Part shown: piece after piece, positions 1 through 64,000 of the stretch
How positions within the stretch are numbered: position 1 is the first letter of the stretch
How the letters are laid out: each line of letters starts with the position of its first letter
Assembly: GCA_963799845.1 (NCBI GenBank)
Contig: CAWCYI010000006.1
Coordinates: forward strand, 1,152,001-1,216,000
Source: an uncultured Nitrososphaerota archaeon
Lineage (GTDB): Archaea; Thermoproteota; Nitrososphaeria; Nitrososphaerales; CADDZS01
DNA length: 64,000 nucleotides
Reading direction: 5' to 3'
Program-made: the position numbers and the translations under genes
Notes under the pieces: generated by a model
What the model saw: only the letters and a program-made list of their open reading frames with translations
Database searches by the model: none
What the model was told of the DNA's origin: nothing

Positions 1-399
1 ATTTCGCCATCCTTCAACGTTCGAGTCTTTAGCTCGAGTGACCCGTACGAGCCACAGGCGGTGATGATACTCTTGGAAACACCCACCGGAAATATTTTGC
101 ACAGCGGAGACACGTCCTACTTCGGGGGATTCAAGGAAATTGGTGACAGCTACAGCGTCGATGTCGCTCTTCTGAATTTCGGGAAGCAAATTCCGAACCC
201 AGAGAAACCGTACTACATGAACGCTCAGAAGCTGGCAATGGCTGCCAGAGACCTTCGAGCGAAGATTGTAGTTCCGATGCACTGGAACCTCTGGGAGGAA
301 ACAAAGGAAGACCCCAGCTCGATCGAGCCGATTCTAAGAATAGAAAGTCCGGGCTCACAATTCAGGGTCGTAAATTTCGGGGAACTTCTTCAGGTCTGA
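1..399 (+). CDS. MBL-fold metallo-hydrolase (UlaG-like), 5' partial
   Basis: Frame is open from base 1; motifs ILHSGDT, DVALL and VVPMHW are typical of the C-terminal half of UlaG-like MBL hydrolases. Confidence 0.8.
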   Translation: MSPSFNVRVFSSSDPYEPQAVMILLETPTGNILHSGDTSYFGGFKEIGDSYSVDVALLNFGKQIPNPEKPYYMNAQKLAMAARDLRAKIVVPMHWNLWEETKEDPSSIEPILRIESPGSQFRVVNFGELLQV

Positions 400-494
400 A
401 TGCGATTGTGACGAACTAATTGTGGTGAATTAATGTTTGGAATCCAGATGGTTCACTAAGACATAAAACTGTCCTGTAATGCTGTCATTTCAGT

Positions 495-2840
495 TTGGCC
501 CAGCAGCAAATTTTCGAGACAGTGGAAAAACAGGTTGAAGTCGCAGAGTCCGCTCTCATCGTTGGTAAATCGCTGAAAAGGAGCGAGGATCCCAGGCTTG
601 TCACCGGACAGGGCAGGTATGTTGATGACCTAAAGCTTCCGAATTTGCATAGCGCGATCGTGGTTCGCAGTCCGTACGCGCACGCGGCCATTAGAAAAAT
701 CGATGCTTCGGATGCTCTCTCAGCTCCTGGCGTAAAACTGGTCATCACATCCAAAGATCTACCGGAAAACGTAGTCCTCCCCGTACTCGCGATGCCGGAC
801 GGGCGGAAGATCCCGAGGCCCGTACTTGCAAGCAGGGAAGCCTGTTACTTCGGAGAAGCTGTTGCATTCGTTGTTGCGGATACCAAAGACCACGCTCTGG
901 ATGCAGCTGAACTCGTCAAAGTTGAGTATCAACCACTCGGAGCCGCCGTCGACATGGAAAAAGCGATCGAAAAAGAAAGCCCGATCGCTCAGAGCTCACT
1001 TCAGAGCAATGTAGCACTTGTTGATCGTTTATCCTACGGCGACGTAGACCTCGCCTTCAAAAATGCATTCAAAACGGCGAAGGTCAAACAACTGAATCAG
1101 AGGCTAGCGCCGGCGCCCCTGGAACCGCGTGCCTGCCTTGCGGATTATTCGTCCGCTTCGGGGTTTCTGAATTTCTGGATTTCGACGCAATCCCCTTTCA
1201 GCGTGAGGTCCGGTCTATCTAACATCCTGCAGATTCCCGAAAACAAGATTCGGGTGATCGGACCCGAAGTGGGCGGCGGCTTTGGTGCGAAACTCGCGCT
1301 CTATCCCGAAGACCTACTTGTATGCATCGCTTCCATGAAACTGGGTCAACCGGTGAAGTGGATCGAAAGCAGGACCGAAAACTTTCAAACTATGACGCAC
1401 GGCAGGGGACAGATCCAGAACGTCGAGCTCGCGGCCGATGAAAAGGGAAAGATCCTTGGGCTGCGGGTAAAACTGATTGGTGATGCCGGCGCCTACCTCA
1501 CCGGCGACTCTTCCGACGTCACATTCACGATACGCATGATTGGCGGTTCGTACGTCATCCCAGCCTATGAAGGGGAGGCGACTGTCGTATTCACCAACAA
1601 AGTACTTCACGACTCCTATCGGGGCGCGGCGAGGCCGGAAGCAACCTTTGGCATTGAGAGGGCAATTGATGAACTGGCAAGGGTCATGGGAATGGATCCT
1701 GCGGAGATTAGGCTGATCAATTTCGTACCGAAAGATGCTTACCCATACGACATACGGACCGGTTTTAATTACGACAGCGGGGATTACGCCATGACTCTCC
1801 AGAAAGCTCTCGATCTGTCCGAATACGAAAAGTGGAGGGAGATGCAGCGTCAGGCAAGAAAGGATGGGAGGTTGATTGGAATCGGCCTAGTCAGCTACGT
1901 TGAGATCTGCGGCTTCGACCCCGACAGTCCGCAGACTGCCTCGATAACCGTAAGCGCTAGCGGAAGAGTGATGATCACAACTGGAACGTTTCCCCACGGT
2001 CAGGGTCATGAGACACCGTTTGCCCAGATCGTCTGCGACGTAATTGGTGCCCCGAGGGATAGCATCAGTGTCAGCTACGGCGATACCTCGCAGCTAGCCT
2101 GGGGGACGTTTACCGCGGGCAGTCGGTCGGCCTCTCTCGGAGGGACGGCCGTACTAATGTGTGCAAACAAAATCAGGGAGAAGATGGCACTCGTTGCGGC
2201 AAATAACCTCGGGACCAGCGCGGATGATCTCGTTTTCGAGTCGCAACTAGTACGTTCGAAAACAAATCCTGAGAAGAAACTAACCTTTCAGGAAGTCGCG
2301 TCTCTCTCGTACAAGCCTGCGAAACTACCCGAAGGAGTCGAGCCAGTCCTGTTCGCGTTCAGCGCGTTTGCACCGAAGAATTTCACATTCCCGTTCGGAA
2401 CGCACGTCGTCGTCGCCGAGATCGACAGGGACACGGGCAATCCGAAGATCCTGGAGTATACCTGCGTGGACGACTGCGGCAAGGTAATCAATCCGATGAT
2501 AGTTGAAGGGCAGATCCACGGCGGCATCGTCCAGGGTTTAGGGCAGGCAATGCTGGAGGGGATATCGTACGATGACAACGGGCAACTAATCACCAGCTCC
2601 TTCCTGGACTACCAGATTCCCCTGGCAGAAGACATACCCCTTTTCCATAATTACAGGACGGTGACGGCTTCGCCCTCCAATCCGCTCGGAGTAAAGGGAA
2701 TAGGTGAGGCGGGAGCTATCGCTTCAACCGCGGCGATCGCAAATGCTGTCTGTGATGCGCTGTCGAGCATTGGCACCACGGCGAGCGAGATGCCGTTCAC
2801 GCCGGGCTATCTATTCGAACTCATAAAGAAGGCCAGTTAA
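495..2840 (+). CDS. Xanthine dehydrogenase/CoxL-family molybdopterin-binding large subunit (aldehyde oxidoreductase-like)
   Basis: RSEDPRLVTGQGRYVDD, VGGGFGAK, HGQGHET, GQIHGG and KGIGEAG motifs. The active-site loop is SYRGAAR, not the AYxCSFR of form I CO dehydrogenase. Confidence 0.92.
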   Translation: MAQQQIFETVEKQVEVAESALIVGKSLKRSEDPRLVTGQGRYVDDLKLPNLHSAIVVRSPYAHAAIRKIDASDALSAPGVKLVITSKDLPENVVLPVLAMPDGRKIPRPVLASREACYFGEAVAFVVADTKDHALDAAELVKVEYQPLGAAVDMEKAIEKESPIAQSSLQSNVALVDRLSYGDVDLAFKNAFKTAKVKQLNQRLAPAPLEPRACLADYSSASGFLNFWISTQSPFSVRSGLSNILQIPENKIRVIGPEVGGGFGAKLALYPEDLLVCIASMKLGQPVKWIESRTENFQTMTHGRGQIQNVELAADEKGKILGLRVKLIGDAGAYLTGDSSDVTFTIRMIGGSYVIPAYEGEATVVFTNKVLHDSYRGAARPEATFGIERAIDELARVMGMDPAEIRLINFVPKDAYPYDIRTGFNYDSGDYAMTLQKALDLSEYEKWREMQRQARKDGRLIGIGLVSYVEICGFDPDSPQTASITVSASGRVMITTGTFPHGQGHETPFAQIVCDVIGAPRDSISVSYGDTSQLAWGTFTAGSRSASLGGTAVLMCANKIREKMALVAANNLGTSADDLVFESQLVRSKTNPEKKLTFQEVASLSYKPAKLPEGVEPVLFAFSAFAPKNFTFPFGTHVVVAEIDRDTGNPKILEYTCVDDCGKVINPMIVEGQIHGGIVQGLGQAMLEGISYDDNGQLITSSFLDYQIPLAEDIPLFHNYRTVTASPSNPLGVKGIGEAGAIASTAAIANAVCDALSSIGTTASEMPFTPGYLFELIKKAS

Positions 2841-2858
2841 TTCGGTCCCGAGAGAACC

Positions 2859-4202
2859 CTAATTTCTCCTCGTGACTTTCATCCTTATCCCGTTCTTCGG
2901 TCGCAGTGTAATTCTCGGCAGCATCTCTACTTTCTGAGCTTGGACGAGTGAAAGGTTCCAGCTCTGCGCCATTCGCGCGATTATCATGGCGCCCTCCATC
3001 CAAGCAAACGGCTCGCCCACACAGCCTCTGGGACCTCCGCCAAAGGGAAAGTATGCGAATTTCGGCAGCTCCACTCTGAAATCCTTCGTCCAGCGGTCGG
3101 GATCGAATTTCTCGGGATCTTTGAAGAATCGTCCATCGTGGTGAACAACGTACTGGCTCATGAGAACGTCTGTCCCCGCAGGAATTGAATATCCCCCGAT
3201 GATGCAGTCGTTCAACGCCTGTCTCGTGAGAATCCACGCAGGTGGATAGATTCGCATTCCTTCAGTCAGGACGTTTGTCGTGTAGGCAAGTTTAGGCACA
3301 TCTTCAAATGTCGGGACCTTATTCCCGAGAACAGCATCGACTTCCACCCGCAGTTTTCTCTCCACATCAGGATGTTGGGAGACCAAATACCACGTCCAGC
3401 TGAGAGCGTTGGCTGTCGTCTCGTGTCCAGCTGCGAAGAGTATGAGCGCTTCATCACGGATCTGCTTGTCCGACATTGCTTTACCGTCCGCGTCCCGCGC
3501 GCTCATCAGCATTGAGAGTAGATCGCCATAATCGTGTGGGTTTTTTTGCCTCTCTTCGATCATGCCGTAGACCATCCTGTCGACGGTTTCTACTGCCCGG
3601 CTGTACTTGCGATTGCTCGGTAGCTTTTCCAATAGCCACGCGAACGGACTGGAAAGTCGATTGAAGTATTCGATTATGTCGGTCAGGGATCCACTTATGG
3701 ACCTGGACTTTTCCTCCACGTCCTCGTTGAAAAGGCATTTTGCCACTATCGCCATCGTCAACTTGGTCATTTCTGCGTGGATATCCAGAACTTCTCCGCT
3801 GTGCCACGAGCTCAGGACTCGATCCGTGTATGCGGTCATGGTCTCGGCGTAAGCGGCGATTCTAGAGTGGTTGAAGGCCGGCTGCACGAGCCGCCGTTGT
3901 CGGTGGTGAAAATCTCCCTCGCTGGTCAAGAGGCCCTCGCCGAAGACTTTCTTTGTCCTCTGGAGGAAATCTCCCTTTACAAAATTCTTGTGCTGGTTTA
4001 CAAGTATTTCCTGGATGAGATCAGGCTCGCTCACCAGATAAAAGTCAAACAGGGGAGACTTGAGCTGCGCCATCTCGCGGTGTTTCTTTGCAATTTTGCT
4101 AACGGTAGAGGTAACGCTGGTGCTTGGAACCACAACCGATCTCGGAGGTTTTTTCCCAACCACATCCGGTTTCTTGATCTGCTCTTCGTGTACGGTTCCC
4201 AA
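2859..4202 (-). CDS. Cytochrome P450
   Basis: I-helix AGHETTA, K-helix EGMR, FDPDRW and heme-binding FGGGPRGCVG. Confidence 0.95.
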   Translation of the reverse strand: MGTVHEEQIKKPDVVGKKPPRSVVVPSTSVTSTVSKIAKKHREMAQLKSPLFDFYLVSEPDLIQEILVNQHKNFVKGDFLQRTKKVFGEGLLTSEGDFHHRQRRLVQPAFNHSRIAAYAETMTAYTDRVLSSWHSGEVLDIHAEMTKLTMAIVAKCLFNEDVEEKSRSISGSLTDIIEYFNRLSSPFAWLLEKLPSNRKYSRAVETVDRMVYGMIEERQKNPHDYGDLLSMLMSARDADGKAMSDKQIRDEALILFAAGHETTANALSWTWYLVSQHPDVERKLRVEVDAVLGNKVPTFEDVPKLAYTTNVLTEGMRIYPPAWILTRQALNDCIIGGYSIPAGTDVLMSQYVVHHDGRFFKDPEKFDPDRWTKDFRVELPKFAYFPFGGGPRGCVGEPFAWMEGAMIIARMAQSWNLSLVQAQKVEMLPRITLRPKNGIRMKVTRRN

Positions 4203-4245
4203 TTCAACTCAGATCCGCGAAATTAGATAGAGACTAAATCGGCAT

Positions 4246-5067
4246 TTAGCTATTAATGAAGATTGGATGTATTCTCATGCCGTCCAGGTCGCAAAACTTT
4301 TTGCTTCTGGCTTCATCCTTGCTGTACTTTTTTCCGCATTTTGAGCAGCAGTAGATAACTTCCCTCGTCTTGGATTTGTGACGCAGTTCCGCTTTTAGAT
4401 CAGACACGGTCTTTACCATGAGGCAGGTTACGTACATCGACTTGAGCTGCGATAATTTCGACTTGAATAATTGCTCGTCATTCCTAGCAATGGTTGCGAA
4501 TGCTACGTCAATTACTGGGGTGACTGGATTGTATGGTTTGTCCTCATCTTTCATCCTGTTGATTCCCTCGGCGCGGATTTGCTTCGCCCTCTCGAACATT
4601 AGATCGATTGAGGTCTCGTCAATTTTGTTTGTCTGCATTTGAAACTGGGGATCGTAAATTGCTCGCTCGGACCAATTATGTTCTTTTATCTTCGCGTAAA
4701 CTACTGTCTCGAAATCGTCGTCGATCCGTTTCATCGCTTCCAGAAGGGCGTCCTTTTCCCGTGAGTGATATTCCGTCAGAATGTTCTGCAACTTTTCGAC
4801 ACTTGAGACCGTGTTGCAACGGAGGCCGATTCTCATTGTCGCGCCGTTTAGCCTCAGGTCGATGTGCGGGTCAGGTCGATTCTCGATTTCTTCCTTGCTT
4901 GTTTCGCCAGGCAGAGGGAGAGCGACCCAGTTCGAGTTCGACACGAGCGATACAATTTCCTCGTCTGGAATTTTCGGCAGTAAGTCTTGAAGTACGACCT
5001 CGGACAACCTGAAAAAAGGGATATAGTCGGATTTTCCGATCTGGATTTCCAAGTCGGAATTCTGCAA
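4246..5067 (-). CDS. Hypothetical protein with C-terminal zinc ribbon
   Basis: 273-aa ORF with plausible composition; C-terminal CSKCGKKY...FCDLDG. Confidence 0.65.
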   Translation of the reverse strand: MQNSDLEIQIGKSDYIPFFRLSEVVLQDLLPKIPDEEIVSLVSNSNWVALPLPGETSKEEIENRPDPHIDLRLNGATMRIGLRCNTVSSVEKLQNILTEYHSREKDALLEAMKRIDDDFETVVYAKIKEHNWSERAIYDPQFQMQTNKIDETSIDLMFERAKQIRAEGINRMKDEDKPYNPVTPVIDVAFATIARNDEQLFKSKLSQLKSMYVTCLMVKTVSDLKAELRHKSKTREVIYCCSKCGKKYSKDEARSKKFCDLDGMRIHPIFINS

Positions 5068-5124
5068 TTCCTGTGTGCATAAATCTTTTAGTGGAATTAG
5101 TCGAGCCGGGTCTAAGCAGTAAGA

Positions 5125-5910
5125 GTGGTATTAAACCTGAAATCACGTGACCTCTTCGATCTCTCTGGCAAGTCTGCGCTTGTGACCGGGGGTGGAAGAG
5201 GAATAGGCAAGACGATGGCCACCGCGTTAGCTGAAGCCGGGGCCGATGTTGCAATCGCCTCGCGAAATCTAGAATCTTGCATTGAGGTCGCAGGAGAAAT
5301 ATCGAAGGCGACGGGAAAGACGGTTCTCCCGGGAAAGCTTAACGTGACAGACAGAGACAGTGTCCATGAGCTCGTAACTTCCGTAGAAAAAAAATTTGGG
5401 AAGATCGACATCCTCGTGAACAACAGCGGGTCGACCTGGGGAGCCCCATTTGAAGAGATGCCGTTTGACAAGTGGGAGCAGGTCATCAAAACAAACCTCA
5501 CTGGAACTTTTCTCGTGTCCCAAGCGGTCGTCCCGATAATGAAACGCGTCGGATGGGGGAGGATAATCAATGTGTCTTCGATCGTAGGACTGGTTGCGCC
5601 GCCGGATTTCATGAGCACCATTGGTTACACAGCGAGTAAAGGAGGCATCATTTCACTTACCAGGGAGCTCGCGGTGAAGCTGGCTAAAGACAATATTATT
5701 GTAAACGCGATCGCGCCGAGCTTCTTCCCGTCCAAGATGACGAGTGCCTTCGTGCAGAAGTTCGGAGACAAGATCAGGGATTCAAATCCCATGAAAAGGA
5801 TGGGCGAGGAGGACGATCTCAAGGGTGTAGTAGTCTTCCTCGCGTCGCAGGCAGCGAGTTACATCACCGGTCAGGTAATCGCGGTCGACGGTGGCTATAC
5901 CGCAACCTGA
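5125..5910 (+). CDS. SDR family oxidoreductase (gluconate 5-dehydrogenase-like)
   Basis: TGGGRGIG, NNSG, YTASK and AVDGG motifs. Confidence 0.92.
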   Translation: MVLNLKSRDLFDLSGKSALVTGGGRGIGKTMATALAEAGADVAIASRNLESCIEVAGEISKATGKTVLPGKLNVTDRDSVHELVTSVEKKFGKIDILVNNSGSTWGAPFEEMPFDKWEQVIKTNLTGTFLVSQAVVPIMKRVGWGRIINVSSIVGLVAPPDFMSTIGYTASKGGIISLTRELAVKLAKDNIIVNAIAPSFFPSKMTSAFVQKFGDKIRDSNPMKRMGEEDDLKGVVVFLASQAASYITGQVIAVDGGYTAT

Positions 5911-5939
5911 ATCGACTTTATGCGAAACCCTGCGAAAGC

Positions 5940-7067
5940 TCAATTCACTCTGTGCTTATCGACGTACGAATCATCGATTTCAATCCCGAGACCCGGCCCG
6001 TCGGGAATTTTCACGTACCCGTCCTTTGGTACTTCGATCGGTTTCTTCAACATCTTGTCATGTCCCCAGTTTAGGGCAGGAAGATCTATTCCATACTCGA
6101 CGAACGGCGCATTTGGAACAGATCCTATTAATTGCAGTGCCGCAGCGAGAGTGATCGCCGCGTCGAAGGAATGCGGAACAAACAGCTTGTTTGCTGCTTC
6201 GGCGAGAGCGGCGACCTTCTTCAACTGCAGGATTCCGCCCGACGCGCATACATCAGCCTGGATGATGTCAAAGCAGTCTCCGTCAATCAGTTCTTTGAAC
6301 CGGAAGAATCCGTTTTCGTCTTCTCCGCCTGCAATCTGGACGTCCACTTCTCTCGAAAGCCTCGCCAGATCTTCATGGGCTGCGTGATAAAGCGGCTCTT
6401 CCAGCCAGTAGACGTTCAGCTTTCCGAGTTCTCTCGCAGTTTCCAGAGCTCTTCTGTATGTCCAGAAGGGGCCGGAGAATGTCGCCGCCTGGTTTGCATC
6501 AACCATGATCTTCATCTCGTCCTGCACAGCATTCCTGACGGCCCTTATGGGCGCGACGTCTTTTTCCAGGTCTTCGCTGTGAATCCTGATTTTGATCGCT
6601 CTAAATCCCATCTCCAGATATTTCAGAGCGTCTGCGGCATGTTCCTCCGGAGTTTTCAGCATGCCCGTGCTTGCATACGCCATTACACGATCCTGGGCAC
6701 CGCCAAGCAGTTTGTGAATCGGCTTGTTACAGGCTTTTCCAATGGCGTCCCACATCGCCACCTCGACGCCCCAAAGATCTACCGTGTTCATGCTGTAGGT
6801 GATGCCGTTGAGAATACGGATGATTTTTTCAGTGCTGAAGAGATCGGTTCCCAGCACGAGATCTTTGAAGACTCGAGACTCTCCAACAATTTTGATTTCT
6901 GATCCGAATGAATTCTGCCAGCCGTAGCCTGTAATTCCTTCGTCGGCGTGGACTTTGATTAGAGTACCGTCGGCAGTTCTCTGCGTGACGTTAGGAAACC
7001 ACGCGGGATGGAACGGAGCGTCCAGTGGTAGGGAGACGGGAATGAATTCGACGGAGGAGATTTTCAA
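5940..7067 (-). CDS. Mandelate racemase/muconate lactonizing enzyme family protein
   Basis: KIR catalytic motif, MVDAN, WLEEP, GGE metal ligands and C-terminal PGLGIE. Confidence 0.9.
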   Translation of the reverse strand: MKISSVEFIPVSLPLDAPFHPAWFPNVTQRTADGTLIKVHADEGITGYGWQNSFGSEIKIVGESRVFKDLVLGTDLFSTEKIIRILNGITYSMNTVDLWGVEVAMWDAIGKACNKPIHKLLGGAQDRVMAYASTGMLKTPEEHAADALKYLEMGFRAIKIRIHSEDLEKDVAPIRAVRNAVQDEMKIMVDANQAATFSGPFWTYRRALETARELGKLNVYWLEEPLYHAAHEDLARLSREVDVQIAGGEDENGFFRFKELIDGDCFDIIQADVCASGGILQLKKVAALAEAANKLFVPHSFDAAITLAAALQLIGSVPNAPFVEYGIDLPALNWGHDKMLKKPIEVPKDGYVKIPDGPGLGIEIDDSYVDKHRVN

Positions 7068-7119
7068 ATTTTTTTTCGAAGTCAGATCAGGTGATTTTGA
7101 ATTTAATGCTTACAAGCCA

Positions 7120-8944
7120 TCAGGGAAAGATGCGAATGCACGGCCTCGTGAAAAGCTGCCAGTTTCCCGTAGACTTGTCATACTTTGAATTTACGAATAC
7201 ATGCCAGTTCTCATCATCAAGTTTTGGAAAGTCAGCCCTGTAACAGTATCCCGGCCATCGCGTCTCCTTCCGGAATATGGTGTGTCTCAAAACAGACTCG
7301 GCGGTCATTACTCTGTGGTGAAGCTCCCAAGCCCTTTGAAGCTGGTGCAAATCCTCAGCCGCGATGTGCGCCAGATCCTCCCTCAGCATCGTCATGAGTT
7401 CCAATCCCCGATTGAGGAGCATTTCGTTCGTCGTGTACATCGGCCCCCAGCCGCCGGCGTACTCATCCATTAACTTCTCCAGTCTAACGACGAACTGGTC
7501 AGCGTACAGGTAAGACGGGGAGATGGTTCCCTTCGTTATCAAGTTCCTCCCTAAGGAAAAATTCTTCAGCGGTTGGAATATCTCTTCCTTGAGTTTCGCC
7601 ACTGCCTTCTCCGAAACTTCAGGCAAGTCTGAATGATCCATCGCGTATGCGACCGCCGCCTTACCCGCCAGCCTGCCCTCGGTGAAAGAACCGGAAGAAA
7701 ACTTGTGGGCGGACCCGCCTATAGTATCGCCGGCACCGAACAGTCCTTCGATAGTGGTCATTCGATTGTATCCCCAGAAGTATTCCTTCGGGGAGACGTC
7801 CTGAGGGCCGCTGGCCCACGCTCCGGAGCATGTGGCGTGCGACCCCATGATGTACGGCTCTGACGTCTGTAGTTCAGACGGTCTTTTCTTCGGATCAATG
7901 TTTTGCGAAGCCCAAACTATAGTCTGGCTCATAGTCATGTCGAGGAAATCTTCGTGCCCGAGCTCCTCCTTCTCCCTCGTATCAAGAACTCTCTCGGTGT
8001 GTATGTAGATTGGCTGTCTGCCCGCCTTTATCTCTCTGAGCATGGCGTCATTTCGAAGACACGTGGGAAACGGTTTGGAATCCACGTAGTTGCCGTACAG
8101 CGCTCTCTGATCTTCAAGATACCTCAACTCATAATCCTCGCCGTACGCGTTTGTCGCTACGGCCTTCAAAGCGAGGAACCACGCACCTACGGGCCCGTAC
8201 CCATCCTTGAACCTAGTGACAACAAGCTTGTTTTCCATCTGCGTCATCTCGGCTCCCACTCCGATAATTAGGGCGTACGCAGAACCCGTGCTCCAGGGTG
8301 CATACCATGTTCTCCCCGCCCCCTCTCCCACCGATCTCGGTCGGAAGATGTGTGTCCCTCCTCCCGAGGCGACGATTACTGCATTGGCACGGAAAATGTA
8401 GAATGCTCCATCCCTTACGTGAAATCCGACTGCACCGGCGACGCGATTCGGATTTGTCTCGTCGACCAGGAGATGGGTGATCATTATTCTGTTGTAGATC
8501 TTGGTTGCAGCTTTGGTTGCAGCTTCGGCAACAATCGGTTTGTACGACTCACCGTGAATCAGGATCTGCCACCTTCCCTCCCGCTTGTAGCGCCCCGTCT
8601 GGCTGTCGTAGATTATGGGTAGGCCCCACTCTTCAAAGAGGTGCACGGTAGAATCGACGTGCCTTGCGATATCAAATTCTAGATCCTCCCTGACGAGGCC
8701 CATCAGATCGTTCCTAGTGTACCGTACAAAGTCCTCGGGGGTGTTTTCGTTCCACCGCATTCCCATGTAGCAATTGATTGCGGAGAGGCCCATCGCCACG
8801 GCCCCGCTCCGCTCAATGTGGGCCTTCTCGACGACGACCACGTTCAGATTGCGTCCCCAGTACCTCAGCTTCGTACGCGGCTCCGCATCCAGCCATCCCC
8901 CCTCCAATCACCAGGATGTCACAGTTCACGGTCCTCGTCTTCAA
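7120..8944 (-). CDS. aprA: Adenylylsulfate (APS) reductase alpha subunit, lineage I type; one +1 frameshift at about 8866
   Basis: TTG start at 8944 reads MKTRTVNCDILVIGGGMAGCGAAYEA. Removing one base joins it to RYWGRNLNVVVVEKAHIERSGAVAMGLSAINCY; also GRTWY, YIMGSH, HKFSSGSFTEGR and ETRWPGYCYRADFP. Confidence 0.95.
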
Positions 8945-8978
8945 GATCTATCACTTTTTCAGAGAAGGCAGCATGAAG

Positions 8979-9437
8979 TTACTTTTTGATTTGCGCAAGT
9001 GTCGGCAGCCCGCGTTCTATCTTTAGATATTCAGGTTCATGTGAAAGAAGCTGCGAGCGAATATCCTCGGGCTTTGGTTGGTCGTAGTTTTGAGGTGCCT
9101 TTATCGAGCCCCACTTTGTCGTCCGAATCGGAAACGTAAATTGATTCTTTGAGTTATCCCTGTATTTTATTTTCCAGTGAATCTCATTCTTCTCTTCGTC
9201 GCGAAGAACAGTGAGCTTGTGGTCCAAGGGAGCAAAATCTGCATAACCACGAATGTCAATTGCGTGTTGAGGGCACTCCTTCACGCAGGAGTAGCACTCC
9301 CAGCAGTAACTCGGTTCGATGTTGTAGGCCTTCCTTCCATTGAAGATGCTGTGAGTTAGGTGCATGATATCACTGGGGCAGATGTCGACGCACTTGCCGC
9401 ACCCGTCACATAATGATGCATACACGAATGTTGGCAA
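8979..9437 (-). CDS. aprB: Adenylylsulfate reductase beta subunit (2x[4Fe-4S])
   Basis: MPTFV..CDGCGKCVDICPSDIM, CWECYSCVKECPQ.AI.IRGYADFAPL and F.FPIRTT.WGSI are AprB signatures. Confidence 0.95.
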   Translation of the reverse strand: MPTFVYASLCDGCGKCVDICPSDIMHLTHSIFNGRKAYNIEPSYCWECYSCVKECPQHAIDIRGYADFAPLDHKLTVLRDEEKNEIHWKIKYRDNSKNQFTFPIRTTKWGSIKAPQNYDQPKPEDIRSQLLSHEPEYLKIERGLPTLAQIKK

Positions 9438-9443
9438 TTTTAC

Positions 9444-10217
9444 TCACTTGTTTCTTTCGGAATTTTCTTTATTCATCGTGTCGGTTGATGCCTCCGCAGC
9501 TGGGAGAAGTGGCTCTACACCTGTTCTTTTGTCGATCTCTTCGTAAAGGAGAGAAATTGGTTTTGAGATCGCATGGAAGAATTTGGTAAATGGAGCTGTC
9601 GCGAGCAGTGTTATCACAAATGCCATGTGAACCCAGAACGAGCTCGAAACCCACTCCGATCCCATGGAAGAGTATATCGTTTGTTGCGCGATGAAACCGG
9701 TCACAACGGCCAGGAACAACGTCATGAGAAATACATCTGAGCGAGTCAAACGCCAGATCGGGGCGCCCTCGCGGTACCTGACATAGAACATTCCTAGAAA
9801 ACCAATAACGACGAGCACTCCGCCCACGTTGCCGAATAGCTTGACCGGATTGTAGAGCGGTAAAACGAGGTCAGTTGGATTTGTGAGGAACGCAAGAGTA
9901 GTGGATATTCCGAGGAAGACAAAGCCCCAGAAAATGGCGAGATGCGATACGCGTTTTGTCTTGCTGCAAGTTTCGAGAACGCGGAAGGCAAAGACTTCGC
10001 GTAACAAAATAGTAAAGAAACTTGGAACGATTTGTGACGATGAATTGGGTTCAGCGGTCTTCCCTTTCGTTCCCCCAGAGAAAATCTGCCACTGAAAGAA
10101 GTGATGCAGCGCACCCCCTTTCAACCTGTAAACTATGCCCAGAATAACAAGCAGAAGTACGATCAGACTTCCCGCGTCGATAACCAAATTGGGGATGGGC
10201 AGATTCATGAATGGCAT
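9444..10217 (-). CDS. aprM: APS reductase membrane anchor, AprM-like (QmoC/HdrE-type transmembrane fold)
   Basis: About 5 hydrophobic segments. KRVSHLAIFWGF, EGAPIWRLTRSDVF and FTKFFHAISKP parallel AprM motifs as recalled; lies directly upstream of aprB-aprA. Confidence 0.75.
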   Translation of the reverse strand: MPFMNLPIPNLVIDAGSLIVLLLVILGIVYRLKGGALHHFFQWQIFSGGTKGKTAEPNSSSQIVPSFFTILLREVFAFRVLETCSKTKRVSHLAIFWGFVFLGISTTLAFLTNPTDLVLPLYNPVKLFGNVGGVLVVIGFLGMFYVRYREGAPIWRLTRSDVFLMTLFLAVVTGFIAQQTIYSSMGSEWVSSSFWVHMAFVITLLATAPFTKFFHAISKPISLLYEEIDKRTGVEPLLPAAEASTDTMNKENSERNK

Positions 10218-10251
10218 TTGCTAGAACCTCAGCAATAAATCCGGGAAAATT

Positions 10252-11403
10252 CTACTCCGTAACTCTGACCCACTTTTCACTTCGGTTGGATTCAGCAATC
10301 GCGTCCATGATTAACATCGCTTTGTACCCGTCGTGAAATGTTGCGCCAATTGGTCCGAGCGGCTTGTCCGCAGCCAAGCACTCGATGAAGTGATTCAGCT
10401 CATTTGTAAACGAGTACTGCCAGGCAAAGCCCACTCCCTGATTTGTCCAGAACTTTTTCATGTGAGGATGATCCTTCATAACAGTCGGAACGCGTTTGAA
10501 TCCATCCAATCCTTTCTGCCCGTCCTTGATGAAAACTTCGAGCTCGTTCAGGTTTTCGAGGTTGAAACGGATCGTTCCCATCGTTCCGTACACTTCAAAT
10601 CGCAGGTAATCGATTCTTCCGGAAGTTAGCCAGCTGGTCTCGAAGAGGCCTAGCGCGCCATTTTGAAATCTCATGCATGCGATAGTTGTATCGTCCACAT
10701 CCACTTTGGTTTTCTCAGAAGACCCTTCCTGAACGGGTCTTTCTTTGATGAAGGTCTCTGAAGCTCCAGAGACAGATGAAACCTCACCTACGAGAAATCT
10801 AGCCAGATCGATAGCATGTGTACCCAGATCGGCGAGTGCACCGTACCCGGCAGTTTCGGATTGATGAAGCCATCTGATTGGAAAATTTGGATCGTCAAAT
10901 CCCCCATCAAAATTCAGATATGCACTTTTGAAGTAGTGTATTTTACCTAGAGTTCCGTTTTTGATCAGGTCACGAGCGAAGGTCACTGCCGGGAGAAATC
11001 GATAGTTGAATCCAGTCATGTGCTTGACGTGCGCTCTTTCTGCCACATCGAGCATCCTCTTTGCATCCGGTGCATTTTTTGCAAGAGGTTTTTCGCAAAC
11101 GAGTTGCTTGCCTGCTTCCGCCGCTGCAATTGTTGGTTCTGGGTGCATGGATGGCGGCGCGCAATTGTCAAAAATTTCTACGCCTTTGTCTTTGACGAGG
11201 TCCTCCCAATTGGAATAGGTTCTTCCAATACCGAACCTGTCAGCTTCAAATTCTACATTATCTTTCGATCTCCCTGCGAGAGCAACCAGCTTCGGTTTGA
11301 GTTTAGGAGGATAAAAATAACGTGAAAGATCCTGCCACCCGTACGCATGAGCCTTTCCGATGGAGTAGCCCAGAATTCCTACTCCAATTTCTCTTTCCGA
11401 CAT
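10252..11403 (-). CDS. Gfo/Idh/MocA family oxidoreductase
   Basis: CEKPLA, GFNYRF and GALADLGTHAIDL motifs. Confidence 0.92.
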   Translation of the reverse strand: MSEREIGVGILGYSIGKAHAYGWQDLSRYFYPPKLKPKLVALAGRSKDNVEFEADRFGIGRTYSNWEDLVKDKGVEIFDNCAPPSMHPEPTIAAAEAGKQLVCEKPLAKNAPDAKRMLDVAERAHVKHMTGFNYRFLPAVTFARDLIKNGTLGKIHYFKSAYLNFDGGFDDPNFPIRWLHQSETAGYGALADLGTHAIDLARFLVGEVSSVSGASETFIKERPVQEGSSEKTKVDVDDTTIACMRFQNGALGLFETSWLTSGRIDYLRFEVYGTMGTIRFNLENLNELEVFIKDGQKGLDGFKRVPTVMKDHPHMKKFWTNQGVGFAWQYSFTNELNHFIECLAADKPLGPIGATFHDGYKAMLIMDAIAESNRSEKWVRVTE

Positions 11404-11539
11404 GAATTCGGGAAGCGACCCTGATTCAAACTATAGAAATCTATCGGTCAAGGTAGAAATTAACAGATGGGTACAAGAACGACGAGTAGGACAAACGTCC
11501 TAACTCTGCGGAGAGCTCGACAAGAATTATGAAATTGAG

Positions 11540-12649
11540 CTAAGTCTTGGAAAGGAGTGGAATAATCTCCTTGCCAATTCGGCGATAGTTCTCTCGGCTT
11601 GATACGAAATTGGCGAAGAAAATTTGGGTCGCTCCCTCACGAATGAATTTTTCGATTGTTGAAAGGCAGTCGTCGACTGTTCCTACAGCAATTATTTTGT
11701 CTATCACCTTTTGCAAGACCTCATCAGAGATATTGAGCCTCTCAACCGCCGCGGCGAGAGCATTGTCATATTCAGGTCCCGGTGTTGCAAACTGATAGTC
11801 AAGCTCTTTTGGAAGTGGCTGTCCTAGATCCTCTTCGCTGATGCCAAGGACTCCCAGCAGGTACTGGCTCAGAATCAAGTTGACCTTGAGGGCGTGTTTT
11901 ATCTCTCCCATCATCTCGGCCTTCTTTTTGTCGTCGTCGCAAATGATAGTGGGGATGCTCGCGATCAAATCAATTTCATCAATGGATCGGTTCGATTTTG
12001 ATGCCTCTGCCATAATCATCCGAACCTTCTGTCCGAAAACTTCGGGCGTGTTTTGAGATCCAGGATACCATCCGTCAGCCAGCTCCCCAACGAGGCGCAG
12101 CATCCCCTTTGATGAAAAAGCCCCGATGTAAATGGGGGGACTCGGTTTCTGCACCGGTGACAAACTCAGGTGCGCAGCGTTCAGCGAATAAAATTCCCCC
12201 GCGAAATTTGCCGGTCGGTCGTAGGCGGCGGCCCAAAGCAGTTTGATAACCTGGAGATTTTCCCTGAGACGCCTAATTCGGACACTTTTTTCTTCCCACG
12301 GAATCCCGTAGGGTTTGGTGTTCATTATTTCCCCCGCTCCTATTCCGAGGACGGCCCGCCCCTTGGTGAGGTTGTCCAGCGTTGCGACCGTGTTTGCGAT
12401 CTTTGCGGGATGCATTCTCTGAATGTCGGTGACGCCCGAACCCAGTTTGATTTTCTGAGTCTTCGCTCCGATGAATGCGAGGGTGGTCCACGTGTCGGTA
12501 ACTGCCTGGACTGGTCGGATGTCAACGAGGTGGTCAGGTACCCAGACGACGTCGAAACCCAGCCGCTCTGCCTCAATTCCGTCCGCAACAATGTCATCGA
12601 CATTGTCACCTACCAGTTCGCGAGAAAATGTCAGAGCTCTTCTTGTCAA
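11540..12649 (-). CDS. LLM-class flavin/F420-dependent oxidoreductase
   Basis: GFDVVWVPDH, HPAKIA..ATLD..GRAVLGIGAG and PPIYIG..GELADGW. Confidence 0.9.
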   Translation of the reverse strand: MTRRALTFSRELVGDNVDDIVADGIEAERLGFDVVWVPDHLVDIRPVQAVTDTWTTLAFIGAKTQKIKLGSGVTDIQRMHPAKIANTVATLDNLTKGRAVLGIGAGEIMNTKPYGIPWEEKSVRIRRLRENLQVIKLLWAAAYDRPANFAGEFYSLNAAHLSLSPVQKPSPPIYIGAFSSKGMLRLVGELADGWYPGSQNTPEVFGQKVRMIMAEASKSNRSIDEIDLIASIPTIICDDDKKKAEMMGEIKHALKVNLILSQYLLGVLGISEEDLGQPLPKELDYQFATPGPEYDNALAAAVERLNISDEVLQKVIDKIIAVGTVDDCLSTIEKFIREGATQIFFANFVSSRENYRRIGKEIIPLLSKT

Positions 12650-12679
12650 GTAACTAAAACCTGATTTCCTTTGAATCTG

Positions 12680-13813
12680 TTACTCGACGTCGACCCATTT
12701 CTGCGATATACTCGATTTCTGGATCGCTTCAACGACCTGTGATACCTTCCATCCGTCGTAGAAATCAGGTTTCACCTGAGATGAATTAACGACGGCGTTC
12801 AACACTTCGTAGATTTCGTTATTCAGAGAATCCTGGAAACCAGCACCCGAGCCCGTTGCCGGAAACGAAAAAGCAGACCCGTACGGATGAACGGGGCCCA
12901 TCATGATCGCGCGATGGCCCTGCAGATCCTTTGGATCTGAATTTGAATAGTAGCTCAACTCATTCGGCTTCTCGAAGTTGAAATAGACCGATCCCTCCGT
13001 TCCGTTCACCTCGAAATCCAGGTAGACTTTCCTGCCCAGCGAAGCCCAGCTCGTCTCGAGCCGCCCAGGCACGCCGTTGTCGAAATGCAGCAGTGCGCAA
13101 GTGTAATCGTCTACATCGACTGCGGCGGATTCGGATGAAGTGTTGAGAAGTTTCCGCTCTTTGATGAAAGTGTCTTGCAATCCGCATACGGATCGAATAT
13201 CGCCGATCAGAAATCTCGAAATGTCAATGATGTGCGAACCCAGATCTGCCAGCGCTCCGCCTCCGGCCCTTTTCGAGTCGTACCGCCAAGTAAAAGGCAT
13301 GTCTGGATTTGCGCCCCAGTCTTCCAGAAAACTCGTTCGGAATTGAGTGATTTTACCCAGAGCTTGGTCGTTGATGAGTTTCTTTGTAAGCAGGACAGCC
13401 GGGAGCCTGCGGTAGTTGAACCCCATAGCGTTCACAACTCCGGCTCGCGTCGCCGCTTCGTACATCCTCCTAGCGTCGGAAGAAGACGCTGCAATTGGCT
13501 TTTCGCACAGTATGTGTTTATGGTGTTCTGCTGCCTCTACTGCCACGTCTGCGTGCAGGTAGGTCGGGGCAACTATATCGACCAGGTCGACTTCAAGAGA
13601 TGAAGTGAGCGATTTCCAGTCCGAGAAATAACTTCCAAATCCCAGCCTTGACGCAGCTTGTGATGCTAGTTCTTCGGTGGCATCGGCAATTACAGAGAAT
13701 ACCGGCTTTGCAGTTTCGAACGAATGAAGCAGAGGCACGGACTCGTATGCCAAAACGTGGGCTTTCGCGATCGCACCGCCACCGACCATACCAATTTTGA
13801 TTTGTTTTTCCAT
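12680..13813 (-). CDS. Gfo/Idh/MocA family oxidoreductase
   Basis: GMVGGGAIA, CEKPIA, GFNYRR and GALADLGSHIID. Confidence 0.92.
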   Translation of the reverse strand: MEKQIKIGMVGGGAIAKAHVLAYESVPLLHSFETAKPVFSVIADATEELASQAASRLGFGSYFSDWKSLTSSLEVDLVDIVAPTYLHADVAVEAAEHHKHILCEKPIAASSSDARRMYEAATRAGVVNAMGFNYRRLPAVLLTKKLINDQALGKITQFRTSFLEDWGANPDMPFTWRYDSKRAGGGALADLGSHIIDISRFLIGDIRSVCGLQDTFIKERKLLNTSSESAAVDVDDYTCALLHFDNGVPGRLETSWASLGRKVYLDFEVNGTEGSVYFNFEKPNELSYYSNSDPKDLQGHRAIMMGPVHPYGSAFSFPATGSGAGFQDSLNNEIYEVLNAVVNSSQVKPDFYDGWKVSQVVEAIQKSSISQKWVDVE

Positions 13814-13921
13814 TTTCTCGAAAGCGAAAAATGCGGAATTCGTTCTGAACTTTTAAGTCTGTAGATAGTGGTTAGGATCTTTGGCTGAGCCACAGAGTTA
13901 CAGTGGCACCCTTTAGCTTAT

Positions 13922-15214
13922 TTGCAAAGCGTTTTCGAGCATAGCCGAACTAATTTGGAACTGAAGATAACTGGCGTAAAGACTGCTACGGTTGTGGGCA
14001 ATTATTACTGGACTTTTGTCAGAGTTTATGCGGGTGACCTTTACGGGACGGGAGAAGGCTACACCGCGCCTCAGCTTGAAAACATAATTCTTGAACTGTC
14101 TCCGCTTATCATCGGAGAGAACGCGCTTGACCTGAATTATGTGTACGACAAACTGCGTTGGGCAGCCGTTCCCTCAGGAGTTTCTGGGATTACATACCAT
14201 GCGATATCTGCTATAGAAATCGCAATTCTAGACCTCGTCGGGAAGTATCTGAACGTTCCAGTCTACACTCTGCTCGGCGGAAAATTCCGAGACAAGATAA
14301 GGATGTATGTTGACACTCACGCCGGAGAATCCCTGCACGCCCGCGACAGAGCACTGCGTCCGGCCTACACCAAGTGGATGAAGGAACTCAAACCTAATTC
14401 GGAAGATGCCGACATGAGTCCCAACGACCCGATGTTCGGCAGATCTACGATTCAAAAATTCACTGAGGCGTACACGCCGAAGGCTTACTCGGATCGCGCC
14501 ATCAAGATGAAGAATGAAGGTTTCACGGCTATCAAATTTGACCTCGATATCCCGACACCGTATTCGACGAATTTAGGGCAAAAGTCAGGATCTCTGAACA
14601 ATCGAGAGATTGATTATCTCGCAGAGCTCGTCGGGGCCGTAAGGGAGGGTGTAGGCGAGGAACATGACATCATGTTCGACCTGCACTGGAAGTACGACCT
14701 GGGAAGCTCAATCCGTCTCTTGCGGGCGATGGAGCCGTTCGGAGTCATGTGGATCGAAGACCCGTTGCCTCCTGAAGATCTGTCGCTACTGGGGCGGTTA
14801 ACGAGAATTACGACGACCCCGATAGCAAGCGGAGAAAACGTCTACACGCGATATGGCTTCGCTCGATTGCTAGAGACCGGCATCCCGATAATAACTCCAG
14901 ATTCGATAAAAGCTGGAGGATTGACCGAGACAAGGATGGCGGCCGCTCTAGCGGCGATGGCCGAAGTTGTTGTTTCTCCGCACAACGTCAGCAGTCCGAT
15001 AGGTACAATCGCGCAGTCTCATCTTGCTGCGTCCATTCCAAATTTTGGAGTCCTCGAGTTTCACGGCAGGGACGTTCCAATCTGGTACAAGCTGACAAAA
15101 CACCAGTTGATCAAGGATGGATTCATTACTCTAAAGGACGAGCCGGGCCTGGGAATCGAATTGGAAGAATCTGTGGCAAAGAATTATGCCCTCGACGATA
15201 AATTTGATTTATGA
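13922..15214 (+). CDS. Mandelate racemase-family sugar-acid dehydratase (gluconate/xylonate dehydratase-like)
   Basis: IKFD, FDLHW, WIEDP, SGEN, PHNV and PGLGIEL. Confidence 0.88.
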   Translation: MQSVFEHSRTNLELKITGVKTATVVGNYYWTFVRVYAGDLYGTGEGYTAPQLENIILELSPLIIGENALDLNYVYDKLRWAAVPSGVSGITYHAISAIEIAILDLVGKYLNVPVYTLLGGKFRDKIRMYVDTHAGESLHARDRALRPAYTKWMKELKPNSEDADMSPNDPMFGRSTIQKFTEAYTPKAYSDRAIKMKNEGFTAIKFDLDIPTPYSTNLGQKSGSLNNREIDYLAELVGAVREGVGEEHDIMFDLHWKYDLGSSIRLLRAMEPFGVMWIEDPLPPEDLSLLGRLTRITTTPIASGENVYTRYGFARLLETGIPIITPDSIKAGGLTETRMAAALAAMAEVVVSPHNVSSPIGTIAQSHLAASIPNFGVLEFHGRDVPIWYKLTKHQLIKDGFITLKDEPGLGIELEESVAKNYALDDKFDL

Positions 15215-15284
15215 TTTAGATCAGACAAGCATCATCGAATTAGCAAGCGTTATCGGGGCAGTCAAAGGATATGTCTATCCGTAA

Positions 15285-15499
15285 ATGGCGCCCAAAAAAT
15301 CTCGTTAAGGCTGGAAATCTACAAGAAGCTTTGCGAAGCAAAGAGGGAGAAGGAGAGTTTCAGCGACGCAATCGAACGGGTGTTGGACAAGAAACCGAGC
15401 ATACTTGTTTTTTCAGGCTCTCTGAAACCAGACGACGCGGAACTAATGTTCATTGAAAGGGAAGCAAAGAAACTACGAAAAAGTACCAAATTCATCTAG
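15285..15499 (+). CDS. vapB: VapB-type (DUF217-like) antitoxin; frameshift in the A-run at 15294-15299; not in ORF track
   Basis: Adding one A gives MAPKKISLRLEIYKKLCEAKREKESFSDAIERVLDKKPSILVFSGSL..., matching the archaeal K.IS...Y..L...K...ESFSD.I.R antitoxin pattern. Confidence 0.75.
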
Positions 15500-16698
15500 C
15501 CAAGTTTCCCTTTTTTCGTCGCAAATGCGCAGATCGCGCCTATTAGTATGAAAAGCCCGCCCATCATTATGAAGGAATACTGGTAGCCCCAAAATCCCCA
15601 GATGAAACTTCCGAGCGAAGACCCTATTAGAATGCCCACGTCCTCGGCAGCACCGTATAGTCCCATGATTCTGCCCCAGTATCCTCTTGATACTGAAGCC
15701 GTCAGAAGCGAAAGAGTGAGTGGGGTAATTGTCGAATATGTGACGCCAAGAATCAGCGTTACTAAATCCACCTGAGCAACAGTTTGAGTCAGAGTTAGGG
15801 CAAGGTAACAAACACCGGTAGCAGCGAGGCTGCCGACGATCCAGCTTCTGGGTTTCCGGGAGCCCATCGACCCCAAGAATGGCTGGAAGATACCGGAAGA
15901 CAAACTGTATATGAAGAGGACGCCTCCGACCTCGACGGGGCTTGCCAAGAATTTGGGTTCTTTTGCAAGAATGTTGGGAAATAGAAGGCTGAAGAAGCCG
16001 TTACCGGATGCAGCCGTAAGGCCGACCAATCCTAGCACGATTATACCGATCAGCTTTAGTTGCTGTTCGGCTTGAAATTTGCCTGAAACCCCCGAAGGCT
16101 GTTCACCGATGTCATCCGCAACCACATCATTCTTCGAAGACCTGCTCCCCAGCCAGACCGGAATTGTGGACGCCAGTGTAATTGCACCTGCTATGATGAA
16201 GGATGGAGACGGTCCGAGAAGGGCACCCGACACTCCTCCAATGAGTGAACCGCTGGATGCGCCAATAGAATAAGTCAAGCCAAGCATGCCGAAAGCTCGT
16301 CCGCGGTCGGCATATTTCGAAAAGTGCGCGACTGCCAACCTTGGGAAAACACCCGCTCCTCCCAGACCATTTCCCCACAGGATTTCGATCCCGACCACTT
16401 CGGCGAGGTTCGCCGGTCGGGAGAAAAGAAAAATTGCCGACGATGTCAAAATAATTGCAATTAATGGAACTGAACCTTTGATTCCAAACTTGTCGAATAT
16501 GAAGCCCCATAGAGCCTCGAACACTAGAAAGCTGAGCCCATATGCGGCGTACACCAATCCGATATCAATTGCCGATAGATTGTTTGAAAGAAAATACAAC
16601 GGGAAGAGGGGAAGCGTCATTCCCCTAGCGAATTGGTACAGGAACAAGAACGAGAGTAGCGGGACAAATATTCGTAAGCCAGAAATCTTCCCAATCAA
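15496..16698 (-). CDS. MFS transporter
   Basis: About 12 TM helices; GFIFDKFG motif A; RGRAFG and GRIMG. Confidence 0.9.
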   Translation of the reverse strand: MIGKISGLRIFVPLLSFLFLYQFARGMTLPLFPLYFLSNNLSAIDIGLVYAAYGLSFLVFEALWGFIFDKFGIKGSVPLIAIILTSSAIFLFSRPANLAEVVGIEILWGNGLGGAGVFPRLAVAHFSKYADRGRAFGMLGLTYSIGASSGSLIGGVSGALLGPSPSFIIAGAITLASTIPVWLGSRSSKNDVVADDIGEQPSGVSGKFQAEQQLKLIGIIVLGLVGLTAASGNGFFSLLFPNILAKEPKFLASPVEVGGVLFIYSLSSGIFQPFLGSMGSRKPRSWIVGSLAATGVCYLALTLTQTVAQVDLVTLILGVTYSTITPLTLSLLTASVSRGYWGRIMGLYGAAEDVGILIGSSLGSFIWGFWGYQYSFIMMGGLFILIGAICAFATKKGKLG

Positions 16699-16952
16699 GG
16701 TCAGTTACACAGTTTGCTACTTGCTGAAATGTTTTCGAATCCGAGGAAATAACAAGCTATAGATCAGTACCTGCAGAATCGACAAGTACCTGTGTACGTA
16801 CTCGAACGTCATTCATGAAATCATGAGACAAGTCTTCTGGGTTTTCGTCTCAAGCCGAGGCTCATAGCGGAGTTCTGGGTCGGGTAGACTTCACTGTGGA
16901 TATTTGCCCAACCCAAGAAAAATAAGGAGAGGTTAAGCTCTCGTAAAAGAGC

Positions 16953-18975
16953 CTAACTCGCCGGGACTACTGTGTTCAGTATTGCTGTCGTAGATTCTCC
17001 GGTGAACGTGGGGTCCAAAAGGAAGCTTTTGATTGCGCTCTTGTCATATGCGATTGAACCCGAGGCGAATGCCAGCTTTGGCGAAGCCAACCAGATGTAC
17101 GGAGCATCGTTGTAGACTTGCTTGTATGCTGCGGTGCAGAGATTGGTTAGCAGGGTCTGATTCGTGGTGGTAAAGAATCCGTTAACACACGCTGTGACAG
17201 TAGGGTTGCCATAGTTAGCATAATCTCCCCCCACACCATTCGGATTAACAAACGCAAGCCATGCATCAGCCGGAGTTGGCTCATTAGGTGCGAAGCTTGG
17301 ATAACCCATCCAAGTCATTTGGGCCTCTACTTTCGAATAATTTGATATGGATAATGCATTGGAACCATATCCCGAAACATATGGAAATGCTAGTTCTGTA
17401 GTGGGAATCACGCCAATGCTTATTGGGATGCCAATGACGCCAAGATCCGCTTGAATAACCTGCGCTCCTGATATACAGACACCACAGCCTGCTGCGACGT
17501 CGAAGGTAAGCGGTTGAAGGCTTGCCGTATTCACGCCAGATGCCTTCATGTCGGCCATCAGCTTCAGTAAGATTGTAGTTATAGGGCGGCAGGTTTCCTA
17601 GATCGTAATACTGGCTGAATGCCGCATACTCCGGTCCCAACAAGGGTGCGTAATCCCCAAAGAAAACAGATTGTCCAAAGCTCGTGTAATTTATTGCATG
17701 AACAATTGCTTGCCTGACGAGTGTGATATTCGTCGGATAACGTAGCGTGTTCATGCCTACACCCTCAATTATCATTGATTGGTTTGGTATGCTTGCGGCA
17801 CCGTATTTTGCCGGATTCTGTTGTATTAAAGGCCAGTCCTGCGCGAAAATAGTAGCTATTTGGGCCTGTCCCGTCGAAAGATCAGTGTATCTGACGAGGT
17901 CATCCGTCTTACCATAAACGAATATTGTCTTGTAGTGTCCTGGGTCGATGTATGGATCAGTTGCTATTTGAGCCGAAGTTAAATTACGACCCCAATAGTT
18001 TGGATTCTGCTGGAATTCTTCGTAACCGTTCTGGACATATTGCGTCATAATATATGGACCGGTGCCTGGGACATAGAGTGCAGAGGAGGACGGATCACTG
18101 AAGTCTGGATTGAAGCCACTGGAAGGAGTGCCAAATCCTCCGTTATTTATGATAAATTGGGAATCAACAATCATTCCAGGATACTGAACCAGCACTAAGG
18201 GCACATACGCAAATGGTACCACACGAAGAACCAGAGTGTTTGCATCAGAGCATGAAATCGGCCAGGCTGAATTCTGCATTACAGAAAGCAATTGCGAGGA
18301 GGGATTGACTATTCCAGTCCCATTCATCATGTCATCTGTGGAGACACCAAAGTTAACGCCTGTGAAATTGAAGAGTGGATAACTTTGCATAAAGTTCGAA
18401 GCATTTCCTGACACCCAGTAGACATTGTACCATTCGGCCCAGACCTGATAACAATTGAACGGATCACCGTTTGAAAAAGTGACGCCCTGTCTCAAATGAA
18501 AAGTGTAAATTGTCCCGCTTGCAGAAACGGTCCAATTCGCAGCAAGATCAGGTTCTGGCGTTACTGTCCCATTTTGATACAATGAATTCCCGTTGTCTGT
18601 TACAATACTTTGAAAGACAGACTCTAACCACCAATTACTTCCTGTAACATCGAAAAGCGCGGCGAATGGACTCGCCCCCAGTGTTGGCAAGAAAGCTTCG
18701 TCAACTGTTAGAGTGCTGGAAGGGGCAACGGAGCTGCTGCTTGATGATGTAACCGAGCTTGATGAGCTGATGGAAGAAATGGAACTGCTTGACGTTGACG
18801 ATGAAGAAGTCGAAGAGGAGCTAGTCGTGGTAGATGTGGTCGTGGATGTCGAAGCTGTCAGCAAAACTGCCGCCGCACCCGCGACTACAATAATTACAAC
18901 AATCACGACAATGATAGCTATTCTACTGATCGCGTTTAAAGTCAGAGTTTTTTTATGAATGCTCGATGAAGACAA
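16953..18975 (-). CDS. ABC transporter substrate-binding protein, family 5 (peptide/oligosaccharide); one frameshift at about 17559
   Basis: N-terminal anchor and Ser/Thr linker, PDLAANW, YTFHLRQGVTFSNGDP, GTGPY and VRQAIVHAIN. The 16953-17558 ORF continues the domain. Confidence 0.85.
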
Positions 18976-19124
18976 CAGGTTTGCTCTTTGTGTGTCGTTA
19001 TTTAGGATTTGCTACCATCCGGGAGAACAGTGCTCGATAACGAAAATCTTAATTGATTCTTCGCAGGCCAGAAATTTTTCTGGATTACTCGTAAATCGGA
19101 TCAGAATATCGACAATTAATGCCC

Positions 19125-19937
19125 TTACCAGAGCAATAGCTTCTCAATCGACTCTTTCGCTCTCTTCACGACGCTGTCTTCGTTCATCAACCAGTATTTT
19201 TGGTTAAACAACTCTACAGAAACCGGCCCCTCGAATTTTCTCTCGCGCAGTTCTCGCATGTACTTCTGGAGGTCGATGACTCCCTCGAAGGGAAATACCC
19301 TGTCCGTATCCACGAGATTTTCTATCTTAATAGCCGGAGCGTCATTGACGTGGAAAGCCAGCAGTTGGTCGGCGAATCTTTGCGGGAGAGAATTGAAAGT
19401 TTCCCCGCTTCTATACATGTGAAACACGTCCAGCACGAGATCGATTTTTCCGTTCCACTTCTTTAGACTGGCAACTGTTTTTCTCAACGTGTTCGTGACC
19501 TTATTGTCGTAGCTCACAAATTCGTAGCCTAGTCTTAGGCGATGTTTCTCGGCGATCACGGAGACGTTCTCGATGAACTGATCAAATCTCTTCTCCGTGT
19601 CAGCCTCCCATCCCGGATTAAAGTTGGCTGGGTTGACCACGATAATGTCAGAGCCGACATCATTACACAGTGCGATAACAGTCTCCGCGCGTTTCAGAGA
19701 CTCCTCCATTTCGCCTTCGGCCATGATCGGATAGTTATCAATCGCGTTCAAACTCACGACATTGATGTCATTGTCTTGGAGTGTTGCCCTAAGTCTTGGC
19801 AATCCTTCCTTCTTTATGGTTGCTTCGGTCTTGTCGATGTCGAGTTCGATGTCAGCAAAATCGTGTTTTCGAGCGCTCTCAATGAATCTAATTGTATCAG
19901 TCGTCATGACCGTAGCCTGATTTATGCACTGTATCAA
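19125..19937 (-). CDS. Sugar phosphate isomerase/epimerase (AP-endonuclease-2 TIM barrel, IolI-like)
   Basis: YEF, LDVFH, FHVND, DRVFP.EG and SVELF metal-binding motifs. Confidence 0.88.
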   Translation of the reverse strand: MIQCINQATVMTTDTIRFIESARKHDFADIELDIDKTEATIKKEGLPRLRATLQDNDINVVSLNAIDNYPIMAEGEMEESLKRAETVIALCNDVGSDIIVVNPANFNPGWEADTEKRFDQFIENVSVIAEKHRLRLGYEFVSYDNKVTNTLRKTVASLKKWNGKIDLVLDVFHMYRSGETFNSLPQRFADQLLAFHVNDAPAIKIENLVDTDRVFPFEGVIDLQKYMRELRERKFEGPVSVELFNQKYWLMNEDSVVKRAKESIEKLLLW

Positions 19938-19987
19938 TTGAAATGAAACCTACCCGATCGTATCCGATAAAAATAATGTTGCTGGGC

Positions 19988-20563
19988 TTACTTGTGAACC
20001 GGAAGATCTCTCCGGCTTCCTCGGAGGAATGCCACGATCGGGATTGCAACGATCGCTTTGACCGCATCTACTGGAATGAATGGAATCGCGCCGACGATGA
20101 TAGCCTGTGAAAGACTAATTTTTGTAAACTCGCCAAGCCATACGACTCCAATTCCGTAAATCAAAAGAAGGGCGGCTGCTGAAGCAAGTGAAACTTTGAT
20201 GAGATCAGTAATTTTCGATGTTGAGACCTTTCCAGAAATTCTGCCCCCCAAAAGTGTCGCGACCGGGAAAGCGATGAGGTAACCACCCAGCGGGCCAAAG
20301 AGAACTCCGGGTCCGGCGCTCCCACCCGCGAAAACCGGGATACCGGAAACGCCCAGTAGAAGATACACAAGACACGATAGGGTGCCATAATAGGAGCCAA
20401 GCAAGTTGATGATTAGAAAGACCACGAACACTTGAAGCGTAATCGGGACCGGCGAGAACGGAAGAGGGATGCTGATCAGCGAAAAAATTGCGAGCAAGAC
20501 AGCGAAAAGTGCCGTAAGTGTGATCCCTCTGGTTCGTGAATAGCTATTTCGCGTTTGCAGCAT
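19988..20563 (-). CDS. bioY: Biotin transporter BioY
   Basis: PVPITLQ, G.PVFAGG, GP.GGYL and PFIP.D.VK. Confidence 0.93.
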   Translation of the reverse strand: MLQTRNSYSRTRGITLTALFAVLLAIFSLISIPLPFSPVPITLQVFVVFLIINLLGSYYGTLSCLVYLLLGVSGIPVFAGGSAGPGVLFGPLGGYLIAFPVATLLGGRISGKVSTSKITDLIKVSLASAAALLLIYGIGVVWLGEFTKISLSQAIIVGAIPFIPVDAVKAIVAIPIVAFLRGSRRDLPVHK

Positions 20564-20766
20564 GAGAATCGGGTTCTGATCTGAGACGTCCGGACTAAAT
20601 TTTCCGGAGTACTAAAAAATTAGGTTGCCATTGGAATAATTCACTCTTGAAGAATGCAGGTTAGGCTACATTAGCACTCTAATCGCAACCGTCTAAACCA
20701 CTTCTGGTTATCATAAATGATAATCGCATTGCAAGTTAAGTAGCGGAACCCGGTCCTTCCTCTTTA

Positions 20767-21240
20767 GTGGCACATATGAATCAAAAAGGAGCTTCTGTTC
20801 CGGCTTACCGGAAATCGAGCTGGGTAATATTACACGTCGCGAATCCGTTGACCCGCTTTTTCGTGGGAAGGCTTGGCATGGGAGCTTCTAGCGGAGTGCG
20901 AATTCTCGAAGTCAAGGGAAGGAAAAGCGGCGTCTGGCATGCCACCCCAATCAGATTGCTTGAGCTCGACAGCAAAAGATATCTTGTTGCACTGCAGGGA
21001 GAAACATACTGGGTTAGAAATCTAAGGGTCCAGGGGAGTGGGCAACTCAAAATTGGTGGTAAAGTGACGGACTTTAGGGCGATTGAACTCCCGAACGAAG
21101 AAAAATCGCCAATCCTTAGGGCATATTTGAAACGATGGTGGCCTGTATGCAAAGGGCTCACTACAATAAAGTCTCCGGATGCTCCCGACGAAGAATTCGC
21201 GAGCGCAGCCCCGTTGCACCCAGTGTTTGAGCTAAAGTAG
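20767..21240 (+). CDS. Deazaflavin (F420H2)-dependent nitroreductase family protein (DUF385-like)
   Basis: GRKSG..H.TP, WVRNLR and C-terminal HPVFEL. Confidence 0.85.
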   Translation: MAHMNQKGASVPAYRKSSWVILHVANPLTRFFVGRLGMGASSGVRILEVKGRKSGVWHATPIRLLELDSKRYLVALQGETYWVRNLRVQGSGQLKIGGKVTDFRAIELPNEEKSPILRAYLKRWWPVCKGLTTIKSPDAPDEEFASAAPLHPVFELK

Positions 21241-21302
21241 GAACTTCGGGATTCATCGAGGAATCTCATATCTGATGATCGTCTACGGACCTTAAATGAG
21301 GC

Positions 21303-21830
21303 GTGAGCTGTTATCCATTATTGGTGGCTATTCGAATGCAAGCTGAATCTCGAGCCCAAACTCAAAGGCGAGGGAGGAATAACGAAATACTGAGCATTCC
21401 TCAGCGGTTTGGAGAGATGGTATCAGTCGCAGTTGTCTTACTTATACTCGGCTTCTACCTTTACCATCAATTTGCTAATACCGGCTTCTTCACTACCAAA
21501 TTTGGAGGATGGGAAATGTTCGCATTTTACGGCTCAGTGGTCCTATCGTTTCTTCCACCGCTTGCGAGAGCTTTCATAGGTCGTAGAAATCCTGTCCGGC
21601 CATTGGAGGTATTCTGCAACATCTTTTTCGCGTTCGCATCACTTGGGCTTTTGATAGTCTTTCCATTCAACTTCGGGCATTTCACGGCTGCATTGCCTGA
21701 CGGGCTTCGTTTCTTGTTATCCTGGGTAACAAACGATATGGCCAGGGCAGTACTTCTGCTAGCGTTTTTTGGTGGGCTTGCCTCGGCAGCTTACAACATT
21801 GTCAGATACCAGTCTTTTCGTCGCAGTTAG
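21303..21830 (+). CDS. Hypothetical membrane protein
   Basis: About 4 hydrophobic segments; GFFT..FG and VFPFNF. Confidence 0.7.
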   Translation: MSCYPLLVAIRMQAESRAQTQRRGRNNEILSIPQRFGEMVSVAVVLLILGFYLYHQFANTGFFTTKFGGWEMFAFYGSVVLSFLPPLARAFIGRRNPVRPLEVFCNIFFAFASLGLLIVFPFNFGHFTAALPDGLRFLLSWVTNDMARAVLLLAFFGGLASAAYNIVRYQSFRRS

Positions 21831-21910
21831 TTTAATGAATTAATTCGACTGACGTGCAGATCCCTCTTCAAGTATACTGCTGAGCTCACCTATCAGTTGG
21901 CACTTCATTG

Positions 21911-22282
21911 TTAATCATATTCCTTCTTCACCGAGTCAAAGCAGGACCACGTTCCGCGGTGGCAGGCGACGCCAATTTGATCAACCAGATACAGAATCGT
22001 ATCTTTGTCGCAATCGGTGTCGATTTTCTTGATCGTTTGCAGATTTCCCGATGTTTCGCCCTTCTTCCACAAGGACGAACGTGACCTGCTCCAGTAGTGC
22101 GCCATTCCGGTCGAGAAAGAAAGTGAGAGAGCTTCTTTGTTTGCATACGCAAGCATCAGGACATCCTTGGTCTCGCTGTCCTGTACTATGACTGGCACGA
22201 TCCCTCCTCCTTTCGCGAAATCGATCCCCTCGATGAGCTCGGCTGTACTTTTTTGTTGTTTTTCCATTTCTGACATGTTCAA
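21911..22282 (-). CDS. hisI: Phosphoribosyl-AMP cyclohydrolase
   Basis: [21 protein letters not shown] and ACHRG..SCF. Confidence 0.96.
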
Positions 22283-23049
22283 AACCTAACCCTAACTCCT
22301 ACGCCCCTGAGATACTCTTTCACCTCACCTACGGTCGATTCCCCGTAGTGAAAAATCGAAGCCGCAAGAGCTGCATCCGCCGCATTTGGCCCCTTCAGGA
22401 TTTTTGCAAAGTCGGAAATTTTCCCACAGCCGCCACTTGCTATGACGGGCACTGTGGTCTTCGAAACAACTGCCCTCGTCATTTCAGTATCGTAACCAAG
22501 CTTCGTTCCGTCCCTGTCAATTGAAGTAAGTAAAATCTCACCCGCTCCCTTCTGCTCCGCCTCCCTTGCCCACCAAATTGCATCAATGCCGGTGTCCAAT
22601 TTTCCTCCATACGTGCATACGGTAAGACCTGAATCTGTGGCGTTACTTCTTTTCGCATCTATCGCGACCACCACGCATTGCGCGCCGAAAATATCTGAAA
22701 GCTCGCTCACAAGCGATGGATTTTCAACCGCGCTCGTGTTGACGCTCACCTTGTCCGCGCCATTCGATAGAACGGTTCGCGCATCTTCGATTGAAGATAT
22801 CCCGCCACCGATAGTAAAGGGGATGTCGAGCTCTTTGGCGACCTTTCTGACAAGATCTACTCTTGTCTTTCGTTTCTCCTCTGAAGCCGAGATGTCCAGA
22901 AACAGCAGCTCGTCGGCACCGTCGTCGCGATATTTTCCTGCAAGCTCTACAGGGTCGCCCGCAAGTTTCAGGGATACAAAGTTCGTCCCCTTTACCACTT
23001 TGCCTTCCTTGACGTCCAGGCAGGGAATGATCCTCTTTGCGAGCGGCAT
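22279..23049 (-). CDS. hisF: Imidazole glycerol phosphate synthase cyclase subunit
   Basis: [26 protein letters not shown] and ALAASIFH. Confidence 0.97.
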
Positions 23050-23793
23050 CTATGGTTTCGCCCATTGCATTTGTCCAAGAATCGATATGGGGATTGTTTC
23101 TTCGTAGAATCCCTTGCCGATTATCGCCTCATCGATTCCTATGTTCGATAGTTTCGAAATGTCTTCAATGGTCGTTACTCCGCCGCTTGCGATGATCTTA
23201 CCTTCATCGCCCATTGCGCTTCTGAAATTCTCTAGATTCTCAATGTCAGGGCCTTTCATCATTCCGTCTCGATCAATCGAGGTCATCAGGAAATTTGTAA
23301 AGCCGAGTCTCGAAAACCTTGAGATTGCCCTTAGGGCAGACTCTCTTTCCGCTTTAGTCCAGCCCGATGTCTTGATATTGCCGACACTATCGTAATCAAG
23401 TGCGAGTACTAACTTGTTTTCGCCTAGCGACTTTAGAATTTCAATCGCAATTTCCGGCGCCGAATATGCGATGGAGCCGACGACGATTTTCGCCGCTCCT
23501 CGATCGATTAGGGATCTTGCATTGGTGATGCTCCTTATTCCTCCGGCGATTTGAAACTTGACTGAATCTCCCAGATCTGTTAGCAATCTATCTATCGTTT
23601 TTTCATTCCTTTTTGGATCGGATTTCACAGCCGCGTCCAGATCAACAACATGTATTATCGCCGCACCGCTTGCAACGAACTTTTTGGCAGTTTCAACTGG
23701 GTTGTCGGAATAAACATGCACGCGATTCAGATCTCCTTGTTGTACTCTTACAACTTGCCCGTCAAGCAGATCTATTGCTGGCACCAAGATCAT
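23050..23793 (-). CDS. hisA: ProFAR isomerase
   Basis: PAIDLLDGQVVR, HVVDLD, GGIRS, DRDGM and IASGGV. Confidence 0.95.
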   Translation of the reverse strand: MILVPAIDLLDGQVVRVQQGDLNRVHVYSDNPVETAKKFVASGAAIIHVVDLDAAVKSDPKRNEKTIDRLLTDLGDSVKFQIAGGIRSITNARSLIDRGAAKIVVGSIAYSAPEIAIEILKSLGENKLVLALDYDSVGNIKTSGWTKAERESALRAISRFSRLGFTNFLMTSIDRDGMMKGPDIENLENFRSAMGDEGKIIASGGVTTIEDISKLSNIGIDEAIIGKGFYEETIPISILGQMQWAKP

Positions 23794-23800
23794 TTAGAGA

Positions 23801-24445
23801 TCAGCACTTTGAATATGACAGGACGGACTTTGCAAAGTTGGAAATCAACTGAAGCCCAAACTCTCCCGACTTTTCTGGATGGTACTGAGTCCCGCATACA
23901 TTCCCCTCCTGCACGATCGAAGGGAATGTGCAATTCCCGTACGAAGTTTCCCCCAATACAATCCCTTTGTCATCAAGTCGAGGATAGTACGAATGAGCAA
24001 AGTATGCCCAATCTTTCGACTTCAAGTCAGCGACAAGTCCTGCTTTCGAAGACGGGAGAACCAGATTTACCTTATTCCAGCCCATGTGCGGAACTTTCAC
24101 TCCGTGTCCTTTGTTGAAACGGACAACCTCCCCTGAGAATAGTCGCAGACCTTTTCCCTCGCCTTCTTCGCTTTTCTCAAACATCAGCTGCATTCCAAGA
24201 CAAATTCCGAGAATCGGCATTTTCTCCTTCTGGACATCGTTGAGAATATCATCCCGGCATTCGCCCAAGACCTCCTGGGCGGATGTGAAACTGCCCACTC
24301 CCGGAAGAATCAATCCGTCAGCCCTACCCGCCTCATACTTTGGGGAAATTCTTACGGTACTTCGACCAGAAACCTTCGCAAGGGAATTGCGTATGCTAAA
24401 TAAATTACCAGAACCATAGTCCAGAATCTGAATCAGGGCGCGCAT
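23801..24445 (-). CDS. hisH: Imidazole glycerol phosphate synthase glutaminase subunit
   Basis: Start ATG at 24445 (MRALIQILDYGSGN); LPGVG, GICLGMQ, PHMGWN and QYHPEKS. Confidence 0.95.
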   Translation of the reverse strand: MRALIQILDYGSGNLFSIRNSLAKVSGRSTVRISPKYEAGRADGLILPGVGSFTSAQEVLGECRDDILNDVQKEKMPILGICLGMQLMFEKSEEGEGKGLRLFSGEVVRFNKGHGVKVPHMGWNKVNLVLPSSKAGLVADLKSKDWAYFAHSYYPRLDDKGIVLGETSYGNCTFPSIVQEGNVCGTQYHPEKSGEFGLQLISNFAKSVLSYSKC

Positions 24446-24446
24446 G

Positions 24447-25028
24447 TCACATCGAACCTTTCGAGCTTGGTATCGTTTCCCGTCGAGGGTCTTTCTCCGC
24501 CGCGGATCGAAGCGCGAGTGCGAGAGCCTTGAAGCATGCCTCGATCTTGTGATGGTCGTTGGTGCCGTATTCAACTCTGATGTGCATCGTGCACTGGATC
24601 GAATCGCAGAGCGAGGCAAAAAAATGGGCCGCGTCTTCCCTCGGTAAATCTTCTACGGAGTTTCTCCTGATTTCGAAATTGGAGAGGACAAAGTATCGGC
24701 GCTTCACGAGGTCCACTGAGGCGAATGCGAGCGTCTCATCCATCGGGACGAACGCGCTTCCGAATCTCCTTATTCCCATCCTGTCGCCGAGAGCACCTGA
24801 GATGCACTTTCCCAGTGCGAGCGCGGAATCCTCGACGATGTGGTGCTTCAGGTCTCCGACTGCTCGAATCTCGATGTCAAATAGACTGTGAGTGGAAAAA
24901 GCCGAAATCATGTGATCGAGGAACTTTGTTCCTGTCGAAATATCGTTTTTCCCGGTTCCATCCAGATTTACGTAAACTTGGATCTGAGTTTCTTTCGTCT
25001 TGGTCTCGATGCGGGCTGATCTCTTCAA
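24447..25028 (-). CDS. hisB: Imidazoleglycerol-phosphate dehydratase
   Basis: TKET, FLDHM, HHIVED, PMDE and NDHHKIEACFKA. Confidence 0.96.
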   Translation of the reverse strand: MKRSARIETKTKETQIQVYVNLDGTGKNDISTGTKFLDHMISAFSTHSLFDIEIRAVGDLKHHIVEDSALALGKCISGALGDRMGIRRFGSAFVPMDETLAFASVDLVKRRYFVLSNFEIRRNSVEDLPREDAAHFFASLCDSIQCTMHIRVEYGTNDHHKIEACFKALALALRSAAEKDPRRETIPSSKGSM

Positions 25029-25029
25029 A

Positions 25030-26127
25030 TCAAAGTATCCTCCTCAGTGCGTAGAGAAGTTTTCGATTAGCTTCCATAGATCCAACAGTTATCCGGAGAA
25101 ATCCCTTCTCCCGTCCCAGCTCTGGAAAATATTTTAGTGCGATGGCGTACTTTGATAACAACTCTTCCGCGATCTCTTTCGCGTTGTTCGCCTGAACAAG
25201 AATGAAATTTGTGTCCGACTTTGGAATGACTCTAATTGAATCAAGTTTCTGCAGGGAAGCTATCAGCTCCTCGCGAAATTTCTTTGTCTTTTGCGCCCAT
25301 TCCAGTACGACATCCTTTCGCCTCAGCAGTTCTATCGCCATTGCGATCGATAGCCCGGTGACAGGATACGGATACTGAACGTCATTGTTGAATCTCTTGA
25401 TGAATTCAGCGTCGGAAGACAGGATATACCCGAGCCGCAGAGAAGCAAGGCCGAAAGCCTTTGAGAAAGTCCGCAGGATCACTAGGTTCTTGTGCGATTT
25501 CATTAGGCGTTTTGTGGCGTCGTACTTGGCGTACTCAACGTAGGCTTCGTCCAGCATGACGGTCTTGTTCGGCGAAGTATCAAGAATATCTTCAACCGTC
25601 TCGATTGGAAACTGGTTTCCCGTGGGGTTGTTTGGCGAAACGAGGGCCAGCAACTTCGCGTTGCTTTTGTGCCACGCATCCTTGACATCACCAATAGGAA
25701 GCGAAAACGGTTCTTCTGCAGTTGAGAGATTTAGCCAGAGTTCCCTGAATTTGGAGCCCTGTCTTCTCGCGAAGATCGAGTACATCGAGAAGGTCGGTGA
25801 TACTATCAGGAGTACGTCGGAGGGCTTTGGAAGTTTCATCCTGAACAAGAGGTCGATGAGCTGATCTCCTCCCACGCCTATTGCAACCGAGCTTGACGAA
25901 CAACCGCAGTACTTCGCGATCTCCTGGTTAAGGACAAGAGAATCTCCTTCATCGATTGCAGGCGGGTATATCCGAGGATCGTACTCGTCTACGCATTTGG
26001 CGAGTATCGACCGCATCAGGTTCTTGGGGAACACGATATTCTCGTTTAGATTCATTCGTTGAAGGTTCTGCTGGAAATAATTGATATTGAAAAGGGACTG
26101 CGTATATCCGAGATCTGATGTGTTCAT
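25030..26127 (-). CDS. hisC: Histidinol-phosphate aminotransferase
   Basis: NEN, SPNNPTG, DEAY and RTFSKAFGLASLRLGY; position within the his operon. Confidence 0.92.
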   Translation of the reverse strand: MNTSDLGYTQSLFNINYFQQNLQRMNLNENIVFPKNLMRSILAKCVDEYDPRIYPPAIDEGDSLVLNQEIAKYCGCSSSSVAIGVGGDQLIDLLFRMKLPKPSDVLLIVSPTFSMYSIFARRQGSKFRELWLNLSTAEEPFSLPIGDVKDAWHKSNAKLLALVSPNNPTGNQFPIETVEDILDTSPNKTVMLDEAYVEYAKYDATKRLMKSHKNLVILRTFSKAFGLASLRLGYILSSDAEFIKRFNNDVQYPYPVTGLSIAMAIELLRRKDVVLEWAQKTKKFREELIASLQKLDSIRVIPKSDTNFILVQANNAKEIAEELLSKYAIALKYFPELGREKGFLRITVGSMEANRKLLYALRRIL

Positions 26128-27440
26128 TGATTTTTTCTCCCACTCTTACTGAATCTCGATAGAGGGGCAGATGCGTGGTTGGGAAATCCCTCCAGATTTG
26201 CTAACCTTGAGACAAACTTCGAGCCGGCGTATAGAGAATTTTTGCTCCCAGCAACCGTAGTACATCTTTTCAGGAATCTTTCGACGCCCAGGCCCGGATA
26301 AAATCTGGCAGTGCCCCCCGTGGGCAGGATGTGGTTTGTCCCCACGATGTAATCTGAAGATGCACACGGTGCGTAATCCCCGAGGAGGATGAGTCCGGCA
26401 TTCGACAATTTTTCGGCACTGCGTTTCGGATTCTTCATCATAACTTCGAGATGTTCCGGCGCAAGTTTCTGCGAGAATTCTATCAAAAGATCTTTAGATC
26501 GCGCATAGACGCAGAATAAAATTGATCGAGAAATGTGTTCCTGTCTAGGTCGTTTAACCTCGTTGGATAGAATCTGTCTGACCGAATTGATCGTTTCTCT
26601 GGAATTGCTGGCAAGGCCGCAGATGGTGCGGTTTCCGTGTTCGGCCTGCGAGATCAGATCCTCGGCGATGTACTCAGGCTTGGCAGACTCATCGGCGACG
26701 ATTAGAAGCTCGGTGGGACCTGCGAGGCTGTCGATGAGGACGTTCTCGGATGAGCTGATCTGTTTTTTCGCCTCCGCGACGTATTCGTTTCCGGGCCCGA
26801 CTATCAAGTGAACTTTTCTGACCTGCGAAGTACCCACTGCCATGGCAGCTATAGCCTGAGCGCCGCCTAACTTGAATATCTCGGTCGCTCCGCCTAAAGA
26901 TGCTGCAACAAGCACGGAATCTGGCAGATTTCCATCACTCTTGGGAGGAGTCGCGAGGACGATCTCTTTCACCCCCGCTTCTTTGGCGGGCACGCATATC
27001 ATCAAGACGGTGCTCGGATACGCCGCGAGCCCACCTGGAACGTATCCTCCGATCCGATTGAAGGGCGAATATTTTTCAGTTATCAAAAATCCAAGTGGAG
27101 ACCGAAATTTGGTTTCCCGGAAACGCGACATTTGATTTTTTGAAAATATCCCAATCTGCTGGGCCGCCATCTTTAGGGCGCTAAGAGACGGAGGATCTAT
27201 TCTCGAGAATGCTCTTTGAATTTCCTCTCTAGTAACTACAAGATCTTTAGTTCGGGAAACGTTAGCAGAGTCGAATTTCCTTGTCAGCCTGAGGAGCTCT
27301 TCATCGCCCTTCTCTCTGACCAGACTTATGATCTCGGAGACCCGGGATGATATTTCGCTGGAATCCTTGCTGCTTCTGAGATCAGATACAACCCTACTGA
27401 CGCCCTCTATGTTCTCTACTTCGTACTCCCGAACGTTCAA
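26124..27440 (-). CDS. hisD: Histidinol dehydrogenase
   Basis: [32 protein letters not shown] and NHILPT. Confidence 0.96.
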
Positions 27441-27473
27441 ACCGACACCCCTGCCAGCCCTTGCTAAAAGCTT

Positions 27474-28469
27474 CTATCGAGATTCGTTACCGAACGATTC
27501 AATTTCTTCAAGCGGCAGTATCTGACGTGGCTCGTGCACGACCAATCCCTGGGACAGTTTCCTCAGAGTAGGCACCGCCTTGATCAAGTACTCCTTGTCG
27601 ATTATCGTATTGACCGAGTACCAGTTTTCGTCTGACAGCTTGCTGATGGTCGGATTCTTCAGGGCAGGCAGCGTCTTTAGTAATTTTTCGAGATTGTTTT
27701 TGTGGACGTTCACGAAAATGTGGAGCTTCTTGGAACCTTCAACAGCCCCCCTCAGCATTGACATTATGTCCAGAATCTTTTCTCGCTTTTGGGGATCCTC
27801 GAGCGCTTCGGGCGACCCAACCAGATGCGCGGTTGAATGCAGTAGGGTCTCGATCGGCACCAGACCGTTCTGTTCAAGAGTAGTTCCAGTTTCGACGACG
27901 TCCATTATCGCATCCGCGTCCTCGGGCGGCTTCGCCTCGGTCGCCCCGAATGACAAGTAAATACACGCTAGATCGTTGTCGCCCTTCGTCCACCAGGGAG
28001 TAATTTGCTTGGGAGTCTTCTTTCCAAAGAATTCGGAATAGAAGGGAAGGGACGTGAGATAGTTAGAAGCGATGTTCAGGTACTCCGTTGAAATCCTCAG
28101 TTTCTTGGAATTATTCCAGTAGCTCTTGCAAATTTCCGGGAAGCTTTTGACAGCCATAGGCTTCGGGACAGCCATGACAAGATTGACCGCGCCGTATTCA
28201 AGGTCAAGCAGGTTTACGATGTTTGCCCCTGTTTCTTTGATCCAGTCAGAACCCGTGATTCCAAGGTCCTGATCGTCCTCGGCTACAAACTGGGATATTT
28301 CCTGAGGACGAAGTATTTTGACCTCTATTTCCGAATCGTTGATCTTCGGGCGGTAAGTCCTGTCCTGGCCCCTGATTTTGTACCCGGCTCTTTCAAAGAA
28401 GGCAAAAGTTGCTTTCTCCAGCGAACCCTTTGGTAGGGCGAGTTTGATCAGCTTTCCGTCTGAACTCAT
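27474..28469 (-). CDS. hisG: ATP phosphoribosyltransferase (long form)
   Basis: ALPKGSL, DLGITG.D, SFGATEAK..DAI.DVVETGTTL and a C-terminal regulatory domain. Confidence 0.96.
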   Translation of the reverse strand: MSSDGKLIKLALPKGSLEKATFAFFERAGYKIRGQDRTYRPKINDSEIEVKILRPQEISQFVAEDDQDLGITGSDWIKETGANIVNLLDLEYGAVNLVMAVPKPMAVKSFPEICKSYWNNSKKLRISTEYLNIASNYLTSLPFYSEFFGKKTPKQITPWWTKGDNDLACIYLSFGATEAKPPEDADAIMDVVETGTTLEQNGLVPIETLLHSTAHLVGSPEALEDPQKREKILDIMSMLRGAVEGSKKLHIFVNVHKNNLEKLLKTLPALKNPTISKLSDENWYSVNTIIDKEYLIKAVPTLRKLSQGLVVHEPRQILPLEEIESFGNESR

Positions 28470-28725
28470 TTACTTTTCCCTCCCATGTTTCGAATGAGAT
28501 TTTTGGAAGGACAGAAAAGATTCTGGTACGCGATTGAGCTATTCAGGAGGACGAAGGTTAGGAGTGAGGATTTGGTTCGCTTTTTACTCAAGCGATTGAT
28601 GAAGGCAAACACCGTCGATGAAGACAGTCACCTTTGGACAACATTTTCCACCAAAACTCTTCGTAGAAAATACACTATTAAACATTGTTTCGGCGTTGTA
28701 GTAAAAGTTCCGCGATTCCCGCGAA

Positions 28726-29370
28726 CTAGCTTGAAAAATCAATGCCAAATTCATAGACATTCATTGTAGTTTCTTCGTTTGTGATTGTGAAATACATTGA
28801 CCCACCCGATGCAATGTTTCCGGTGTAATTTATTCTTGTTCCAGATTCGGTGAAAACTGTTGTGCCGTTTTCCACGATTACTATGGAAACGCTCTGACTT
28901 GCGTTAATGGAGACCACATATTGACCCACCAGCTGGGGCGAACTGAATGCTGAACCCAATACGTTTTGCTTTATCGATTGATTTGGTTGAAGGTTGGCAG
29001 AGCATTCGAAGTAGATTGAATTGATGAAGGTGATATTGTCATCATAATTATTGACAAAACAAAGGTTGCTAACGGATGATTTCGAAACGGTCGTTTCTGT
29101 TGAAGTAGACATAGATGAAGTAGATGTCGCGGTTGTAACAGTAGCCGAACTAGTAGCTGAGCCCGTAGCCGAACTCGATGTCAAACTGCTAGCCGAACTT
29201 GATGTTGAACCACTCAGACTGGATGAAGTCGCAGGAAGTGTAGTCGTTGAGCTAATGCTCGTTTGACCACCGACGTGAGAATTTTGAAGAGCAAGATAAG
29301 TGCCCACTGTCGCGATAACTATGATCACTACCACAATAATTGTCTTTGTTTTAGTTATCAGGGCGACCAT
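28726..29370 (-). CDS. Membrane-anchored extracellular protein with Ser/Thr-rich linker
   Basis: N-terminal TM helix, S/T linker and a beta-rich C-terminal domain with N-x-S/T sequons. Confidence 0.7.
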   Translation of the reverse strand: MVALITKTKTIIVVVIIVIATVGTYLALQNSHVGGQTSISSTTTLPATSSSLSGSTSSSASSLTSSSATGSATSSATVTTATSTSSMSTSTETTVSKSSVSNLCFVNNYDDNITFINSIYFECSANLQPNQSIKQNVLGSAFSSPQLVGQYVVSINASQSVSIVIVENGTTVFTESGTRINYTGNIASGGSMYFTITNEETTMNVYEFGIDFSS

Positions 29371-29453
29371 TTCCTACGTATACTGTCGGCTTGTATTTTT
29401 GATTCAGCCCCTACAAGCGCTGGCTGGAGCCTTGAACTTTTTCCGATGAAGTC

Positions 29454-29775
29454 TCATTGTTCTTTAAAGTGCGAGCTAAGGTACTCTAGGTCGTCCTCAA
29501 GTCGCCTGTGATTCTCTTTATGGCTCTTGTTCATCACAACCAAAGCGTTGATCTTCTCCACAACCTCTGCATATCCGTATTCATGGACTGCCTTGTTCAG
29601 CGCATCCCTTCTCTTAAGCTGCCCCTCTTCGACCCTGTAGCCCTGTTGTATAAGCGATCCTGCGTGCTTGATTCCAGAGCTAGGATAATCATGATGGCGG
29701 TCTTCCTTCCTCTTCGATCTTTCAGCCTGCCTCTTCTCTCAGCTCCGTCCTGGAATCTCTCTCCTCTTTGCTCAT
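29454..29775 (-). CDS. Small hypothetical protein (about 106 aa) resembling virus-associated DUF5771-like proteins; frameshift at about 29740; not in ORF track
   Basis: Removing one base gives MSKEERDSRTELEKRQAERSKRKEDRHHDYPSSGIKHAGSLIQQGYRVEEGQLKRRDALNKAVHEYGYAEVVEKINALVVMNKSHKENHRRLEDDLEYLSSHFKEQ. Confidence 0.6.
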
Positions 29776-30149
29776 GGATAGCTACTCTCCGGTTGTGAGT
29801 CTCTTGCCAAAAGCCTGTCTGACGTTATTGTTTGGAGCCTCAACTTCTCCACTGGGAAGATGAAGATGGGAACCGTATTTAGACCTTCATTTAGGCAGTG
29901 TCCTGTTTCGTCACCGGTTGGTGGTTACTCTACGGCTCAAGGACGATCTACCAATCAGGGAGTCAAATTTTGGCTATGCAGCTACGGCGTACCATACGAC
30001 ACCATGAGAATACCATCTGCAGTTATATCCTCGTATTTCCAACTTACTCTGCCGTTATCTAATTTCGTTTCATTCACTTTAAGATTCATATAGCTCCCGC
30101 TGCTTCGCTGCTTTAGATCAGTTCACATTGAAGCGTTCTTGATTCGACA

Positions 30150-30878
30150 CTATTTCTTTTGCAGCCCGTCATCAAACTTGATGCTTGCATGGCTTCCGTT
30201 GCAAAAAGGTTTGTTAACGGAGACGCCGCACCGACACAGGGTCACTCTGTTTCTCCTTTCGTACGGGACGCCATCATGCGACTCGAGGGTTATTCCTCCA
30301 CGAACCCAGAGGGGCCCGCTGCAACCAAGCGCAGGATCTTCAACGATGCCAATAGATGGGTTAAGGGGATTTTCGATTGCCTTGTCAGTCTTCTTGTCGT
30401 AAACGACCAAGCGTCCGGCTGGGCAGTGATTTGCTTCTCGTATTGCGAGTTCGCGTGCTTCGGAACCGTCCTGCTCGATTACATTCCAGATCTTGCCTTG
30501 AGGATCGCAGAACCGAGCAAATGCGCAAAGATCTTCTACATCGCTCAACTCCAATGTCGGTCCATCAAAAGTTTCGGCCTGTCTGGCATAGGGGACGCGG
30601 CTCGCAGTTTCCTTTCCATTGAAACCAATCTCAGAGTGAGTGCCATCACAGAAAGGAATGTTTTTTGAATGACCGCAGCGGCAAAGTTTGTAAGTACCTT
30701 TTGTCTCGAACTTTCTGCCTTCAATCCAGTCCCAGGAAAAACCCTCCTTGTTGGGCGTTATGACCTGGATGCTTAGAGGCACATCACCAGAGACGACGTA
30801 GGGCCCATTCTTGCTTACTACAATTTTCATTTTTCCATTAGGTTCAGGCATGCCAGGAGCAGAGGTTACAGATCGCAA
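30150..30878 (-). CDS. CDGSH iron-sulfur protein (two CDGSH domains around a divergent 4Fe-4S domain)
   Basis: LCRCGHSKNIPFCDGTH, LCAFARFC...CPAGRL and LCRCGVSVNKPFCNGSH. The true start is probably a downstream ATG. Confidence 0.9.
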   Translation of the reverse strand: MRSVTSAPGMPEPNGKMKIVVSKNGPYVVSGDVPLSIQVITPNKEGFSWDWIEGRKFETKGTYKLCRCGHSKNIPFCDGTHSEIGFNGKETASRVPYARQAETFDGPTLELSDVEDLCAFARFCDPQGKIWNVIEQDGSEARELAIREANHCPAGRLVVYDKKTDKAIENPLNPSIGIVEDPALGCSGPLWVRGGITLESHDGVPYERRNRVTLCRCGVSVNKPFCNGSHASIKFDDGLQKK

Positions 30879-30976
30879 ATAAAGTAAATGTTAGCTGGAT
30901 ACACATGCTTGCATTCGAATTGAAGACGTTTCCAGAGCTACTTCCACAGTAAGATCTTCAAAAATTATCTTTTGAA

Positions 30977-31278
30977 CTATTGTTTCTGCAGTCCAACATT
31001 GAACAGCAGTTCGTAAGTCCCATCATTCTTCCTTTCTTTTTTCCAGTTTAGTTCATTTATTTTGTAAAGTCCTTTCAGTGCGGTTCCATCATCCGTCAAA
31101 ATTTCAATTTCCTCCGTGTGACCTTCTCTCAGCTTGTACAAATCTTCTTCAGTCTGCTTGAGATCTTTCTCGGATTGTATGCGACCCCTGATCCGATCGA
31201 GCCGCCAGCGTAAGATGTGATCGTATACTGAGCCTGCTCGCTCCTTGCAAACACGACGTTACCGATTTTGACAAACAT
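30977..31278 (-). CDS. Small hypothetical protein (about 100 aa), possible phage tail/GpU-like fold; frameshift at about 31195; not in ORF track
   Basis: Adding one C gives MFVKIGNVVFARSEQAQYTITSYAGGSIRIRGRIQSEKDLKQTEEDLYKLREGHTEEIEILTDDGTALKGLYKINELNWKKERKNDGTYELLFNVGLQKQ. Confidence 0.55.
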
Positions 31279-31323
31279 TCCCGATCGAACTGGATGAAAT
31301 TTGCACGAATAGAGTGCAGCGAT

Positions 31324-31593
31324 CTACCTTGTGATTACGGCAATTATCTTTCCATTGGCATTGTCCCTTACGTTGATCTGTTGCGGATGAACCGCAAACA
31401 CAACGAAACCCAGACAATCGACGAGCTCTTGCGTTACTCCAGAAGCCGACTTTCCCGCGCTACCCGCCGAAATCATCGCATCCATCGCTTTCCTTGTCTT
31501 CGGTACTCCGTTCTTCGATATTTCCCGCACTACATCTGGCTCGTTGTAGAATCTTGCTCTTTGAGCAATGTCCGCTTCTTTGTTGTTTGACAT
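31324..31593 (-). CDS. Hypothetical protein (89 aa)
   Basis: ATG start, natural composition and co-oriented with neighbours; TTTATAT candidate TATA box about 35-40 nt upstream on the minus strand. Confidence 0.6.
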   Translation of the reverse strand: MSNNKEADIAQRARFYNEPDVVREISKNGVPKTRKAMDAMISAGSAGKSASGVTQELVDCLGFVVFAVHPQQINVRDNANGKIIAVITR

Positions 31594-31720
31594 AATACTT
31601 GACTAACCGTTTTCTGGATATCGCGAGATATAAACCACAATGGCGACGTGACGAGTGATAGCTCTGCTTTCTCTAGAAGGCCTTGCGAATTGCAAAAGTG
31701 GAACGGCGCGAACGGTAGGG

Positions 31721-33908
<2,188 letters not shown>

Positions 33909-34083
33909 TTAGTAGTATTCTATTCTCCACTATTACTGTCTTTCATTCGATCCTAAGGTATTTCCACACCGGATTCAGCATTCTATGCATACAATCGAAC
34001 TATATCAAGAAGAGATTATCTGGACGATCCGCACCAACTAGCGCATTTACCGGGAGTGGAGAACGGGATTTGGATTACTGACA

Positions 34084-34440
34084 TCAGGTCACCTGATCCT
34101 CGATATCAATGTCCTCTTCGACGTCTCCCTGCTCGTATGAAACAACATTCGGAAAAATTATTGAAACATGAGCGCCGCTTTTGAAAGCCAGATACTTCTT
34201 TACTCCGTCAAGCCTGACGATACGAAGTTCCGAGTCCTCCCCCACGGCAGTATAATGCCCCTCCGAGTCTGATTGCCAAGTTCCCTTAAACCGAGACTCT
34301 AGACACGCTATGTAATTGTGATCAATGCTGGGTTGCGTTGGCGTCTCTTTCATCGACGTTGTTGGTTGGTTTGCTTCTTCCGCTGAGGTGATCATATGAT
34401 TTAGAACACTTGAGTCCAAGATAAACACCTTCCCCATCAA
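34084..34440 (-). CDS. Hypothetical protein (118 aa)
   Basis: Co-oriented ORF between thermosome and cdc48; acidic C-terminus. Confidence 0.55.
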   Translation of the reverse strand: MMGKVFILDSSVLNHMITSAEEANQPTTSMKETPTQPSIDHNYIACLESRFKGTWQSDSEGHYTAVGEDSELRIVRLDGVKKYLAFKSGAHVSIIFPNVVSYEQGDVEEDIDIEDQVT

Positions 34441-34476
34441 TAGTGCAAGACGATTAGTTTGTCGCTGAAATAAAAC

Positions 34477-34683
34477 TTACAGAATCGCAATTAATTCGTA
34501 TAAGGTCTTTCGCGTGTGAGCGCTGAGCTTTTCCTTGTATTGTTGAACGCTCGATCTCTCGGCTTTGGTAAGTTGTTCCGAATTCAGGGCCTCGATGATC
34601 TTGTCAATTCGCTCAACCGTTTCTTGAATGTAGGCTTTCGGATTAGTACCTAGTTCCTTTCGCAGCGCTTCTTGCAGCGGCAT
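34477..34683 (-). CDS. Small helical hypothetical protein (68 aa)
   Basis: Start overlaps the stop of the upstream ORF (translational coupling); amphipathic helices. Confidence 0.6.
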   Translation of the reverse strand: MPLQEALRKELGTNPKAYIQETVERIDKIIEALNSEQLTKAERSSVQQYKEKLSAHTRKTLYELIAIL

Positions 34684-34949
34684 CAGTACTTTTTCCTCTT
34701 CGAGTTCTCTTTTGTAATGATCTCGATTCGTCTGGATGTCCGTTTCAACTCTATAGATTTGTCGGAAGATTCTACGTCGTTACCTAGCTCAGACTTCAGA
34801 TCATCGAAGTTCTCCAATTGAGTTGCTAACTCACCTGCGAGTCTCCAACCCTTCATCTTGGAAACCTTGACCGCGTAAGAATCAAAATGAGCTTCTTCTT
34901 GTCCTGACGCGGTTAGGTTGGTGGATGAATCTGAAGAATCAGAAAGCAA
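34683..34949 (-). CDS. Small helical hypothetical protein (88 aa), paralog of 39293-39547
   Basis: Overlaps both neighbours; W.LA.EL...RI.II.E..KRK pattern shared with 39293-39547. Confidence 0.65.
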   Translation of the reverse strand: MLSDSSDSSTNLTASGQEEAHFDSYAVKVSKMKGWRLAGELATQLENFDDLKSELGNDVESSDKSIELKRTSRRIEIITKENSKRKKY

Positions 34950-35190
34950 TTGATTTCTTCCTGTCGGATACTATTTTTTCATCGATTGAGCAGAGGACGC
35001 ATTTCCCGTTGTTGACCAGCTGGGATGCTATTCCGATCTTACCGGCGTGGGAAAGCTTCGTCCAGTATTGCCACTCGTCCGCTTTCGCGTTGAAGTGGCG
35101 ATACTGATCTCTCGTTCTTGGAATTCCATGCTTTACCGCGTTGTCACAGTCGAGACTGAACTCTCCGCTTAAGGCTACGATGATCGGCAT
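34939..35190 (-). CDS. Small hypothetical protein, possible zinc binder (83 aa)
   Basis: Starts 24 nt after the thermosome stop; C-x5-H ... CxxC. Confidence 0.6.
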   Translation of the reverse strand: MPIIVALSGEFSLDCDNAVKHGIPRTRDQYRHFNAKADEWQYWTKLSHAGKIGIASQLVNNGKCVLCSIDEKIVSDRKKSIAF

Positions 35191-35214
35191 CTTGTACAGC
35201 TACTTCCTTTTCTG

Positions 35215-36867
35215 CTACATTCCTGGCATTCCAGGTGGGCCTCCAGCTGGAGGCATTGAGGACTTACTGCTGGCAATCATGTCGTCGATCCTTAGTATCA
35301 TGCACGTGCATTCTGTCGCCGATTTGATCATCTGTTCCTTGACAGATACTGGCTCTATTACATCCCTCTTGAACAGATCAACCACACCGCTCCCAAGCAC
35401 GTTTACTCCAAACCACATGTTGTTGGAATCCCCGTGCTTTTCCCTGAGCTCAACTCTGATGTCGAGAGGGTCAAACCCTGCGTTTTCTGCCAGCGCTATC
35501 GGGATCGATTCGAGTGCCTCTGCGAATTTTTCTACGGCGAGCTGCTCTCTTCCCTGGAGCGTGCTGCTCCATTTCATGAGCCTATGGGAAATCTCCTCTT
35601 CAACCGCTCCGCCACCGCCGACGATTCCCGGCTTCTCAAGGACGTCCTTGATCACCATGATCGCATCGTGCAGATCGCGATCAGCTTCGTCGATGACTCG
35701 TTGGCTCCCTCCCCTGATTAGGATGGTTACTGCCTTCGGATTCTTGCAATCTTCGACATAGGTCCATTTGTCGTTCTCGATCTTTCGTTCTTCAACCAGA
35801 CCAGCTTCTCCGAGGTCTGACTTGCTCAAGGTGTCGAGACCGGTTACTACCGTGGCGCCTGTTGCCTTTGCGAGCTTTGTCATGTCAGACTCTTTGACTC
35901 GCCTTATGCTGAGAATTCCAAACTTTGCCAGGTAGTGCTGTGCAACGTCGTCTATTCCCTTCTGACAGACAAGTACGTTCGCTCCTGCATCCCTAACCTT
36001 TTCGACCATTTCTTTGAGCATTCTAGTTTCTTCGTCGAGGTACTGCTGGATTTGCGATGGATCTTTGATCTCGATCTTTGCATCGAACTCTGTTTTCTCT
36101 ATTTCAATAGGAGAATTAACCAGTGCGATCTTTGCATTTTCGATCCGCTTCGGCATGCCCGGATGAACTACTTCCTTGTCCAAGATGATGCCCTTGACGA
36201 AGCTCGTATCTTTGATTGAACCTCCGGCCTTCTTTTCGACTTTGATATTGTCAATGTCGACCACGTAGTTCCCTTCAGAGGTCTTTTCTGCAACCTGCAG
36301 AAGAGCGTCCACAAGCAAGTTGGCCAGTTCCTCGCTGTCATTTGAGACAAGCTTGGATGCCATGCTCGTCCTGGCAACTTTCACGAGTGTTTCTTTGTCG
36401 TCGGGACTTACTTTGACCGCCAACTTGTCCAGAATCTTTTGAGCCTGAATTGCAGCTTTTCTATACCCATCGACTATAACGGTTGGATGAACTCCTTTGT
36501 CGATCAGTTCTTCAGCGTTCTCAAGCAGAGCACCTGCAAGAACTACTGCGGAGGTCGTTCCGTCTCCCACTTCGTTGTCGATCGTCTTGGAAATCTCTAC
36601 AATCATCTTCGCACCGGGGTGCTGAACGTCTATTTCCTTGAGTATAGTAGCTCCATCGTTCGTTATTGTAACGTCTCCCATGCCGTCTACGAGCATTTTA
36701 TCCATGCCACGTGGACCCAAAGTCGACTTTACCAGCCGGGCAATCTCCTTACCAGCCCAGATGTTATTCCTCTGAGCATCTCTACCCCTGTTTTCAGAGG
36801 TTCCTTCTTTCAAAATTAGAACGCGCTGTCCGCCTTCGGTTGTCGCATGCGAAGCCTGTTGTGCCAT
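35215..36867 (-). CDS. Thermosome (group II chaperonin) subunit
   Basis: [26 protein letters not shown] and GGM-rich tail. Confidence 0.97.
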
Positions 36868-36879
36868 TTGTTAACTCAA

Positions 36880-36987
36880 CTACTTTGATCGGTTAACCAC
36901 TGACTTAGTATTCAAAGACCTGCTTTTCTTGCTAGAAGTAGTACTCTTCTTCGCTGTAGTGGTCTTCCTTGGCTGGATAGTTTTCAT
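36880..36987 (-). CDS. Putative 35-aa Lys/Ser/Thr-rich basic peptide (uORF of thermosome); not in ORF track
   Basis: MKTIQPRKTTTAKKSTTSSKKSRSLNTKSVVNRSK; stop 12 nt before the thermosome ATG; strongly biased composition. Confidence 0.4.
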   Translation of the reverse strand: MKTIQPRKTTTAKKSTTSSKKSRSLNTKSVVNRSK

Positions 36988-37091
36988 ATAAATTTCGACT
37001 AGCATGTAATAGGCATTACTTAGTATATACGTCTATACACAACAATGCTTACATATTACGGAGGACTATAGATACGAAGTATCGCTACACA

Positions 37092-37802
37092 TTGGCTCAC
37101 AACAACAACACTGTTCCAGTTGCAGTAGAATCAATTGTCACACATAATCAAGCAATTTACACCTGCCTGAAGCTGAAGATAGTCAATTATCACGCACTCG
37201 CCGCTGTCATCAAACTGGAGGTCGAAAAATTAACGGGCAGGATCACGACGATAAATACGCTAGTCGTCGCCATAAAGCGCTATTCGGACACTTTGAAAGA
37301 GGAGAAGAGACTGCCTCCGTCCGACATTCTAAGAGATGCCACGATAACGCTCACCAGCAACGTTGCAGACATTACGATCAGGCCGACAAAGGCTGAGTTT
37401 ACAAGTGTTCTGAAAAAAATCGTAGAGATTTCTTCCCAGCTCGACGAACCACTCGATCTTTTCAAATCCTCGAACCTCATCAAACTGGTGGCGGAGGAAA
37501 AAGAGTACAAATCCGTTATACGCGCGGAGTTGGGGAAATCGCGAATTTCGAGTGAACTGATGGGATTATCAAAATTAACTCTTCATCTCTCACCTCTAGC
37601 AGTTAAAGAACCGGGATTTGCCGTTTTCATTTCTGAACTGCTGTATCGGAAGGGGATCAACGTCGTCCAGTCTTACATCGACGAGGATGCGATCTTCCTT
37701 GTCAACAAGGCAGATGCCCCGAGGGCTTACGAAATACTGGACCAAGAAATCATGAGGAGCAAGGAATCGCAGCCGACTCTGAAAATCCGGCGCAAGCGTT
37801 AA
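37092..37802 (+). CDS. Archaeal ACT-domain-containing protein
   Basis: N-terminal IVNY.ALA..I...LVVAIKRY and a C-terminal ACT-like EPGF...ISELL..GINV. Confidence 0.75.
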   Translation: MAHNNNTVPVAVESIVTHNQAIYTCLKLKIVNYHALAAVIKLEVEKLTGRITTINTLVVAIKRYSDTLKEEKRLPPSDILRDATITLTSNVADITIRPTKAEFTSVLKKIVEISSQLDEPLDLFKSSNLIKLVAEEKEYKSVIRAELGKSRISSELMGLSKLTLHLSPLAVKEPGFAVFISELLYRKGINVVQSYIDEDAIFLVNKADAPRAYEILDQEIMRSKESQPTLKIRRKR

Positions 37803-37861
37803 TGTGTACCCAAGTAAGTTCAATGCTCTCTTCTATCTGGCAGTGCCTGGTCTGAGAACCT

Positions 37862-38263
37862 TTGAAGAATGTTTGTAAGAGTCACCACTGCGTCAGCTGC
37901 TGTTATGACACCCAGATGCTGCTCTTGGAGGAGGATGTCAAGAGAATAGCTGGACTGGGCTTCAAAGAGCAGTTTTTCGCCTGGGGCTCCGATGGCTACA
38001 AAGTTCTCAAGAATAGCAGCGCCGGCAGATGCGTCTTTCATGATGGAAAGCAGTGCACGATCTACGAGAATCGACCGGAGGGGTGCAAGCTTTACCCGGT
38101 TGTCTACGACGAAGGTCTGATGTTACCTCTGAAGGATGAACTGTGTCCCTACCGGGATGAATTTGCCATGCCTTGGAAGACCAAAGTTGAACTACGGAAT
38201 ACATTCCAGAAGCTGGTCAGCGAGAGACTTTCAAGAATTGAGAAAACTGAGGACAAAGCCTAG
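37862..38263 (+). CDS. YkgJ/CxxCxxCC family cysteine-cluster protein
   Basis: C...HCVSCC, CVF....CTIYE.RP.GC..YP. Confidence 0.85.
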   Translation: MKNVCKSHHCVSCCYDTQMLLLEEDVKRIAGLGFKEQFFAWGSDGYKVLKNSSAGRCVFHDGKQCTIYENRPEGCKLYPVVYDEGLMLPLKDELCPYRDEFAMPWKTKVELRNTFQKLVSERLSRIEKTEDKA

Positions 38264-38516
38264 AGCTGGCATCTGTTAATCTGCAATGCGTGCGAATTTT
38301 GGATCGCAACTGAACAAAGCACGAGAATCCTCGAAAACCAATGCAATAAATCTTGGAATTAACCCAATTCTTCGAAGGGTACACCTTTCTCGGAAATATA
38401 ACAACTAATTTTTGAATAATCCTATGAGGGATGTTCCTTCACTCGGATTCAGGCGTTCACGATGCCTTATATGCTAGGACAACTAAAGATACAGATTACG
38501 GTAGCGTAATAAAATA

Positions 38517-38858
38517 ATGAGTTACGGAAGCGGAAACAGAAACAGATACGGCGGAGGAAGTTATGGCGGTAGCCGAGATCAATTCGGCGGATCTTCAATG
38601 GGTCAAGGCCCTAAACCTGTAGAAGCAGGTAAGGAATACGAAGTAGAAGTAACCGAACTTTCAAGGCGAGGCGACGGAGTCGCGAAGATTCAAGGTTTCG
38701 TCATCTTCGTAAAGGGAGCTAAGATTGGGGACAAAGTAAAGATCAAAGTTGAAACGGTGGGGCCACGGTTTGCAACAGCGACGGCGTTACAACCCGCTGG
38801 GAAGACTGAGCCTTCAACTACTGGTTCAAGTTCGTCGGTAACCGAACCCGTTCAATAG
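38517..38858 (+). CDS. Single TRAM-domain RNA-binding protein
   Basis: Gly/Arg-rich N-terminus followed by PVEAGKEYEVEV.ELSRRGDGVAKIQGFVIFV. Confidence 0.92.
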   Translation: MSYGSGNRNRYGGGSYGGSRDQFGGSSMGQGPKPVEAGKEYEVEVTELSRRGDGVAKIQGFVIFVKGAKIGDKVKIKVETVGPRFATATALQPAGKTEPSTTGSSSSVTEPVQ

Positions 38859-38881
38859 TTAACAAAACTAATATTTTGACG

Positions 38882-38928
38882 AAGAGTCTCTCCGTTTTTT
38901 TGGAGACTCTTTCGCCATCACTTTTTTT
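38882..38928 (+). terminator. Hairpin plus T-tract downstream of the TRAM gene
   Basis: Stem AAGAGTCTC/GAGACTCTT (38882-38911), then T7 at 38922-38928. Confidence 0.55.
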
Positions 38929-38985
38929 GCCCATTGGGATAATCATAATAAATTTACATCGTCGTTTTTCTTCAGTTGTCCACGT

Positions 38986-39159
38986 TTGCCTTTAGTCATA
39001 ATATGCAAGAATAGGAAATGTGGATTCCGGCATCCCTCAGAATTACAGATGGATAAGAAGGCCTTCAGGATTGCCGTGATTGAAAATAATCCGGAGAAAT
39101 GCCCTAAGTGCGGGAAGCACACCCTATACAACAAGGAAGATTATTTCTTTAGCAATTAA
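38986..39159 (+). CDS. Small zinc-ribbon protein (57 aa); not in ORF track
   Basis: TTG start; MPLVIICKNRKCGFRHPSELQMDKKAFRIAVIENNPEKCPKCGKHTLYNKEDYFFSN, with two Cys pairs. Confidence 0.75.
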   Translation: MPLVIICKNRKCGFRHPSELQMDKKAFRIAVIENNPEKCPKCGKHTLYNKEDYFFSN

Positions 39160-39292
39160 ATGCTGATGAAATTTCAGTTCGGTATTTTACTTAATGCACT
39201 TTGAAATGATATTTTTTCTGTTAAAAGGCCCCCTGACGAATTAAAGTCGATATTCTTTCATGTTTTAATAGCTGGGAGTAATATCTACAGCC

Positions 39293-39547
39293 ATGGAAAC
39301 CGGATCGAAATCTGAGGTAGAGCTGGTGCGAGCAAAGAGATGGGCCGGAACTGCGCGTGATTGGGATCTTGCTCGAGAACTCGACACATGCAAACAAACT
39401 CGCGATTCGTGCCAGAGACAGATCGGTTTGCTCCCCATAAAAACGGATCAGAGCGACTATAATTCCCTGATATCACGAAGTACGCTCAATCAGCAGCGCA
39501 TAGATGTAATCGAAGAAGAAATAGTCAGACGAAAGGGAAGACTCTAG
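39293..39547 (+). CDS. Small helical hypothetical protein (84 aa), paralog of 34683-34949
   Basis: WDLARELD...QRIDVIEEEIVRRK. Confidence 0.65.
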   Translation: METGSKSEVELVRAKRWAGTARDWDLARELDTCKQTRDSCQRQIGLLPIKTDQSDYNSLISRSTLNQQRIDVIEEEIVRRKGRL

Positions 39548-39780
39548 CAAAAAGTGCTTCGATACTTCACTTTCAGCGGAGGCCGCGATATAATTTCCGC
39601 GATAAAGTTGAATTGGCCCGCTTATCGAGTTCCTAGATTCCATCTTGGAACTTCAATTCAAAATATTGCTATAACTATCGATTTTCCAACTGGAATTATG
39701 GAATTTCACGTAGAGACAGCTAATTCTTGGCAGTTTTTCGGCGCATTTTCTAGTTTGTAGCGCAATTTTACAGTGGGCGC

Positions 39781-39788
39781 TTTATATA
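39781..39788 (+). promoter_or_regulatory. TATA box of tbp
   Basis: TTTATATA ends about 21-24 nt before the GTG/ATG start, consistent with a leaderless or short-leader archaeal transcript. Confidence 0.6.
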
Positions 39789-39809
39789 TCCTGCTTTTAA
39801 TATAATACA

Positions 39810-40385
39810 GTGATGTCAGCTCTCCTTCCGCAGACAAAGGCGCTAATCAGTATAGAGAATGTCGTTGCATCTGCAAGCGTAGATCAAAGAATTGATCTCA
39901 ACGAAATTACTCGTTCCTTTGCAGATGTCGAGTACCACCCGGATCAATTTCCAGGCCTGGTGTTCAGATTAAAGTTTCCAAAAACAGCCACTCTGATTTT
40001 CAGCTCAGGCAAGATGGTCTGCACTGGCGCTAAATCCTCTGAACAGTCTGTAAAGGCTGTGAAGGCTGTCGTTCAAAAGTTGCGGAAAGGCGGCATTCAG
40101 ATCAAAAATGATGCGACCGTCGTCATCCAGAATATCGTCGCTTCAGCTTCTCTTGGTGGCAAGGTTCACCTTGAAGATGCGGCCAGACAACTTCCAAAAT
40201 CGATGTACGAACCCGAGCAGTTCCCGGGTTTGATCCACCGTATGGCGGAACCGAAAACTGTGATCCTGCTATTTGCTTCCGGGAAACTCGTGTGCACCGG
40301 TGCAAAGACCGAGGCCGACGTTTACAACGCCGTGAATAACCTTCACATGACTCTGGAACAGAAAGGGCTCATCAGTTACGCTTGA
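39810..40385 (+). CDS. tbp: TATA-box binding protein
   Basis: Two repeats of NVVAS...EY.P(D/E)QFPGL...LIF.SGK.VCTGAK; Nitrososphaerota-like sequence. Confidence 0.97.
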   Translation: MMSALLPQTKALISIENVVASASVDQRIDLNEITRSFADVEYHPDQFPGLVFRLKFPKTATLIFSSGKMVCTGAKSSEQSVKAVKAVVQKLRKGGIQIKNDATVVIQNIVASASLGGKVHLEDAARQLPKSMYEPEQFPGLIHRMAEPKTVILLFASGKLVCTGAKTEADVYNAVNNLHMTLEQKGLISYA

Positions 40386-40733
40386 ATGAACGCACCTCTT
40401 GCGTAAGTTGCCTCTCCCTTACTTTCAGAGTTTCAAGCTATTCGCTATTTCCGAAATGTCCTCAGGGAGAATTCTGAATACCCAACTTCAATTGTTTTTG
40501 AAGCTGGCGAAATAATCTTCAGTATTCTGTACCAAATACCTGAGATGTGATCTCATCTAACATCTGAGCAACAAATCGTAGATTAAGATCCGGGCGTTTG
40601 ACCCGCGGAGAATCGAAATATCACATTTTTGATGGCCCTTCCTACTTATCACTCAACGAAGGGAGCGTCAGGCGGGATCATGAGCCCTCGGAGTACAATC
40701 TACTCACGTTTCAACTTCTAACAATAACGCAAT

Positions 40734-40760
40734 TAAGTTTTGTAAGTTTGTAAGTTTGTA
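40734..40760. repeat. Short tandem repeat (TAAGTTTG)x3
   Basis: taagttttg taagtttg taagtttg ta in an intergenic region. Confidence 0.6.
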
Positions 40761-40946
40761 GGGCTTTCGCGATCGTCTCGCTACGAAGATAAAGAACATT
40801 GGATACAAAGGATTCCTAGGAAATCTTTTTCATTCATTTTTCATTTTAGTAAGATTCTTGAGAATCAAAGATATTTCTTTTTGCTAATGCCAAGTCTTCA
40901 TTGATTTAAGAAATAAGAGAATGCAGGATCCCCTGAAGCTTGTTGT

Positions 40947-40985
40947 AAAAAGGTGGGACAGGCAAGTCAACCGCCTTACTTGCCC
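40947..40985 (-). terminator. Hairpin plus T-tract terminating the 46-aa peptide gene
   Basis: Minus strand reads GGCAAGT-loop-ACTTGCC then TTTTT, about 30-70 nt after the stop at 41015. Confidence 0.55.
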
Positions 40986-41014
40986 TAATTGCAGATTGAT
41001 AGGCGCTCTTTGAC

Positions 41015-41155
41015 CTAACCAGAGCCGCCGCCGCCTATGACATCCAACAGAGGATGTTTTGCGGTTTCTAGATGTCCGAAGTGCGCCGCAACGGCGATTG
41101 CGGAAACTATGGAGAGTGCGATTAGTCCTTGTTTGATTCTTTCGTCGATGGACAT
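41015..41155 (-). CDS. 46-aa secreted-type peptide precursor (candidate signalling peptide); not in ORF track
   Basis: MSIDERIKQGLIALSIVSAIAVAAHFGHLETAKHPLLDVIGGGGSG: charged n-region, 14-aa hydrophobic h-region ending AVAA and Gly-rich C-terminus; TATA-like elements upstream and a terminator downstream. Confidence 0.7.
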   Translation of the reverse strand: MSIDERIKQGLIALSIVSAIAVAAHFGHLETAKHPLLDVIGGGGSG

Positions 41156-41202
41156 GAGCCAGTTGGTTTGGCACCTTTTAGAAATATGTTTCGGTTTTAG
41201 CG

Positions 41203-41232
41203 GAAAAAGTGTTTATATTCAGTGATATATAG
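41203..41232. promoter_or_regulatory. Overlapping divergent archaeal promoters (BRE/TATA-like)
   Basis: Plus strand GAAAAAGTG-TTTATATT; minus strand CTATATAT and ATATAAAC; lies between the peptide gene and the regulator. Confidence 0.45.
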
Positions 41233-41414
41233 CATTACTATCTTTTAAAAGAGCCAGATTAGACCTTGAATGAGAAAGTTTTGGCTGCGCTCTTCGGACT
41301 CAAAGGGCAGAAATAATAGCTGGAAACGTGACCAAACCAGAAGAACCTGTGTCGCTCCGCTTCACTTATCATAAATACGGCAAACGAGTGTAGAACTGGG
41401 TTGGGAGACCATAA

Positions 41415-42542
41415 TTGAGAATTCCAGCCGATGATGTTTCCGAGTTTCTTACAAGACTCTCCCCCTTCGTGGACGACGATGGCGCGCGTAATCTTAACAA
41501 GATCTCGGAGGAACTCTCGATACCTTATCAGACTCTGAGATTTAGGATGCAGCGCCTAAAAGACCAAGGTATTACTATAACTGCATTGGTAGATCCGGAG
41601 AAATTTGGACTTTCAAGGTTCAGAGTCAGTCTAGACGTTTCGTCCGACCTTACCGATGTCATTTCTTTCTTCGGAAGCCTTCATCAGAATGCTGGTCTGC
41701 ATTACTTTGCGCGTTCCCTATCCTCTCACTCGTTTGATTGCGAATTCATGATACCGGGGCGCAAGGTGGGAGAGCTATCGAAGCTTCTGAAGTCACTCGA
41801 GGAGATGAAACTTGTCGAAAATTTCAATTTGCGCAAGATCGTCTGGAAGGAGATAATTGGGATGAAGACCAAGTATTACGATTACGTAAACGGCGTATGG
41901 GACATTGACTTTTCTCGCCTGTCGGGCAATCCATCAGACTTCAAGGCTCACCCGACGACAGATTCCTCGTCACTCTCTTCGATTAAGAACAAGTTCGACA
42001 GCATTGATTTGCAGATAATCAAAACGTTGCAGTTGGATCCGTGGACAAAATCCGTTGACATTGCTAGAAGACTGAATCTGACCGACAGCGATATTTCATA
42101 CCACATGAGAAACCACGTCTTTGGATCGAAGATGATTCGTGGCTTCAAGTTTACGTGGATAGGCAGCAAAGATGCGCGGGCGAAACACACAGTTCTTCTA
42201 ATTACTTATGACTTCAGATCATTATCGGAGGACCTCGCCAGGCATGCGATGTCTATATTCACTGCATGCCCTTTTACCTGGAATCACGTGTTGATCGAAA
42301 ATGGCGAGTACATGGCAGAGTTGATGATCCCCGTTTCGCAGATGCCAGATACATTGCAATATATTGCGAACAGACTGAGACCGCTCAAGCTCAAACCCGA
42401 CGAGATGGGATATGTTGATTGGTCCTGCTCGCTGAACTATACAATCCCTTACTTTATGTACGATGTCGAGGCTGGCTGGCAGTTTGACAGTGAAAGAAGC
42501 CTAGGCCACATCATCCAGATGATAAAGAAAGAACAGACGTAG
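41415..42542 (+). CDS. Tandem (duplicated) Lrp/AsnC-like winged-HTH transcriptional regulator
   Basis: HTH1 RNLNKISEELSIPYQTLRFRMQRL...VDPEKFGL; HTH2 FDSIDLQIIKTLQLDP....DIARRLNLTDSDISYH; each is followed by an alpha/beta effector-like domain. Confidence 0.8.
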   Translation: MRIPADDVSEFLTRLSPFVDDDGARNLNKISEELSIPYQTLRFRMQRLKDQGITITALVDPEKFGLSRFRVSLDVSSDLTDVISFFGSLHQNAGLHYFARSLSSHSFDCEFMIPGRKVGELSKLLKSLEEMKLVENFNLRKIVWKEIIGMKTKYYDYVNGVWDIDFSRLSGNPSDFKAHPTTDSSSLSSIKNKFDSIDLQIIKTLQLDPWTKSVDIARRLNLTDSDISYHMRNHVFGSKMIRGFKFTWIGSKDARAKHTVLLITYDFRSLSEDLARHAMSIFTACPFTWNHVLIENGEYMAELMIPVSQMPDTLQYIANRLRPLKLKPDEMGYVDWSCSLNYTIPYFMYDVEAGWQFDSERSLGHIIQMIKKEQT

Positions 42543-42569
42543 AAGGGTCAGACCCGGTTATTGAGGCGA

Positions 42570-43343
42570 TCAAGAGAATGCCTGTCCCCCATCAACAATA
42601 ATCGTCTGACCTGTGATCAAGTCGCTTTCGTCTGAACAAAGAAATACCAGCGTTCCCAGAAGATCCTTTGGAAAGATGTCCTTTCTAATGCTTCTCTGGC
42701 TCCTGTAAAAATCGATTTTTTCCTGGCTACGAAGTTTTCCTGCCTCGCTCAGGACAAATCCAGGGGCAATCGCGTTAACATTGATTGAGAATTCCCCGAG
42801 CTCCCTGGCAAGGGCCCTTGTCATCGAAATCAGCCCGCCCTTTGAAGTGACATAGTGCAGCATGTATGGGACACCAACGTGAAATACACCCGATGCCTGG
42901 TTGACTATCTTTCCCTTGCCGCGCCTTTTCATGAACGGAACCACAGCCCTTGAACAAAGAAAAGGTCCTTTCAAGTTTACAGCTTGGATTTTATCCCATT
43001 CCTCAACCGAGATCTCAAGAATGCTCTTGTAATTCAATCCATAGTATATTGCTGCATTATTGACAAGAATGTCGACGCTCCCAAATTCTTCAGCGGTTCG
43101 GTTTGCCATAGAGTTTACGCTCAATTCTGAAGAAACGTCAGTTTTTATCGCCAAGGCTCTATCACCAAGAGCTCGAATCTCACCTGCCACTTTTTCGGCC
43201 TTTTCTTCGTTTATCTCCGCAACAGTGATACTCGCTCCTTCATCCGCAAGTCTGATTGCGTATTCTCTGCCTATGCCCTGACCCGATCCTGTTACTATGG
43301 CAGATTTGCCTTCGAGCCTACGTTTCTTCAATGAAAAAACCAA
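42570..43343 (-). CDS. SDR family oxidoreductase
   Basis: TGSGQGIG, NNAA, YVTSK and VDGG. Confidence 0.92.
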   Translation of the reverse strand: MVFSLKKRRLEGKSAIVTGSGQGIGREYAIRLADEGASITVAEINEEKAEKVAGEIRALGDRALAIKTDVSSELSVNSMANRTAEEFGSVDILVNNAAIYYGLNYKSILEISVEEWDKIQAVNLKGPFLCSRAVVPFMKRRGKGKIVNQASGVFHVGVPYMLHYVTSKGGLISMTRALARELGEFSINVNAIAPGFVLSEAGKLRSQEKIDFYRSQRSIRKDIFPKDLLGTLVFLCSDESDLITGQTIIVDGGQAFS

Positions 43344-43391
43344 CGCCCTAATTTTTATCCTGATTGCGGGCTGGCATTATCTATCAAAGCT

Positions 43392-44060
43392 TCACATATC
43401 TCGGGTCATTCGATGCCCGAATGCCGCAACATAGACTGCAACGCCTTTGGCGTTGTTTGCAAGTCCTATCTGAACTCCTAGCTCCGCTTTTCTTTGGTTC
43501 TCTTCGGTTGAGCAGTATCTTTCAAGGACCCGACTCCCAAGCGGAGCGTGCTTTCCCTCATCTTCTATCTGCGGGAGAACAACCTCGTCCTTGAATTTCT
43601 CGTCTAGTCCGGGTAATTCAGCGACCCTCCTCATCCAATAATCGCCCACCGTCTCACCGGCAAAATTCCTAGCCGCAAAATAGAGGACGGGGTCGTTTGG
43701 GTTGTAATCGTATATCGCGCGCCACTCCGGCGCCTTCATCACGACTTCATTGTACCACTCGTCGATGTCAAATATGTCACCGCGTGCCCGAACAAACTGA
43801 GCGAGTAACTGAAAGTGGTTAGCTTCTTCCCAGCTCTGCTCGAATAAGGCGACTTTGATGTCGTCCTCAACCTTGAATCTCAGGGCTTGCAATGCCGCGT
43901 CCTCCGCGTGCCAGAGCTCTCCCATCGCCCAGTCCTTCGTTAGAATATTGAATGATTTTGTTTCGATACCGGGGTAGGTCGCCTTGATTGAACCTAGTTT
44001 TTCGAAGTTGTTGCCGAAATATTTCTCTTTCAGGTTCTGAACGAATTCGATCGAATTCAT
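43392..44060 (-). CDS. Ferritin-like diiron-carboxylate protein
   Basis: Start ATG at 44060 (MNSIEF); ligand pattern E (GELWHAE) ... EEANH ... E (AGET) ... DEGKH. Confidence 0.75.
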   Translation of the reverse strand: MNSIEFVQNLKEKYFGNNFEKLGSIKATYPGIETKSFNILTKDWAMGELWHAEDAALQALRFKVEDDIKVALFEQSWEEANHFQLLAQFVRARGDIFDIDEWYNEVVMKAPEWRAIYDYNPNDPVLYFAARNFAGETVGDYWMRRVAELPGLDEKFKDEVVLPQIEDEGKHAPLGSRVLERYCSTEENQRKAELGVQIGLANNAKGVAVYVAAFGHRMTRDM

Positions 44061-44325
44061 GGATCTCGACAGGATTAATGTTCTTGCTATATTTCTTTGC
44101 TCATGTTGAACTCCCACATCAGGATCGTAATTCTGTGTGGAGGAGATTTGGATTGCTCTAATGTTCTTGACTTTTAAAAATCAGTTCAGTTGCGAACAGT
44201 AAGTTACAAGTTTCAAGCGATATCCAGAAAACTGAATAACAGAGTCGGCTGAAGCCACTGGTCGATCGAAATTATTCAGAAATTTTTTGACTAATTGATG
44301 GAGCCAACCTTTAAGAGAAGTATTA

Positions 44326-46091
44326 TCAAACTTGGTCGACAACCGCATCGACGACAGCGGATATCTTCTCGTTTCTAATTGTCTCAAAACCTGACAAAAT
44401 TGCTTCCTTTAGTTCGGCAGCGTTTTTGACTTTCCAACCAGTTGCGCCACAGGCCTTTGCTGCTTCAACGTAATCCGGCTGAGGACCAATTCTTACTCCC
44501 GCGTAATGATCTTTTGACTTGGAATAGCCGTTAGGATAACCGCGATCGACAACTCCCTTCATCGCGTTGTATCCACCGTTATCTATTATCACAGTCAAGA
44601 TTGGAAGTCTGATATCTGCGAGAGACCCAAAACACCGACGTAGGGTTTGAGTAAACGTACCCTCCATCACCAACTATGCACAAAACATCACTTCCGGTAT
44701 TGGCGAGCTTTAAGCCAAGTGCGTTTCCGAGACCATCGCCTAGGCTACTGCCACCTAAGGAGAAGTAAGTTCCAGGCTCATTTGAATCAATGTAGGAAGC
44801 GACAACCATTTCATTGGAAACTCCCTCCGACATCACTATCGTATTTGAGTTCTTAAGATCATTTAGAATAGAAATAACCGAGCCAATCTTCATAGGTGTT
44901 TTGTCTTTACCGGACTCGGCAGTTTTCTTCAAACTGTTGCGAATCGCTTGACTGGCATCGTGAATTTTGCTCGTTCTTTCATCTAATTTACTTGCATGAC
45001 CATTTTGTGCCTTGGTTTTGAGAATCTTGACTAGACTGTGAAGGGCTAATTGGGAAGAAGCGCAGACTGATAGATGAACGGGAAACCCCCATAACGGCAT
45101 TCCTGACTTTAGTGGGTCAACATCGATTTGAATGATCTTGACGTCCTGTCTAATTCGATGAATCGCTGGAGCCCACGGCACATCTACGTCCACAAGCAGG
45201 ATAACATCGGCACTTTCTATCCATTCTTTTGGAAAGCCTCTCAGGCTTAGAGGATTGCTTGAAGGAAAATTCATTCTTTTTCTCTGGGGCTCTATGACGG
45301 GTGCGCCCAGAATCTCCGCCAGTTCGACAAGCTCTGGAACGGCCTTGGGATTTCGCCCCAGAGTACTCTGTGAGGATAATCGGTGCGTCCGCTCCTTCAA
45401 GAATACTTGCTATTCTAACAAGATTTTCCTCACTGGCTTGTGAAGGCTCAGGCGAAATGTACACATCAGTTCGAGGTATATTCACCTCCGTCTGCTTTTC
45501 TGCCAATAATTCCCTTGGTAAGATTAGATAGGCGGGACCTTTTGGTTCCGAATTCGCTACCTGGAGAGCTCGTCCAAGAACTTGGGGCAAGTTAGAATTG
45601 GTTTTCAGTTCGTAGGTCCACTTTGAAAATTGCCTAGCAACACCCAGTTGATCGAAAATTTCTTGATCCCAGTGGTACGGTCTGTCACGCCCACCGAGAA
45701 GCTCTCCTTCAAACGTGTAAGGTGCTCTACCTGCGACGATCAGAACTGGCTCTCTTCCACGGTAGATGTTGTGAAGGGCCCCACCGATCTCCATCGTTCC
45801 AAGGCCAACATGGACCATGATAGTTTGAGCCTTCCCAACAGTCATGGAGTAACCATGAGACATGGAGAGAGCTAGATGCTCGGTAAGGCACATTATCGGT
45901 TTTGGATTTTTTCGACCTTCGATCTCAAATCTTGACATTTGCTCAAGAACCGGATAAAAATCTGAACCGGGATTGTAAAACAAAAAATCCACTTTGTACG
46001 CTGAAAGGAGCTCAAGAAAAGAGCTCCCACCGTCGCTACTTGGAATCGTATGTTCGTTCCTAGGATTCAATATATACCAGACTGTTACCAA
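44326..46091 (-). CDS. Thiamine-pyrophosphate-requiring enzyme (ALS-like); two frameshifts at about 45362 and 44608
   Basis: NPGSDF, EHLA.SMSHGY, HVGLGT, GPAYL, GDGGY...NGGY; three consecutive ORFs tile one TPP enzyme. Confidence 0.88.
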
Positions 46092-46166
46092 TGCATCAAA
46101 ATTTCGAATGTAATAAAATCGGTTCGACTCCGAAATGCTGGAGCGAACCTAGATGCTCGCCCAGAC

Positions 46167-47339
46167 TTATCGTTTTGATTTCGCTACAATCGCAGGGGAG
46201 ATGTACAGCACTCCAGTGGAACCGAAGGAAGATCCGACGAATGAGAGCGGCTGATCAGTCTGAAATGGCCCAGAAGGTTCAGGGACAGTCCCGATTTGTT
46301 GCAGTGCCTTCTGAAGAACTGAAAAATTGTATATCTGATTTACATTCCCGGTTGAATTGATCAAGCCTCCGTAAAACATGTACGTGTCAGAGGCGTTCAT
46401 TAGGGCTGGAGTGAATGTAATCATGTTCGGGCTGAAGTAGTCCGCTGCTTGAAGAATGTATTGAGTCGAGTTATAGACAGATTTGTCCAGTGACGTAAAG
46501 TTCGCATTGTACGTACTTTGAATCCAAGCAGGCAAGTTATTCGTTGCATTTCTAGCGCTCCGTAGTACAGCGATCATGAAGTCAACAGCGATCTGGAAAT
46601 GAGAATTTAGCCAAGTTTTATTTGCAAAGTAGAGTCCTCCTCCGATCCCAGGCAGAGCTTGAGCCGTAGTTGCAAGAATATGGAACTTTCCAGGATCAGC
46701 TTTGAATACGGTAGCAGCATCTTCTGGATCTAGGAAAGCTCCGACATATCTACCAGCAATAAGCGCCTGCGCTTTTACACTTGAATCTCCAATCACGACC
46801 AAATTGATGTTGTAATTCGAGTAATTCTGATTGTTAGCAGCAAATACAGCCGGGAACAATACGGGCCCGTCGAGTGAGAAAGCCGCAAGAGTTGTACCGT
46901 TAAGCTGAGGGAACGAAGTTATACTGTTTGAAACAACAAAATCCTGAAGAAAGGCGGTAGATTCTTCGCCGATAGCAACGAGATTTGCGCCTTGTTCGAT
47001 AGCGTTTATCGTGGTCGTAGCAAATTGAAACGCGAACATGTTGACTTGATTATTGGAACCCGCAGAAGTCAGGGTAGCCGGGTCAGAGATTGTTTGTACA
47101 GTAGCTTGCAAATTGTATTGTGACATATGATTCAGCGCATCTATGGTGTCGGCGTGGGTTGCATCGGAGGCTTCCAAACCAAATGTGAAAGTTTGTGTGG
47201 ATGCTTTACTCGGAGTCAAATAATAGTACGCACCGGCGGCGGCGGCGATAACAATTATGACAACAATAACAACCACTAGTGTTGTGCTAATGCCAGATAG
47301 CTGTCGTCCTTTCAGCCGAACAAAATTCACCCTTTGCAC
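46167..47339 (-). CDS. ABC transporter substrate-binding protein, NitT/TauT (SsuA/THI5-like)
   Basis: N-terminal anchor; LNGTTLA and GDSSVKAQALIAG; follows permease and ATPase genes. Confidence 0.8.
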   Translation of the reverse strand: MQRVNFVRLKGRQLSGISTTLVVVIVVIIVIAAAAGAYYYLTPSKASTQTFTFGLEASDATHADTIDALNHMSQYNLQATVQTISDPATLTSAGSNNQVNMFAFQFATTTINAIEQGANLVAIGEESTAFLQDFVVSNSITSFPQLNGTTLAAFSLDGPVLFPAVFAANNQNYSNYNINLVVIGDSSVKAQALIAGRYVGAFLDPEDAATVFKADPGKFHILATTAQALPGIGGGLYFANKTWLNSHFQIAVDFMIAVLRSARNATNNLPAWIQSTYNANFTSLDKSVYNSTQYILQAADYFSPNMITFTPALMNASDTYMFYGGLINSTGNVNQIYNFSVLQKALQQIGTVPEPSGPFQTDQPLSFVGSSFGSTGVLYISPAIVAKSKR

Positions 47340-47460
47340 AATCTCCTCGAAGGACGATTCTGATATAAGTGTTTAGGGATTTTTGTTATCAATCAGAATA
47401 TGGCTTCATGTTAATTCTATTTTGGGCCAACCATATACTGTGGTCGTCATTTTTAGGGCG

Positions 47461-48258
47461 CTACATTCCAGCAAATGTATTCAACCGGTTTCCGCGAGTC
47501 ACTCTGCGTTCAACGATTCTGAGAAATTCTGACAGCATATATCCCACGATTGCAAGTACGATCAAAATCGCAAGAATCTGATCAGTTCGGTAGAATTCTT
47601 GACCAAGGAGTAGCAAGTTTCCTACCCCAGTAACAACCAGCTCAAGCTGAGCTATGACCACCCCGATAAGAGCGATGCTTAGTCCGAGCCTCAAAGAAGC
47701 AAAGATGTATGGCGCGCTTGATGGGATTATTACTTTTGTAAATATCTGACCTTCTGAGGCGCAACCCACTCTGGCGACTTCTATGAATAGTTTGTCGGTG
47801 TTCTTGACCCCCTGAGAAACTATTAATATGATAGGGAAGAAAGAGAACGTATAAACGAAAAGAACACTTGTCAAGAGACCGAATCCAAACCAAATTATGA
47901 AAAGTGGAATTAGGGCAACTCTGGGCAGAACATAAAACGCGGTCATGTATGGTTCGACTACTTCGTCTACTATCTTCACCCTGCCCATGGTCAGGCCAAT
48001 TGGGATTCCCGTGATAACAGAGAGTCCAAATCCCAAAAGCAACAACCAGAGCATGCTTAGAATTGCTCCCCAGAAGTTGTGTTTCTCAAAGAGATTAACG
48101 AGTGCGTTAAGTACGGTGGTTGGAGACGAGAAGATTAACTGGTTTGACCGAGAGGCAATCAGTTGCCAAATTATCAGAATGATAATGAGAGATATAACAA
48201 ATATTACAGCCCTTCGAGCAAGCTCTCGGATACGTGTTTTCGGTAACTCAGAGCTCAA
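47461..48258 (-). CDS. ABC transporter permease, NitT/TauT family
   Basis: LPRVALIPLFIIWFG, EAA-loop (EVARVGCASE) and PYIFASLR. Confidence 0.92.
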   Translation of the reverse strand: MSSELPKTRIRELARRAVIFVISLIIILIIWQLIASRSNQLIFSSPTTVLNALVNLFEKHNFWGAILSMLWLLLLGFGLSVITGIPIGLTMGRVKIVDEVVEPYMTAFYVLPRVALIPLFIIWFGFGLLTSVLFVYTFSFFPIILIVSQGVKNTDKLFIEVARVGCASEGQIFTKVIIPSSAPYIFASLRLGLSIALIGVVIAQLELVVTGVGNLLLLGQEFYRTDQILAILIVLAIVGYMLSEFLRIVERRVTRGNRLNTFAGM

Positions 48259-49076
48259 CTAATCACCTGATCCTCGACAAGAGAGGACCTCACAGTGGCA
48301 CAATATCCAGTAAATTTCGGGTCGGTTCTGATCCCTTTTTCACTAGTTCTTCCGCTACCTAGATCAATCGAAAGTGTATCCTTGATCCTTCCTGGTCTAG
48401 GAGTGAATACAACTACTGTATTGCTCACGAAGACGGCTTCATCAATACTATGGGTAACAAATAGAACCGAGCGTTCTCGATCATTACTCAGGACATTGAG
48501 CAAGTCTTGCTGAGCTTTCTCTCTACTGAGGGCGTCGAGCGCACCAAACGGTTCATCCATCAATAGAATACTTGGTTCGACGCTCAAAGCTCTTGCTATC
48601 GCAACTCTCTGTTGCATTCCACCAGAAAGTTGAACTGGAGAATAGTTAGCGAATTCTAAGAGTCCGACGAGATTTAATTTTTCCAAGGCAATTTTCCTTC
48701 TTTCAGCCTTCGGGATTCCTCTAAGCTCCAAGAAGAATTCGACATTCTGAAGGGTATTCCTCCATGGATAGAGCCCGACCGCTTGGAATATGAAACCCTT
48801 GTCTTTTTCCGGTCCTTCTACCTTCTTATCATCGATCAATACTTGTCCCGTTGTAGGTTTCTCGAGTCCCGCGATGATCCTTAACAGAGTGCTCTTGCCG
48901 CATCCAGAAGGACCTACTACGCTCACAAATTCTCCTTTTGCAATCTGGAAACTCACATTCTGTAATGCGTCAAGATAGACTGGCTTGGATTGTCTGAAAG
49001 TACCTTGGCGCGTTTCACTCCTTGATACGAATCTCTTTGAGACATCTTGAATATCGCACTTGACAGCCATCGTCAT
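48255..49076 (-). CDS. ABC transporter ATP-binding protein, TauB/SsuB-like
   Basis: GPSGCGKS, LSGGMQQR, MDEPFGALD and VTHSIDEA. Confidence 0.95.
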   Translation of the reverse strand: MTMAVKCDIQDVSKRFVSRSETRQGTFRQSKPVYLDALQNVSFQIAKGEFVSVVGPSGCGKSTLLRIIAGLEKPTTGQVLIDDKKVEGPEKDKGFIFQAVGLYPWRNTLQNVEFFLELRGIPKAERRKIALEKLNLVGLLEFANYSPVQLSGGMQQRVAIARALSVEPSILLMDEPFGALDALSREKAQQDLLNVLSNDRERSVLFVTHSIDEAVFVSNTVVVFTPRPGRIKDTLSIDLGSGRTSEKGIRTDPKFTGYCATVRSSLVEDQVIS

Positions 49077-49091
49077 CTCAGTCCATATATT

Positions 49092-50150
49092 TTAGTCTCG
49101 AGTAATTGCTGGGAGAATTTCCTTCGAGATTAGCTCAATCGCCTCATCAGGCTTTGGCCCTATTAGATCGAAAGCAATCGGCATCTGAACTCCTAGGTCG
49201 CCCAACTTACGCAATTTCTTAATACAATCTTCGGGAGTTCCAGCTATGGAGAATTCCTCTATCATCTCGTCGGTTACTAGCTCTGCAGAATTGCGAATTC
49301 CGCCCCTCTTCATTCCTTCCTTGACTCTGTCCAAATCTTCGGGCTTTACTTTGCTGTGTTGCAGCATGAGTTCGCTAGCAGTCAAGGTAGGATCAGCGAC
49401 ATAAAGAGCGACAACCTCCCGCACAAAGTTCTTTGCCTCTTCAGAGTCTTTCCCAACCGAAAAAGTAAGATTAGAAGCTACCACGATGTCTTCTTTTTTC
49501 CTACCGGCGCGCCTCGCACCTTCGAAGACATGGTTCAAGCTTTCAATCACGTAGGAGCCAGAGGCGCTCAGCGATCTCGAAAGTATCACGCCGTCTGCAA
49601 CACCGCCGCAGAGCTCGAGAATCTTGGGGCTCCGACTTCCCAAATATATGGGAATATTTTTTCTGACTGGAACGAACCCATGGAAATCGAGCGTACTCCC
49701 GGGTTCGGAAATACTGAAGACTTCGCCGTGATAGGTAACGTTTTCCCCTCTTAACAATCTCCTGATTATTTCTACCGAGTCTTTCATTGCAGCATACGGC
49801 TTTTGATCTCTCGCGGTGTTCGCGCTCCTCGTGAGGCCATGTTTGACCAATGAAGTGACGTTAACACCTAGACCTAGATTGAACCTACCTCCAGAGAGCT
49901 CATCTATCGTTGCCGCTTCCATCGCAATCAGACCTGGGTGTCTTGTGTACACTCCGATTATTGCAGTGCCCAACTGTATTTTCTTGGTGTTCACAGCTAC
50001 CGCAGACAGAAGAGAGATTGCACTCCTGCCGTGAAAGCCTTCGCCTAACCAGAAACCCTGCAATCCATACCTCTCTGCCAAGATTGCGTAGCGAATCGTT
50101 TCTTCCGCCGTAGCGAAAGGCGCAATTGCGAACCCGTTGATATCGGTCAC
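49092..50150 (-). CDS. LLM-class (Mer-like, probably F420-dependent) oxidoreductase
   Basis: TRHP..IAM.AATIDELSGGRF.LGLG, IPIYLG and ADGV. Confidence 0.88.
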   Translation of the reverse strand: MTDINGFAIAPFATAEETIRYAILAERYGLQGFWLGEGFHGRSAISLLSAVAVNTKKIQLGTAIIGVYTRHPGLIAMEAATIDELSGGRFNLGLGVNVTSLVKHGLTRSANTARDQKPYAAMKDSVEIIRRLLRGENVTYHGEVFSISEPGSTLDFHGFVPVRKNIPIYLGSRSPKILELCGGVADGVILSRSLSASGSYVIESLNHVFEGARRAGRKKEDIVVASNLTFSVGKDSEEAKNFVREVVALYVADPTLTASELMLQHSKVKPEDLDRVKEGMKRGGIRNSAELVTDEMIEEFSIAGTPEDCIKKLRKLGDLGVQMPIAFDLIGPKPDEAIELISKEILPAITRD

Positions 50151-50194
50151 ATTGTTTTCTCGAGTGAATATGTGTAATTAATCTTGATGCCGAA

Positions 50195-52316
50195 TTGCAA
50201 CAGAAAAAACTAACTAAGGACTATCCACAATTTGCTCGAATATTGCGATATAATATTGGAATCGATATCGGCGGAACTTTTACCGATTTTGTCGGCTTCG
50301 ATTCAAAGAGCTCTCGGCTATTCTCAGAAAAAATCTTGACGACTCCCAGTCGCCCTGCCGACGCAGTTATACAAGGTCTGGAGAAACTGGCTCTCTCCCG
50401 CGGAATCAAAATTGAGGAAATTGACAGAATCTTTCACGCGACAACCCTCGCAACGAACGCCGTTATCGAAAGGAAGGGCGCGAAGGCTGGACTCATAACC
50501 ACGGCCGGGTTCGAGGATGTTCTAGACATCAGAAAAGGACTCCGATACAATCAGTACGACCTAAACATCCAGATTCCTAAGCCGTATGTTCCAAGACATC
50601 TGCGCAGGGGAGTTTCCGAAAGAATGTTTGCTTCCGGTGAAATTCGAAACAAATTAGATCCGGTCGAACTCGAAAAATGTGTTTCGGAACTTGTTGATGA
50701 GAGAATTGAATCTCTTGCAATCTGCTTTCTTCATTCGTATGCGAATCCCCTTCATGAAAAAAGAGCGAAAGAACTTGTTTCTACCAAATTCCCAAATCTA
50801 ACTGTCTCGTGCTCTCATGAGATTACTTCTCAAGCAAGAGAATACGAGCGAACTTCTACAACTGTCATTGATGCGTACATCAAACCGATAATTCACGAGT
50901 ATATTGATGACTTGTCTATGCGGCTATCTGAATTGGGTTTCTCTGGAAAACTACTTCTCATGACGTGTACGGGAGGCGTAGTTGAGGTCGAGCTAGCGAA
51001 AAATATTCCGGTACTACTTCTAGAGTCTGGTCCTGTTGCTGGTGTTTCGATGGGTCTGAATATTGCCAAGAGACTAGACCTTCAGGGGATGTTTTCATTT
51101 GATATGGGAGGAACTACAGCCAAAGGCTGTCTTGTAAGGAATCGGAGAATAGAAAAATCGTATGAATTTGAAGCAGCGCGTTTCGATAAATTCAGACGTG
51201 GAAGCGGAGTCCCCGTTAGCATTCCGGTTGTAAGGCTAATTGAAACGGGCTCTGGAGGAGGGAGCATCGCTAGAATTGATCAATTGGGAATGGTGAGAGT
51301 TGGCCCCGATAGTTCCGGATCGTCTCCTGGACCTGCCTGCTACGGACTAGGTGGGACCGAAGCCACCGTAACAGACTCGGATTTGGTCTTAGGATATCTT
51401 GATGAAAGCTACTTCGTAGGAGGCACTTTGAGTCTTCGACCTGATCTTGCGAAGAGCGCTATCCAAGAAAAGATAGCTGAACCATTAGACATCCCGGTGG
51501 AGAACGCAGCTTGGCTAATTCACGAACGGGTAAATGAAGATGTGGCTTCAGCATTTCGGCTTTATTCATCGGAAGTCGGAGTCGACTATAGAAAATTCGC
51601 GTTCTTACCTTTTGGCGGAGCGGGTCCGGTACACTCCTCGAGGATCGCGAGGAAGTTGGGTCTAAGAACCCTAGTGATTCCTCCAAGGGCCGGCGTACTT
51701 TCAGCCGAAGGCCTCCTGGTGACTCCCATTTCCATAGATCTAGCATTGTCAAAACGCGTCGAATTGTCCGATTTGAGTTACGAAGAGGTACTCAGATACC
51801 TTCGAGAAATTGATCGACAACGCAACGTCCCTTCTTTCATCGGCAGAAGGACGGTCAAAGCCGTTTGACGTAACAAGGTCCCTTGACCTGTGCTATCATG
51901 GACAAGGATACGAAGTCCCATTGGCATTGACTGGAAAGGGAGTAACAAGAAAGGAGTACTCAAACTTGATCGTGAGTTTCGAGAACGCGTACAAGGAAAA
52001 ATATTCGATTACAAAGATTTCCAATCACGTCGACGTCACTTCATTCAAAGTGAATGTATCTTCTAAGAGTTCAGCATTGCCCCGAAGAATTCTCTATACA
52101 GTTCCGTCGAGACCGAAATCCTCCAGGCAAGCATTTGATCCAGATTCAATGAAATTTCGGACCTTCAAATTACTTAACCGGTATTCAATGAAAGCAGGAG
52201 ACTCCGTCAGGGGGCCTGCATTGATTCAAGAGGTCGAGTCGACTACAGTTCTGCTATCGAATTCATCCGCGACTATCGACAAGTTCGGAAACATTCTGGT
52301 GAGTCTTCATGGCTAA
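50195..52316 (+). CDS. Hydantoinase/oxoprolinase subunit A; frameshift at about 51787
   Basis: IDIGGTFTD, HATT..TN, ESGP.AG, DMGGTT, GGGSIA, GPACY and FGGAGP. The 51810-52316 ORF supplies the C-terminus (GPALI.E..STT). The likely start is TTG at 50243. Confidence 0.9.
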
Positions 52317-53954
52317 GACGCAACTCGATGCGGGCTCATTAGGATTCATCTGGGATCGTTTGATATCGATAACTGATGAAGCATTCAGCGCCCTTATTCG
52401 TAGTTCATTCTCTCCGATCGTAAGGGAGGCGCTTGATGCCACTTGTCAGCTTTTTGACTCACAGGGGAGGTCAATTGCACAGGCCTGGGCGGGGCCCCCG
52501 TCGTTCATCGGGACATTGCCAACCACGCTCAACGAGATCCTCAAAGTCATTCCGGAAGAGGATTTGAATCCCGGTGACGTTCTGGCAACTAACAATCCAT
52601 GGATCGGGACTGGACAGATCAATGATATCTCGATCATTTTTCCGGTCTTTGGAAAATATGGAAAGAAAATAATTGCATATGCGGGGGCAGTAAGTCATCT
52701 CCCGGATATTGGAGGGCAGTTGTGGTCGGCGACTTCCACAGAGGTGTTTGAAGAGGGATTGCAAATTCCTCCTGTTAAGATTGCCAAGAGGGGCGTTCTG
52801 GACCCTCTACTCAAAGAGGTAATTAGCGCAAACGTACGTTTGCCAGCTCAGGTGATTGCAGATGTACTTTCTGACATATCATGCGTCCAAACCATGGGGC
52901 GATTATTACAATCCGTCCTTGAGGAATATGGACTAAAGGACCTCGTCTCAATTTCGGATCAAATAATCGAAATGTCCTCTCGAGCAATAAGGAAAGACTT
53001 GGAATCCCTGCCCCATGAAAAATGCAGATCAGAAGTAATGGTCGAGGGTATTGATCTCGACCATAAGATTTGTTGCGAGGTCAGCATAAGAAATAATTCA
53101 GTCGACATAGACTTCGACGGTACCTCGCGAAAGTCGAACTTTGGAATTAACTCGCCCTTGGTTTACACCCGGGCGTACACCATATATGCAGCAAAGTGTG
53201 TTGTTTCGCCTTACATTCCAAACAATCAAGGAGTCATGGACGTTTTCAATGTCTCGGCTCCCGACGATTCCATCTTAAACCCCAGGCCCCCGCAGCTTGC
53301 GGAGCTAGGCACATCATGGGATGGCACGCCCCCATCGCCGTATGGAGGGCGATGTCTCAAATTGTTCCTGAGAAGGTGATAGCTGATCCAGGCCTTGCTT
53401 CCAGCTGTACAATCAAAGGAACCGACAACAAAGGTAGAACTTTTGTTGCCATTACTGTGATCGGAGTCGGAGGAATGGGAGCAAGACCCGGACTGGATGG
53501 ACTAGACACTACCGGAATTCCAACAGTCACTTCACTAATCTCAGCGGAAGTAATGGAAAGTACTACGCCTCTTCTAGTTGAAGAGCTTCGGTTGATCCCT
53601 GATTCCGGTGGCGCGGGAAGATATCGAGGAGGTCTCGGTGCATCTTACACCATTAGAAACATTTCTGGGAAGCCTGCAAGGGTCGCGTTTATTGCAAACA
53701 AATACAAATTCGCTCCTGAGGGGATGGCTGGCGGTCTTTCAGGATCTCGGAGGAAGACTTTCGTGGACGGTAAAGAAGTAAGTCCGATGGGCATGTACAT
53801 GTTGGCTGAAAACGGGACCATCAAGATGGAAAATGCCGGGAGCGGAGGATTTTTCGATCCAAAACTGCGCGACCGAGCGAAGGTCGAGGAGGACCTGAAA
53901 AATGGATTTATCGGTAAGGTGTCCGCCAAGGAGGCATACGGGTATTCATTCTGA
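52309..53954 (+). CDS. Hydantoinase/oxoprolinase subunit B; frameshift at about 53290
   Basis: FSPIVRE, N.PW.G, H.PDIGG, EEG..IPP and DSGGAGRYRGG. Confidence 0.9.
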
Positions 53955-55140
53955 CGAAGGCAAGTACTCACTCTCCAAGAGACTTGAATCAGTACCAACA
54001 TCGGTAATGTTCGAGTTTGCAGACAAGATTCGGCGGCTTCAGCAGCAGGGAATGAACGTTACCGATCTTTCACTAGGACAGCCCGACGTCCCAGCGCCGG
54101 ATCATATCTCACGCGCCCTAAGAGAATCAACGGAAAAGCCAATTACATCCTACACTTCTGCTGCCGGATCGTTGGAACTCCGGAACTTGATCTCGGAGTC
54201 CTACTCTAATGGGAGCGGCATTGAGACAAATCCGGATAATGTTGTGGTAACCTGTGGTTCGAAACACGCCCTATTCATCTCGCTGCTTTCTTTGATTGAT
54301 CAGGGAGATGAGATTCTGGTTCCCGAACCTTTCTTTCCACCGTATGCTGAAATTGCCGGTTTGATTGGCGCGAGGCTCAAAACGATACGAATCAGAGAAG
54401 ACGAGCGGAGTTTCAATCTTGATGTGGAAAAACTTCTGTCGGCCGTTTCTGCCCGAACTAAAGTAGTTCTTCTAAATTATCCCAACAATCCTGCAGGATG
54501 GACTTTGGATGGTTCCAAGGTCAAGAGAATCGTGGAATTTTGTATTTCCAAGCAGATTTGTCTTGTTTCTGATGAAATCTACGACAAGATTGCTTTTGAC
54601 AATCGAACCCATTCTCATGCATGGTCTTATGCGCAAGACTCCAATTACATCGTTGGACTCGGGAGCTTTTCCAAAACATACAGCATGGTTCCCTACAGAC
54701 TCGGATTCATTATCGCGCAGAAGAAAGTCTGTTCGGGAATTCTAAAGTCACAACGGGCCACCATAACAATGGTCAGTCCTTTTGTTCAAGCTGCCGGGTG
54801 CGCTGCGCTCAGGGGGCCGCAGAATTTCGTTTCGGAGCGATTACGAAAATACGAAGAAAGACGAGACAAATGTATCGAGATTTTGAGGAGGCTTAGCATT
54901 CCAGTCGTAAGTCCAGAAGGCGCATTCTATCTTTTCATAAAAATGCCGGAGAGAACGAACGTGATGAAATTTTCAACAAGACTTCTGGAGCGTGATAGCA
55001 TCGCTGTACTCCCGGGAGAGATTTTCGGAGCCGATTGGAGCCAATATGTGCGATTATCCTTCGCAACGCCGGATGCGCTACTTTATCCTGCGATTGAAAA
55101 GTTCGGAGAAACTTTCAACAATTCTGTCGGTACCGACTAA
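53902..55140 (+). CDS. PLP-dependent aminotransferase class I/II (aspartate aminotransferase-like)
   Basis: LGQPD, NYPNNPAG, SDEIY, SFSKTYSM..YRLG and EGAFY. The start codon is uncertain. Confidence 0.9.
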   Translation: MDLSVRCPPRRHTGIHSDEGKYSLSKRLESVPTSVMFEFADKIRRLQQQGMNVTDLSLGQPDVPAPDHISRALRESTEKPITSYTSAAGSLELRNLISESYSNGSGIETNPDNVVVTCGSKHALFISLLSLIDQGDEILVPEPFFPPYAEIAGLIGARLKTIRIREDERSFNLDVEKLLSAVSARTKVVLLNYPNNPAGWTLDGSKVKRIVEFCISKQICLVSDEIYDKIAFDNRTHSHAWSYAQDSNYIVGLGSFSKTYSMVPYRLGFIIAQKKVCSGILKSQRATITMVSPFVQAAGCAALRGPQNFVSERLRKYEERRDKCIEILRRLSIPVVSPEGAFYLFIKMPERTNVMKFSTRLLERDSIAVLPGEIFGADWSQYVRLSFATPDALLYPAIEKFGETFNNSVGTD

Positions 55141-56648
55141 TCCAGCCAGACCCTCTTCTTGCCCTTCGAGTTCACGACCACCGCCTTTGTTTCAAGGTAG
55201 TTCTCCAAACCTTCGATCGACATTTCTTTCCCCAATCCGCTCTCCTTCAGCCCACCGAACGGGAGATCTATCTGAGGTTCATGGTATGAGTTAATCCATG
55301 TTGTTCCTGCGACTATCTTGTTTGCTGCTCTCATCGCGGCGTCCAAGTCTCTTGTCCATATCGAGGAGCCAAGTCCGTAAGGCGAATCATTGGCAAGATC
55401 GATCGCTTCGTTGACGGTGGAGAATTTGAAAATTGGGAGAACAGGGCCGAAAGTTTCTTCGGTGACCAACTTGGAATTTCGTTGAACATCTTTGACGAGG
55501 GTTGGATAGAAGAAATATCCATTGGATAAACTAGGTTCGTCAGGCTCTTTCCCACCTGAAATGACGCTCGCACCTTTTTCGACTGCGTCGTCCAATTGCT
55601 CCTCGATTTTTTCTCTCTGGCTGCGAGAATGCAAGGGCCCCATCTTTGATTCATTTCGGAGTCCGTTACCAATCTTGATTTTCTGGATTCGTTCAGATAT
55701 CTTCCTTACAAACAATTCAAACTTTCCATCCTGTACGTATAGCCTCTTGACGCTCATGCAGACCTGACCACAGTTGCGAAACCTGCTAATCAATGCCCCG
55801 TCGATCGCCAGATCTAAATCGGCGTCATCGCAGATAATCATAGGATCGCTGCCGCCCAATTCTAGACTCACTCGCTTGATCCCTCTTGCCGCGACACTCA
55901 TGACTTTCTTGCCCGTCTCGGTTTCACCGGTAAATGCAATCTTCGACACTTTCTTGTTCGAAACCAGTTCCTCACCAACAACGCTGCCTTTCCCTGTGAC
56001 GAAATTCAGAGCCCCCGGCGGTAGTCCAGCTTTATTGACAAGTTCGCACATGACAGAATCGGCTAAGGGAGTGCTGCTCGCCGGCTTCGCGACAACTGTA
56101 TTGCCGGCTGCAAGTGCCGGGGCGAGCTTAACGGCCATTAAAATTACTGGAGAGTTCCACGGAGCTATTGCCACTGTTACTCCGACAGGTTGCTTGAAGA
56201 CGAGGCCGAATTCTGAAGGATCAGAAAGCTCAACTTTCCTTCCAGAGATAGTTGGAGCGAGCCCAGCATAATACCGAAAAACCGACGCGGTAAGTCGAAC
56301 TTCGTTCAGAGATTCGGGGTATGTCTTACCCTGTTCTCTCGTGAGTAACCCTGCGATCTGCTCCTCAGATTGAGTAATGAGATCGGCTGCCCTAAATAAG
56401 ATCTGCGACCGTGCCCTCGGGGTCGTTTCACTCCACTTTTCGAAAGACGTGTAAGCGGCATCGATTGCATTTTTCGCGTCATCAATGGAGCCCATTGAAA
56501 AGTCGGCCACCGTCTCACAAATATCCGCAGGATTCTTGATATGACCCACTTCACCGCTCGCTGAATCTGTCTCCTTGCCATCTATCAACAGCTTGCGCAC
56601 CTGAGACAAGGAAAGATCTACTCCGGGTTTGGAACTATTCCCAATCAC
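55137..56648 (-). CDS. NAD(P)-dependent aldehyde dehydrogenase
   Basis: PWN, FTGETETG, LELGG, GQVC, EETFGP and PFGG.KESG. Confidence 0.95.
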   Translation of the reverse strand: MIGNSSKPGVDLSLSQVRKLLIDGKETDSASGEVGHIKNPADICETVADFSMGSIDDAKNAIDAAYTSFEKWSETTPRARSQILFRAADLITQSEEQIAGLLTREQGKTYPESLNEVRLTASVFRYYAGLAPTISGRKVELSDPSEFGLVFKQPVGVTVAIAPWNSPVILMAVKLAPALAAGNTVVAKPASSTPLADSVMCELVNKAGLPPGALNFVTGKGSVVGEELVSNKKVSKIAFTGETETGKKVMSVAARGIKRVSLELGGSDPMIICDDADLDLAIDGALISRFRNCGQVCMSVKRLYVQDGKFELFVRKISERIQKIKIGNGLRNESKMGPLHSRSQREKIEEQLDDAVEKGASVISGGKEPDEPSLSNGYFFYPTLVKDVQRNSKLVTEETFGPVLPIFKFSTVNEAIDLANDSPYGLGSSIWTRDLDAAMRAANKIVAGTTWINSYHEPQIDLPFGGLKESGLGKEMSIEGLENYLETKAVVVNSKGKKRVWLD

Positions 56649-56962
56649 AAATCGAAGACAATCTTACGTATTTGTGAAAGTGCTTCTTCGACATGGGTAT
56701 GTCCAGCAATTACTCGGGTCGCATCCTTTTGATCCACGATTGTGCCAAGTTCTTTCAATGATTCCTTCAAGTGGTTAGCTGCTTTCGATGCCGACTCCTC
56801 CCAGTTCGTATTTTCCGAGATCTTCTTCATGAGATCGATTCTGAGTTTCATCTGCCTCAAATCCCACGCCTGCCAATCGAAACGTTCACGGGTGAACGCG
56901 TTCTCTAGAAGTAACAACGAGTTCTCTGGGGATATGCCTTTTGAGACCAAGACGAATTTCAC
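56645..56962 (-). CDS. Hypothetical protein (105 aa) coupled between UbiD and ALDH
   Basis: 3-nt gap to the ubiD-like stop and 4-nt overlap with ALDH; helical. Confidence 0.6.
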   Translation of the reverse strand: MKFVLVSKGISPENSLLLLENAFTRERFDWQAWDLRQMKLRIDLMKKISENTNWEESASKAANHLKESLKELGTIVDQKDATRVIAGHTHVEEALSQIRKIVFDL

Positions 56963-56965
56963 CTA

Positions 56966-58345
56966 TCAAACGTAAGATGTGATATCAATGTTCTTCCAGT
57001 ACTCCAACGGTACATCAGCAGATTCCTGAAAAGGCTGTTCGATCGGTTTTGTCGCGTCTATCGCCCATTTTGTATTCAGTGCGCCCCTGTCGGCTCTTGA
57101 CCTTATCGAGTAAGCAGACGGGTCTAGCTCGGCGACGTAGGCTTCGGGAACGATGGTGAGCGCCCTGTCTGCCTGAGTCCTAGTGGCAACCGCCCACCAG
57201 ACCTGCTGCTCATCATGAACGTTGATGTCTTGGTCAACAATAACAGCCATCTTGATCATTGGGTCGGCGGCCAGTGCAGATAGTGAAGTCATTTTCCCTT
57301 GGCCGTCGTAGTCTTTCTTCATCGAAACGTATGCGATGTGCCGACATGTTCCCGACAGAGGTAATTCTACATCCACAATTGACGGGACCGCGAGCTTGAT
57401 TCTTTTGTAAACTACCGCTTCTCTCTGAACTTTTGCCGCCATGTTGTGATCGGCATGCGCGCTGAAAATATCGTGATATATCGGATTATTTCTGAAAGTC
57501 ACTGCAGTTATCTCCAGAACATGGGACATTCTCTCCAGTCCGTAATACCAAGTGTATTCACCAAACGGAGCCTCGGGTTCCCGAACGTCGGCAATCACCT
57601 TACCTTCTAACACGATTTCTGCGAACGCGGGCACGCGAAGATCGACAGTCTCACACGGGACGAGGTCAACAGGTTCTCCAAGCAGTCCTCCCATTACTGA
57701 AAATTCGTCCATCCCGAGAGGAACTTTAGTTTGAGATGTTAGGGTACTGGCAGGATGATGGCCGATAAAGAAAGCCATCTCTGTCGGCTTTCCTTTGGAT
57801 TCGAATTTTCTGATTACATGCATTGCCTTTGAATAGTCGCCGTAAAGAACTCCGAATCGATTTCTTTCCTTGTACATGAGTCGGAAAATTCCTGTGTCAT
57901 AAGCTCCCGTGTCTGGATCTTTGAATACACTAACTCCAGAAGTTATGTAGGGACCGGCGTCTTTTTCACAGTGAGTGATGTGGGGCAAGAAATTCAGATC
58001 TAAGTTGTCGCCCTTGATTACGTTCTCTTTGACTGGACCGTCCGACACTACCTTTGAAGGGATTCTCTTGTCTTCATTTGCCATGTAGTCCTTGAGCAAA
58101 GTGGACTCGCTCGCTCCAAATCCGAGTGCTAAACGAGACTTCGACGCAAACAAATTAGATACTACAGGCATCTCTGAGTTCTTTACTTTCTCAAAATATA
58201 CGAGTGGATACCTTCCTTTTTCCTGAAATTTTCGAATCACTCCGCAGAGTTCGAATTTCGGATCGACTTGTTTCTTAATTCTGACAAAATCTTCCGGCTG
58301 TTTAGATTCAACTTCTTTTAGAAAATAACGAAGGTCCTTCGGCAT
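56966..58345 (-). CDS. UbiD family (prFMN-dependent) decarboxylase
   Basis: DLRYFL, DAGPYIT, GIFR, VPA.AEIVLEG, EAPFGEYT and VDQDIN...WA.ATR. Confidence 0.93.
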   Translation of the reverse strand: MPKDLRYFLKEVESKQPEDFVRIKKQVDPKFELCGVIRKFQEKGRYPLVYFEKVKNSEMPVVSNLFASKSRLALGFGASESTLLKDYMANEDKRIPSKVVSDGPVKENVIKGDNLDLNFLPHITHCEKDAGPYITSGVSVFKDPDTGAYDTGIFRLMYKERNRFGVLYGDYSKAMHVIRKFESKGKPTEMAFFIGHHPASTLTSQTKVPLGMDEFSVMGGLLGEPVDLVPCETVDLRVPAFAEIVLEGKVIADVREPEAPFGEYTWYYGLERMSHVLEITAVTFRNNPIYHDIFSAHADHNMAAKVQREAVVYKRIKLAVPSIVDVELPLSGTCRHIAYVSMKKDYDGQGKMTSLSALAADPMIKMAVIVDQDINVHDEQQVWWAVATRTQADRALTIVPEAYVAELDPSAYSIRSRADRGALNTKWAIDATKPIEQPFQESADVPLEYWKNIDITSYV

Positions 58346-58497
58346 TGTTTTCGGCGATGATTAGTCGTTGACGCTTAAAGGGTTTAAGCATCCAGAGGTG
58401 TGGGAGGTTTGATCATGTTATTCATCGTAGCATACAAGCTGAAATTGATTGCGCGTAACCTCATACATAATAATCACTATCCGAACCCAATTCATGA

Positions 58498-60206
58498 ATG
58501 TTGTTAAGTGATAAGATAGTCCAGCTGCTCGAAGAGCTAGGGGTGCACTACGTATTCGGAGTGCCTGGTTCGACCACGGTTTCTCTAATAACATCGATTT
58601 CAGGTTCGGATCAAATCAAATTCATCTCTTCACTGAACGAGAACGTTTCCCTTGCAATGGCTGACGGTTATGCGAGAACGAGTGGAAAAATAGGGGTGGT
58701 ACTTTTGCATACTACGCCCGGACTTGCAACTGCTTTGCCGAACCTATACAACGCGTACGTTGACCGCGTTCCTCTGTTGATTTTGGTTGGCGATGTGAAC
58801 TCAAAGTTCCTAATCAAGGAGCCAGGTCTGTCACTCGATGGAATCGAAAATCTGGCAAAACCACTTACTGAATGGTCGTACTATGCAAAATCAACTTCAG
58901 ATGTTCTTATTGCGATGAAAAGAACTGCAGGCATATTCAACTCTCCGGGAGTAGGCCCGTGCTGCATCGTAATTCCCGAAGACATTATGGAAGAGAACGT
59001 CTCCGATCGAAACGGATCAAGCTCGAGTTTTTCGAAAGCACCGATTATCATGAATCCAGACCGGCAGCAAATTCGTCTCCTCGCTTCTGCAATAGATATG
59101 GCAAAATGGCCAGGTCCTCATTGTCGGGAGACAGATCAAGAGCGATTCTGCTGTAAAAGTACTCGTTGAATTTTGCAATCGTTTCGCCGTTCCTGTACTT
59201 TTGGAGAGTCCCTATCCATCGGCTTACACGGTAGGTTTCCCGCAGGATGATCCGTGCTACATGGGTCTGTTCAGGAGGGAGGCAGAATCATTGAAGCAAA
59301 CTGATCTAGTAATCGGATTAGGGGGACAGCTAATTACCGAAAGAAAGTATTATGAGGAAGATCCTTTCAACTCAACAACGAAAATTATTCACATTAGTTC
59401 GGATATTTGGCAGCTTGGAAAAAACGTGAGGACCGATTCTTCGATCGCCGCTGACCCGGAAATAACGGCGCAGATGCTCTGTGCCATTTCAAAAGAGATC
59501 GAACCAAACCGAATCAACCGAGACTCAAGGAGATCTAAGATGGCAAGCCTGCAGCTGAATGCGGAAAAAAGAGATGGATAATTTGCTTTCGAAACGAGGG
59601 GATGAGAACGGGATAAAACCGTGGAGGCTGGTTCACGCGATGAAAGAGTCGCTCCGGGATGAAGATTACATTATTGTTGATGAGGGAGTTGTTGCTTCGT
59701 CATATCTTTCGGAGCTCTTTGTGTTTACAATTCCAGGTTCCCTCGTCGGAAGGAGTGCGGGTTGTTTGGGGTGGGGAGTCGGGGCGGCGATTGGGGCGAA
59801 ACTGGCCTCTCCCGAAAAGAAAGTGATAGCTTTTGTCGGAGACGGCGCGCTGATGTTTAGTCCACAAGGGATATGGTCTGCGGCACACTACAAAATACCT
59901 GTCTTGATCATTGTCTGTAATAATTCTGGATATTCCTCGGTCGGCCTTTCTCTGGACAGCTATTCGCGAAGAGCAAATAAGAAAGTGAATAACAACAGCA
60001 TTATGATAAAAGATCCAAGATTAGAGATCTCAAAATTAGGTCAGTCACTAGGGGCAAACTCTGTTTTGATTAATTCTGAAAAGGAGCTACTGTCGGCAAT
60101 TAAGAAAGCTGTTTCCTCGAAGACTGTATCTCTCTTAGATGTCAAAATCGACCCCAGCGAAAGAGGATACGAAAACTCGACCGGGAATAATTCCTCATGG
60201 ACTTGA
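58498..60206 (+). CDS. TPP-dependent decarboxylase (benzoylformate decarboxylase-like); two frameshifts at about 59113 and 59557
   Basis: FGVPGST, E...AMADGYAR, LHTTPGL, GCLGWG..AAIGA and GDG...NNSGY across three consecutive ORFs. Confidence 0.88.
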
Positions 60207-60221
60207 AGCCGCCCAGTTCCT

Positions 60222-61106
60222 CTAATTACTCAGTTCCGACTCGGCTATCCGGATTTTGATGCCAATTAGGCGATCTACAATCCCGTGAAGAGCGTATCTT
60301 TCCTGCATAAAAGATGATTTGGTTTGGGACGATCTGAGTCTCGATATAACTGAGTCCAACCTCACGAGGGCCACTCTCATACTCAAAATAGCGTCGTCGA
60401 CCGATCTCATATCAGGAGACACCTTCGAAACCCTGCTTCTGGTGTCTCGCATTTCCAAAAGGCCCGTGCCTTTCTGTCCTGACGCATACATTTGGCGTTT
60501 CATTTTTCTTAATTCGGTTATACTGAGTTTGTCCCTTTCAGCAATATTGGCCAATACTGTTCTATCCTCCTGGTTCTTTATCCAGACAATTTCCTGAGCT
60601 TGACTCGTGCTAATTTTCCTAGAATCGATCTTTGCAAGGATGTCGTCAGACAGTTCTAGAAGAGACATTCGATGTGAGATGTATTCCTGACTCTTTCCAA
60701 TTCTTTTCCCCAAATCTGAGACTCCTCCCCAGCCGAACTCAACAACATATTGTTTGTACGCCCTCGCTTCTTCCACAGAAGAAAGAGTATTGCGCTGAAC
60801 ATTTTCGATAATCGAAAACTCAAACGCATCGATATCGGTGAGGTCTCTTACGATACAATCAATGTGCCGCTTCATCAACTTACGGCACGCTTCGAACCTT
60901 CTGTGGCCGCAAACGATCTCGAATTTGTCACCAATCGGTCTAACCAGAACCGGTTGAAGCAACCCGTGAACCCTGATCGAGTCGGCCAACTCAGAAAGAT
61001 CTCCTAACTGAATTCTAACCTGCTTCTGAGAAGGTATGATCAGCGAAGTCTCTATTGGTTCTATTTGCTGACTGGATTCGAGGTAAGTCCTAAGATGTCT
61101 GGACAT
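60222..61106 (-). CDS. parB: ParB/Spo0J-family CTPase-HTH protein
   Basis: ELADSI..HGLLQPVLVR, EIVCGHRR (GxRR), IIENVQR, EEA.AY and HTH (LGKRIGKSQEYISH). Confidence 0.9.
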   Translation of the reverse strand: MSRHLRTYLESSQQIEPIETSLIIPSQKQVRIQLGDLSELADSIRVHGLLQPVLVRPIGDKFEIVCGHRRFEACRKLMKRHIDCIVRDLTDIDAFEFSIIENVQRNTLSSVEEARAYKQYVVEFGWGGVSDLGKRIGKSQEYISHRMSLLELSDDILAKIDSRKISTSQAQEIVWIKNQEDRTVLANIAERDKLSITELRKMKRQMYASGQKGTGLLEMRDTRSRVSKVSPDMRSVDDAILSMRVALVRLDSVISRLRSSQTKSSFMQERYALHGIVDRLIGIKIRIAESELSN

Positions 61107-61149
61107 TGTTGTGCGTGGGGAACAACGATGAAATATTAGAATCAGGTTA

Positions 61150-61167
61150 GGGTTTCATATGCAACCC
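61150..61167. promoter_or_regulatory. parS-like palindrome upstream of parB
   Basis: GGGTTTCATATGCAACCC is an 18-bp inverted repeat with one mismatched pair. The 16-bp core matches the bacterial parS consensus TGTTTCACGTGAAACA at 11 of 16 positions. Confidence 0.5.
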
Positions 61168-61203
61168 ATATGTTGAGGTTCTACCACATTCTGAAATAGT
61201 ATC

Positions 61204-62061
61204 TCAAATTTCGTGACTCGAGAGATTTTTTTGCAGCACTTTCATCCTTTCTGAAAATGTGATTGATTTCAACCAAAGTTCTTCGAAGTAGCTTATGCAT
61301 CCTTTCACAAGGACACTGTTCCTTGTCGAAAGGATCGTCCTGTCGGGCTCGTCAATAGAAATTATTGTTCCTGCAAGAACAAGTTCCGCACCATCAATTA
61401 CTAGATATCTCAAAGAATTCTCAAGATTCGCAACGTGGTTGAGGTGGACGCAGTCCGAGTAGCTCTTGGCGACCCTGTAGTTCAGTGGCTGGACTTCGGT
61501 AAGAACTCGAACAGTCAGCCCTCTTGATGTGGCAAGTTTTTCGTATTCAGAGAAATCGATGTAGTGCCTTCGAAGGGCGTTTGCAGAGACCACCTTAATG
61601 ATCTCCGATTTTGCAGATTGTATGCTGTCGATTACTCTTGGAATAACAGCGCTTCCCCGCACAAGCCGAAAGGCGGAATCAGGTTCAGCATAATCTCGTT
61701 CGTCCGAGCCTCTATCGCTCTTATTTTTCTGATTATCCAGCCACTCAGTCAAAACGTCGGTCTTCGATTCGAGCGCAATAATTTCGTCTCTCCTACTGTC
61801 AAGCAAAAGCCTGACCGCCCTCGTCGGATCAATGGCATAATGTCGCGACGGATTTCCGACGCCAAGCTCGACCAATCCAAGCTGAGTCAACCGCTTTAGT
61901 GCTCGATAAGTGTCCGACCTATGGACACTCATCTTTTTCGAAATCTCAGTGGTCGATAGACCGTCCGACCCCACGAGAACTACAAAGACTTTTGCCTGGA
62001 GCGGAGTTAATCCAAATTCCGCCAAGGAAGGAATTATTCTGGTGTCCTCGTCGATAGACAT
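61204..62061 (-). CDS. TrmB family transcriptional regulator
   Basis: L.EFGLT..QAKV, HTH VHRSDTYRALKRL..GLVE..G.P..Y.AIDP; C-terminal PLD-like effector domain (AKSEI, VIDG.E, YFEELW). Confidence 0.88.
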   Translation of the reverse strand: MSIDEDTRIIPSLAEFGLTPLQAKVFVVLVGSDGLSTTEISKKMSVHRSDTYRALKRLTQLGLVELGVGNPSRHYAIDPTRAVRLLLDSRRDEIIALESKTDVLTEWLDNQKNKSDRGSDERDYAEPDSAFRLVRGSAVIPRVIDSIQSAKSEIIKVVSANALRRHYIDFSEYEKLATSRGLTVRVLTEVQPLNYRVAKSYSDCVHLNHVANLENSLRYLVIDGAELVLAGTIISIDEPDRTILSTRNSVLVKGCISYFEELWLKSITFSERMKVLQKNLSSHEI

Positions 62062-62124
62062 CTAATCGATAGTTAATTCTAGTTGCGTAAAAAAATACCT
62101 CAATGCAGCCAAATAATACGATCT

Positions 62125-64000
62125 TTAGTGCTGACTCGCTCTCAATGACTTCCAAACATTCTCAGGTGACAGAGGTTGAAGAAGTGCGTTTGCCCTCAGC
62201 GGAGTAAGTGCATCCTCCACCGCATTTGATATTCCATACGGCGGGGTGATGCAACCCCCCTCGGCGGCGCCCTTGAACCCTCCCAACGTTACCGGAGATG
62301 GGGTTACCATGTGAATGATTTCAAGATCTGGAATCTCCATCGCGGTGGGAAGCAAATAATCTAGAAAAGTAGAAGACAAAAGTTGACCCTCTGAATTGTA
62401 TACCAAGTCCTCAAACATAGCTCCGCCGATCCCGTGGGCTACTCCCCCCTGGATTTGCCCATCCAGAGTCATTGGGTTGATGATGTTCCCACAATCAGAA
62501 ACGAAAACTTGTTTTTCGACTTTCACCTTTCCAGAGTTGGTATCAACCTGCACGATTACTCCGTAGGCACCTGCGGTTTCCGATGGATACAAATTCATCC
62601 TTCCCTTCTCATCAGGAATATATCGAATGTTAGGAGTTACGTATCGCGCCGTCTCGTCGATTCCGGGTTCTACACCAGACGGAAGCAAATAGATCTTTGT
62701 GTAAGCTATTGCAGCGATTTCTGAAATAGAAATTGTCTTGCTCGTATCCTTGATGCTTGTAAGATGGCCTCCCTCGAGAATAATCTCTCTTTCTTCGACG
62801 CCCAGTCTTGCGGAAGCGATCTTGATCAATTTTCTCTTCACTTTGTCGCAAGCCATCATCACCGATCCAACACCTGCTATTGCAAACCTAGAGGCCCATG
62901 CACCCAAACCGTAGGGAGAGATCGATGTATCACCTTCCGACACGCTGACGTCCCCCGGATCAACGCCCAGCTCATCCGCCACGATCTGCGAAAGAGCCGT
63001 TTCGTGTCCTTGGCCTTGAGCCGCTACTCCCGCCATGACGGTGATTTTTCCTGAAGGGTCTATCCTGATGGTTGACGAGTCGTATCCAGTGTGAAGGGAA
63101 TCCGGGACTGCGTTGGCAGATGGCTCGATCATGAAGCTAACGGAAACGCCCTTGTAGATTCCTTTGCTCCAGAGATCCCTTTGCTCTTTCTTGAATTTGG
63201 TGTAACCAATTGCGTCTGCCGCCTTGCGCAGATTAGACGGGTAATTCCCACTATCGTAAACCGCACCAGTGCAAGTATGATACGGAAACTCGTTCGGGAG
63301 GATAAAGTTCTTGATTCTCAATTCAATGGGATCTAGACCCGATCTCCTAGCCGCAATGTCCAGAATTCTTTCGATAACAAAATTTGCGTCCGCTTTGCCG
63401 AATCCTCTCAAGGCCCCAAACGGTGCTTTGTTTGTGTTCGCGACATGCAAATCAATTTCATAATTCTGAATTTTGTATCCGCTGGGAAGGAAAAGAGTAG
63501 TAGCTAACACGGAAGCGAGACCCGACTGGGGCATAAACGCCCCAAGATCAGCTATCATCTTATCTCTAAGAGCAGTGATGGTTCCGTCTTTCTTCAGTCC
63601 CAACTCCACATAGTGAACCTGCTGACGTGAATGGCATCCTGCTTTCAAGTTCTCAGATCTTGATTCGATCCACTTTACAGGCCGCCCCGTCTTGTAAGAA
63701 AGATAGGCAATCAAAGGTTCCTCCTGGTAAAGCGGAATCTTCTGGCCGAAACCGCCTCCGACATGGGGAGCAATTACTCTGATCTTGTCTTCAGGAATAC
63801 TGATGGACTGCGAAATGAGAGTTCTAAGGATGTGTGGGGTCTGGGTGGAGGCGTAATAGGTCATGGTCTTTGAGAATACATCGTAGTTCGCAACATAGCC
63901 TCTGGTCTCAATTGGGGCGGCAGCATACCGGTGCCGTGTGATTTTTTCTTTGATTACAAAATCCGCCTGCTCAAGAGCATCTTCGACCTCCCCGATTTTG
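62125..64000 (-). CDS. Xanthine dehydrogenase/CoxL-family molybdopterin-binding large subunit, 5' partial
   Basis: VGGGFGQK, ALRGFG loop, QGQGHET, GQIQGG and KGAAEG; the frame runs off the window end. Confidence 0.92.
   Translation of the reverse strand, partial: KIGEVEDALEQADFVIKEKITRHRYAAAPIETRGYVANYDVFSKTMTYYASTQTPHILRTLISQSISIPEDKIRVIAPHVGGGFGQKIPLYQEEPLIAYLSYKTGRPVKWIESRSENLKAGCHSRQQVHYVELGLKKDGTITALRDKMIADLGAFMPQSGLASVLATTLFLPSGYKIQNYEIDLHVANTNKAPFGALRGFGKADANFVIERILDIAARRSGLDPIELRIKNFILPNEFPYHTCTGAVYDSGNYPSNLRKAADAIGYTKFKKEQRDLWSKGIYKGVSVSFMIEPSANAVPDSLHTGYDSSTIRIDPSGKITVMAGVAAQGQGHETALSQIVADELGVDPGDVSVSEGDTSISPYGLGAWASRFAIAGVGSVMMACDKVKRKLIKIASARLGVEEREIILEGGHLTSIKDTSKTISISEIAAIAYTKIYLLPSGVEPGIDETARYVTPNIRYIPDEKGRMNLYPSETAGAYGVIVQVDTNSGKVKVEKQVFVSDCGNIINPMTLDGQIQGGVAHGIGGAMFEDLVYNSEGQLLSSTFLDYLLPTAMEIPDLEIIHMVTPSPVTLGGFKGAAEGGCITPPYGISNAVEDALTPLRANALLQPLSPENVWKSLRASQH

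Follow-up and report, generated by a model that had tools for sequence, protein, structure and literature searches.

An intact aprMBA operon of an archaeal AprM-linked type in a soil archaeon of the Nitrososphaerales

Judged by profile matches and conserved residues, the aprM, aprB and aprA genes of the window (the whole 64,000-nucleotide stretch of DNA analysed here) encode an intact dissimilatory-type APS reductase, AprBA, together with a membrane protein presumed to be its electron partner. The set is another example of apr genes already reported in this group of archaea, and it falls outside Apr lineage I of the sulfur-oxidising bacteria, to which the sequence-only reading had assigned it. 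As to function, AprMBA probably, at moderate confidence, oxidises toxic sulfite to APS in its host, on the way to sulfate.

Results

The three genes lie co-directionally on the minus strand, separated by gaps of 6 bases (aprM/aprB) and 34 bases (aprB/aprA). The order aprM-aprB-aprA, read earlier from the letters, is borne out by the open reading frames of the window together with the profile matches. The features are as follows.

9444..10217, minus strand: aprM, membrane protein of 257 aa, presumed to anchor AprBA on the quinone side and to exchange electrons with it
8979..9437, minus strand: aprB, 152-aa iron-sulfur subunit of APS reductase
7120..8944, minus strand: aprA, FAD subunit of APS reductase; 607 aa when the spurious base is left out
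8944-8867 and 8907-7120, minus strand: aprA as deposited, in two frames; main ORF 7120-8907, 595 aa
8866: extra base in the deposited assembly, which breaks the aprA frame
10234..10239, minus strand: TTTATT box, 17-22 bases upstream of the aprM ATG, read off the sequence

The TTTATT box upstream of aprM might conceivably be an archaeal TATA element. A Pfam scan of the neighbours (ORFs of at least about 90 aa) found no sat, qmo or dsr gene within the window, as had been noted before, and no qmoABC beside aprBA. The window also encodes a thermosome, TBP, CDC48 and a his operon, and the contig's assignment to a Nitrososphaerota archaeon holds, with these archaeal core genes in the window and amoA in order-mates of the host. 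A chimeric contig is ruled out by the core genes and by a 5568-base contig from run X1 that covers both operon junctions; the GC content at the apr locus (0.51-0.52 versus 0.47-0.48 for the contigs) is unremarkable. Sugar-acid genes were considered as partners of apr and rejected, being kept neither in the same-genus genome G004 nor in other relatives.

AprB scores 165.4 bits against NCBIfam TIGR02060 (curated equivalog cut-off 135.65) and AprA 893.4 bits against TIGR02061 (curated equivalog cut-off 641.75). The motifs quoted in the earlier reading are present: AprB starts (TTG)PTFVYASLCDGCGKCVDICPSDIM, and AprA contains NCYMGMRWNENTPED. With Archaeoglobus fulgidus AprAB (PDB 1JNR, 2FJA) the window proteins share the fold family and the catalytic residues (AprA against 2fja_A, 680 bits), Asn74, Tyr95, Glu141, Trp234, Arg265, Val273, Gly274, Leu278, Arg317 and His398 all being kept in the alignment to 2fja_A (residue list of Meyer and Kuever 2008, PMC2211403); the A. 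fulgidus enzyme differs in belonging to the reductive, Qmo-linked type and in having insertions in AprA and an extra loop in AprB. The cluster cysteines of AprB (C10, 13, 16, 20, 45, 48, 51 and 55) and Trp46, the equivalent of the electron-transfer tryptophan Trp-B48, are invariant in 23/23 sequences. Window AprB is without the five-residue loop of Qmo-linked AprB; a missing loop is common to lineage I and the crenarchaeal group and hence not diagnostic.

In the deposited sequence, the N-terminus of AprA (start TTG 8944, ..DILVIGGGMAGCGAAYEA), including its GGGMAGCGAA FAD motif, lies in another frame than the main ORF with ..RYWGRNL.. The indel near 8866 that had been spotted from the letters is indeed there: set against its relatives, the window has exactly one additional base at about 8866, a one-column insertion relative to 5/5 of them. 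Base 8866 is left out in the Logan contigs of both public soil runs that bridge the site, X1 (depth 6.6, no further differences over 7000-10300) and X3 (285 bases, depth 4.2), in which the aprA frame is continuous with the N-terminal FAD-binding motif and gives 607 aa; dropping the base also yields the YEARYWGR quoted earlier. Since the contigs of two soil runs lack the base, aprA is intact and its frameshift is an assembly error, so that the idea of a true gene defect falls. That the frameshift is genuine and aprA a pseudogene in the sequenced population is a very improbable reading: the deposited assembly does contain the base, the depths of the X1 and X3 contigs are low and X1 may be the source sample, but the two runs concur in the omission, which gives back the frame common to all relatives (aprA is open, with 607-614 aa, in every relative examined that has the complete gene), and the assembly is indel-prone, with at least five further frame breaks across three other window genes and 26 gaps in the 7.3-kb overlap of contigs C2 and C3. 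In practice, a broken frame in this assembly ought not to be read as a pseudogene.

Membership in lineage I had been proposed from gene order and AprA motifs. Twenty-five bacterial AprM-linked AprA sequences form a clade of their own (SH-aLRT 100) with the window outside it, in a quick tree that has no named Allochromatium sequence among its tips and outgroup branches of length 10, and that is read without a claim on the root; a sister relationship of the window group to lineage I is borderline unrejected (AU p 0.062). Window AprA falls within an archaeal AprM-linked group, at 74-91% identity versus 56-68% to bacteria, which together with the tree rules out recent bacterial transfer. The quoted AprA motifs occur also in Qmo-linked bacterial and other archaeal AprA and are no signatures of lineage I, whose residues AQGLY and PEDH were not found in window AprA in the alignment. 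Likewise, window AprB is without the TT.PWG insertion and the K.GVYY tail of lineage I, and its cysteine spacing is Cys20/45/48/51 as opposed to 20, 42, 45, 48 in lineage I, the former spacing having been tabulated for Caldivirga (Meyer and Kuever 2008, PMC2211403). The three-residue AprB insertion that gives this spacing is a likeness of the window to the aprBA of the Thermoproteota families f39 and f51 and is common to it and to L115 and L117. The proposed membership in lineage I is thus not upheld.

The likeness to lineage I, as in the sat-aprMBA arrangement of Allochromatium vinosum (PMC2211403), lies in an aprM placed directly before aprBA on the same strand, in the absence of a Qmo-type AprB loop, in AprA (62-68% identical), in the same proposed oxidative role and in an AprM that is homologous, with His92, His215, Arg147, Asp161 and the Lys212-Phe213 motif invariant; the two differ in that AprM identity is merely 19-22% and that sat is outside the operon in the window genome. 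His92 and His215 are invariant in 20/20 and 23/23 archaeal and bacterial AprM sequences. AprM has six hydrophobic segments and matches the membrane half of QmoC (NCBIfam, profile positions 177-360, E 1.9e-20, below the full-length cut-off), NCBIfam TcuB (E 8e-12) and Pfam NarI gamma (E 2.2e-4, below cut-off). Its AlphaFold model (pLDDT 79.8) most resembles the EtfD membrane domain (Z 11.4 over 226 aligned residues) and NarI (Z 10.7 over 175), although helical bundles can reach such Z by chance, and a Foldseek search of the PDB gave no hit at E <= 0.001 (best EtfD, 2.7e-3). AprM is presumably a NarI/QmoC-like membrane protein and putative electron partner of AprBA, and may be a haem b anchor of the NarI/QmoC/HdrE type.

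Apr is uncommon in the class, in keeping with the earlier remark that it is no standard thaumarchaeal trait: it occurs in 17 of 401 sampled genomes, with 0/223 and 0/78 in two large families, of each of which one representative carries amoA. The archaeal AprM-linked group comprises only four Nitrososphaeria families without ammonia oxidisers and one genome labelled Marsarchaeota, and in the host family, f1, aprA is present in 3/13 genomes. In six of the seven relative loci with scanned flanks, sat directly follows aprA. G010 has aprMBA-sat-cysC in one string, and in the sister-family genome G351 the same aprMBA-sat is directly preceded by dsrN-like, dsrA, dsrB, DsrK-like and dsrE2 genes, with dsrAB 6 kb from the operon. 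The window and G004 hold only the apr trio, amid unrelated, non-conserved neighbours. In L017 and L032 (labelled Marsarchaeota), the apr cluster stands beside an LplA-like ligase and an HdrC-like Fer4_8 protein, with DsrE2 nearby in L017 only and radical SAM in L032 only, neighbours that we read as a sulfur-oxidation type, sHdr-like; tblastn (E 1e-5) found no homologues of these DsrE2, LplA-like and HdrC-like genes in the host genome.

The apr operon is under selection, as indicated by a third-codon bias relative to a second copy on contig C3 (0.064, 0.047 and 0.347 substitutions per site at codon positions 1, 2 and 3) and by high identity to G004 (AprA 91%, AprB 89%, AprM 74%, with three flanking orthologues at 67-72%). 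These values bear on whether the operon could be what is left, decaying or idle, of an ancestral dsr-apr-sat sulfur island, with no present role. The full island retained in G351, the aprMBA-sat-cysC string of G010 next to the bare trio in the window and G004, and a host genome in which no sat of the apr-linked type turned up would fit such a history; a frame that is intact minus the assembly error, conservation of every catalytic residue, the third-position bias of the divergence and the identity to G004 all run against it and make it improbable.

The host is a soil archaeon of family f1 with a genome of 4.6 Mb (86.7% complete, 4.9% contaminated). Its order holds ammonia oxidisers; amoA was not found in its own genome. 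A COX1 haem-copper oxidase subunit is present, and searches of the 86.7% complete genome found no dsrA, no NIR_SIR domain (siroheme sulfite reductase) and no PAPS_reduct/CysH. Carried over from the window to the genome, the earlier statement that sat and dsr are lacking stands for dsrA and does not for sat, a single, unlinked copy of which lies about 360 kb from the apr operon. Compared with the sat genes linked to apr in relatives, this copy shows 39-41% identity, and its place in a sat-phosphodiesterase-cysC operon hints at PAPS synthesis; a divergent ComA-MarR gene lies about 850 bases from it. The genome further has six SUOX-family genes. No sulfite-producing enzyme was identified among the window LLM and TPP enzymes and an MBL candidate: the LLM enzymes at 11540-12649, adjoining the operon, and 49092-50150 reach 53 and 44 bits versus a cut-off of 518 for SsuD and match best to F420-dependent LLM or Mer-like proteins, two TPP enzymes reach about 40 bits versus 676 for Xsc, and the MBL candidate at C6:387024, homologous to an L018 neighbour, proved to be a generic member of its family in a sugar-nucleotide cluster.

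Discussion

Sulfite oxidation by AprMBA would proceed as follows: AprA with its FAD and AprB with two [4Fe-4S] clusters would interconvert sulfite plus AMP and APS, and AprM would exchange two electrons with the quinone pool. In the oxidative direction, sulfite and AMP would give APS, the electrons would pass via quinone to the oxidase, and APS would be converted to sulfate, with gain of ATP, by the sole, unlinked Sat. While the genes are shown to be what they are called and to be intact, it is inferred that AprM carries electrons, that the reaction runs this way and that the distant Sat is used. As searches of the 86.7% complete genome found no enzyme for further sulfite reduction, the oxidative direction appears most likely, and COX1, the single sat, the lack of matches to dsrA, NIR_SIR and CysH in the host genome, the sat genes following aprA in relatives and the sHdr-like genes next to apr in L017 and L032 are in line with it. 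The class's aprAB carriers are strict aerobes or facultative anaerobes according to Luo et al. 2024 (PMC10833072). AprM itself is no guide to direction: in two Thermoproteota families (f39, f51), too, aprBA has an AprM-like gene beside it. Sulfite oxidation through APS, as proposed in the sequence-only reading, is plausible from gene content, but AprM does not settle which way the reaction runs, and G351 has dsrAB beside its operon.

Several observations weigh against the oxidative reading. G351 has dsrAB-type genes beside the same aprMBA-sat, and dsr-apr sets of this kind were interpreted as sulfate reduction by Luo et al. 2024 (PMC10833072); AprM-like genes accompany aprBA in f39 and f51 as well; the candidates examined gave no sulfite-producing enzyme; six SUOX-family genes could already handle sulfite; the sole sat resembles the apr-linked type only distantly and sits in a cysC operon; and the host genome lacks some 13% and carries 4.9% contamination. 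Dissimilatory sulfate reduction, with dsrAB hidden in the unassembled 13% of the genome, would agree with the DsrA-like genes found alongside aprA in 5/6 genomes of family f26 and in G351, and was proposed for such genomes in the same paper. For the host we nonetheless hold it to be highly improbable, given that dsrA was found in 0/3 apr-positive genomes of the family (87-88% complete each, the two others at 87% and 88%), that the host genome gave no match to a NIR_SIR domain, and that the host lives in soil and has an oxidase.

The enzyme might instead work reductively, in an assimilatory-like manner: Sat would make APS, and quinol-driven reduction to sulfite would feed ComA (phosphosulfolactate synthase) for sulfonates, AprBA being the missing APS reductase of a lineage that lacks CysH. 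Besides the closeness of sat and ComA-MarR in the host, in G002 and G004 sat and ComA are no more than 2 kb apart on one contig, ComA is present in 11/12 other family genomes (mostly 2-4 matches), PAPS_reduct is found in 0/13 family genomes as compared with 7/8 in other families of the order, and G010 has its aprMBA-sat-cysC string. However, aprA occurs in only 3/13 family genomes while ComA and sat are family-wide, from which it follows that ComA is independent of Apr and that apr and cysH are not complementary; quinol is a poor reductant for APS; and the sHdr-like genes beside apr in L017 and L032 speak for oxidation. We therefore consider a reductive role rather unlikely. Less likely still is the more specific proposal that AprMBA is an APS reductase running backwards to supply sulfite for sulfolactate-type sulfonates in this soil Nitrososphaerales family, in which CysH is found in 0/13 and sulfite reductase in 2/13 genomes and sat-cysC is kept beside ComA. 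If true, a respiratory enzyme would have been recruited for biosynthesis, and the apr-less family members would need another sulfite source.

Returning to sulfite oxidation as the preferred role, the operon can be set against known systems. Luo et al. 2024 (ISME J, PMC10833072) already describe aprAB in non-ammonia-oxidising Nitrososphaeria, and Apr is also known from Thaumarchaeota BS4 and DS1 (Abby et al. 2020, PMC7554672). These carriers and the window agree in class, in enzyme and in a patchy occurrence confined to non-ammonia-oxidising lineages; in the former, sat is often adjacent and dsrAB present in some, whereas the host has a large 4.6-Mb soil genome, belongs to family f1, and shows no linked sat, dsrAB, Sir or CysH. 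L017, L018, L019, L021 and L022, whose AprA is 74-86% identical to that of the window, look like genomes of the kind described in the two papers.

The aprBA of f39 and f51 is likewise archaeal with an AprM-like neighbour, but AprA identity to the window is 49-62% and their clade includes Qmo-linked bacteria. We take these two families to be sulfate-reducing Thermoproteales (the Caldivirga, Vulcanisaeta and Pyrobaculum group), organisms that according to the literature carry dsrAB. The AprM-linked enzyme type is no speciality of bacterial sulfur oxidisers, and a coherent archaeal group between bacterial lineage I and the presumed Thermoproteales group bears on the evolution of Apr. The present operon extends AprMBA to large-genome, aerobic, non-ammonia-oxidising soil Nitrososphaerales in whose genome searches found no Dsr, Sir or CysH. 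Provided that the enzyme is active, these common soil archaea would contribute to the turnover of sulfite and organosulfur compounds, much as SAR11 does in the sea.

The aprMBA operon and the quality of the assembly

The window (G000:C6:1152001-1216000) belongs to a bin of 4.6 Mb in nine contigs, 86.7% complete and 4.9% contaminated, and carries archaeal genes (thermosome, TBP, CDC48, his operon). Its AprMBA operon is real, intact and ordinary-looking, with AprB and AprA judged against the curated equivalog cut-offs of NCBIfam:

10217-9444, minus strand: aprM, 257-aa membrane protein (open reading frame and profile matches)
9437-8979, minus strand: aprB, NCBIfam equivalog (165.4 bits, cut-off 135.65)
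8944-7120, minus strand: aprA, NCBIfam equivalog (893.4 bits, cut-off 641.75)

The intergenic gaps measure 6 bases (aprM-aprB) and 34 bases (aprB-aprA), and a TTTATT box located 17-22 bases upstream of the aprM ATG may be a promoter element.

The FAD-binding N-terminus of AprA (TTG start at 8944; ..DILVIGGGMAGCGAAYEA) is out of frame with the other 595 codons, and the window aprA has exactly one surplus base compared with five relatives. The stretch was found in four public soil metagenome runs (X1-X4), all of one study, and when the run contigs were compared with window 7000-10300, the sole difference reported was one letter absent at 8866, the position of the indel flagged by the sequence-only reading. 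The X1 contig (5568 bases, depth 6.6) covers the whole of 7000-10300 with no further difference, and base 8866 is likewise absent from the X3 contig (285 bases, 8668-8953, depth 4.2); the position is bridged by these two only, the X2 contig beginning at 8867 and X4 being without coverage there. Dropping the base restores ..YEARYWGR.. of AprA as in all relatives, and the concern that aprA might be a pseudogene is set aside. The evidence that the extra base is an assembly error and aprA intact is good, if not final, since X1 is possibly the source sample and both depths are low.

In three further genes of the window, one for hydantoinase B and two for TPP enzymes (52309-53954, 44326-46091 and 58498-60206), consecutive profile ranges lie in two or three neighboring frames; these at least five additional frame breaks are probably assembly indels as well. 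Furthermore, the contig ends C2:29064-36319 and C3:1-7262 overlap by 7.3 kb, and the alignment of the two, 99% identical, contains 26 gaps; this is redundancy and indel noise of the G000 assembly. Split genes and overlap gaps together mark this assembly as indel-prone. Among the contigs of G000, long open frames make up the smallest share in C3, C8 and C9.

A second aprM-aprB-aprA copy is present at G000 C3:58472-62383, followed by the same downstream genes (to 65254). Its DNA identity to the window locus is 82.5% with 56 gaps, and its aprA alone shows 12 indels of lengths not divisible by three. The substitutions between the two copies nevertheless concentrate on the third codon position (0.064, 0.047 and 0.347 per site at positions 1, 2 and 3). 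On a contig of low quality, the copy resembles a working gene more than an old pseudogene, and would stem either from a paralogous region or from a relative binned with G000.

Genomic neighborhood

The operon lies within a co-directional string of sugar/sugar-acid genes (5125-15214), with gaps of just 34 and 52 bases separating the neighbors from aprM and aprA:

5125-15214, apr strand: two levoglucosan-dehydrogenase-like Gfo/Idh/MocA enzymes, F420-type LLM, enolase-superfamily dehydratase
5125-15214, opposite-strand flanks: SDR, second enolase-superfamily dehydratase

Neighboring genes are those of a heterotroph, including P450, an MFS transporter and a peptide-binding protein. The apr-neighbor linkage is not kept in the relatives examined, among them G004 of the same genus. 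G000 has a COX1 oxidase subunit, and an archaeal amoA model found no match in G000 or G004; the search is considered valid because the same model matches three complete order-mates. Elsewhere in the window, at 46167-50150, the minus strand encodes a NitT/TauT-type ABC transporter and, next to it, an F420-type LLM oxidoreductase and a 390-aa protein without annotation. The ATPase of the transporter is TauB-like (238 bits, cut-off 357) and its permease TauC/SsuC/SaoP-like; the transporter may serve sulfonate or nitrate-type uptake, an unspecific assignment.

Distribution and phylogeny

The order aprM-aprB-aprA is kept in nearly every archaeal relative examined; locus L033 has no aprM match, and its aprB carries a long frame upstream. 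AprA is 91% identical to that of G004, 87-89% to that of G010 (same family, "archaeon Maxine3"), 74-86% to those of genomes labelled Nitrososphaerota or Thaumarchaeota, 80% to one labelled Marsarchaeota, and 56-68% to those of SAR11, Thioglobus, Thiothrix and Gallionellaceae. Occurrence is patchy: aprA scored above the cut-off in 2 of 12 other genomes of the own family and in 17/401 genomes of a class-wide sample, where carriers were confined to the sister family f9 (3/11), f21 (4/9) and f26 (9/17). Two large families of this sample had none (0/223 and 0/78), and one representative of each carries amoA. A phylum-wide sample yielded 27/401 with G000 counted, the other 26 all belonging to two Thermoproteota families, f39 (15/23) or f51 (11/12). 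Two f26 genomes, G109 (L097, L109) and G121 (L095, L108), have two aprA paralogues each in different tree clades, one near the group of the window and the other with f51.

Our AprA tree was a quick maximum-likelihood tree of 67 rows, partial sequences excluded, with SH-aLRT as the only support measure and 29 bacterial rows hand-picked from 72 loci; its root is unplaceable, the outgroup branches being far too long. The window clusters with G004 and G010 (98) within a nine-row clade (99) that includes f9, L017, L018 and L033. The 25 bacterial AprM-linked rows form a clade of their own (100), and a third clade (95) unites the Thermoproteota rows with the bacterial rows L020, L058, L076 and L082; in three of these four, a QmoC-like gene lies downstream. 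The sequence-only reading had assigned the operon to lineage I of sulfur-oxidizing bacteria (Meyer and Kuever 2008). This label is set aside, as the window falls outside the 25-row bacterial clade and AQGLY and PEDH, the residues of the bacterial AprM type, are missing from its AprA; the motifs taken as lineage I markers, YEARYWGR and NCYMG..W.EN.PED, are also present in Qmo-linked and other archaeal sequences. Constraining the nine-row clade and the bacterial AprM clade to form one group cost 9.3 log-likelihood units (AU p 0.062), so the two may be sister clades.

Enzyme features

AprA aligns with A. fulgidus AprA (2fja_A) at 680 bits, with Asn74, Tyr95, Glu141, Trp234, Arg265, Val273, Gly274, Leu278, Arg317 and His398 conserved (residue list from Meyer and Kuever 2008, PMC2211403). 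AprB has all eight cluster cysteines and Trp46, in the cysteine spacing tabulated there for Caldivirga, and is without the Qmo-type loop, the bacterial TT.PWG insertion and the bacterial K.GVYY tail. AprM, with six hydrophobic segments, matches profiles of the QmoC membrane half (E 1.9e-20), TcuB and, weakly, NarI. Its identity to bacterial AprM is merely 19-22%, yet His92, His215, Arg147, Asp161 and Lys212-Phe213 are invariant in 23 archaeal and bacterial AprM. The AprM model (pLDDT 79.8) comes closest in fold to mycobacterial EtfD, in its membrane domain (Z 11.4), and to NarI (Z 10.7), a likeness that is suggestive only, as the fold is a helix bundle.

Direction of the reaction

Neither dsrA nor a NIR_SIR or PAPS_reduct domain was found in the searches of G000. 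The genome has six SUOX-family genes (SUOX/Oxidored_molyb, L137-L142; one on the suspect contig C3) and one sat, about 360 kb from apr:

G000:C6:1520124-1524844 (L143, 8116-13103): sat-PF01663 phosphodiesterase-cysC string and divergent ComA-MarR fusion

In 6/7 relatives scanned, sat directly follows aprA; the G000 sat is only 39-41% identical to these apr-linked genes. An LplA-like ligase and an HdrC-like Fer4_8 protein adjoin aprMBA-sat in L017 (Nitrososphaerales; 904-4172), together with DsrE2, and in L032 (labelled Marsarchaeota; 3795-4754, 10241-12628), together with a radical SAM protein; from its gene content, we read this set as an sHdr-type sulfur oxidation context. In the f9 genome G351, however, dsr genes stand immediately upstream of aprM-aprB-aprA-sat, in one compact island:

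G351:C1:910000-929999 (L145), in order: CobB/CobQ-like (DsrN-like), dsrA, dsrB, DsrK-like (685-aa Fer4+CCG protein, weak Rieske match), DsrE2, aprM, aprB, aprA, sat

DsrA-like genes (about 330 bits, under the TIGR cut-off) occur in 6/20 apr-positive genomes searched and in 0/3 of those from the own family.

AprMBA might instead work reductively, making sulfite from APS that feeds ComA for sulfonate synthesis. Across the 13 family genomes (G000 and 12 others, the unpublished G001 included), PAPS_reduct (CysH) was found in none, NIR_SIR (Sir) in 2, sat in 10 and ComA in 12, mostly with 2-4 ComA matches per genome. By these counts ComA and sat are independent of apr, which weakens the reductive alternative but does not remove it. 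The two genes share a contig, less than 2 kb apart, in G002 and G004. Apr-less family members would need another sulfite source for ComA.

Previous work places the operon in context. Luo et al. (2024, PMC10833072) describe aprAB, sat, dsrAB and dsrMKOP in non-ammonia-oxidizing Nitrososphaeria, the aprAB carriers being strict aerobes or facultative anaerobes, and their supplementary K00394 row has at least 16 non-zero columns. Abby et al. (2020, PMC7554672) mention a gain of adenylylsulfate reductase in Thaumarchaeota BS4 and DS1, and the main text of the Gagatemarchaeaceae paper makes no mention of apr, sulfite, sulfate or adenylyl. For Dsr-less organisms with Apr and Sat, Neukirchen et al. 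(2023) consider assimilation or sulfite detoxification possible. The window AprMBA is therefore a new soil representative of an archaeal kind already reported. That it oxidizes or detoxifies sulfite, as the sequence-only reading proposed, agrees with the lack of a dsrA match in G000, while dsrAB beside aprMBA in G351 counts against it; on balance we lean slightly towards sulfite oxidation or detoxification as what this operon would do for the archaeon.

Follow-up and report, generated by a model that had tools for sequence, protein, structure and literature searches.

A conserved micro-protein gene paired with the gene of a tandem Lrp/AsnC-like regulator in non-ammonia-oxidising Nitrososphaerales

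The window (the whole stretch of DNA that was analysed, 64,000 nucleotides) contains a very small gene and a regulator gene placed head-to-head with 259 bp between them, in agreement with the order given in an earlier sequence-only reading of this DNA. The following features were located in this region:

40947..40951, minus strand: five-T run, 64–68 nt past the stop codon of the micro-protein gene
41015..41155, minus strand: micro-protein gene, 46 aa plus stop, ATG start
41175..41201, minus strand: conserved promoter block of the micro-protein gene, from ortholog alignment
41366..41377, plus strand: candidate TATA box of the regulator gene, 38–49 nt before the TTG, in a partly conserved A/T-rich block
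41415..42542, plus strand: gene of a tandem ("single-chain dimer") Lrp/AsnC-like protein, 375 aa, TTG start
41415..41855, plus strand: module 1 (residues 1–147), with HTH helices at 8–22, 27–34 and 38–50 and a RAM-like α/β domain at 53–147, as predicted by AF2
41997..42542, plus strand: module 2 (residues 195–375), with an AsnC-type HTH at 196–235, a RAM-like domain at 241–341 and a C-terminal helix

The AF2 model of the regulator (pLDDT 89.9) consists of two HTH motifs and two β-α-β-β-α-β units. The second HTH (residues 195–232) is recognised by the Pfam families HTH_24 (PF13412, 33.9 bits with a cut-off of 21.9) and HTH_AsnC-type (PF13404, 29.8 bits with a cut-off of 27), and residues 21–53 give a weak match to HTH_20 that, at 22 bits, is under the cut-off. 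Profile searches of the PDB matched residues 10–147 of module 1 to PH0140, PH0061 and FL11 (E 5.5e-5 to 2.9e-4), with FL11 also found by a single-sequence search (E 0.0018), and residues 191–287, covering part of module 2, to ST1022 (E 4.6e-6). The regulator can be aligned by Foldseek with whole Lrp/AsnC chains at a probability of 1.0 and a TM-score to the target of 0.56–0.64. Each half resembles established Lrp/AsnC regulators, in sequence profile as well as in fold, and the proposed 375-residue regulator with two Lrp-like HTH motifs and two ligand-domain-like units is borne out by Pfam (for the second HTH), AF2 and the PDB profiles. The ligand domain family PF01037 is not among the regulator matches listed at E up to 0.1 and, thus, the RAM effector domain is recognised by its fold and not by a Pfam domain model. 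Pfam finds no TPR family in the regulator, whose model is α/β and Lrp-like. Homologs in public records are named "hypothetical protein", "DNA-binding Lrp family transcriptional regulator" or "winged helix-turn-helix".

Trp162, Asp195, Asp198, His230, His234, Pro286, Phe287 and Trp355 are invariant in the regulator family, in which paralogs are only 21–25% identical; His230 and His234 are located on the third helix of the module 2 HTH. As the residues that are invariant in regulators paired with a micro-ORF are equally kept in 24/24 regulators without one, no pairing-specific surface could be identified. His258 and Thr343 vary in distant orphan regulators, a difference that is confounded by relatedness.

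The small gene encodes exactly the peptide quoted in the sequence-only reading. Its product consists of an N-terminal motif, a single hydrophobic helix and a C-terminal motif that closes in G-G and a few variable residues. Since the surrounding 8 kb hold 95 open frames of at least 30 aa, a 46-aa ORF by itself is uninformative, and the weight rests on conservation. A second copy is present in the window's own genome (paralog at E 3.8e-12), and orthologs of 55–74% identity adjoin regulator orthologs. Across the order, the family profile gave 142 matches in 87 of 301 genomes, with lengths of 38–47 aa; the ATG corresponds to profile position 1 in the fetched loci, with the exception of L034. Nine longer proteins (85–168 aa) were also found, and fused forms were considered. 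The four that were inspected carry the micro-protein at the C-terminus behind an in-frame extension that lacks conservation, so that they look like over-called starts. The micro-protein has no family match in Pfam or NCBIfam and no usable match in a protein atlas search, and Rfam gave no match over 40300–41500 at E up to 1; the gene is previously undescribed. The median pN/pS of the family is 0.32, indicating purifying selection, which was also resolved by region over 306 pairs (see below). The core prediction of the sequence-only reading, a conserved micro-ORF beside regulator homologs, is thereby realised, with a hydrophobic N-terminal part and a P-L-[DE]-x-I-G-G tail. Of the three outcomes that it had named as speaking against itself, two, the lack of such a micro-ORF and the lack of purifying selection, fall for these reasons.

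Within 600 bp, a regulator homolog accompanies 117 of the 121 micro-ORFs examined; the four that stand alone are L039, L160, L167 and L173. The orphan paralog L039 is adjoined by a DDE transposase. Of the 142 profile matches, 100 have one of the 150 listed regulator matches no more than 600 bp away, 89 in convergent order (median gap 61 bp) and 11 in divergent order, and 17 of 20 further micro-ORF matches that were fetched have an adjoining regulator. Viewed from the regulator, a micro-ORF is present at 71 of 80 loci in named public records and missing at nine, and 50 of the 150 regulator matches listed are without one. The divergent order of the window is limited to its own family. Elsewhere the genes are convergent, often with overlapping stop codons, the overlap being 4 nt in 10 of the 40 fetched loci L040–L079. 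With 89 of 100 adjacent pairs convergent, these genes share no common regulatory region; adjacency is nevertheless kept through the switch to divergent order. The other neighbours of the pair vary among loci, and they include no conserved gene for an exporter or a protease. Many genomes hold two to five micro-ORF matches with different tails, and up to six regulator matches. Both genes are real, co-occurring and adjacent despite the change in orientation.

The pair is found in non-ammonia-oxidising Nitrososphaerales. A search of the window's genome with the amoA model PF12942 gave no match, a result that carries no information because the model matched none of the control genomes either. In the window's family, 11/12 genomes contain the micro-ORF and 12/12 the regulator, and in the family with Candidatus Gagatemarchaeum the numbers are 68/74 and 69/74. 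Two other large families of the order have the micro-ORF in 0/74 and 1/73 genomes (a single weak match, E 0.007) and the regulator in 0/74 and 0/73, and 250 other genomes in a sample of the phylum gave no match.

The conserved block upstream of the micro-protein gene is centred on an A/T-rich near-palindrome, GAAAnnnnTTTC, at 41181–41192 (−37 to −26 from the ATG), and the motif is found at −36 to −40 in the window and at L009, L010, L011 and L013. The block at 41175–41201 probably serves as BRE/TATA for an mRNA that is leaderless or nearly so, and it may also be an operator. Among the 68 distinct micro-ORF upstream regions of other families, 47 have a TATA-like heptamer whose first base falls at −30 to −33. 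The promoters of the two genes had been thought to overlap at 41203–41232. This is not supported, as the conserved micro-ORF element and the candidate TATA box of the regulator are ∼175 bp apart, and the segment between 41203 and 41232 is conserved in part only, and within the genus only. In families other than the window's, a box, TT[GA]GA[AT][AT], precedes the TATA element of the micro-ORF by 47–50 nt in 37 of 68 sequences, compared to at most 2 in shuffles, and that of the regulator by 15–16 nt in 15 of 64, compared to at most 1. A promoter pattern scan returned no match; its pattern is bacterial and unsuited to an archaeon. At the 3′ end, the sequence-only reading had described a hairpin followed by a T-tract. 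The T run at 40947–40951 is present, but the RNA downstream of the micro-ORF folds no better than shuffled sequences (z 0.67, with 155/200 shuffles at least equal), and a terminator pattern scan found no match there. Oligo-T runs terminate transcription in archaea, and by analogy the five-T run is a possible termination signal.

The lowest-entropy columns of the micro-protein alignment are Met1, Asp4, Lys6, Arg8, Gly10 and Ala13, followed by L-G-G of the tail. The N-terminal motif D-E-K-I-R-x-G leads into a hydrophobic stretch of ∼18–22 residues with a stripe of small residues along the helix (Gly10 and Ala13 in 85/92 distinct sequences each, Ala17 in 76/92). Over the same 306 pairs, pN/pS is 0.18 for the N-terminus (first 10 residues), 0.25 for the helix, 0.46 for the linker and motif that would make up a mature tail, and 0.76 for the five C-terminal residues. 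Constraint is strongest over the first 10 residues and the helix, and beyond G-G the tail is close to neutral. This pattern appears more in line with a single-pass micro-protein that stays in the membrane than with a signal peptide that is cleaved off and lost. Two Lys/Arg residues are present within the first nine residues in 89/92 sequences and 0–1 in the last 18, which, by the positive-inside rule applied to these residue counts, would place the N-terminus in the cytoplasm and the tail outside. The net charge of the first nine residues is 0 in 78/92 sequences, Lys/Arg being offset by the conserved Asp and Glu, and the tail is acidic rather than basic. The hydrophobic stretch ends in an A-x-A-like site (columns 21 and 23), and the helix-end columns equivalent to −3/−1 are Val in 69/92 and Ala in 69/92 sequences; these small residues would also allow cleavage by signal peptidase. 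Cleavable Sec signal peptides combine small residues at these two positions with a positively charged n-region and a short h-region. Class III (prepilin-type) signal peptides have a charged residue at −2 and Gly/Ala at −1 immediately before the hydrophobic stretch. In the micro-protein, Gly10 is kept in 85/92 sequences, but the residue preceding it is mostly Tyr, Leu or Ile, and there is no pilin-sized domain. Other assignments were set aside by motif comparison: a ubiquitin-like or Pup-like G-G tail (no β-grasp, and a membrane helix is present), a GlyGly-CTERM or PGF-CTERM sorting signal (in which the helix follows the motif) and a RiPP precursor (no modifying enzyme is conserved nearby).

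We tentatively favour, at somewhat less than an even chance, a two-gene module in which a single-pass membrane micro-protein would bind the cytoplasmic tandem Lrp/AsnC-like DNA-binding protein and couple a membrane or envelope signal to transcription. The micro-protein would be retained in the membrane, exposing its D-E-K-I-R-x-G N-terminus to the cytoplasm and its P-L-[DE]-x-I-G-G tail to the exterior. By binding the Lrp-like protein, it would tether, sequester or modulate the regulator, and the state of the membrane or envelope would thereby be relayed to transcription; the regulator would act in turn on the promoters of the pair. In function, the micro-protein would thereby serve a transcription factor as a very small partner in the membrane, comparable to the pairing of anti-sigma and sigma factors or to that of the Prli42 miniprotein and the stressosome. 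Prediction of the complex, with alignments built in this analysis, was graded as weak support, with a median score of 0.48 (runs 0.23, 0.48 and 0.62) compared to 0.00 for the best of three controls. The score mark used here is reached by 58/80 solved complexes and 2/110 mismatched pairs, and among those that pass it, scores of 0.60 or less belong to only seven of the 80 solved complexes and to both mismatches. The runs share at least 68% of their contacts, with a partner pLDDT of at least 44, and the prediction gave no interface. The cytoplasmic face of the micro-protein would have only ∼8 residues, a small surface for specific contact. The orphan regulators and orphan micro-ORFs count against this membrane-partner reading, as do the lack of an identified pairing-specific surface and the small residues at −3/−1.

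The two proteins could also be linked without contact. In this alternative, the Lrp-like protein would respond to an amino acid or another small ligand, and the micro-protein would be a membrane effector under its control, for instance one that modulates stress, transport or the envelope. Control of adjacent genes is common among Lrp/AsnC regulators, and the conserved element at the micro-ORF promoter, the box common to both promoters, the existence of regulators without a micro-ORF and the independence of the family-wide invariant residues from pairing all point in this direction. We nevertheless regard it as rather unlikely, as adjacency survives the switch from the prevailing convergent order to the divergent one, and the pair folds at 0.48 with controls at 0.00, a weak argument for contact. 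The sequence-only reading had proposed an Rgg/SHP-like signal of export, processing and re-import. In the form considered here, the hydrophobic N-terminal part of the pre-peptide would direct export and be removed; a tail of 15–22 residues with P-L-[DE]-x-I-G-G would build up outside the cell, return through a transporter of the Opp/Dpp type and be bound by the RAM-like domains of the regulator. The genetic prediction of that reading, a conserved adjacent micro-ORF with a tail motif, stood. The tight linkage of peptide and receptor genes also agrees with such a signal, as do the several micro-ORFs and up to six regulators per genome, with different tails reminiscent of multiple cognate peptide-receptor pairs, the A-x-A-like site closing the hydrophobic stretch, and an acidic-hydrophobic-G-G tail that apparently resembles mature SHPs. 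Passages of PMC10640624 mention multiple oligopeptide ABC transporters in Gagatemarchaeaceae, and Opp/Dpp-type binding proteins (PF00496) are encoded in 278/301 genomes of the order, with at least six in the window's genome; their presence does not discriminate, because families without the module have them too. The mechanism itself fared worse. Constraint is highest in the part that would be lost (pN/pS 0.18 and 0.25), and the residues after G-G, nearly neutral at 0.76, have no sign of diversifying selection. The N-terminus, with its conserved Asp and Glu, mostly has no net charge, and the hydrophobic stretch, in its length and small-residue stripe, appears more like a membrane helix than the h-region of a signal peptide. 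The receptor is without a TPR domain, the pair is mostly convergent instead of divergent, and neither an exporter nor a protease gene accompanies it. We consider such a signal unlikely, and it is quite unlikely that the pair represents the first peptide-based cell-cell signalling of Archaea, with a trimmed peptide of approximately P-L-[DE]-x-I-G-G, an intracellular receptor derived from Lrp/AsnC and several orthogonal channels per genome.

It is improbable that the tandem protein is an enzyme or carrier on the scaffold of the siroheme decarboxylase NirDL/AhbAB, acting with or on the micro-protein. NirDL (4ch7, 4czc) is the best whole-chain fold match (E 5.5e-10, TM 0.52/0.61), and invariant His, Trp and Asp residues, including His230 and His234, across such divergent paralogs would suit a catalytic role. 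Canonical two-domain PF17805 (AsnC_trans_reg2) proteins occur in 11/41 relatives and in 0/12 genomes of the window's family and 0/2 of the Gagatemarchaeum family; in the window's whole genome this model has no match at E up to 0.01, and it was matched in three control genomes. Against an enzyme, PF17805 does not match the regulator, the sequence profile reaches true Lrp/AsnC regulators and neither NirDL nor AhbAB up to E 10, identity to NirDL is 9–11%, there are up to six copies per genome, and two genomes (G025 and G030) hold both the tandem regulator and a PF17805 protein. A toxin-antitoxin-like system appears very improbable. It would pair a small membrane-active toxin with neutralisation or repression by the neighbouring HTH protein, or with control by overlapping convergent transcripts, an arrangement that occurs in Bacillus type I systems. 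The small size of the protein, its single hydrophobic helix and its multiple copies per genome, the convergent genes with overlapping 3′ ends at 10/40 loci and the DDE transposase next to the orphan paralog L039 would be in keeping with it. Conversely, the module is near-universal in two families (11/12 and 68/74) rather than patchy or mobile, its sequence is strongly conserved across an order, and the tail is acidic instead of basic.

Compared to known systems, each half of the regulator has the same AsnC-type HTH followed by a RAM-like domain as Lrp/AsnC proteins (FL11 PH1519, ST1022 Grp, PH0140, E. coli Lrp and AsnC). It differs in the fusion of two modules within a single chain of 375 aa, in the invariant His230 and His234 of the second HTH, and in the pairing with a dedicated micro-protein gene. 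NirDL/AhbAB has the same four-domain tandem Lrp-like architecture, but the low identity and the lack of PF17805 and of a sequence-profile match set the regulator apart. Rgg/SHP and other RRNPP systems of Firmicutes likewise combine the gene of a cytoplasmic regulator with that of a tiny hydrophobic peptide, in several distinct pairs per genome, and SHPs share the acidic and hydrophobic tail with G-G. In contrast, the candidate receptor here has an Lrp-like fold instead of TPR, the host is an archaeon, and the peptide, at 38–47 aa, has its strongest constraint in the N-terminus and helix and comes from mostly convergent genes. Small membrane proteins that bind signalling proteins include Prli42 with the stressosome and MgrB with PhoQ, and RsiW is a single-pass anti-sigma factor of SigW. 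What they would have in common with the module as proposed here is a very short single-pass membrane protein that reaches a cytoplasmic regulator with its short cytoplasmic end. They have no sequence or fold relation to the micro-protein, and the partner here is Lrp-like, its binding being weakly supported by modelling.

The module joins an unannotated micro-protein without a family to a distinctive single-chain Lrp-type regulator, and is present in most of the searched genomes of abundant uncultured archaea of acid soil and peat (Group I.1c/Gagatemarchaeaceae and relatives). It also indicates that ORFs under annotation cut-offs can be recovered via conserved adjacency. Passages of PMC12240190 mention two archaeal quorum signals, a carboxylated AHL and a small molecule of unidentified nature that is resistant to proteinase K. 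Should the tail of the micro-protein be set free and detected by cells, Archaea would have a first peptide pheromone. Binding between the two proteins, as we tentatively propose, would create a minimal archaeal route from the membrane or extracellular state to transcription, and would give the Lrp/RAM fold a new job.

The micro-ORF, a 46-aa minus-strand frame, and the gene of the tandem Lrp/AsnC-like protein (the regulator) are divergent in the window, with 259 bp between them. Its translation is identical to the peptide quoted in the sequence-only reading, and the head-to-head order described there is likewise seen. The source assembly, in which the window spans G000:C6:1152001-1216000, is archaeal (4.6 Mb, 9 contigs, completeness 86.7%, contamination 4.9%).

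Features of the window
39810-40385: TATA-binding protein (TBP) gene
41015-41155, minus strand: micro-ORF, ATG start, 46 aa
41175-41201: conserved block upstream of the micro-ORF, kept in the window's family
41181-41192: core of this block, GAAAnnnnTTTC, -37 to -26 from the ATG; found in the window, L009, L010, L011 and L013, and nearly in L039
41366-41377: candidate TATA of the regulator, ~175 bp from the micro-ORF element
41415-42542, plus strand: regulator gene, TTG start, 375 aa

The spacer that separates the micro-ORF from the TBP gene (40386-41014, ~630 bp) contains no notable ORF and no Rfam match; a short tandem repeat (unit GTAAGTTT) lies within it at ~40741-40760. The frame at 38517-38858 encodes a TRAM-domain protein whose N-terminus is rich in Gly and Ser. 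That the window is archaeal is confirmed by its TBP gene.

Chance ORFs are plentiful here (95 ORFs of at least 30 aa overlap 8 kb at this locus), so the reality of the micro-ORF rests on comparison. Relatives with 55–74% identity adjoin regulator orthologs in comparison loci L009-L011 and L013-L019 (tblastn), and weaker ones occur in other families (L020, L022, L023, L024, L026 and L034). A profile of 17 micro-protein sequences matched 142 times across 87 of 301 sampled genomes of the order; in the fetched loci other than L034, each match opens with an ATG at the first profile position. Purifying selection, on which the earlier proposal had staked the ORF, was found: the median raw pN/pS over 45 window-family pairs, with synonymous sites near saturation, is 0.32 for the micro-ORF versus 0.40 for the regulator, and L009 and L010 differ with pN 0.079 and pS 0.73. 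Five database proteins of 45–46 aa match, all nameless or "hypothetical" and one from a "Thaumarchaeota archaeon" MAG; no known family was found in Pfam, NCBIfam or the protein atlas. Of nine apparently longer database relatives, the four inspected look like over-called starts.

The regulator query matched 245 times in 96 of the same 301 genomes. At least 100 of the 142 micro-ORF matches lie within 600 bp of a regulator among the 150 regulator matches listed for this count. Of these adjacent pairs, 89 are convergent (gap 20–386 bp, median 61) and 11 divergent (168–397 bp, median 316). All divergent pairs among the matches listed belong to the window's family; one comes from an unpublished genome (G001), which also supplies one genome in each tally for that family. 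Twenty of the remaining 42 matches were fetched: 17 adjoin a convergent regulator homolog, and L160, L167 and L173 have no neighbouring regulator. Adjacency thus holds for 117 of the 121 matches examined (the 100, the 20 and L039), and several of the other 21 score weakly or sit at the end of a contig. Among named public records, which overlap the unnamed sample and are not independent of it, the micro-ORF lies ~10–40 bp beyond the regulator stop in 71 of 80 regulator loci and is missing from nine. The expected micro-ORF beside regulator homologs is therefore conserved, but mostly in the convergent rather than the divergent arrangement. Fifty of the 150 regulators among the matches listed lack it.

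Ten of the 40 convergent loci fetched as L040-L079 have a 4-nt overlap between the stop codons of the two genes (L044, L045, L046, L047, L054, L059, L064, L071, L078 and L079). There the 3′ ends of the transcripts must overlap as well, and antisense interference could follow. At L169 (G242:C3:339800-343200), the regulator adjoining the micro-ORF is broken into two frames (313 and 177 aa), the probable cause being a frameshift or a misassembly, and an intact second regulator stands on the other side. A ~110-aa protein without a Pfam family adjoins the module in five window-family loci (L009:2510-2863, L011:241-567, L012:3144-3512, L013:2654-3037 and L014:2666-2992); neither a tblastn search of the window (E up to 0.01) nor the loci of other families yielded a match to it. 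The remaining neighbours vary among loci.

The window's genome also carries a micro-ORF paralog (G000:C6:1692025-1692153, 60% identity, E 3.8e-12) within L039:1486-1629, minus strand (L039 being G000:C6:1690525-1693653), with no regulator adjoining. It retains the conserved promoter block, the core nearly so. A DDE transposase borders it at one end, and the opposite flank carries bPH_3/zinc-ribbon and FMN_bind_2 genes. Since the latter two genes directly follow the regulator in congeners L009 and L010, L039 looks like the ancestral locus from which the regulator was lost or moved.

Genomes with a match, by family of the order (kin are not independent, so the tallies describe co-distribution and should not be read as a statistical test)
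Window's family (f1): micro-ORF 11/12, regulator 12/12
Family of Candidatus Gagatemarchaeum (f9): micro-ORF 68/74, regulator 69/74
f14: micro-ORF 2/15, regulator 6/15
f12: micro-ORF 0/74, regulator 0/74
f15: micro-ORF 1/73 (a single match, E 0.007, inside a 360-aa frame), regulator 0/73

No match at E 1e-6 was found in 250 other genomes sampled across the phylum. The f9 regulator alignment retrieved named loci from MAGs whose labels read Nitrososphaerales, Thaumarchaeota or Nitrososphaerota archaeon; Candidatus Gagatemarchaeum stordalenia is among them. In the portion consulted, PMC10640624 describes the Gagatemarchaeaceae as the former Group I.1c, which are not ammonia oxidisers. Judging by their genome sizes, f12 and f15 are putative ammonia-oxidiser families. 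As judged from sequence comparison, the two genes form a conserved, co-distributed module, adjacent in either orientation and under purifying selection.

A TATA-like heptamer begins 30–33 nt upstream of the micro-ORF ATG in 47 of 68 distinct regions from named loci, which fits a leaderless or near-leaderless mRNA. In L080-L159, TT[GA]GA[AT][AT] occurs 47–50 nt upstream of the micro-ORF TATA (37/68; shuffle maximum 2) and 15–16 nt upstream of the regulator TATA (15/64; shuffle maximum 1), which suggests a cis element common to both genes and a candidate operator. Overlapping promoters, placed by the sequence-only reading at 41203-41232, are not supported, since the regulator TATA lies ~175 bp from the micro-ORF element; that stretch is partly conserved, within the genus only. 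As for the proposed hairpin/T-tract terminator, a five-T run is present at 40947-40951 of the minus strand, but the downstream sequence showed no significant hairpin.

Pfam places HTH_24 and HTH_AsnC-type over their cut-offs at residues 195–232 of the regulator, and HTH_20 under its cut-off at 21–53. Single-sequence searches matched FL11/PH1519 over residues 1–70 (E 0.0018) and NCBIfam LysM over 195–247 (E 0.0012, far under its cut-off). A 56-sequence profile matched ST1022 over 191–287 (E 4.6e-6) and PH0140, PH0061 and FL11 over ~10–147. The AF2 model (pLDDT 89.9, pTM 0.88) contains two copies of an HTH plus a β-α-β-β-α-β domain, joined by a disordered linker (181–189), so the two Lrp-like modules recognized earlier are recovered both in the model and by profile matches to either half. 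Public names of homologs are "hypothetical protein", "DNA-binding Lrp family transcriptional regulator" and "winged helix-turn-helix". The protein thus has the Lrp/AsnC fold and HTH, with putative DNA and ligand binding.

In the whole-chain Foldseek comparison, NirDL, a siroheme decarboxylase of tandem Lrp-like build, ranks first (E 5.5e-10, TM 0.52/0.61, identity 9–11%), ahead of single Lrp/AsnC regulators, each covering one half. His230 and His234, which lie in helix 3 of the second HTH, show no variation among the 56 paired regulators, nor do Trp162, Asp195, Asp198, Pro286, Phe287 and Trp355. Such residues are unusual in a plain DNA-reading helix and may mark a site for a cofactor, a ligand or catalysis. 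A NirDL-like role, with the large protein not a regulator, draws on their retention in all 24 regulators without a micro-ORF, at identities as low as 21–25%, and on the distribution of canonical PF17805 proteins (0/12 and 0/2 in the module-bearing families versus 11/41 relatives overall), but the profile retrieves true Lrp/AsnC regulators and not NirDL/AhbAB, and we consider this role very unlikely. Fused proteins of the canonical AhbAB/NirDL type, with two PF17805 domains in frames of 342–370 aa, were found in families without the module (G015, G019, G023, G026, G032, G034, G037 and G040); 12 window-family genomes, two of the Gagatemarchaeum family and the window's own genome yielded none.

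Among 92 distinct micro-proteins (38–47 aa, mode 40), entropy is lowest at Met1, Asp4, Lys6, Arg8, Gly10, Ala13 and the tail P-L-[DE]-x-I-G-G, the N-terminal motif being D-E-K-I-R-x-G; it is highest (>2.8 bits) at the residue after G-G and the final two or three. The H-F-G-H motif of the window's copy is confined to its family. Residues 1–9 hold two Lys/Arg in 89/92, yet have net charge 0 in 78/92, and the last 18 hold none or one. Small residues recur along the helix (Gly10 85/92, Ala13 85/92, Ala17 76/92). Regional pN/pS (306 pairs, 40-aa form) is 0.18 for residues 1–10, 0.25 for 11–26, 0.46 for 27–35 and 0.76 for 36–40.

The constrained N-terminus and helix, the conserved small-residue face and the N-side Lys/Arg lead us to favour, tentatively, a micro-protein that would stay in the membrane as a single pass with its N-terminus inside, where it may bind or tether the Lrp-like protein. 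Co-folding of the pair, with alignments built for this analysis, gave a median score of 0.48 (runs 0.23, 0.48 and 0.62; best of three controls 0.00), with contacts agreeing by at least 68% between runs and partner pLDDT of at least 44. Of 80 solved complexes 58 attain the mark, and of 110 mismatched pairs 2 do, but passing scores of 0.60 or below comprise just 7 of the 80 complexes and both mismatches; the result, a score without an interface, weakly suggests binding. That the pair persists mostly in convergent order, without a common control region, suggests that it is the gene products that are coupled. A plain relation of regulator and target, for which the candidate operator could be cited, is unlikely. 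The peptide pheromone proposed earlier is unlikely. RRNPP systems are defined by a TPR receptor, which the pair lacks, so it is not a member, although it could work in an RRNPP-like manner by analogy; multiple oligopeptide ABC transporters are reported in the part of PMC10640624 consulted, and the micro-protein tail is its least constrained region. To a toxin–antitoxin-like pair we give only the slightest chance.

Titles and abstract openings on Thaumarchaeota/Nitrososphaerota Lrp, AsnC and small proteins, and on archaeal quorum sensing and RRNPP, do not mention this pair, nor did a term search of the text of PMC10640624 find Lrp, AsnC or quorum. The part of PMC12240190 consulted names as archaeal signals, for Methanosaeta, a carboxylated AHL and, for Haloferax, a small molecule that resists proteinase K. 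We rate the module as a known kind of system, in which a regulator has its own small peptide or membrane partner, that would here be built from unrelated parts, in archaea.
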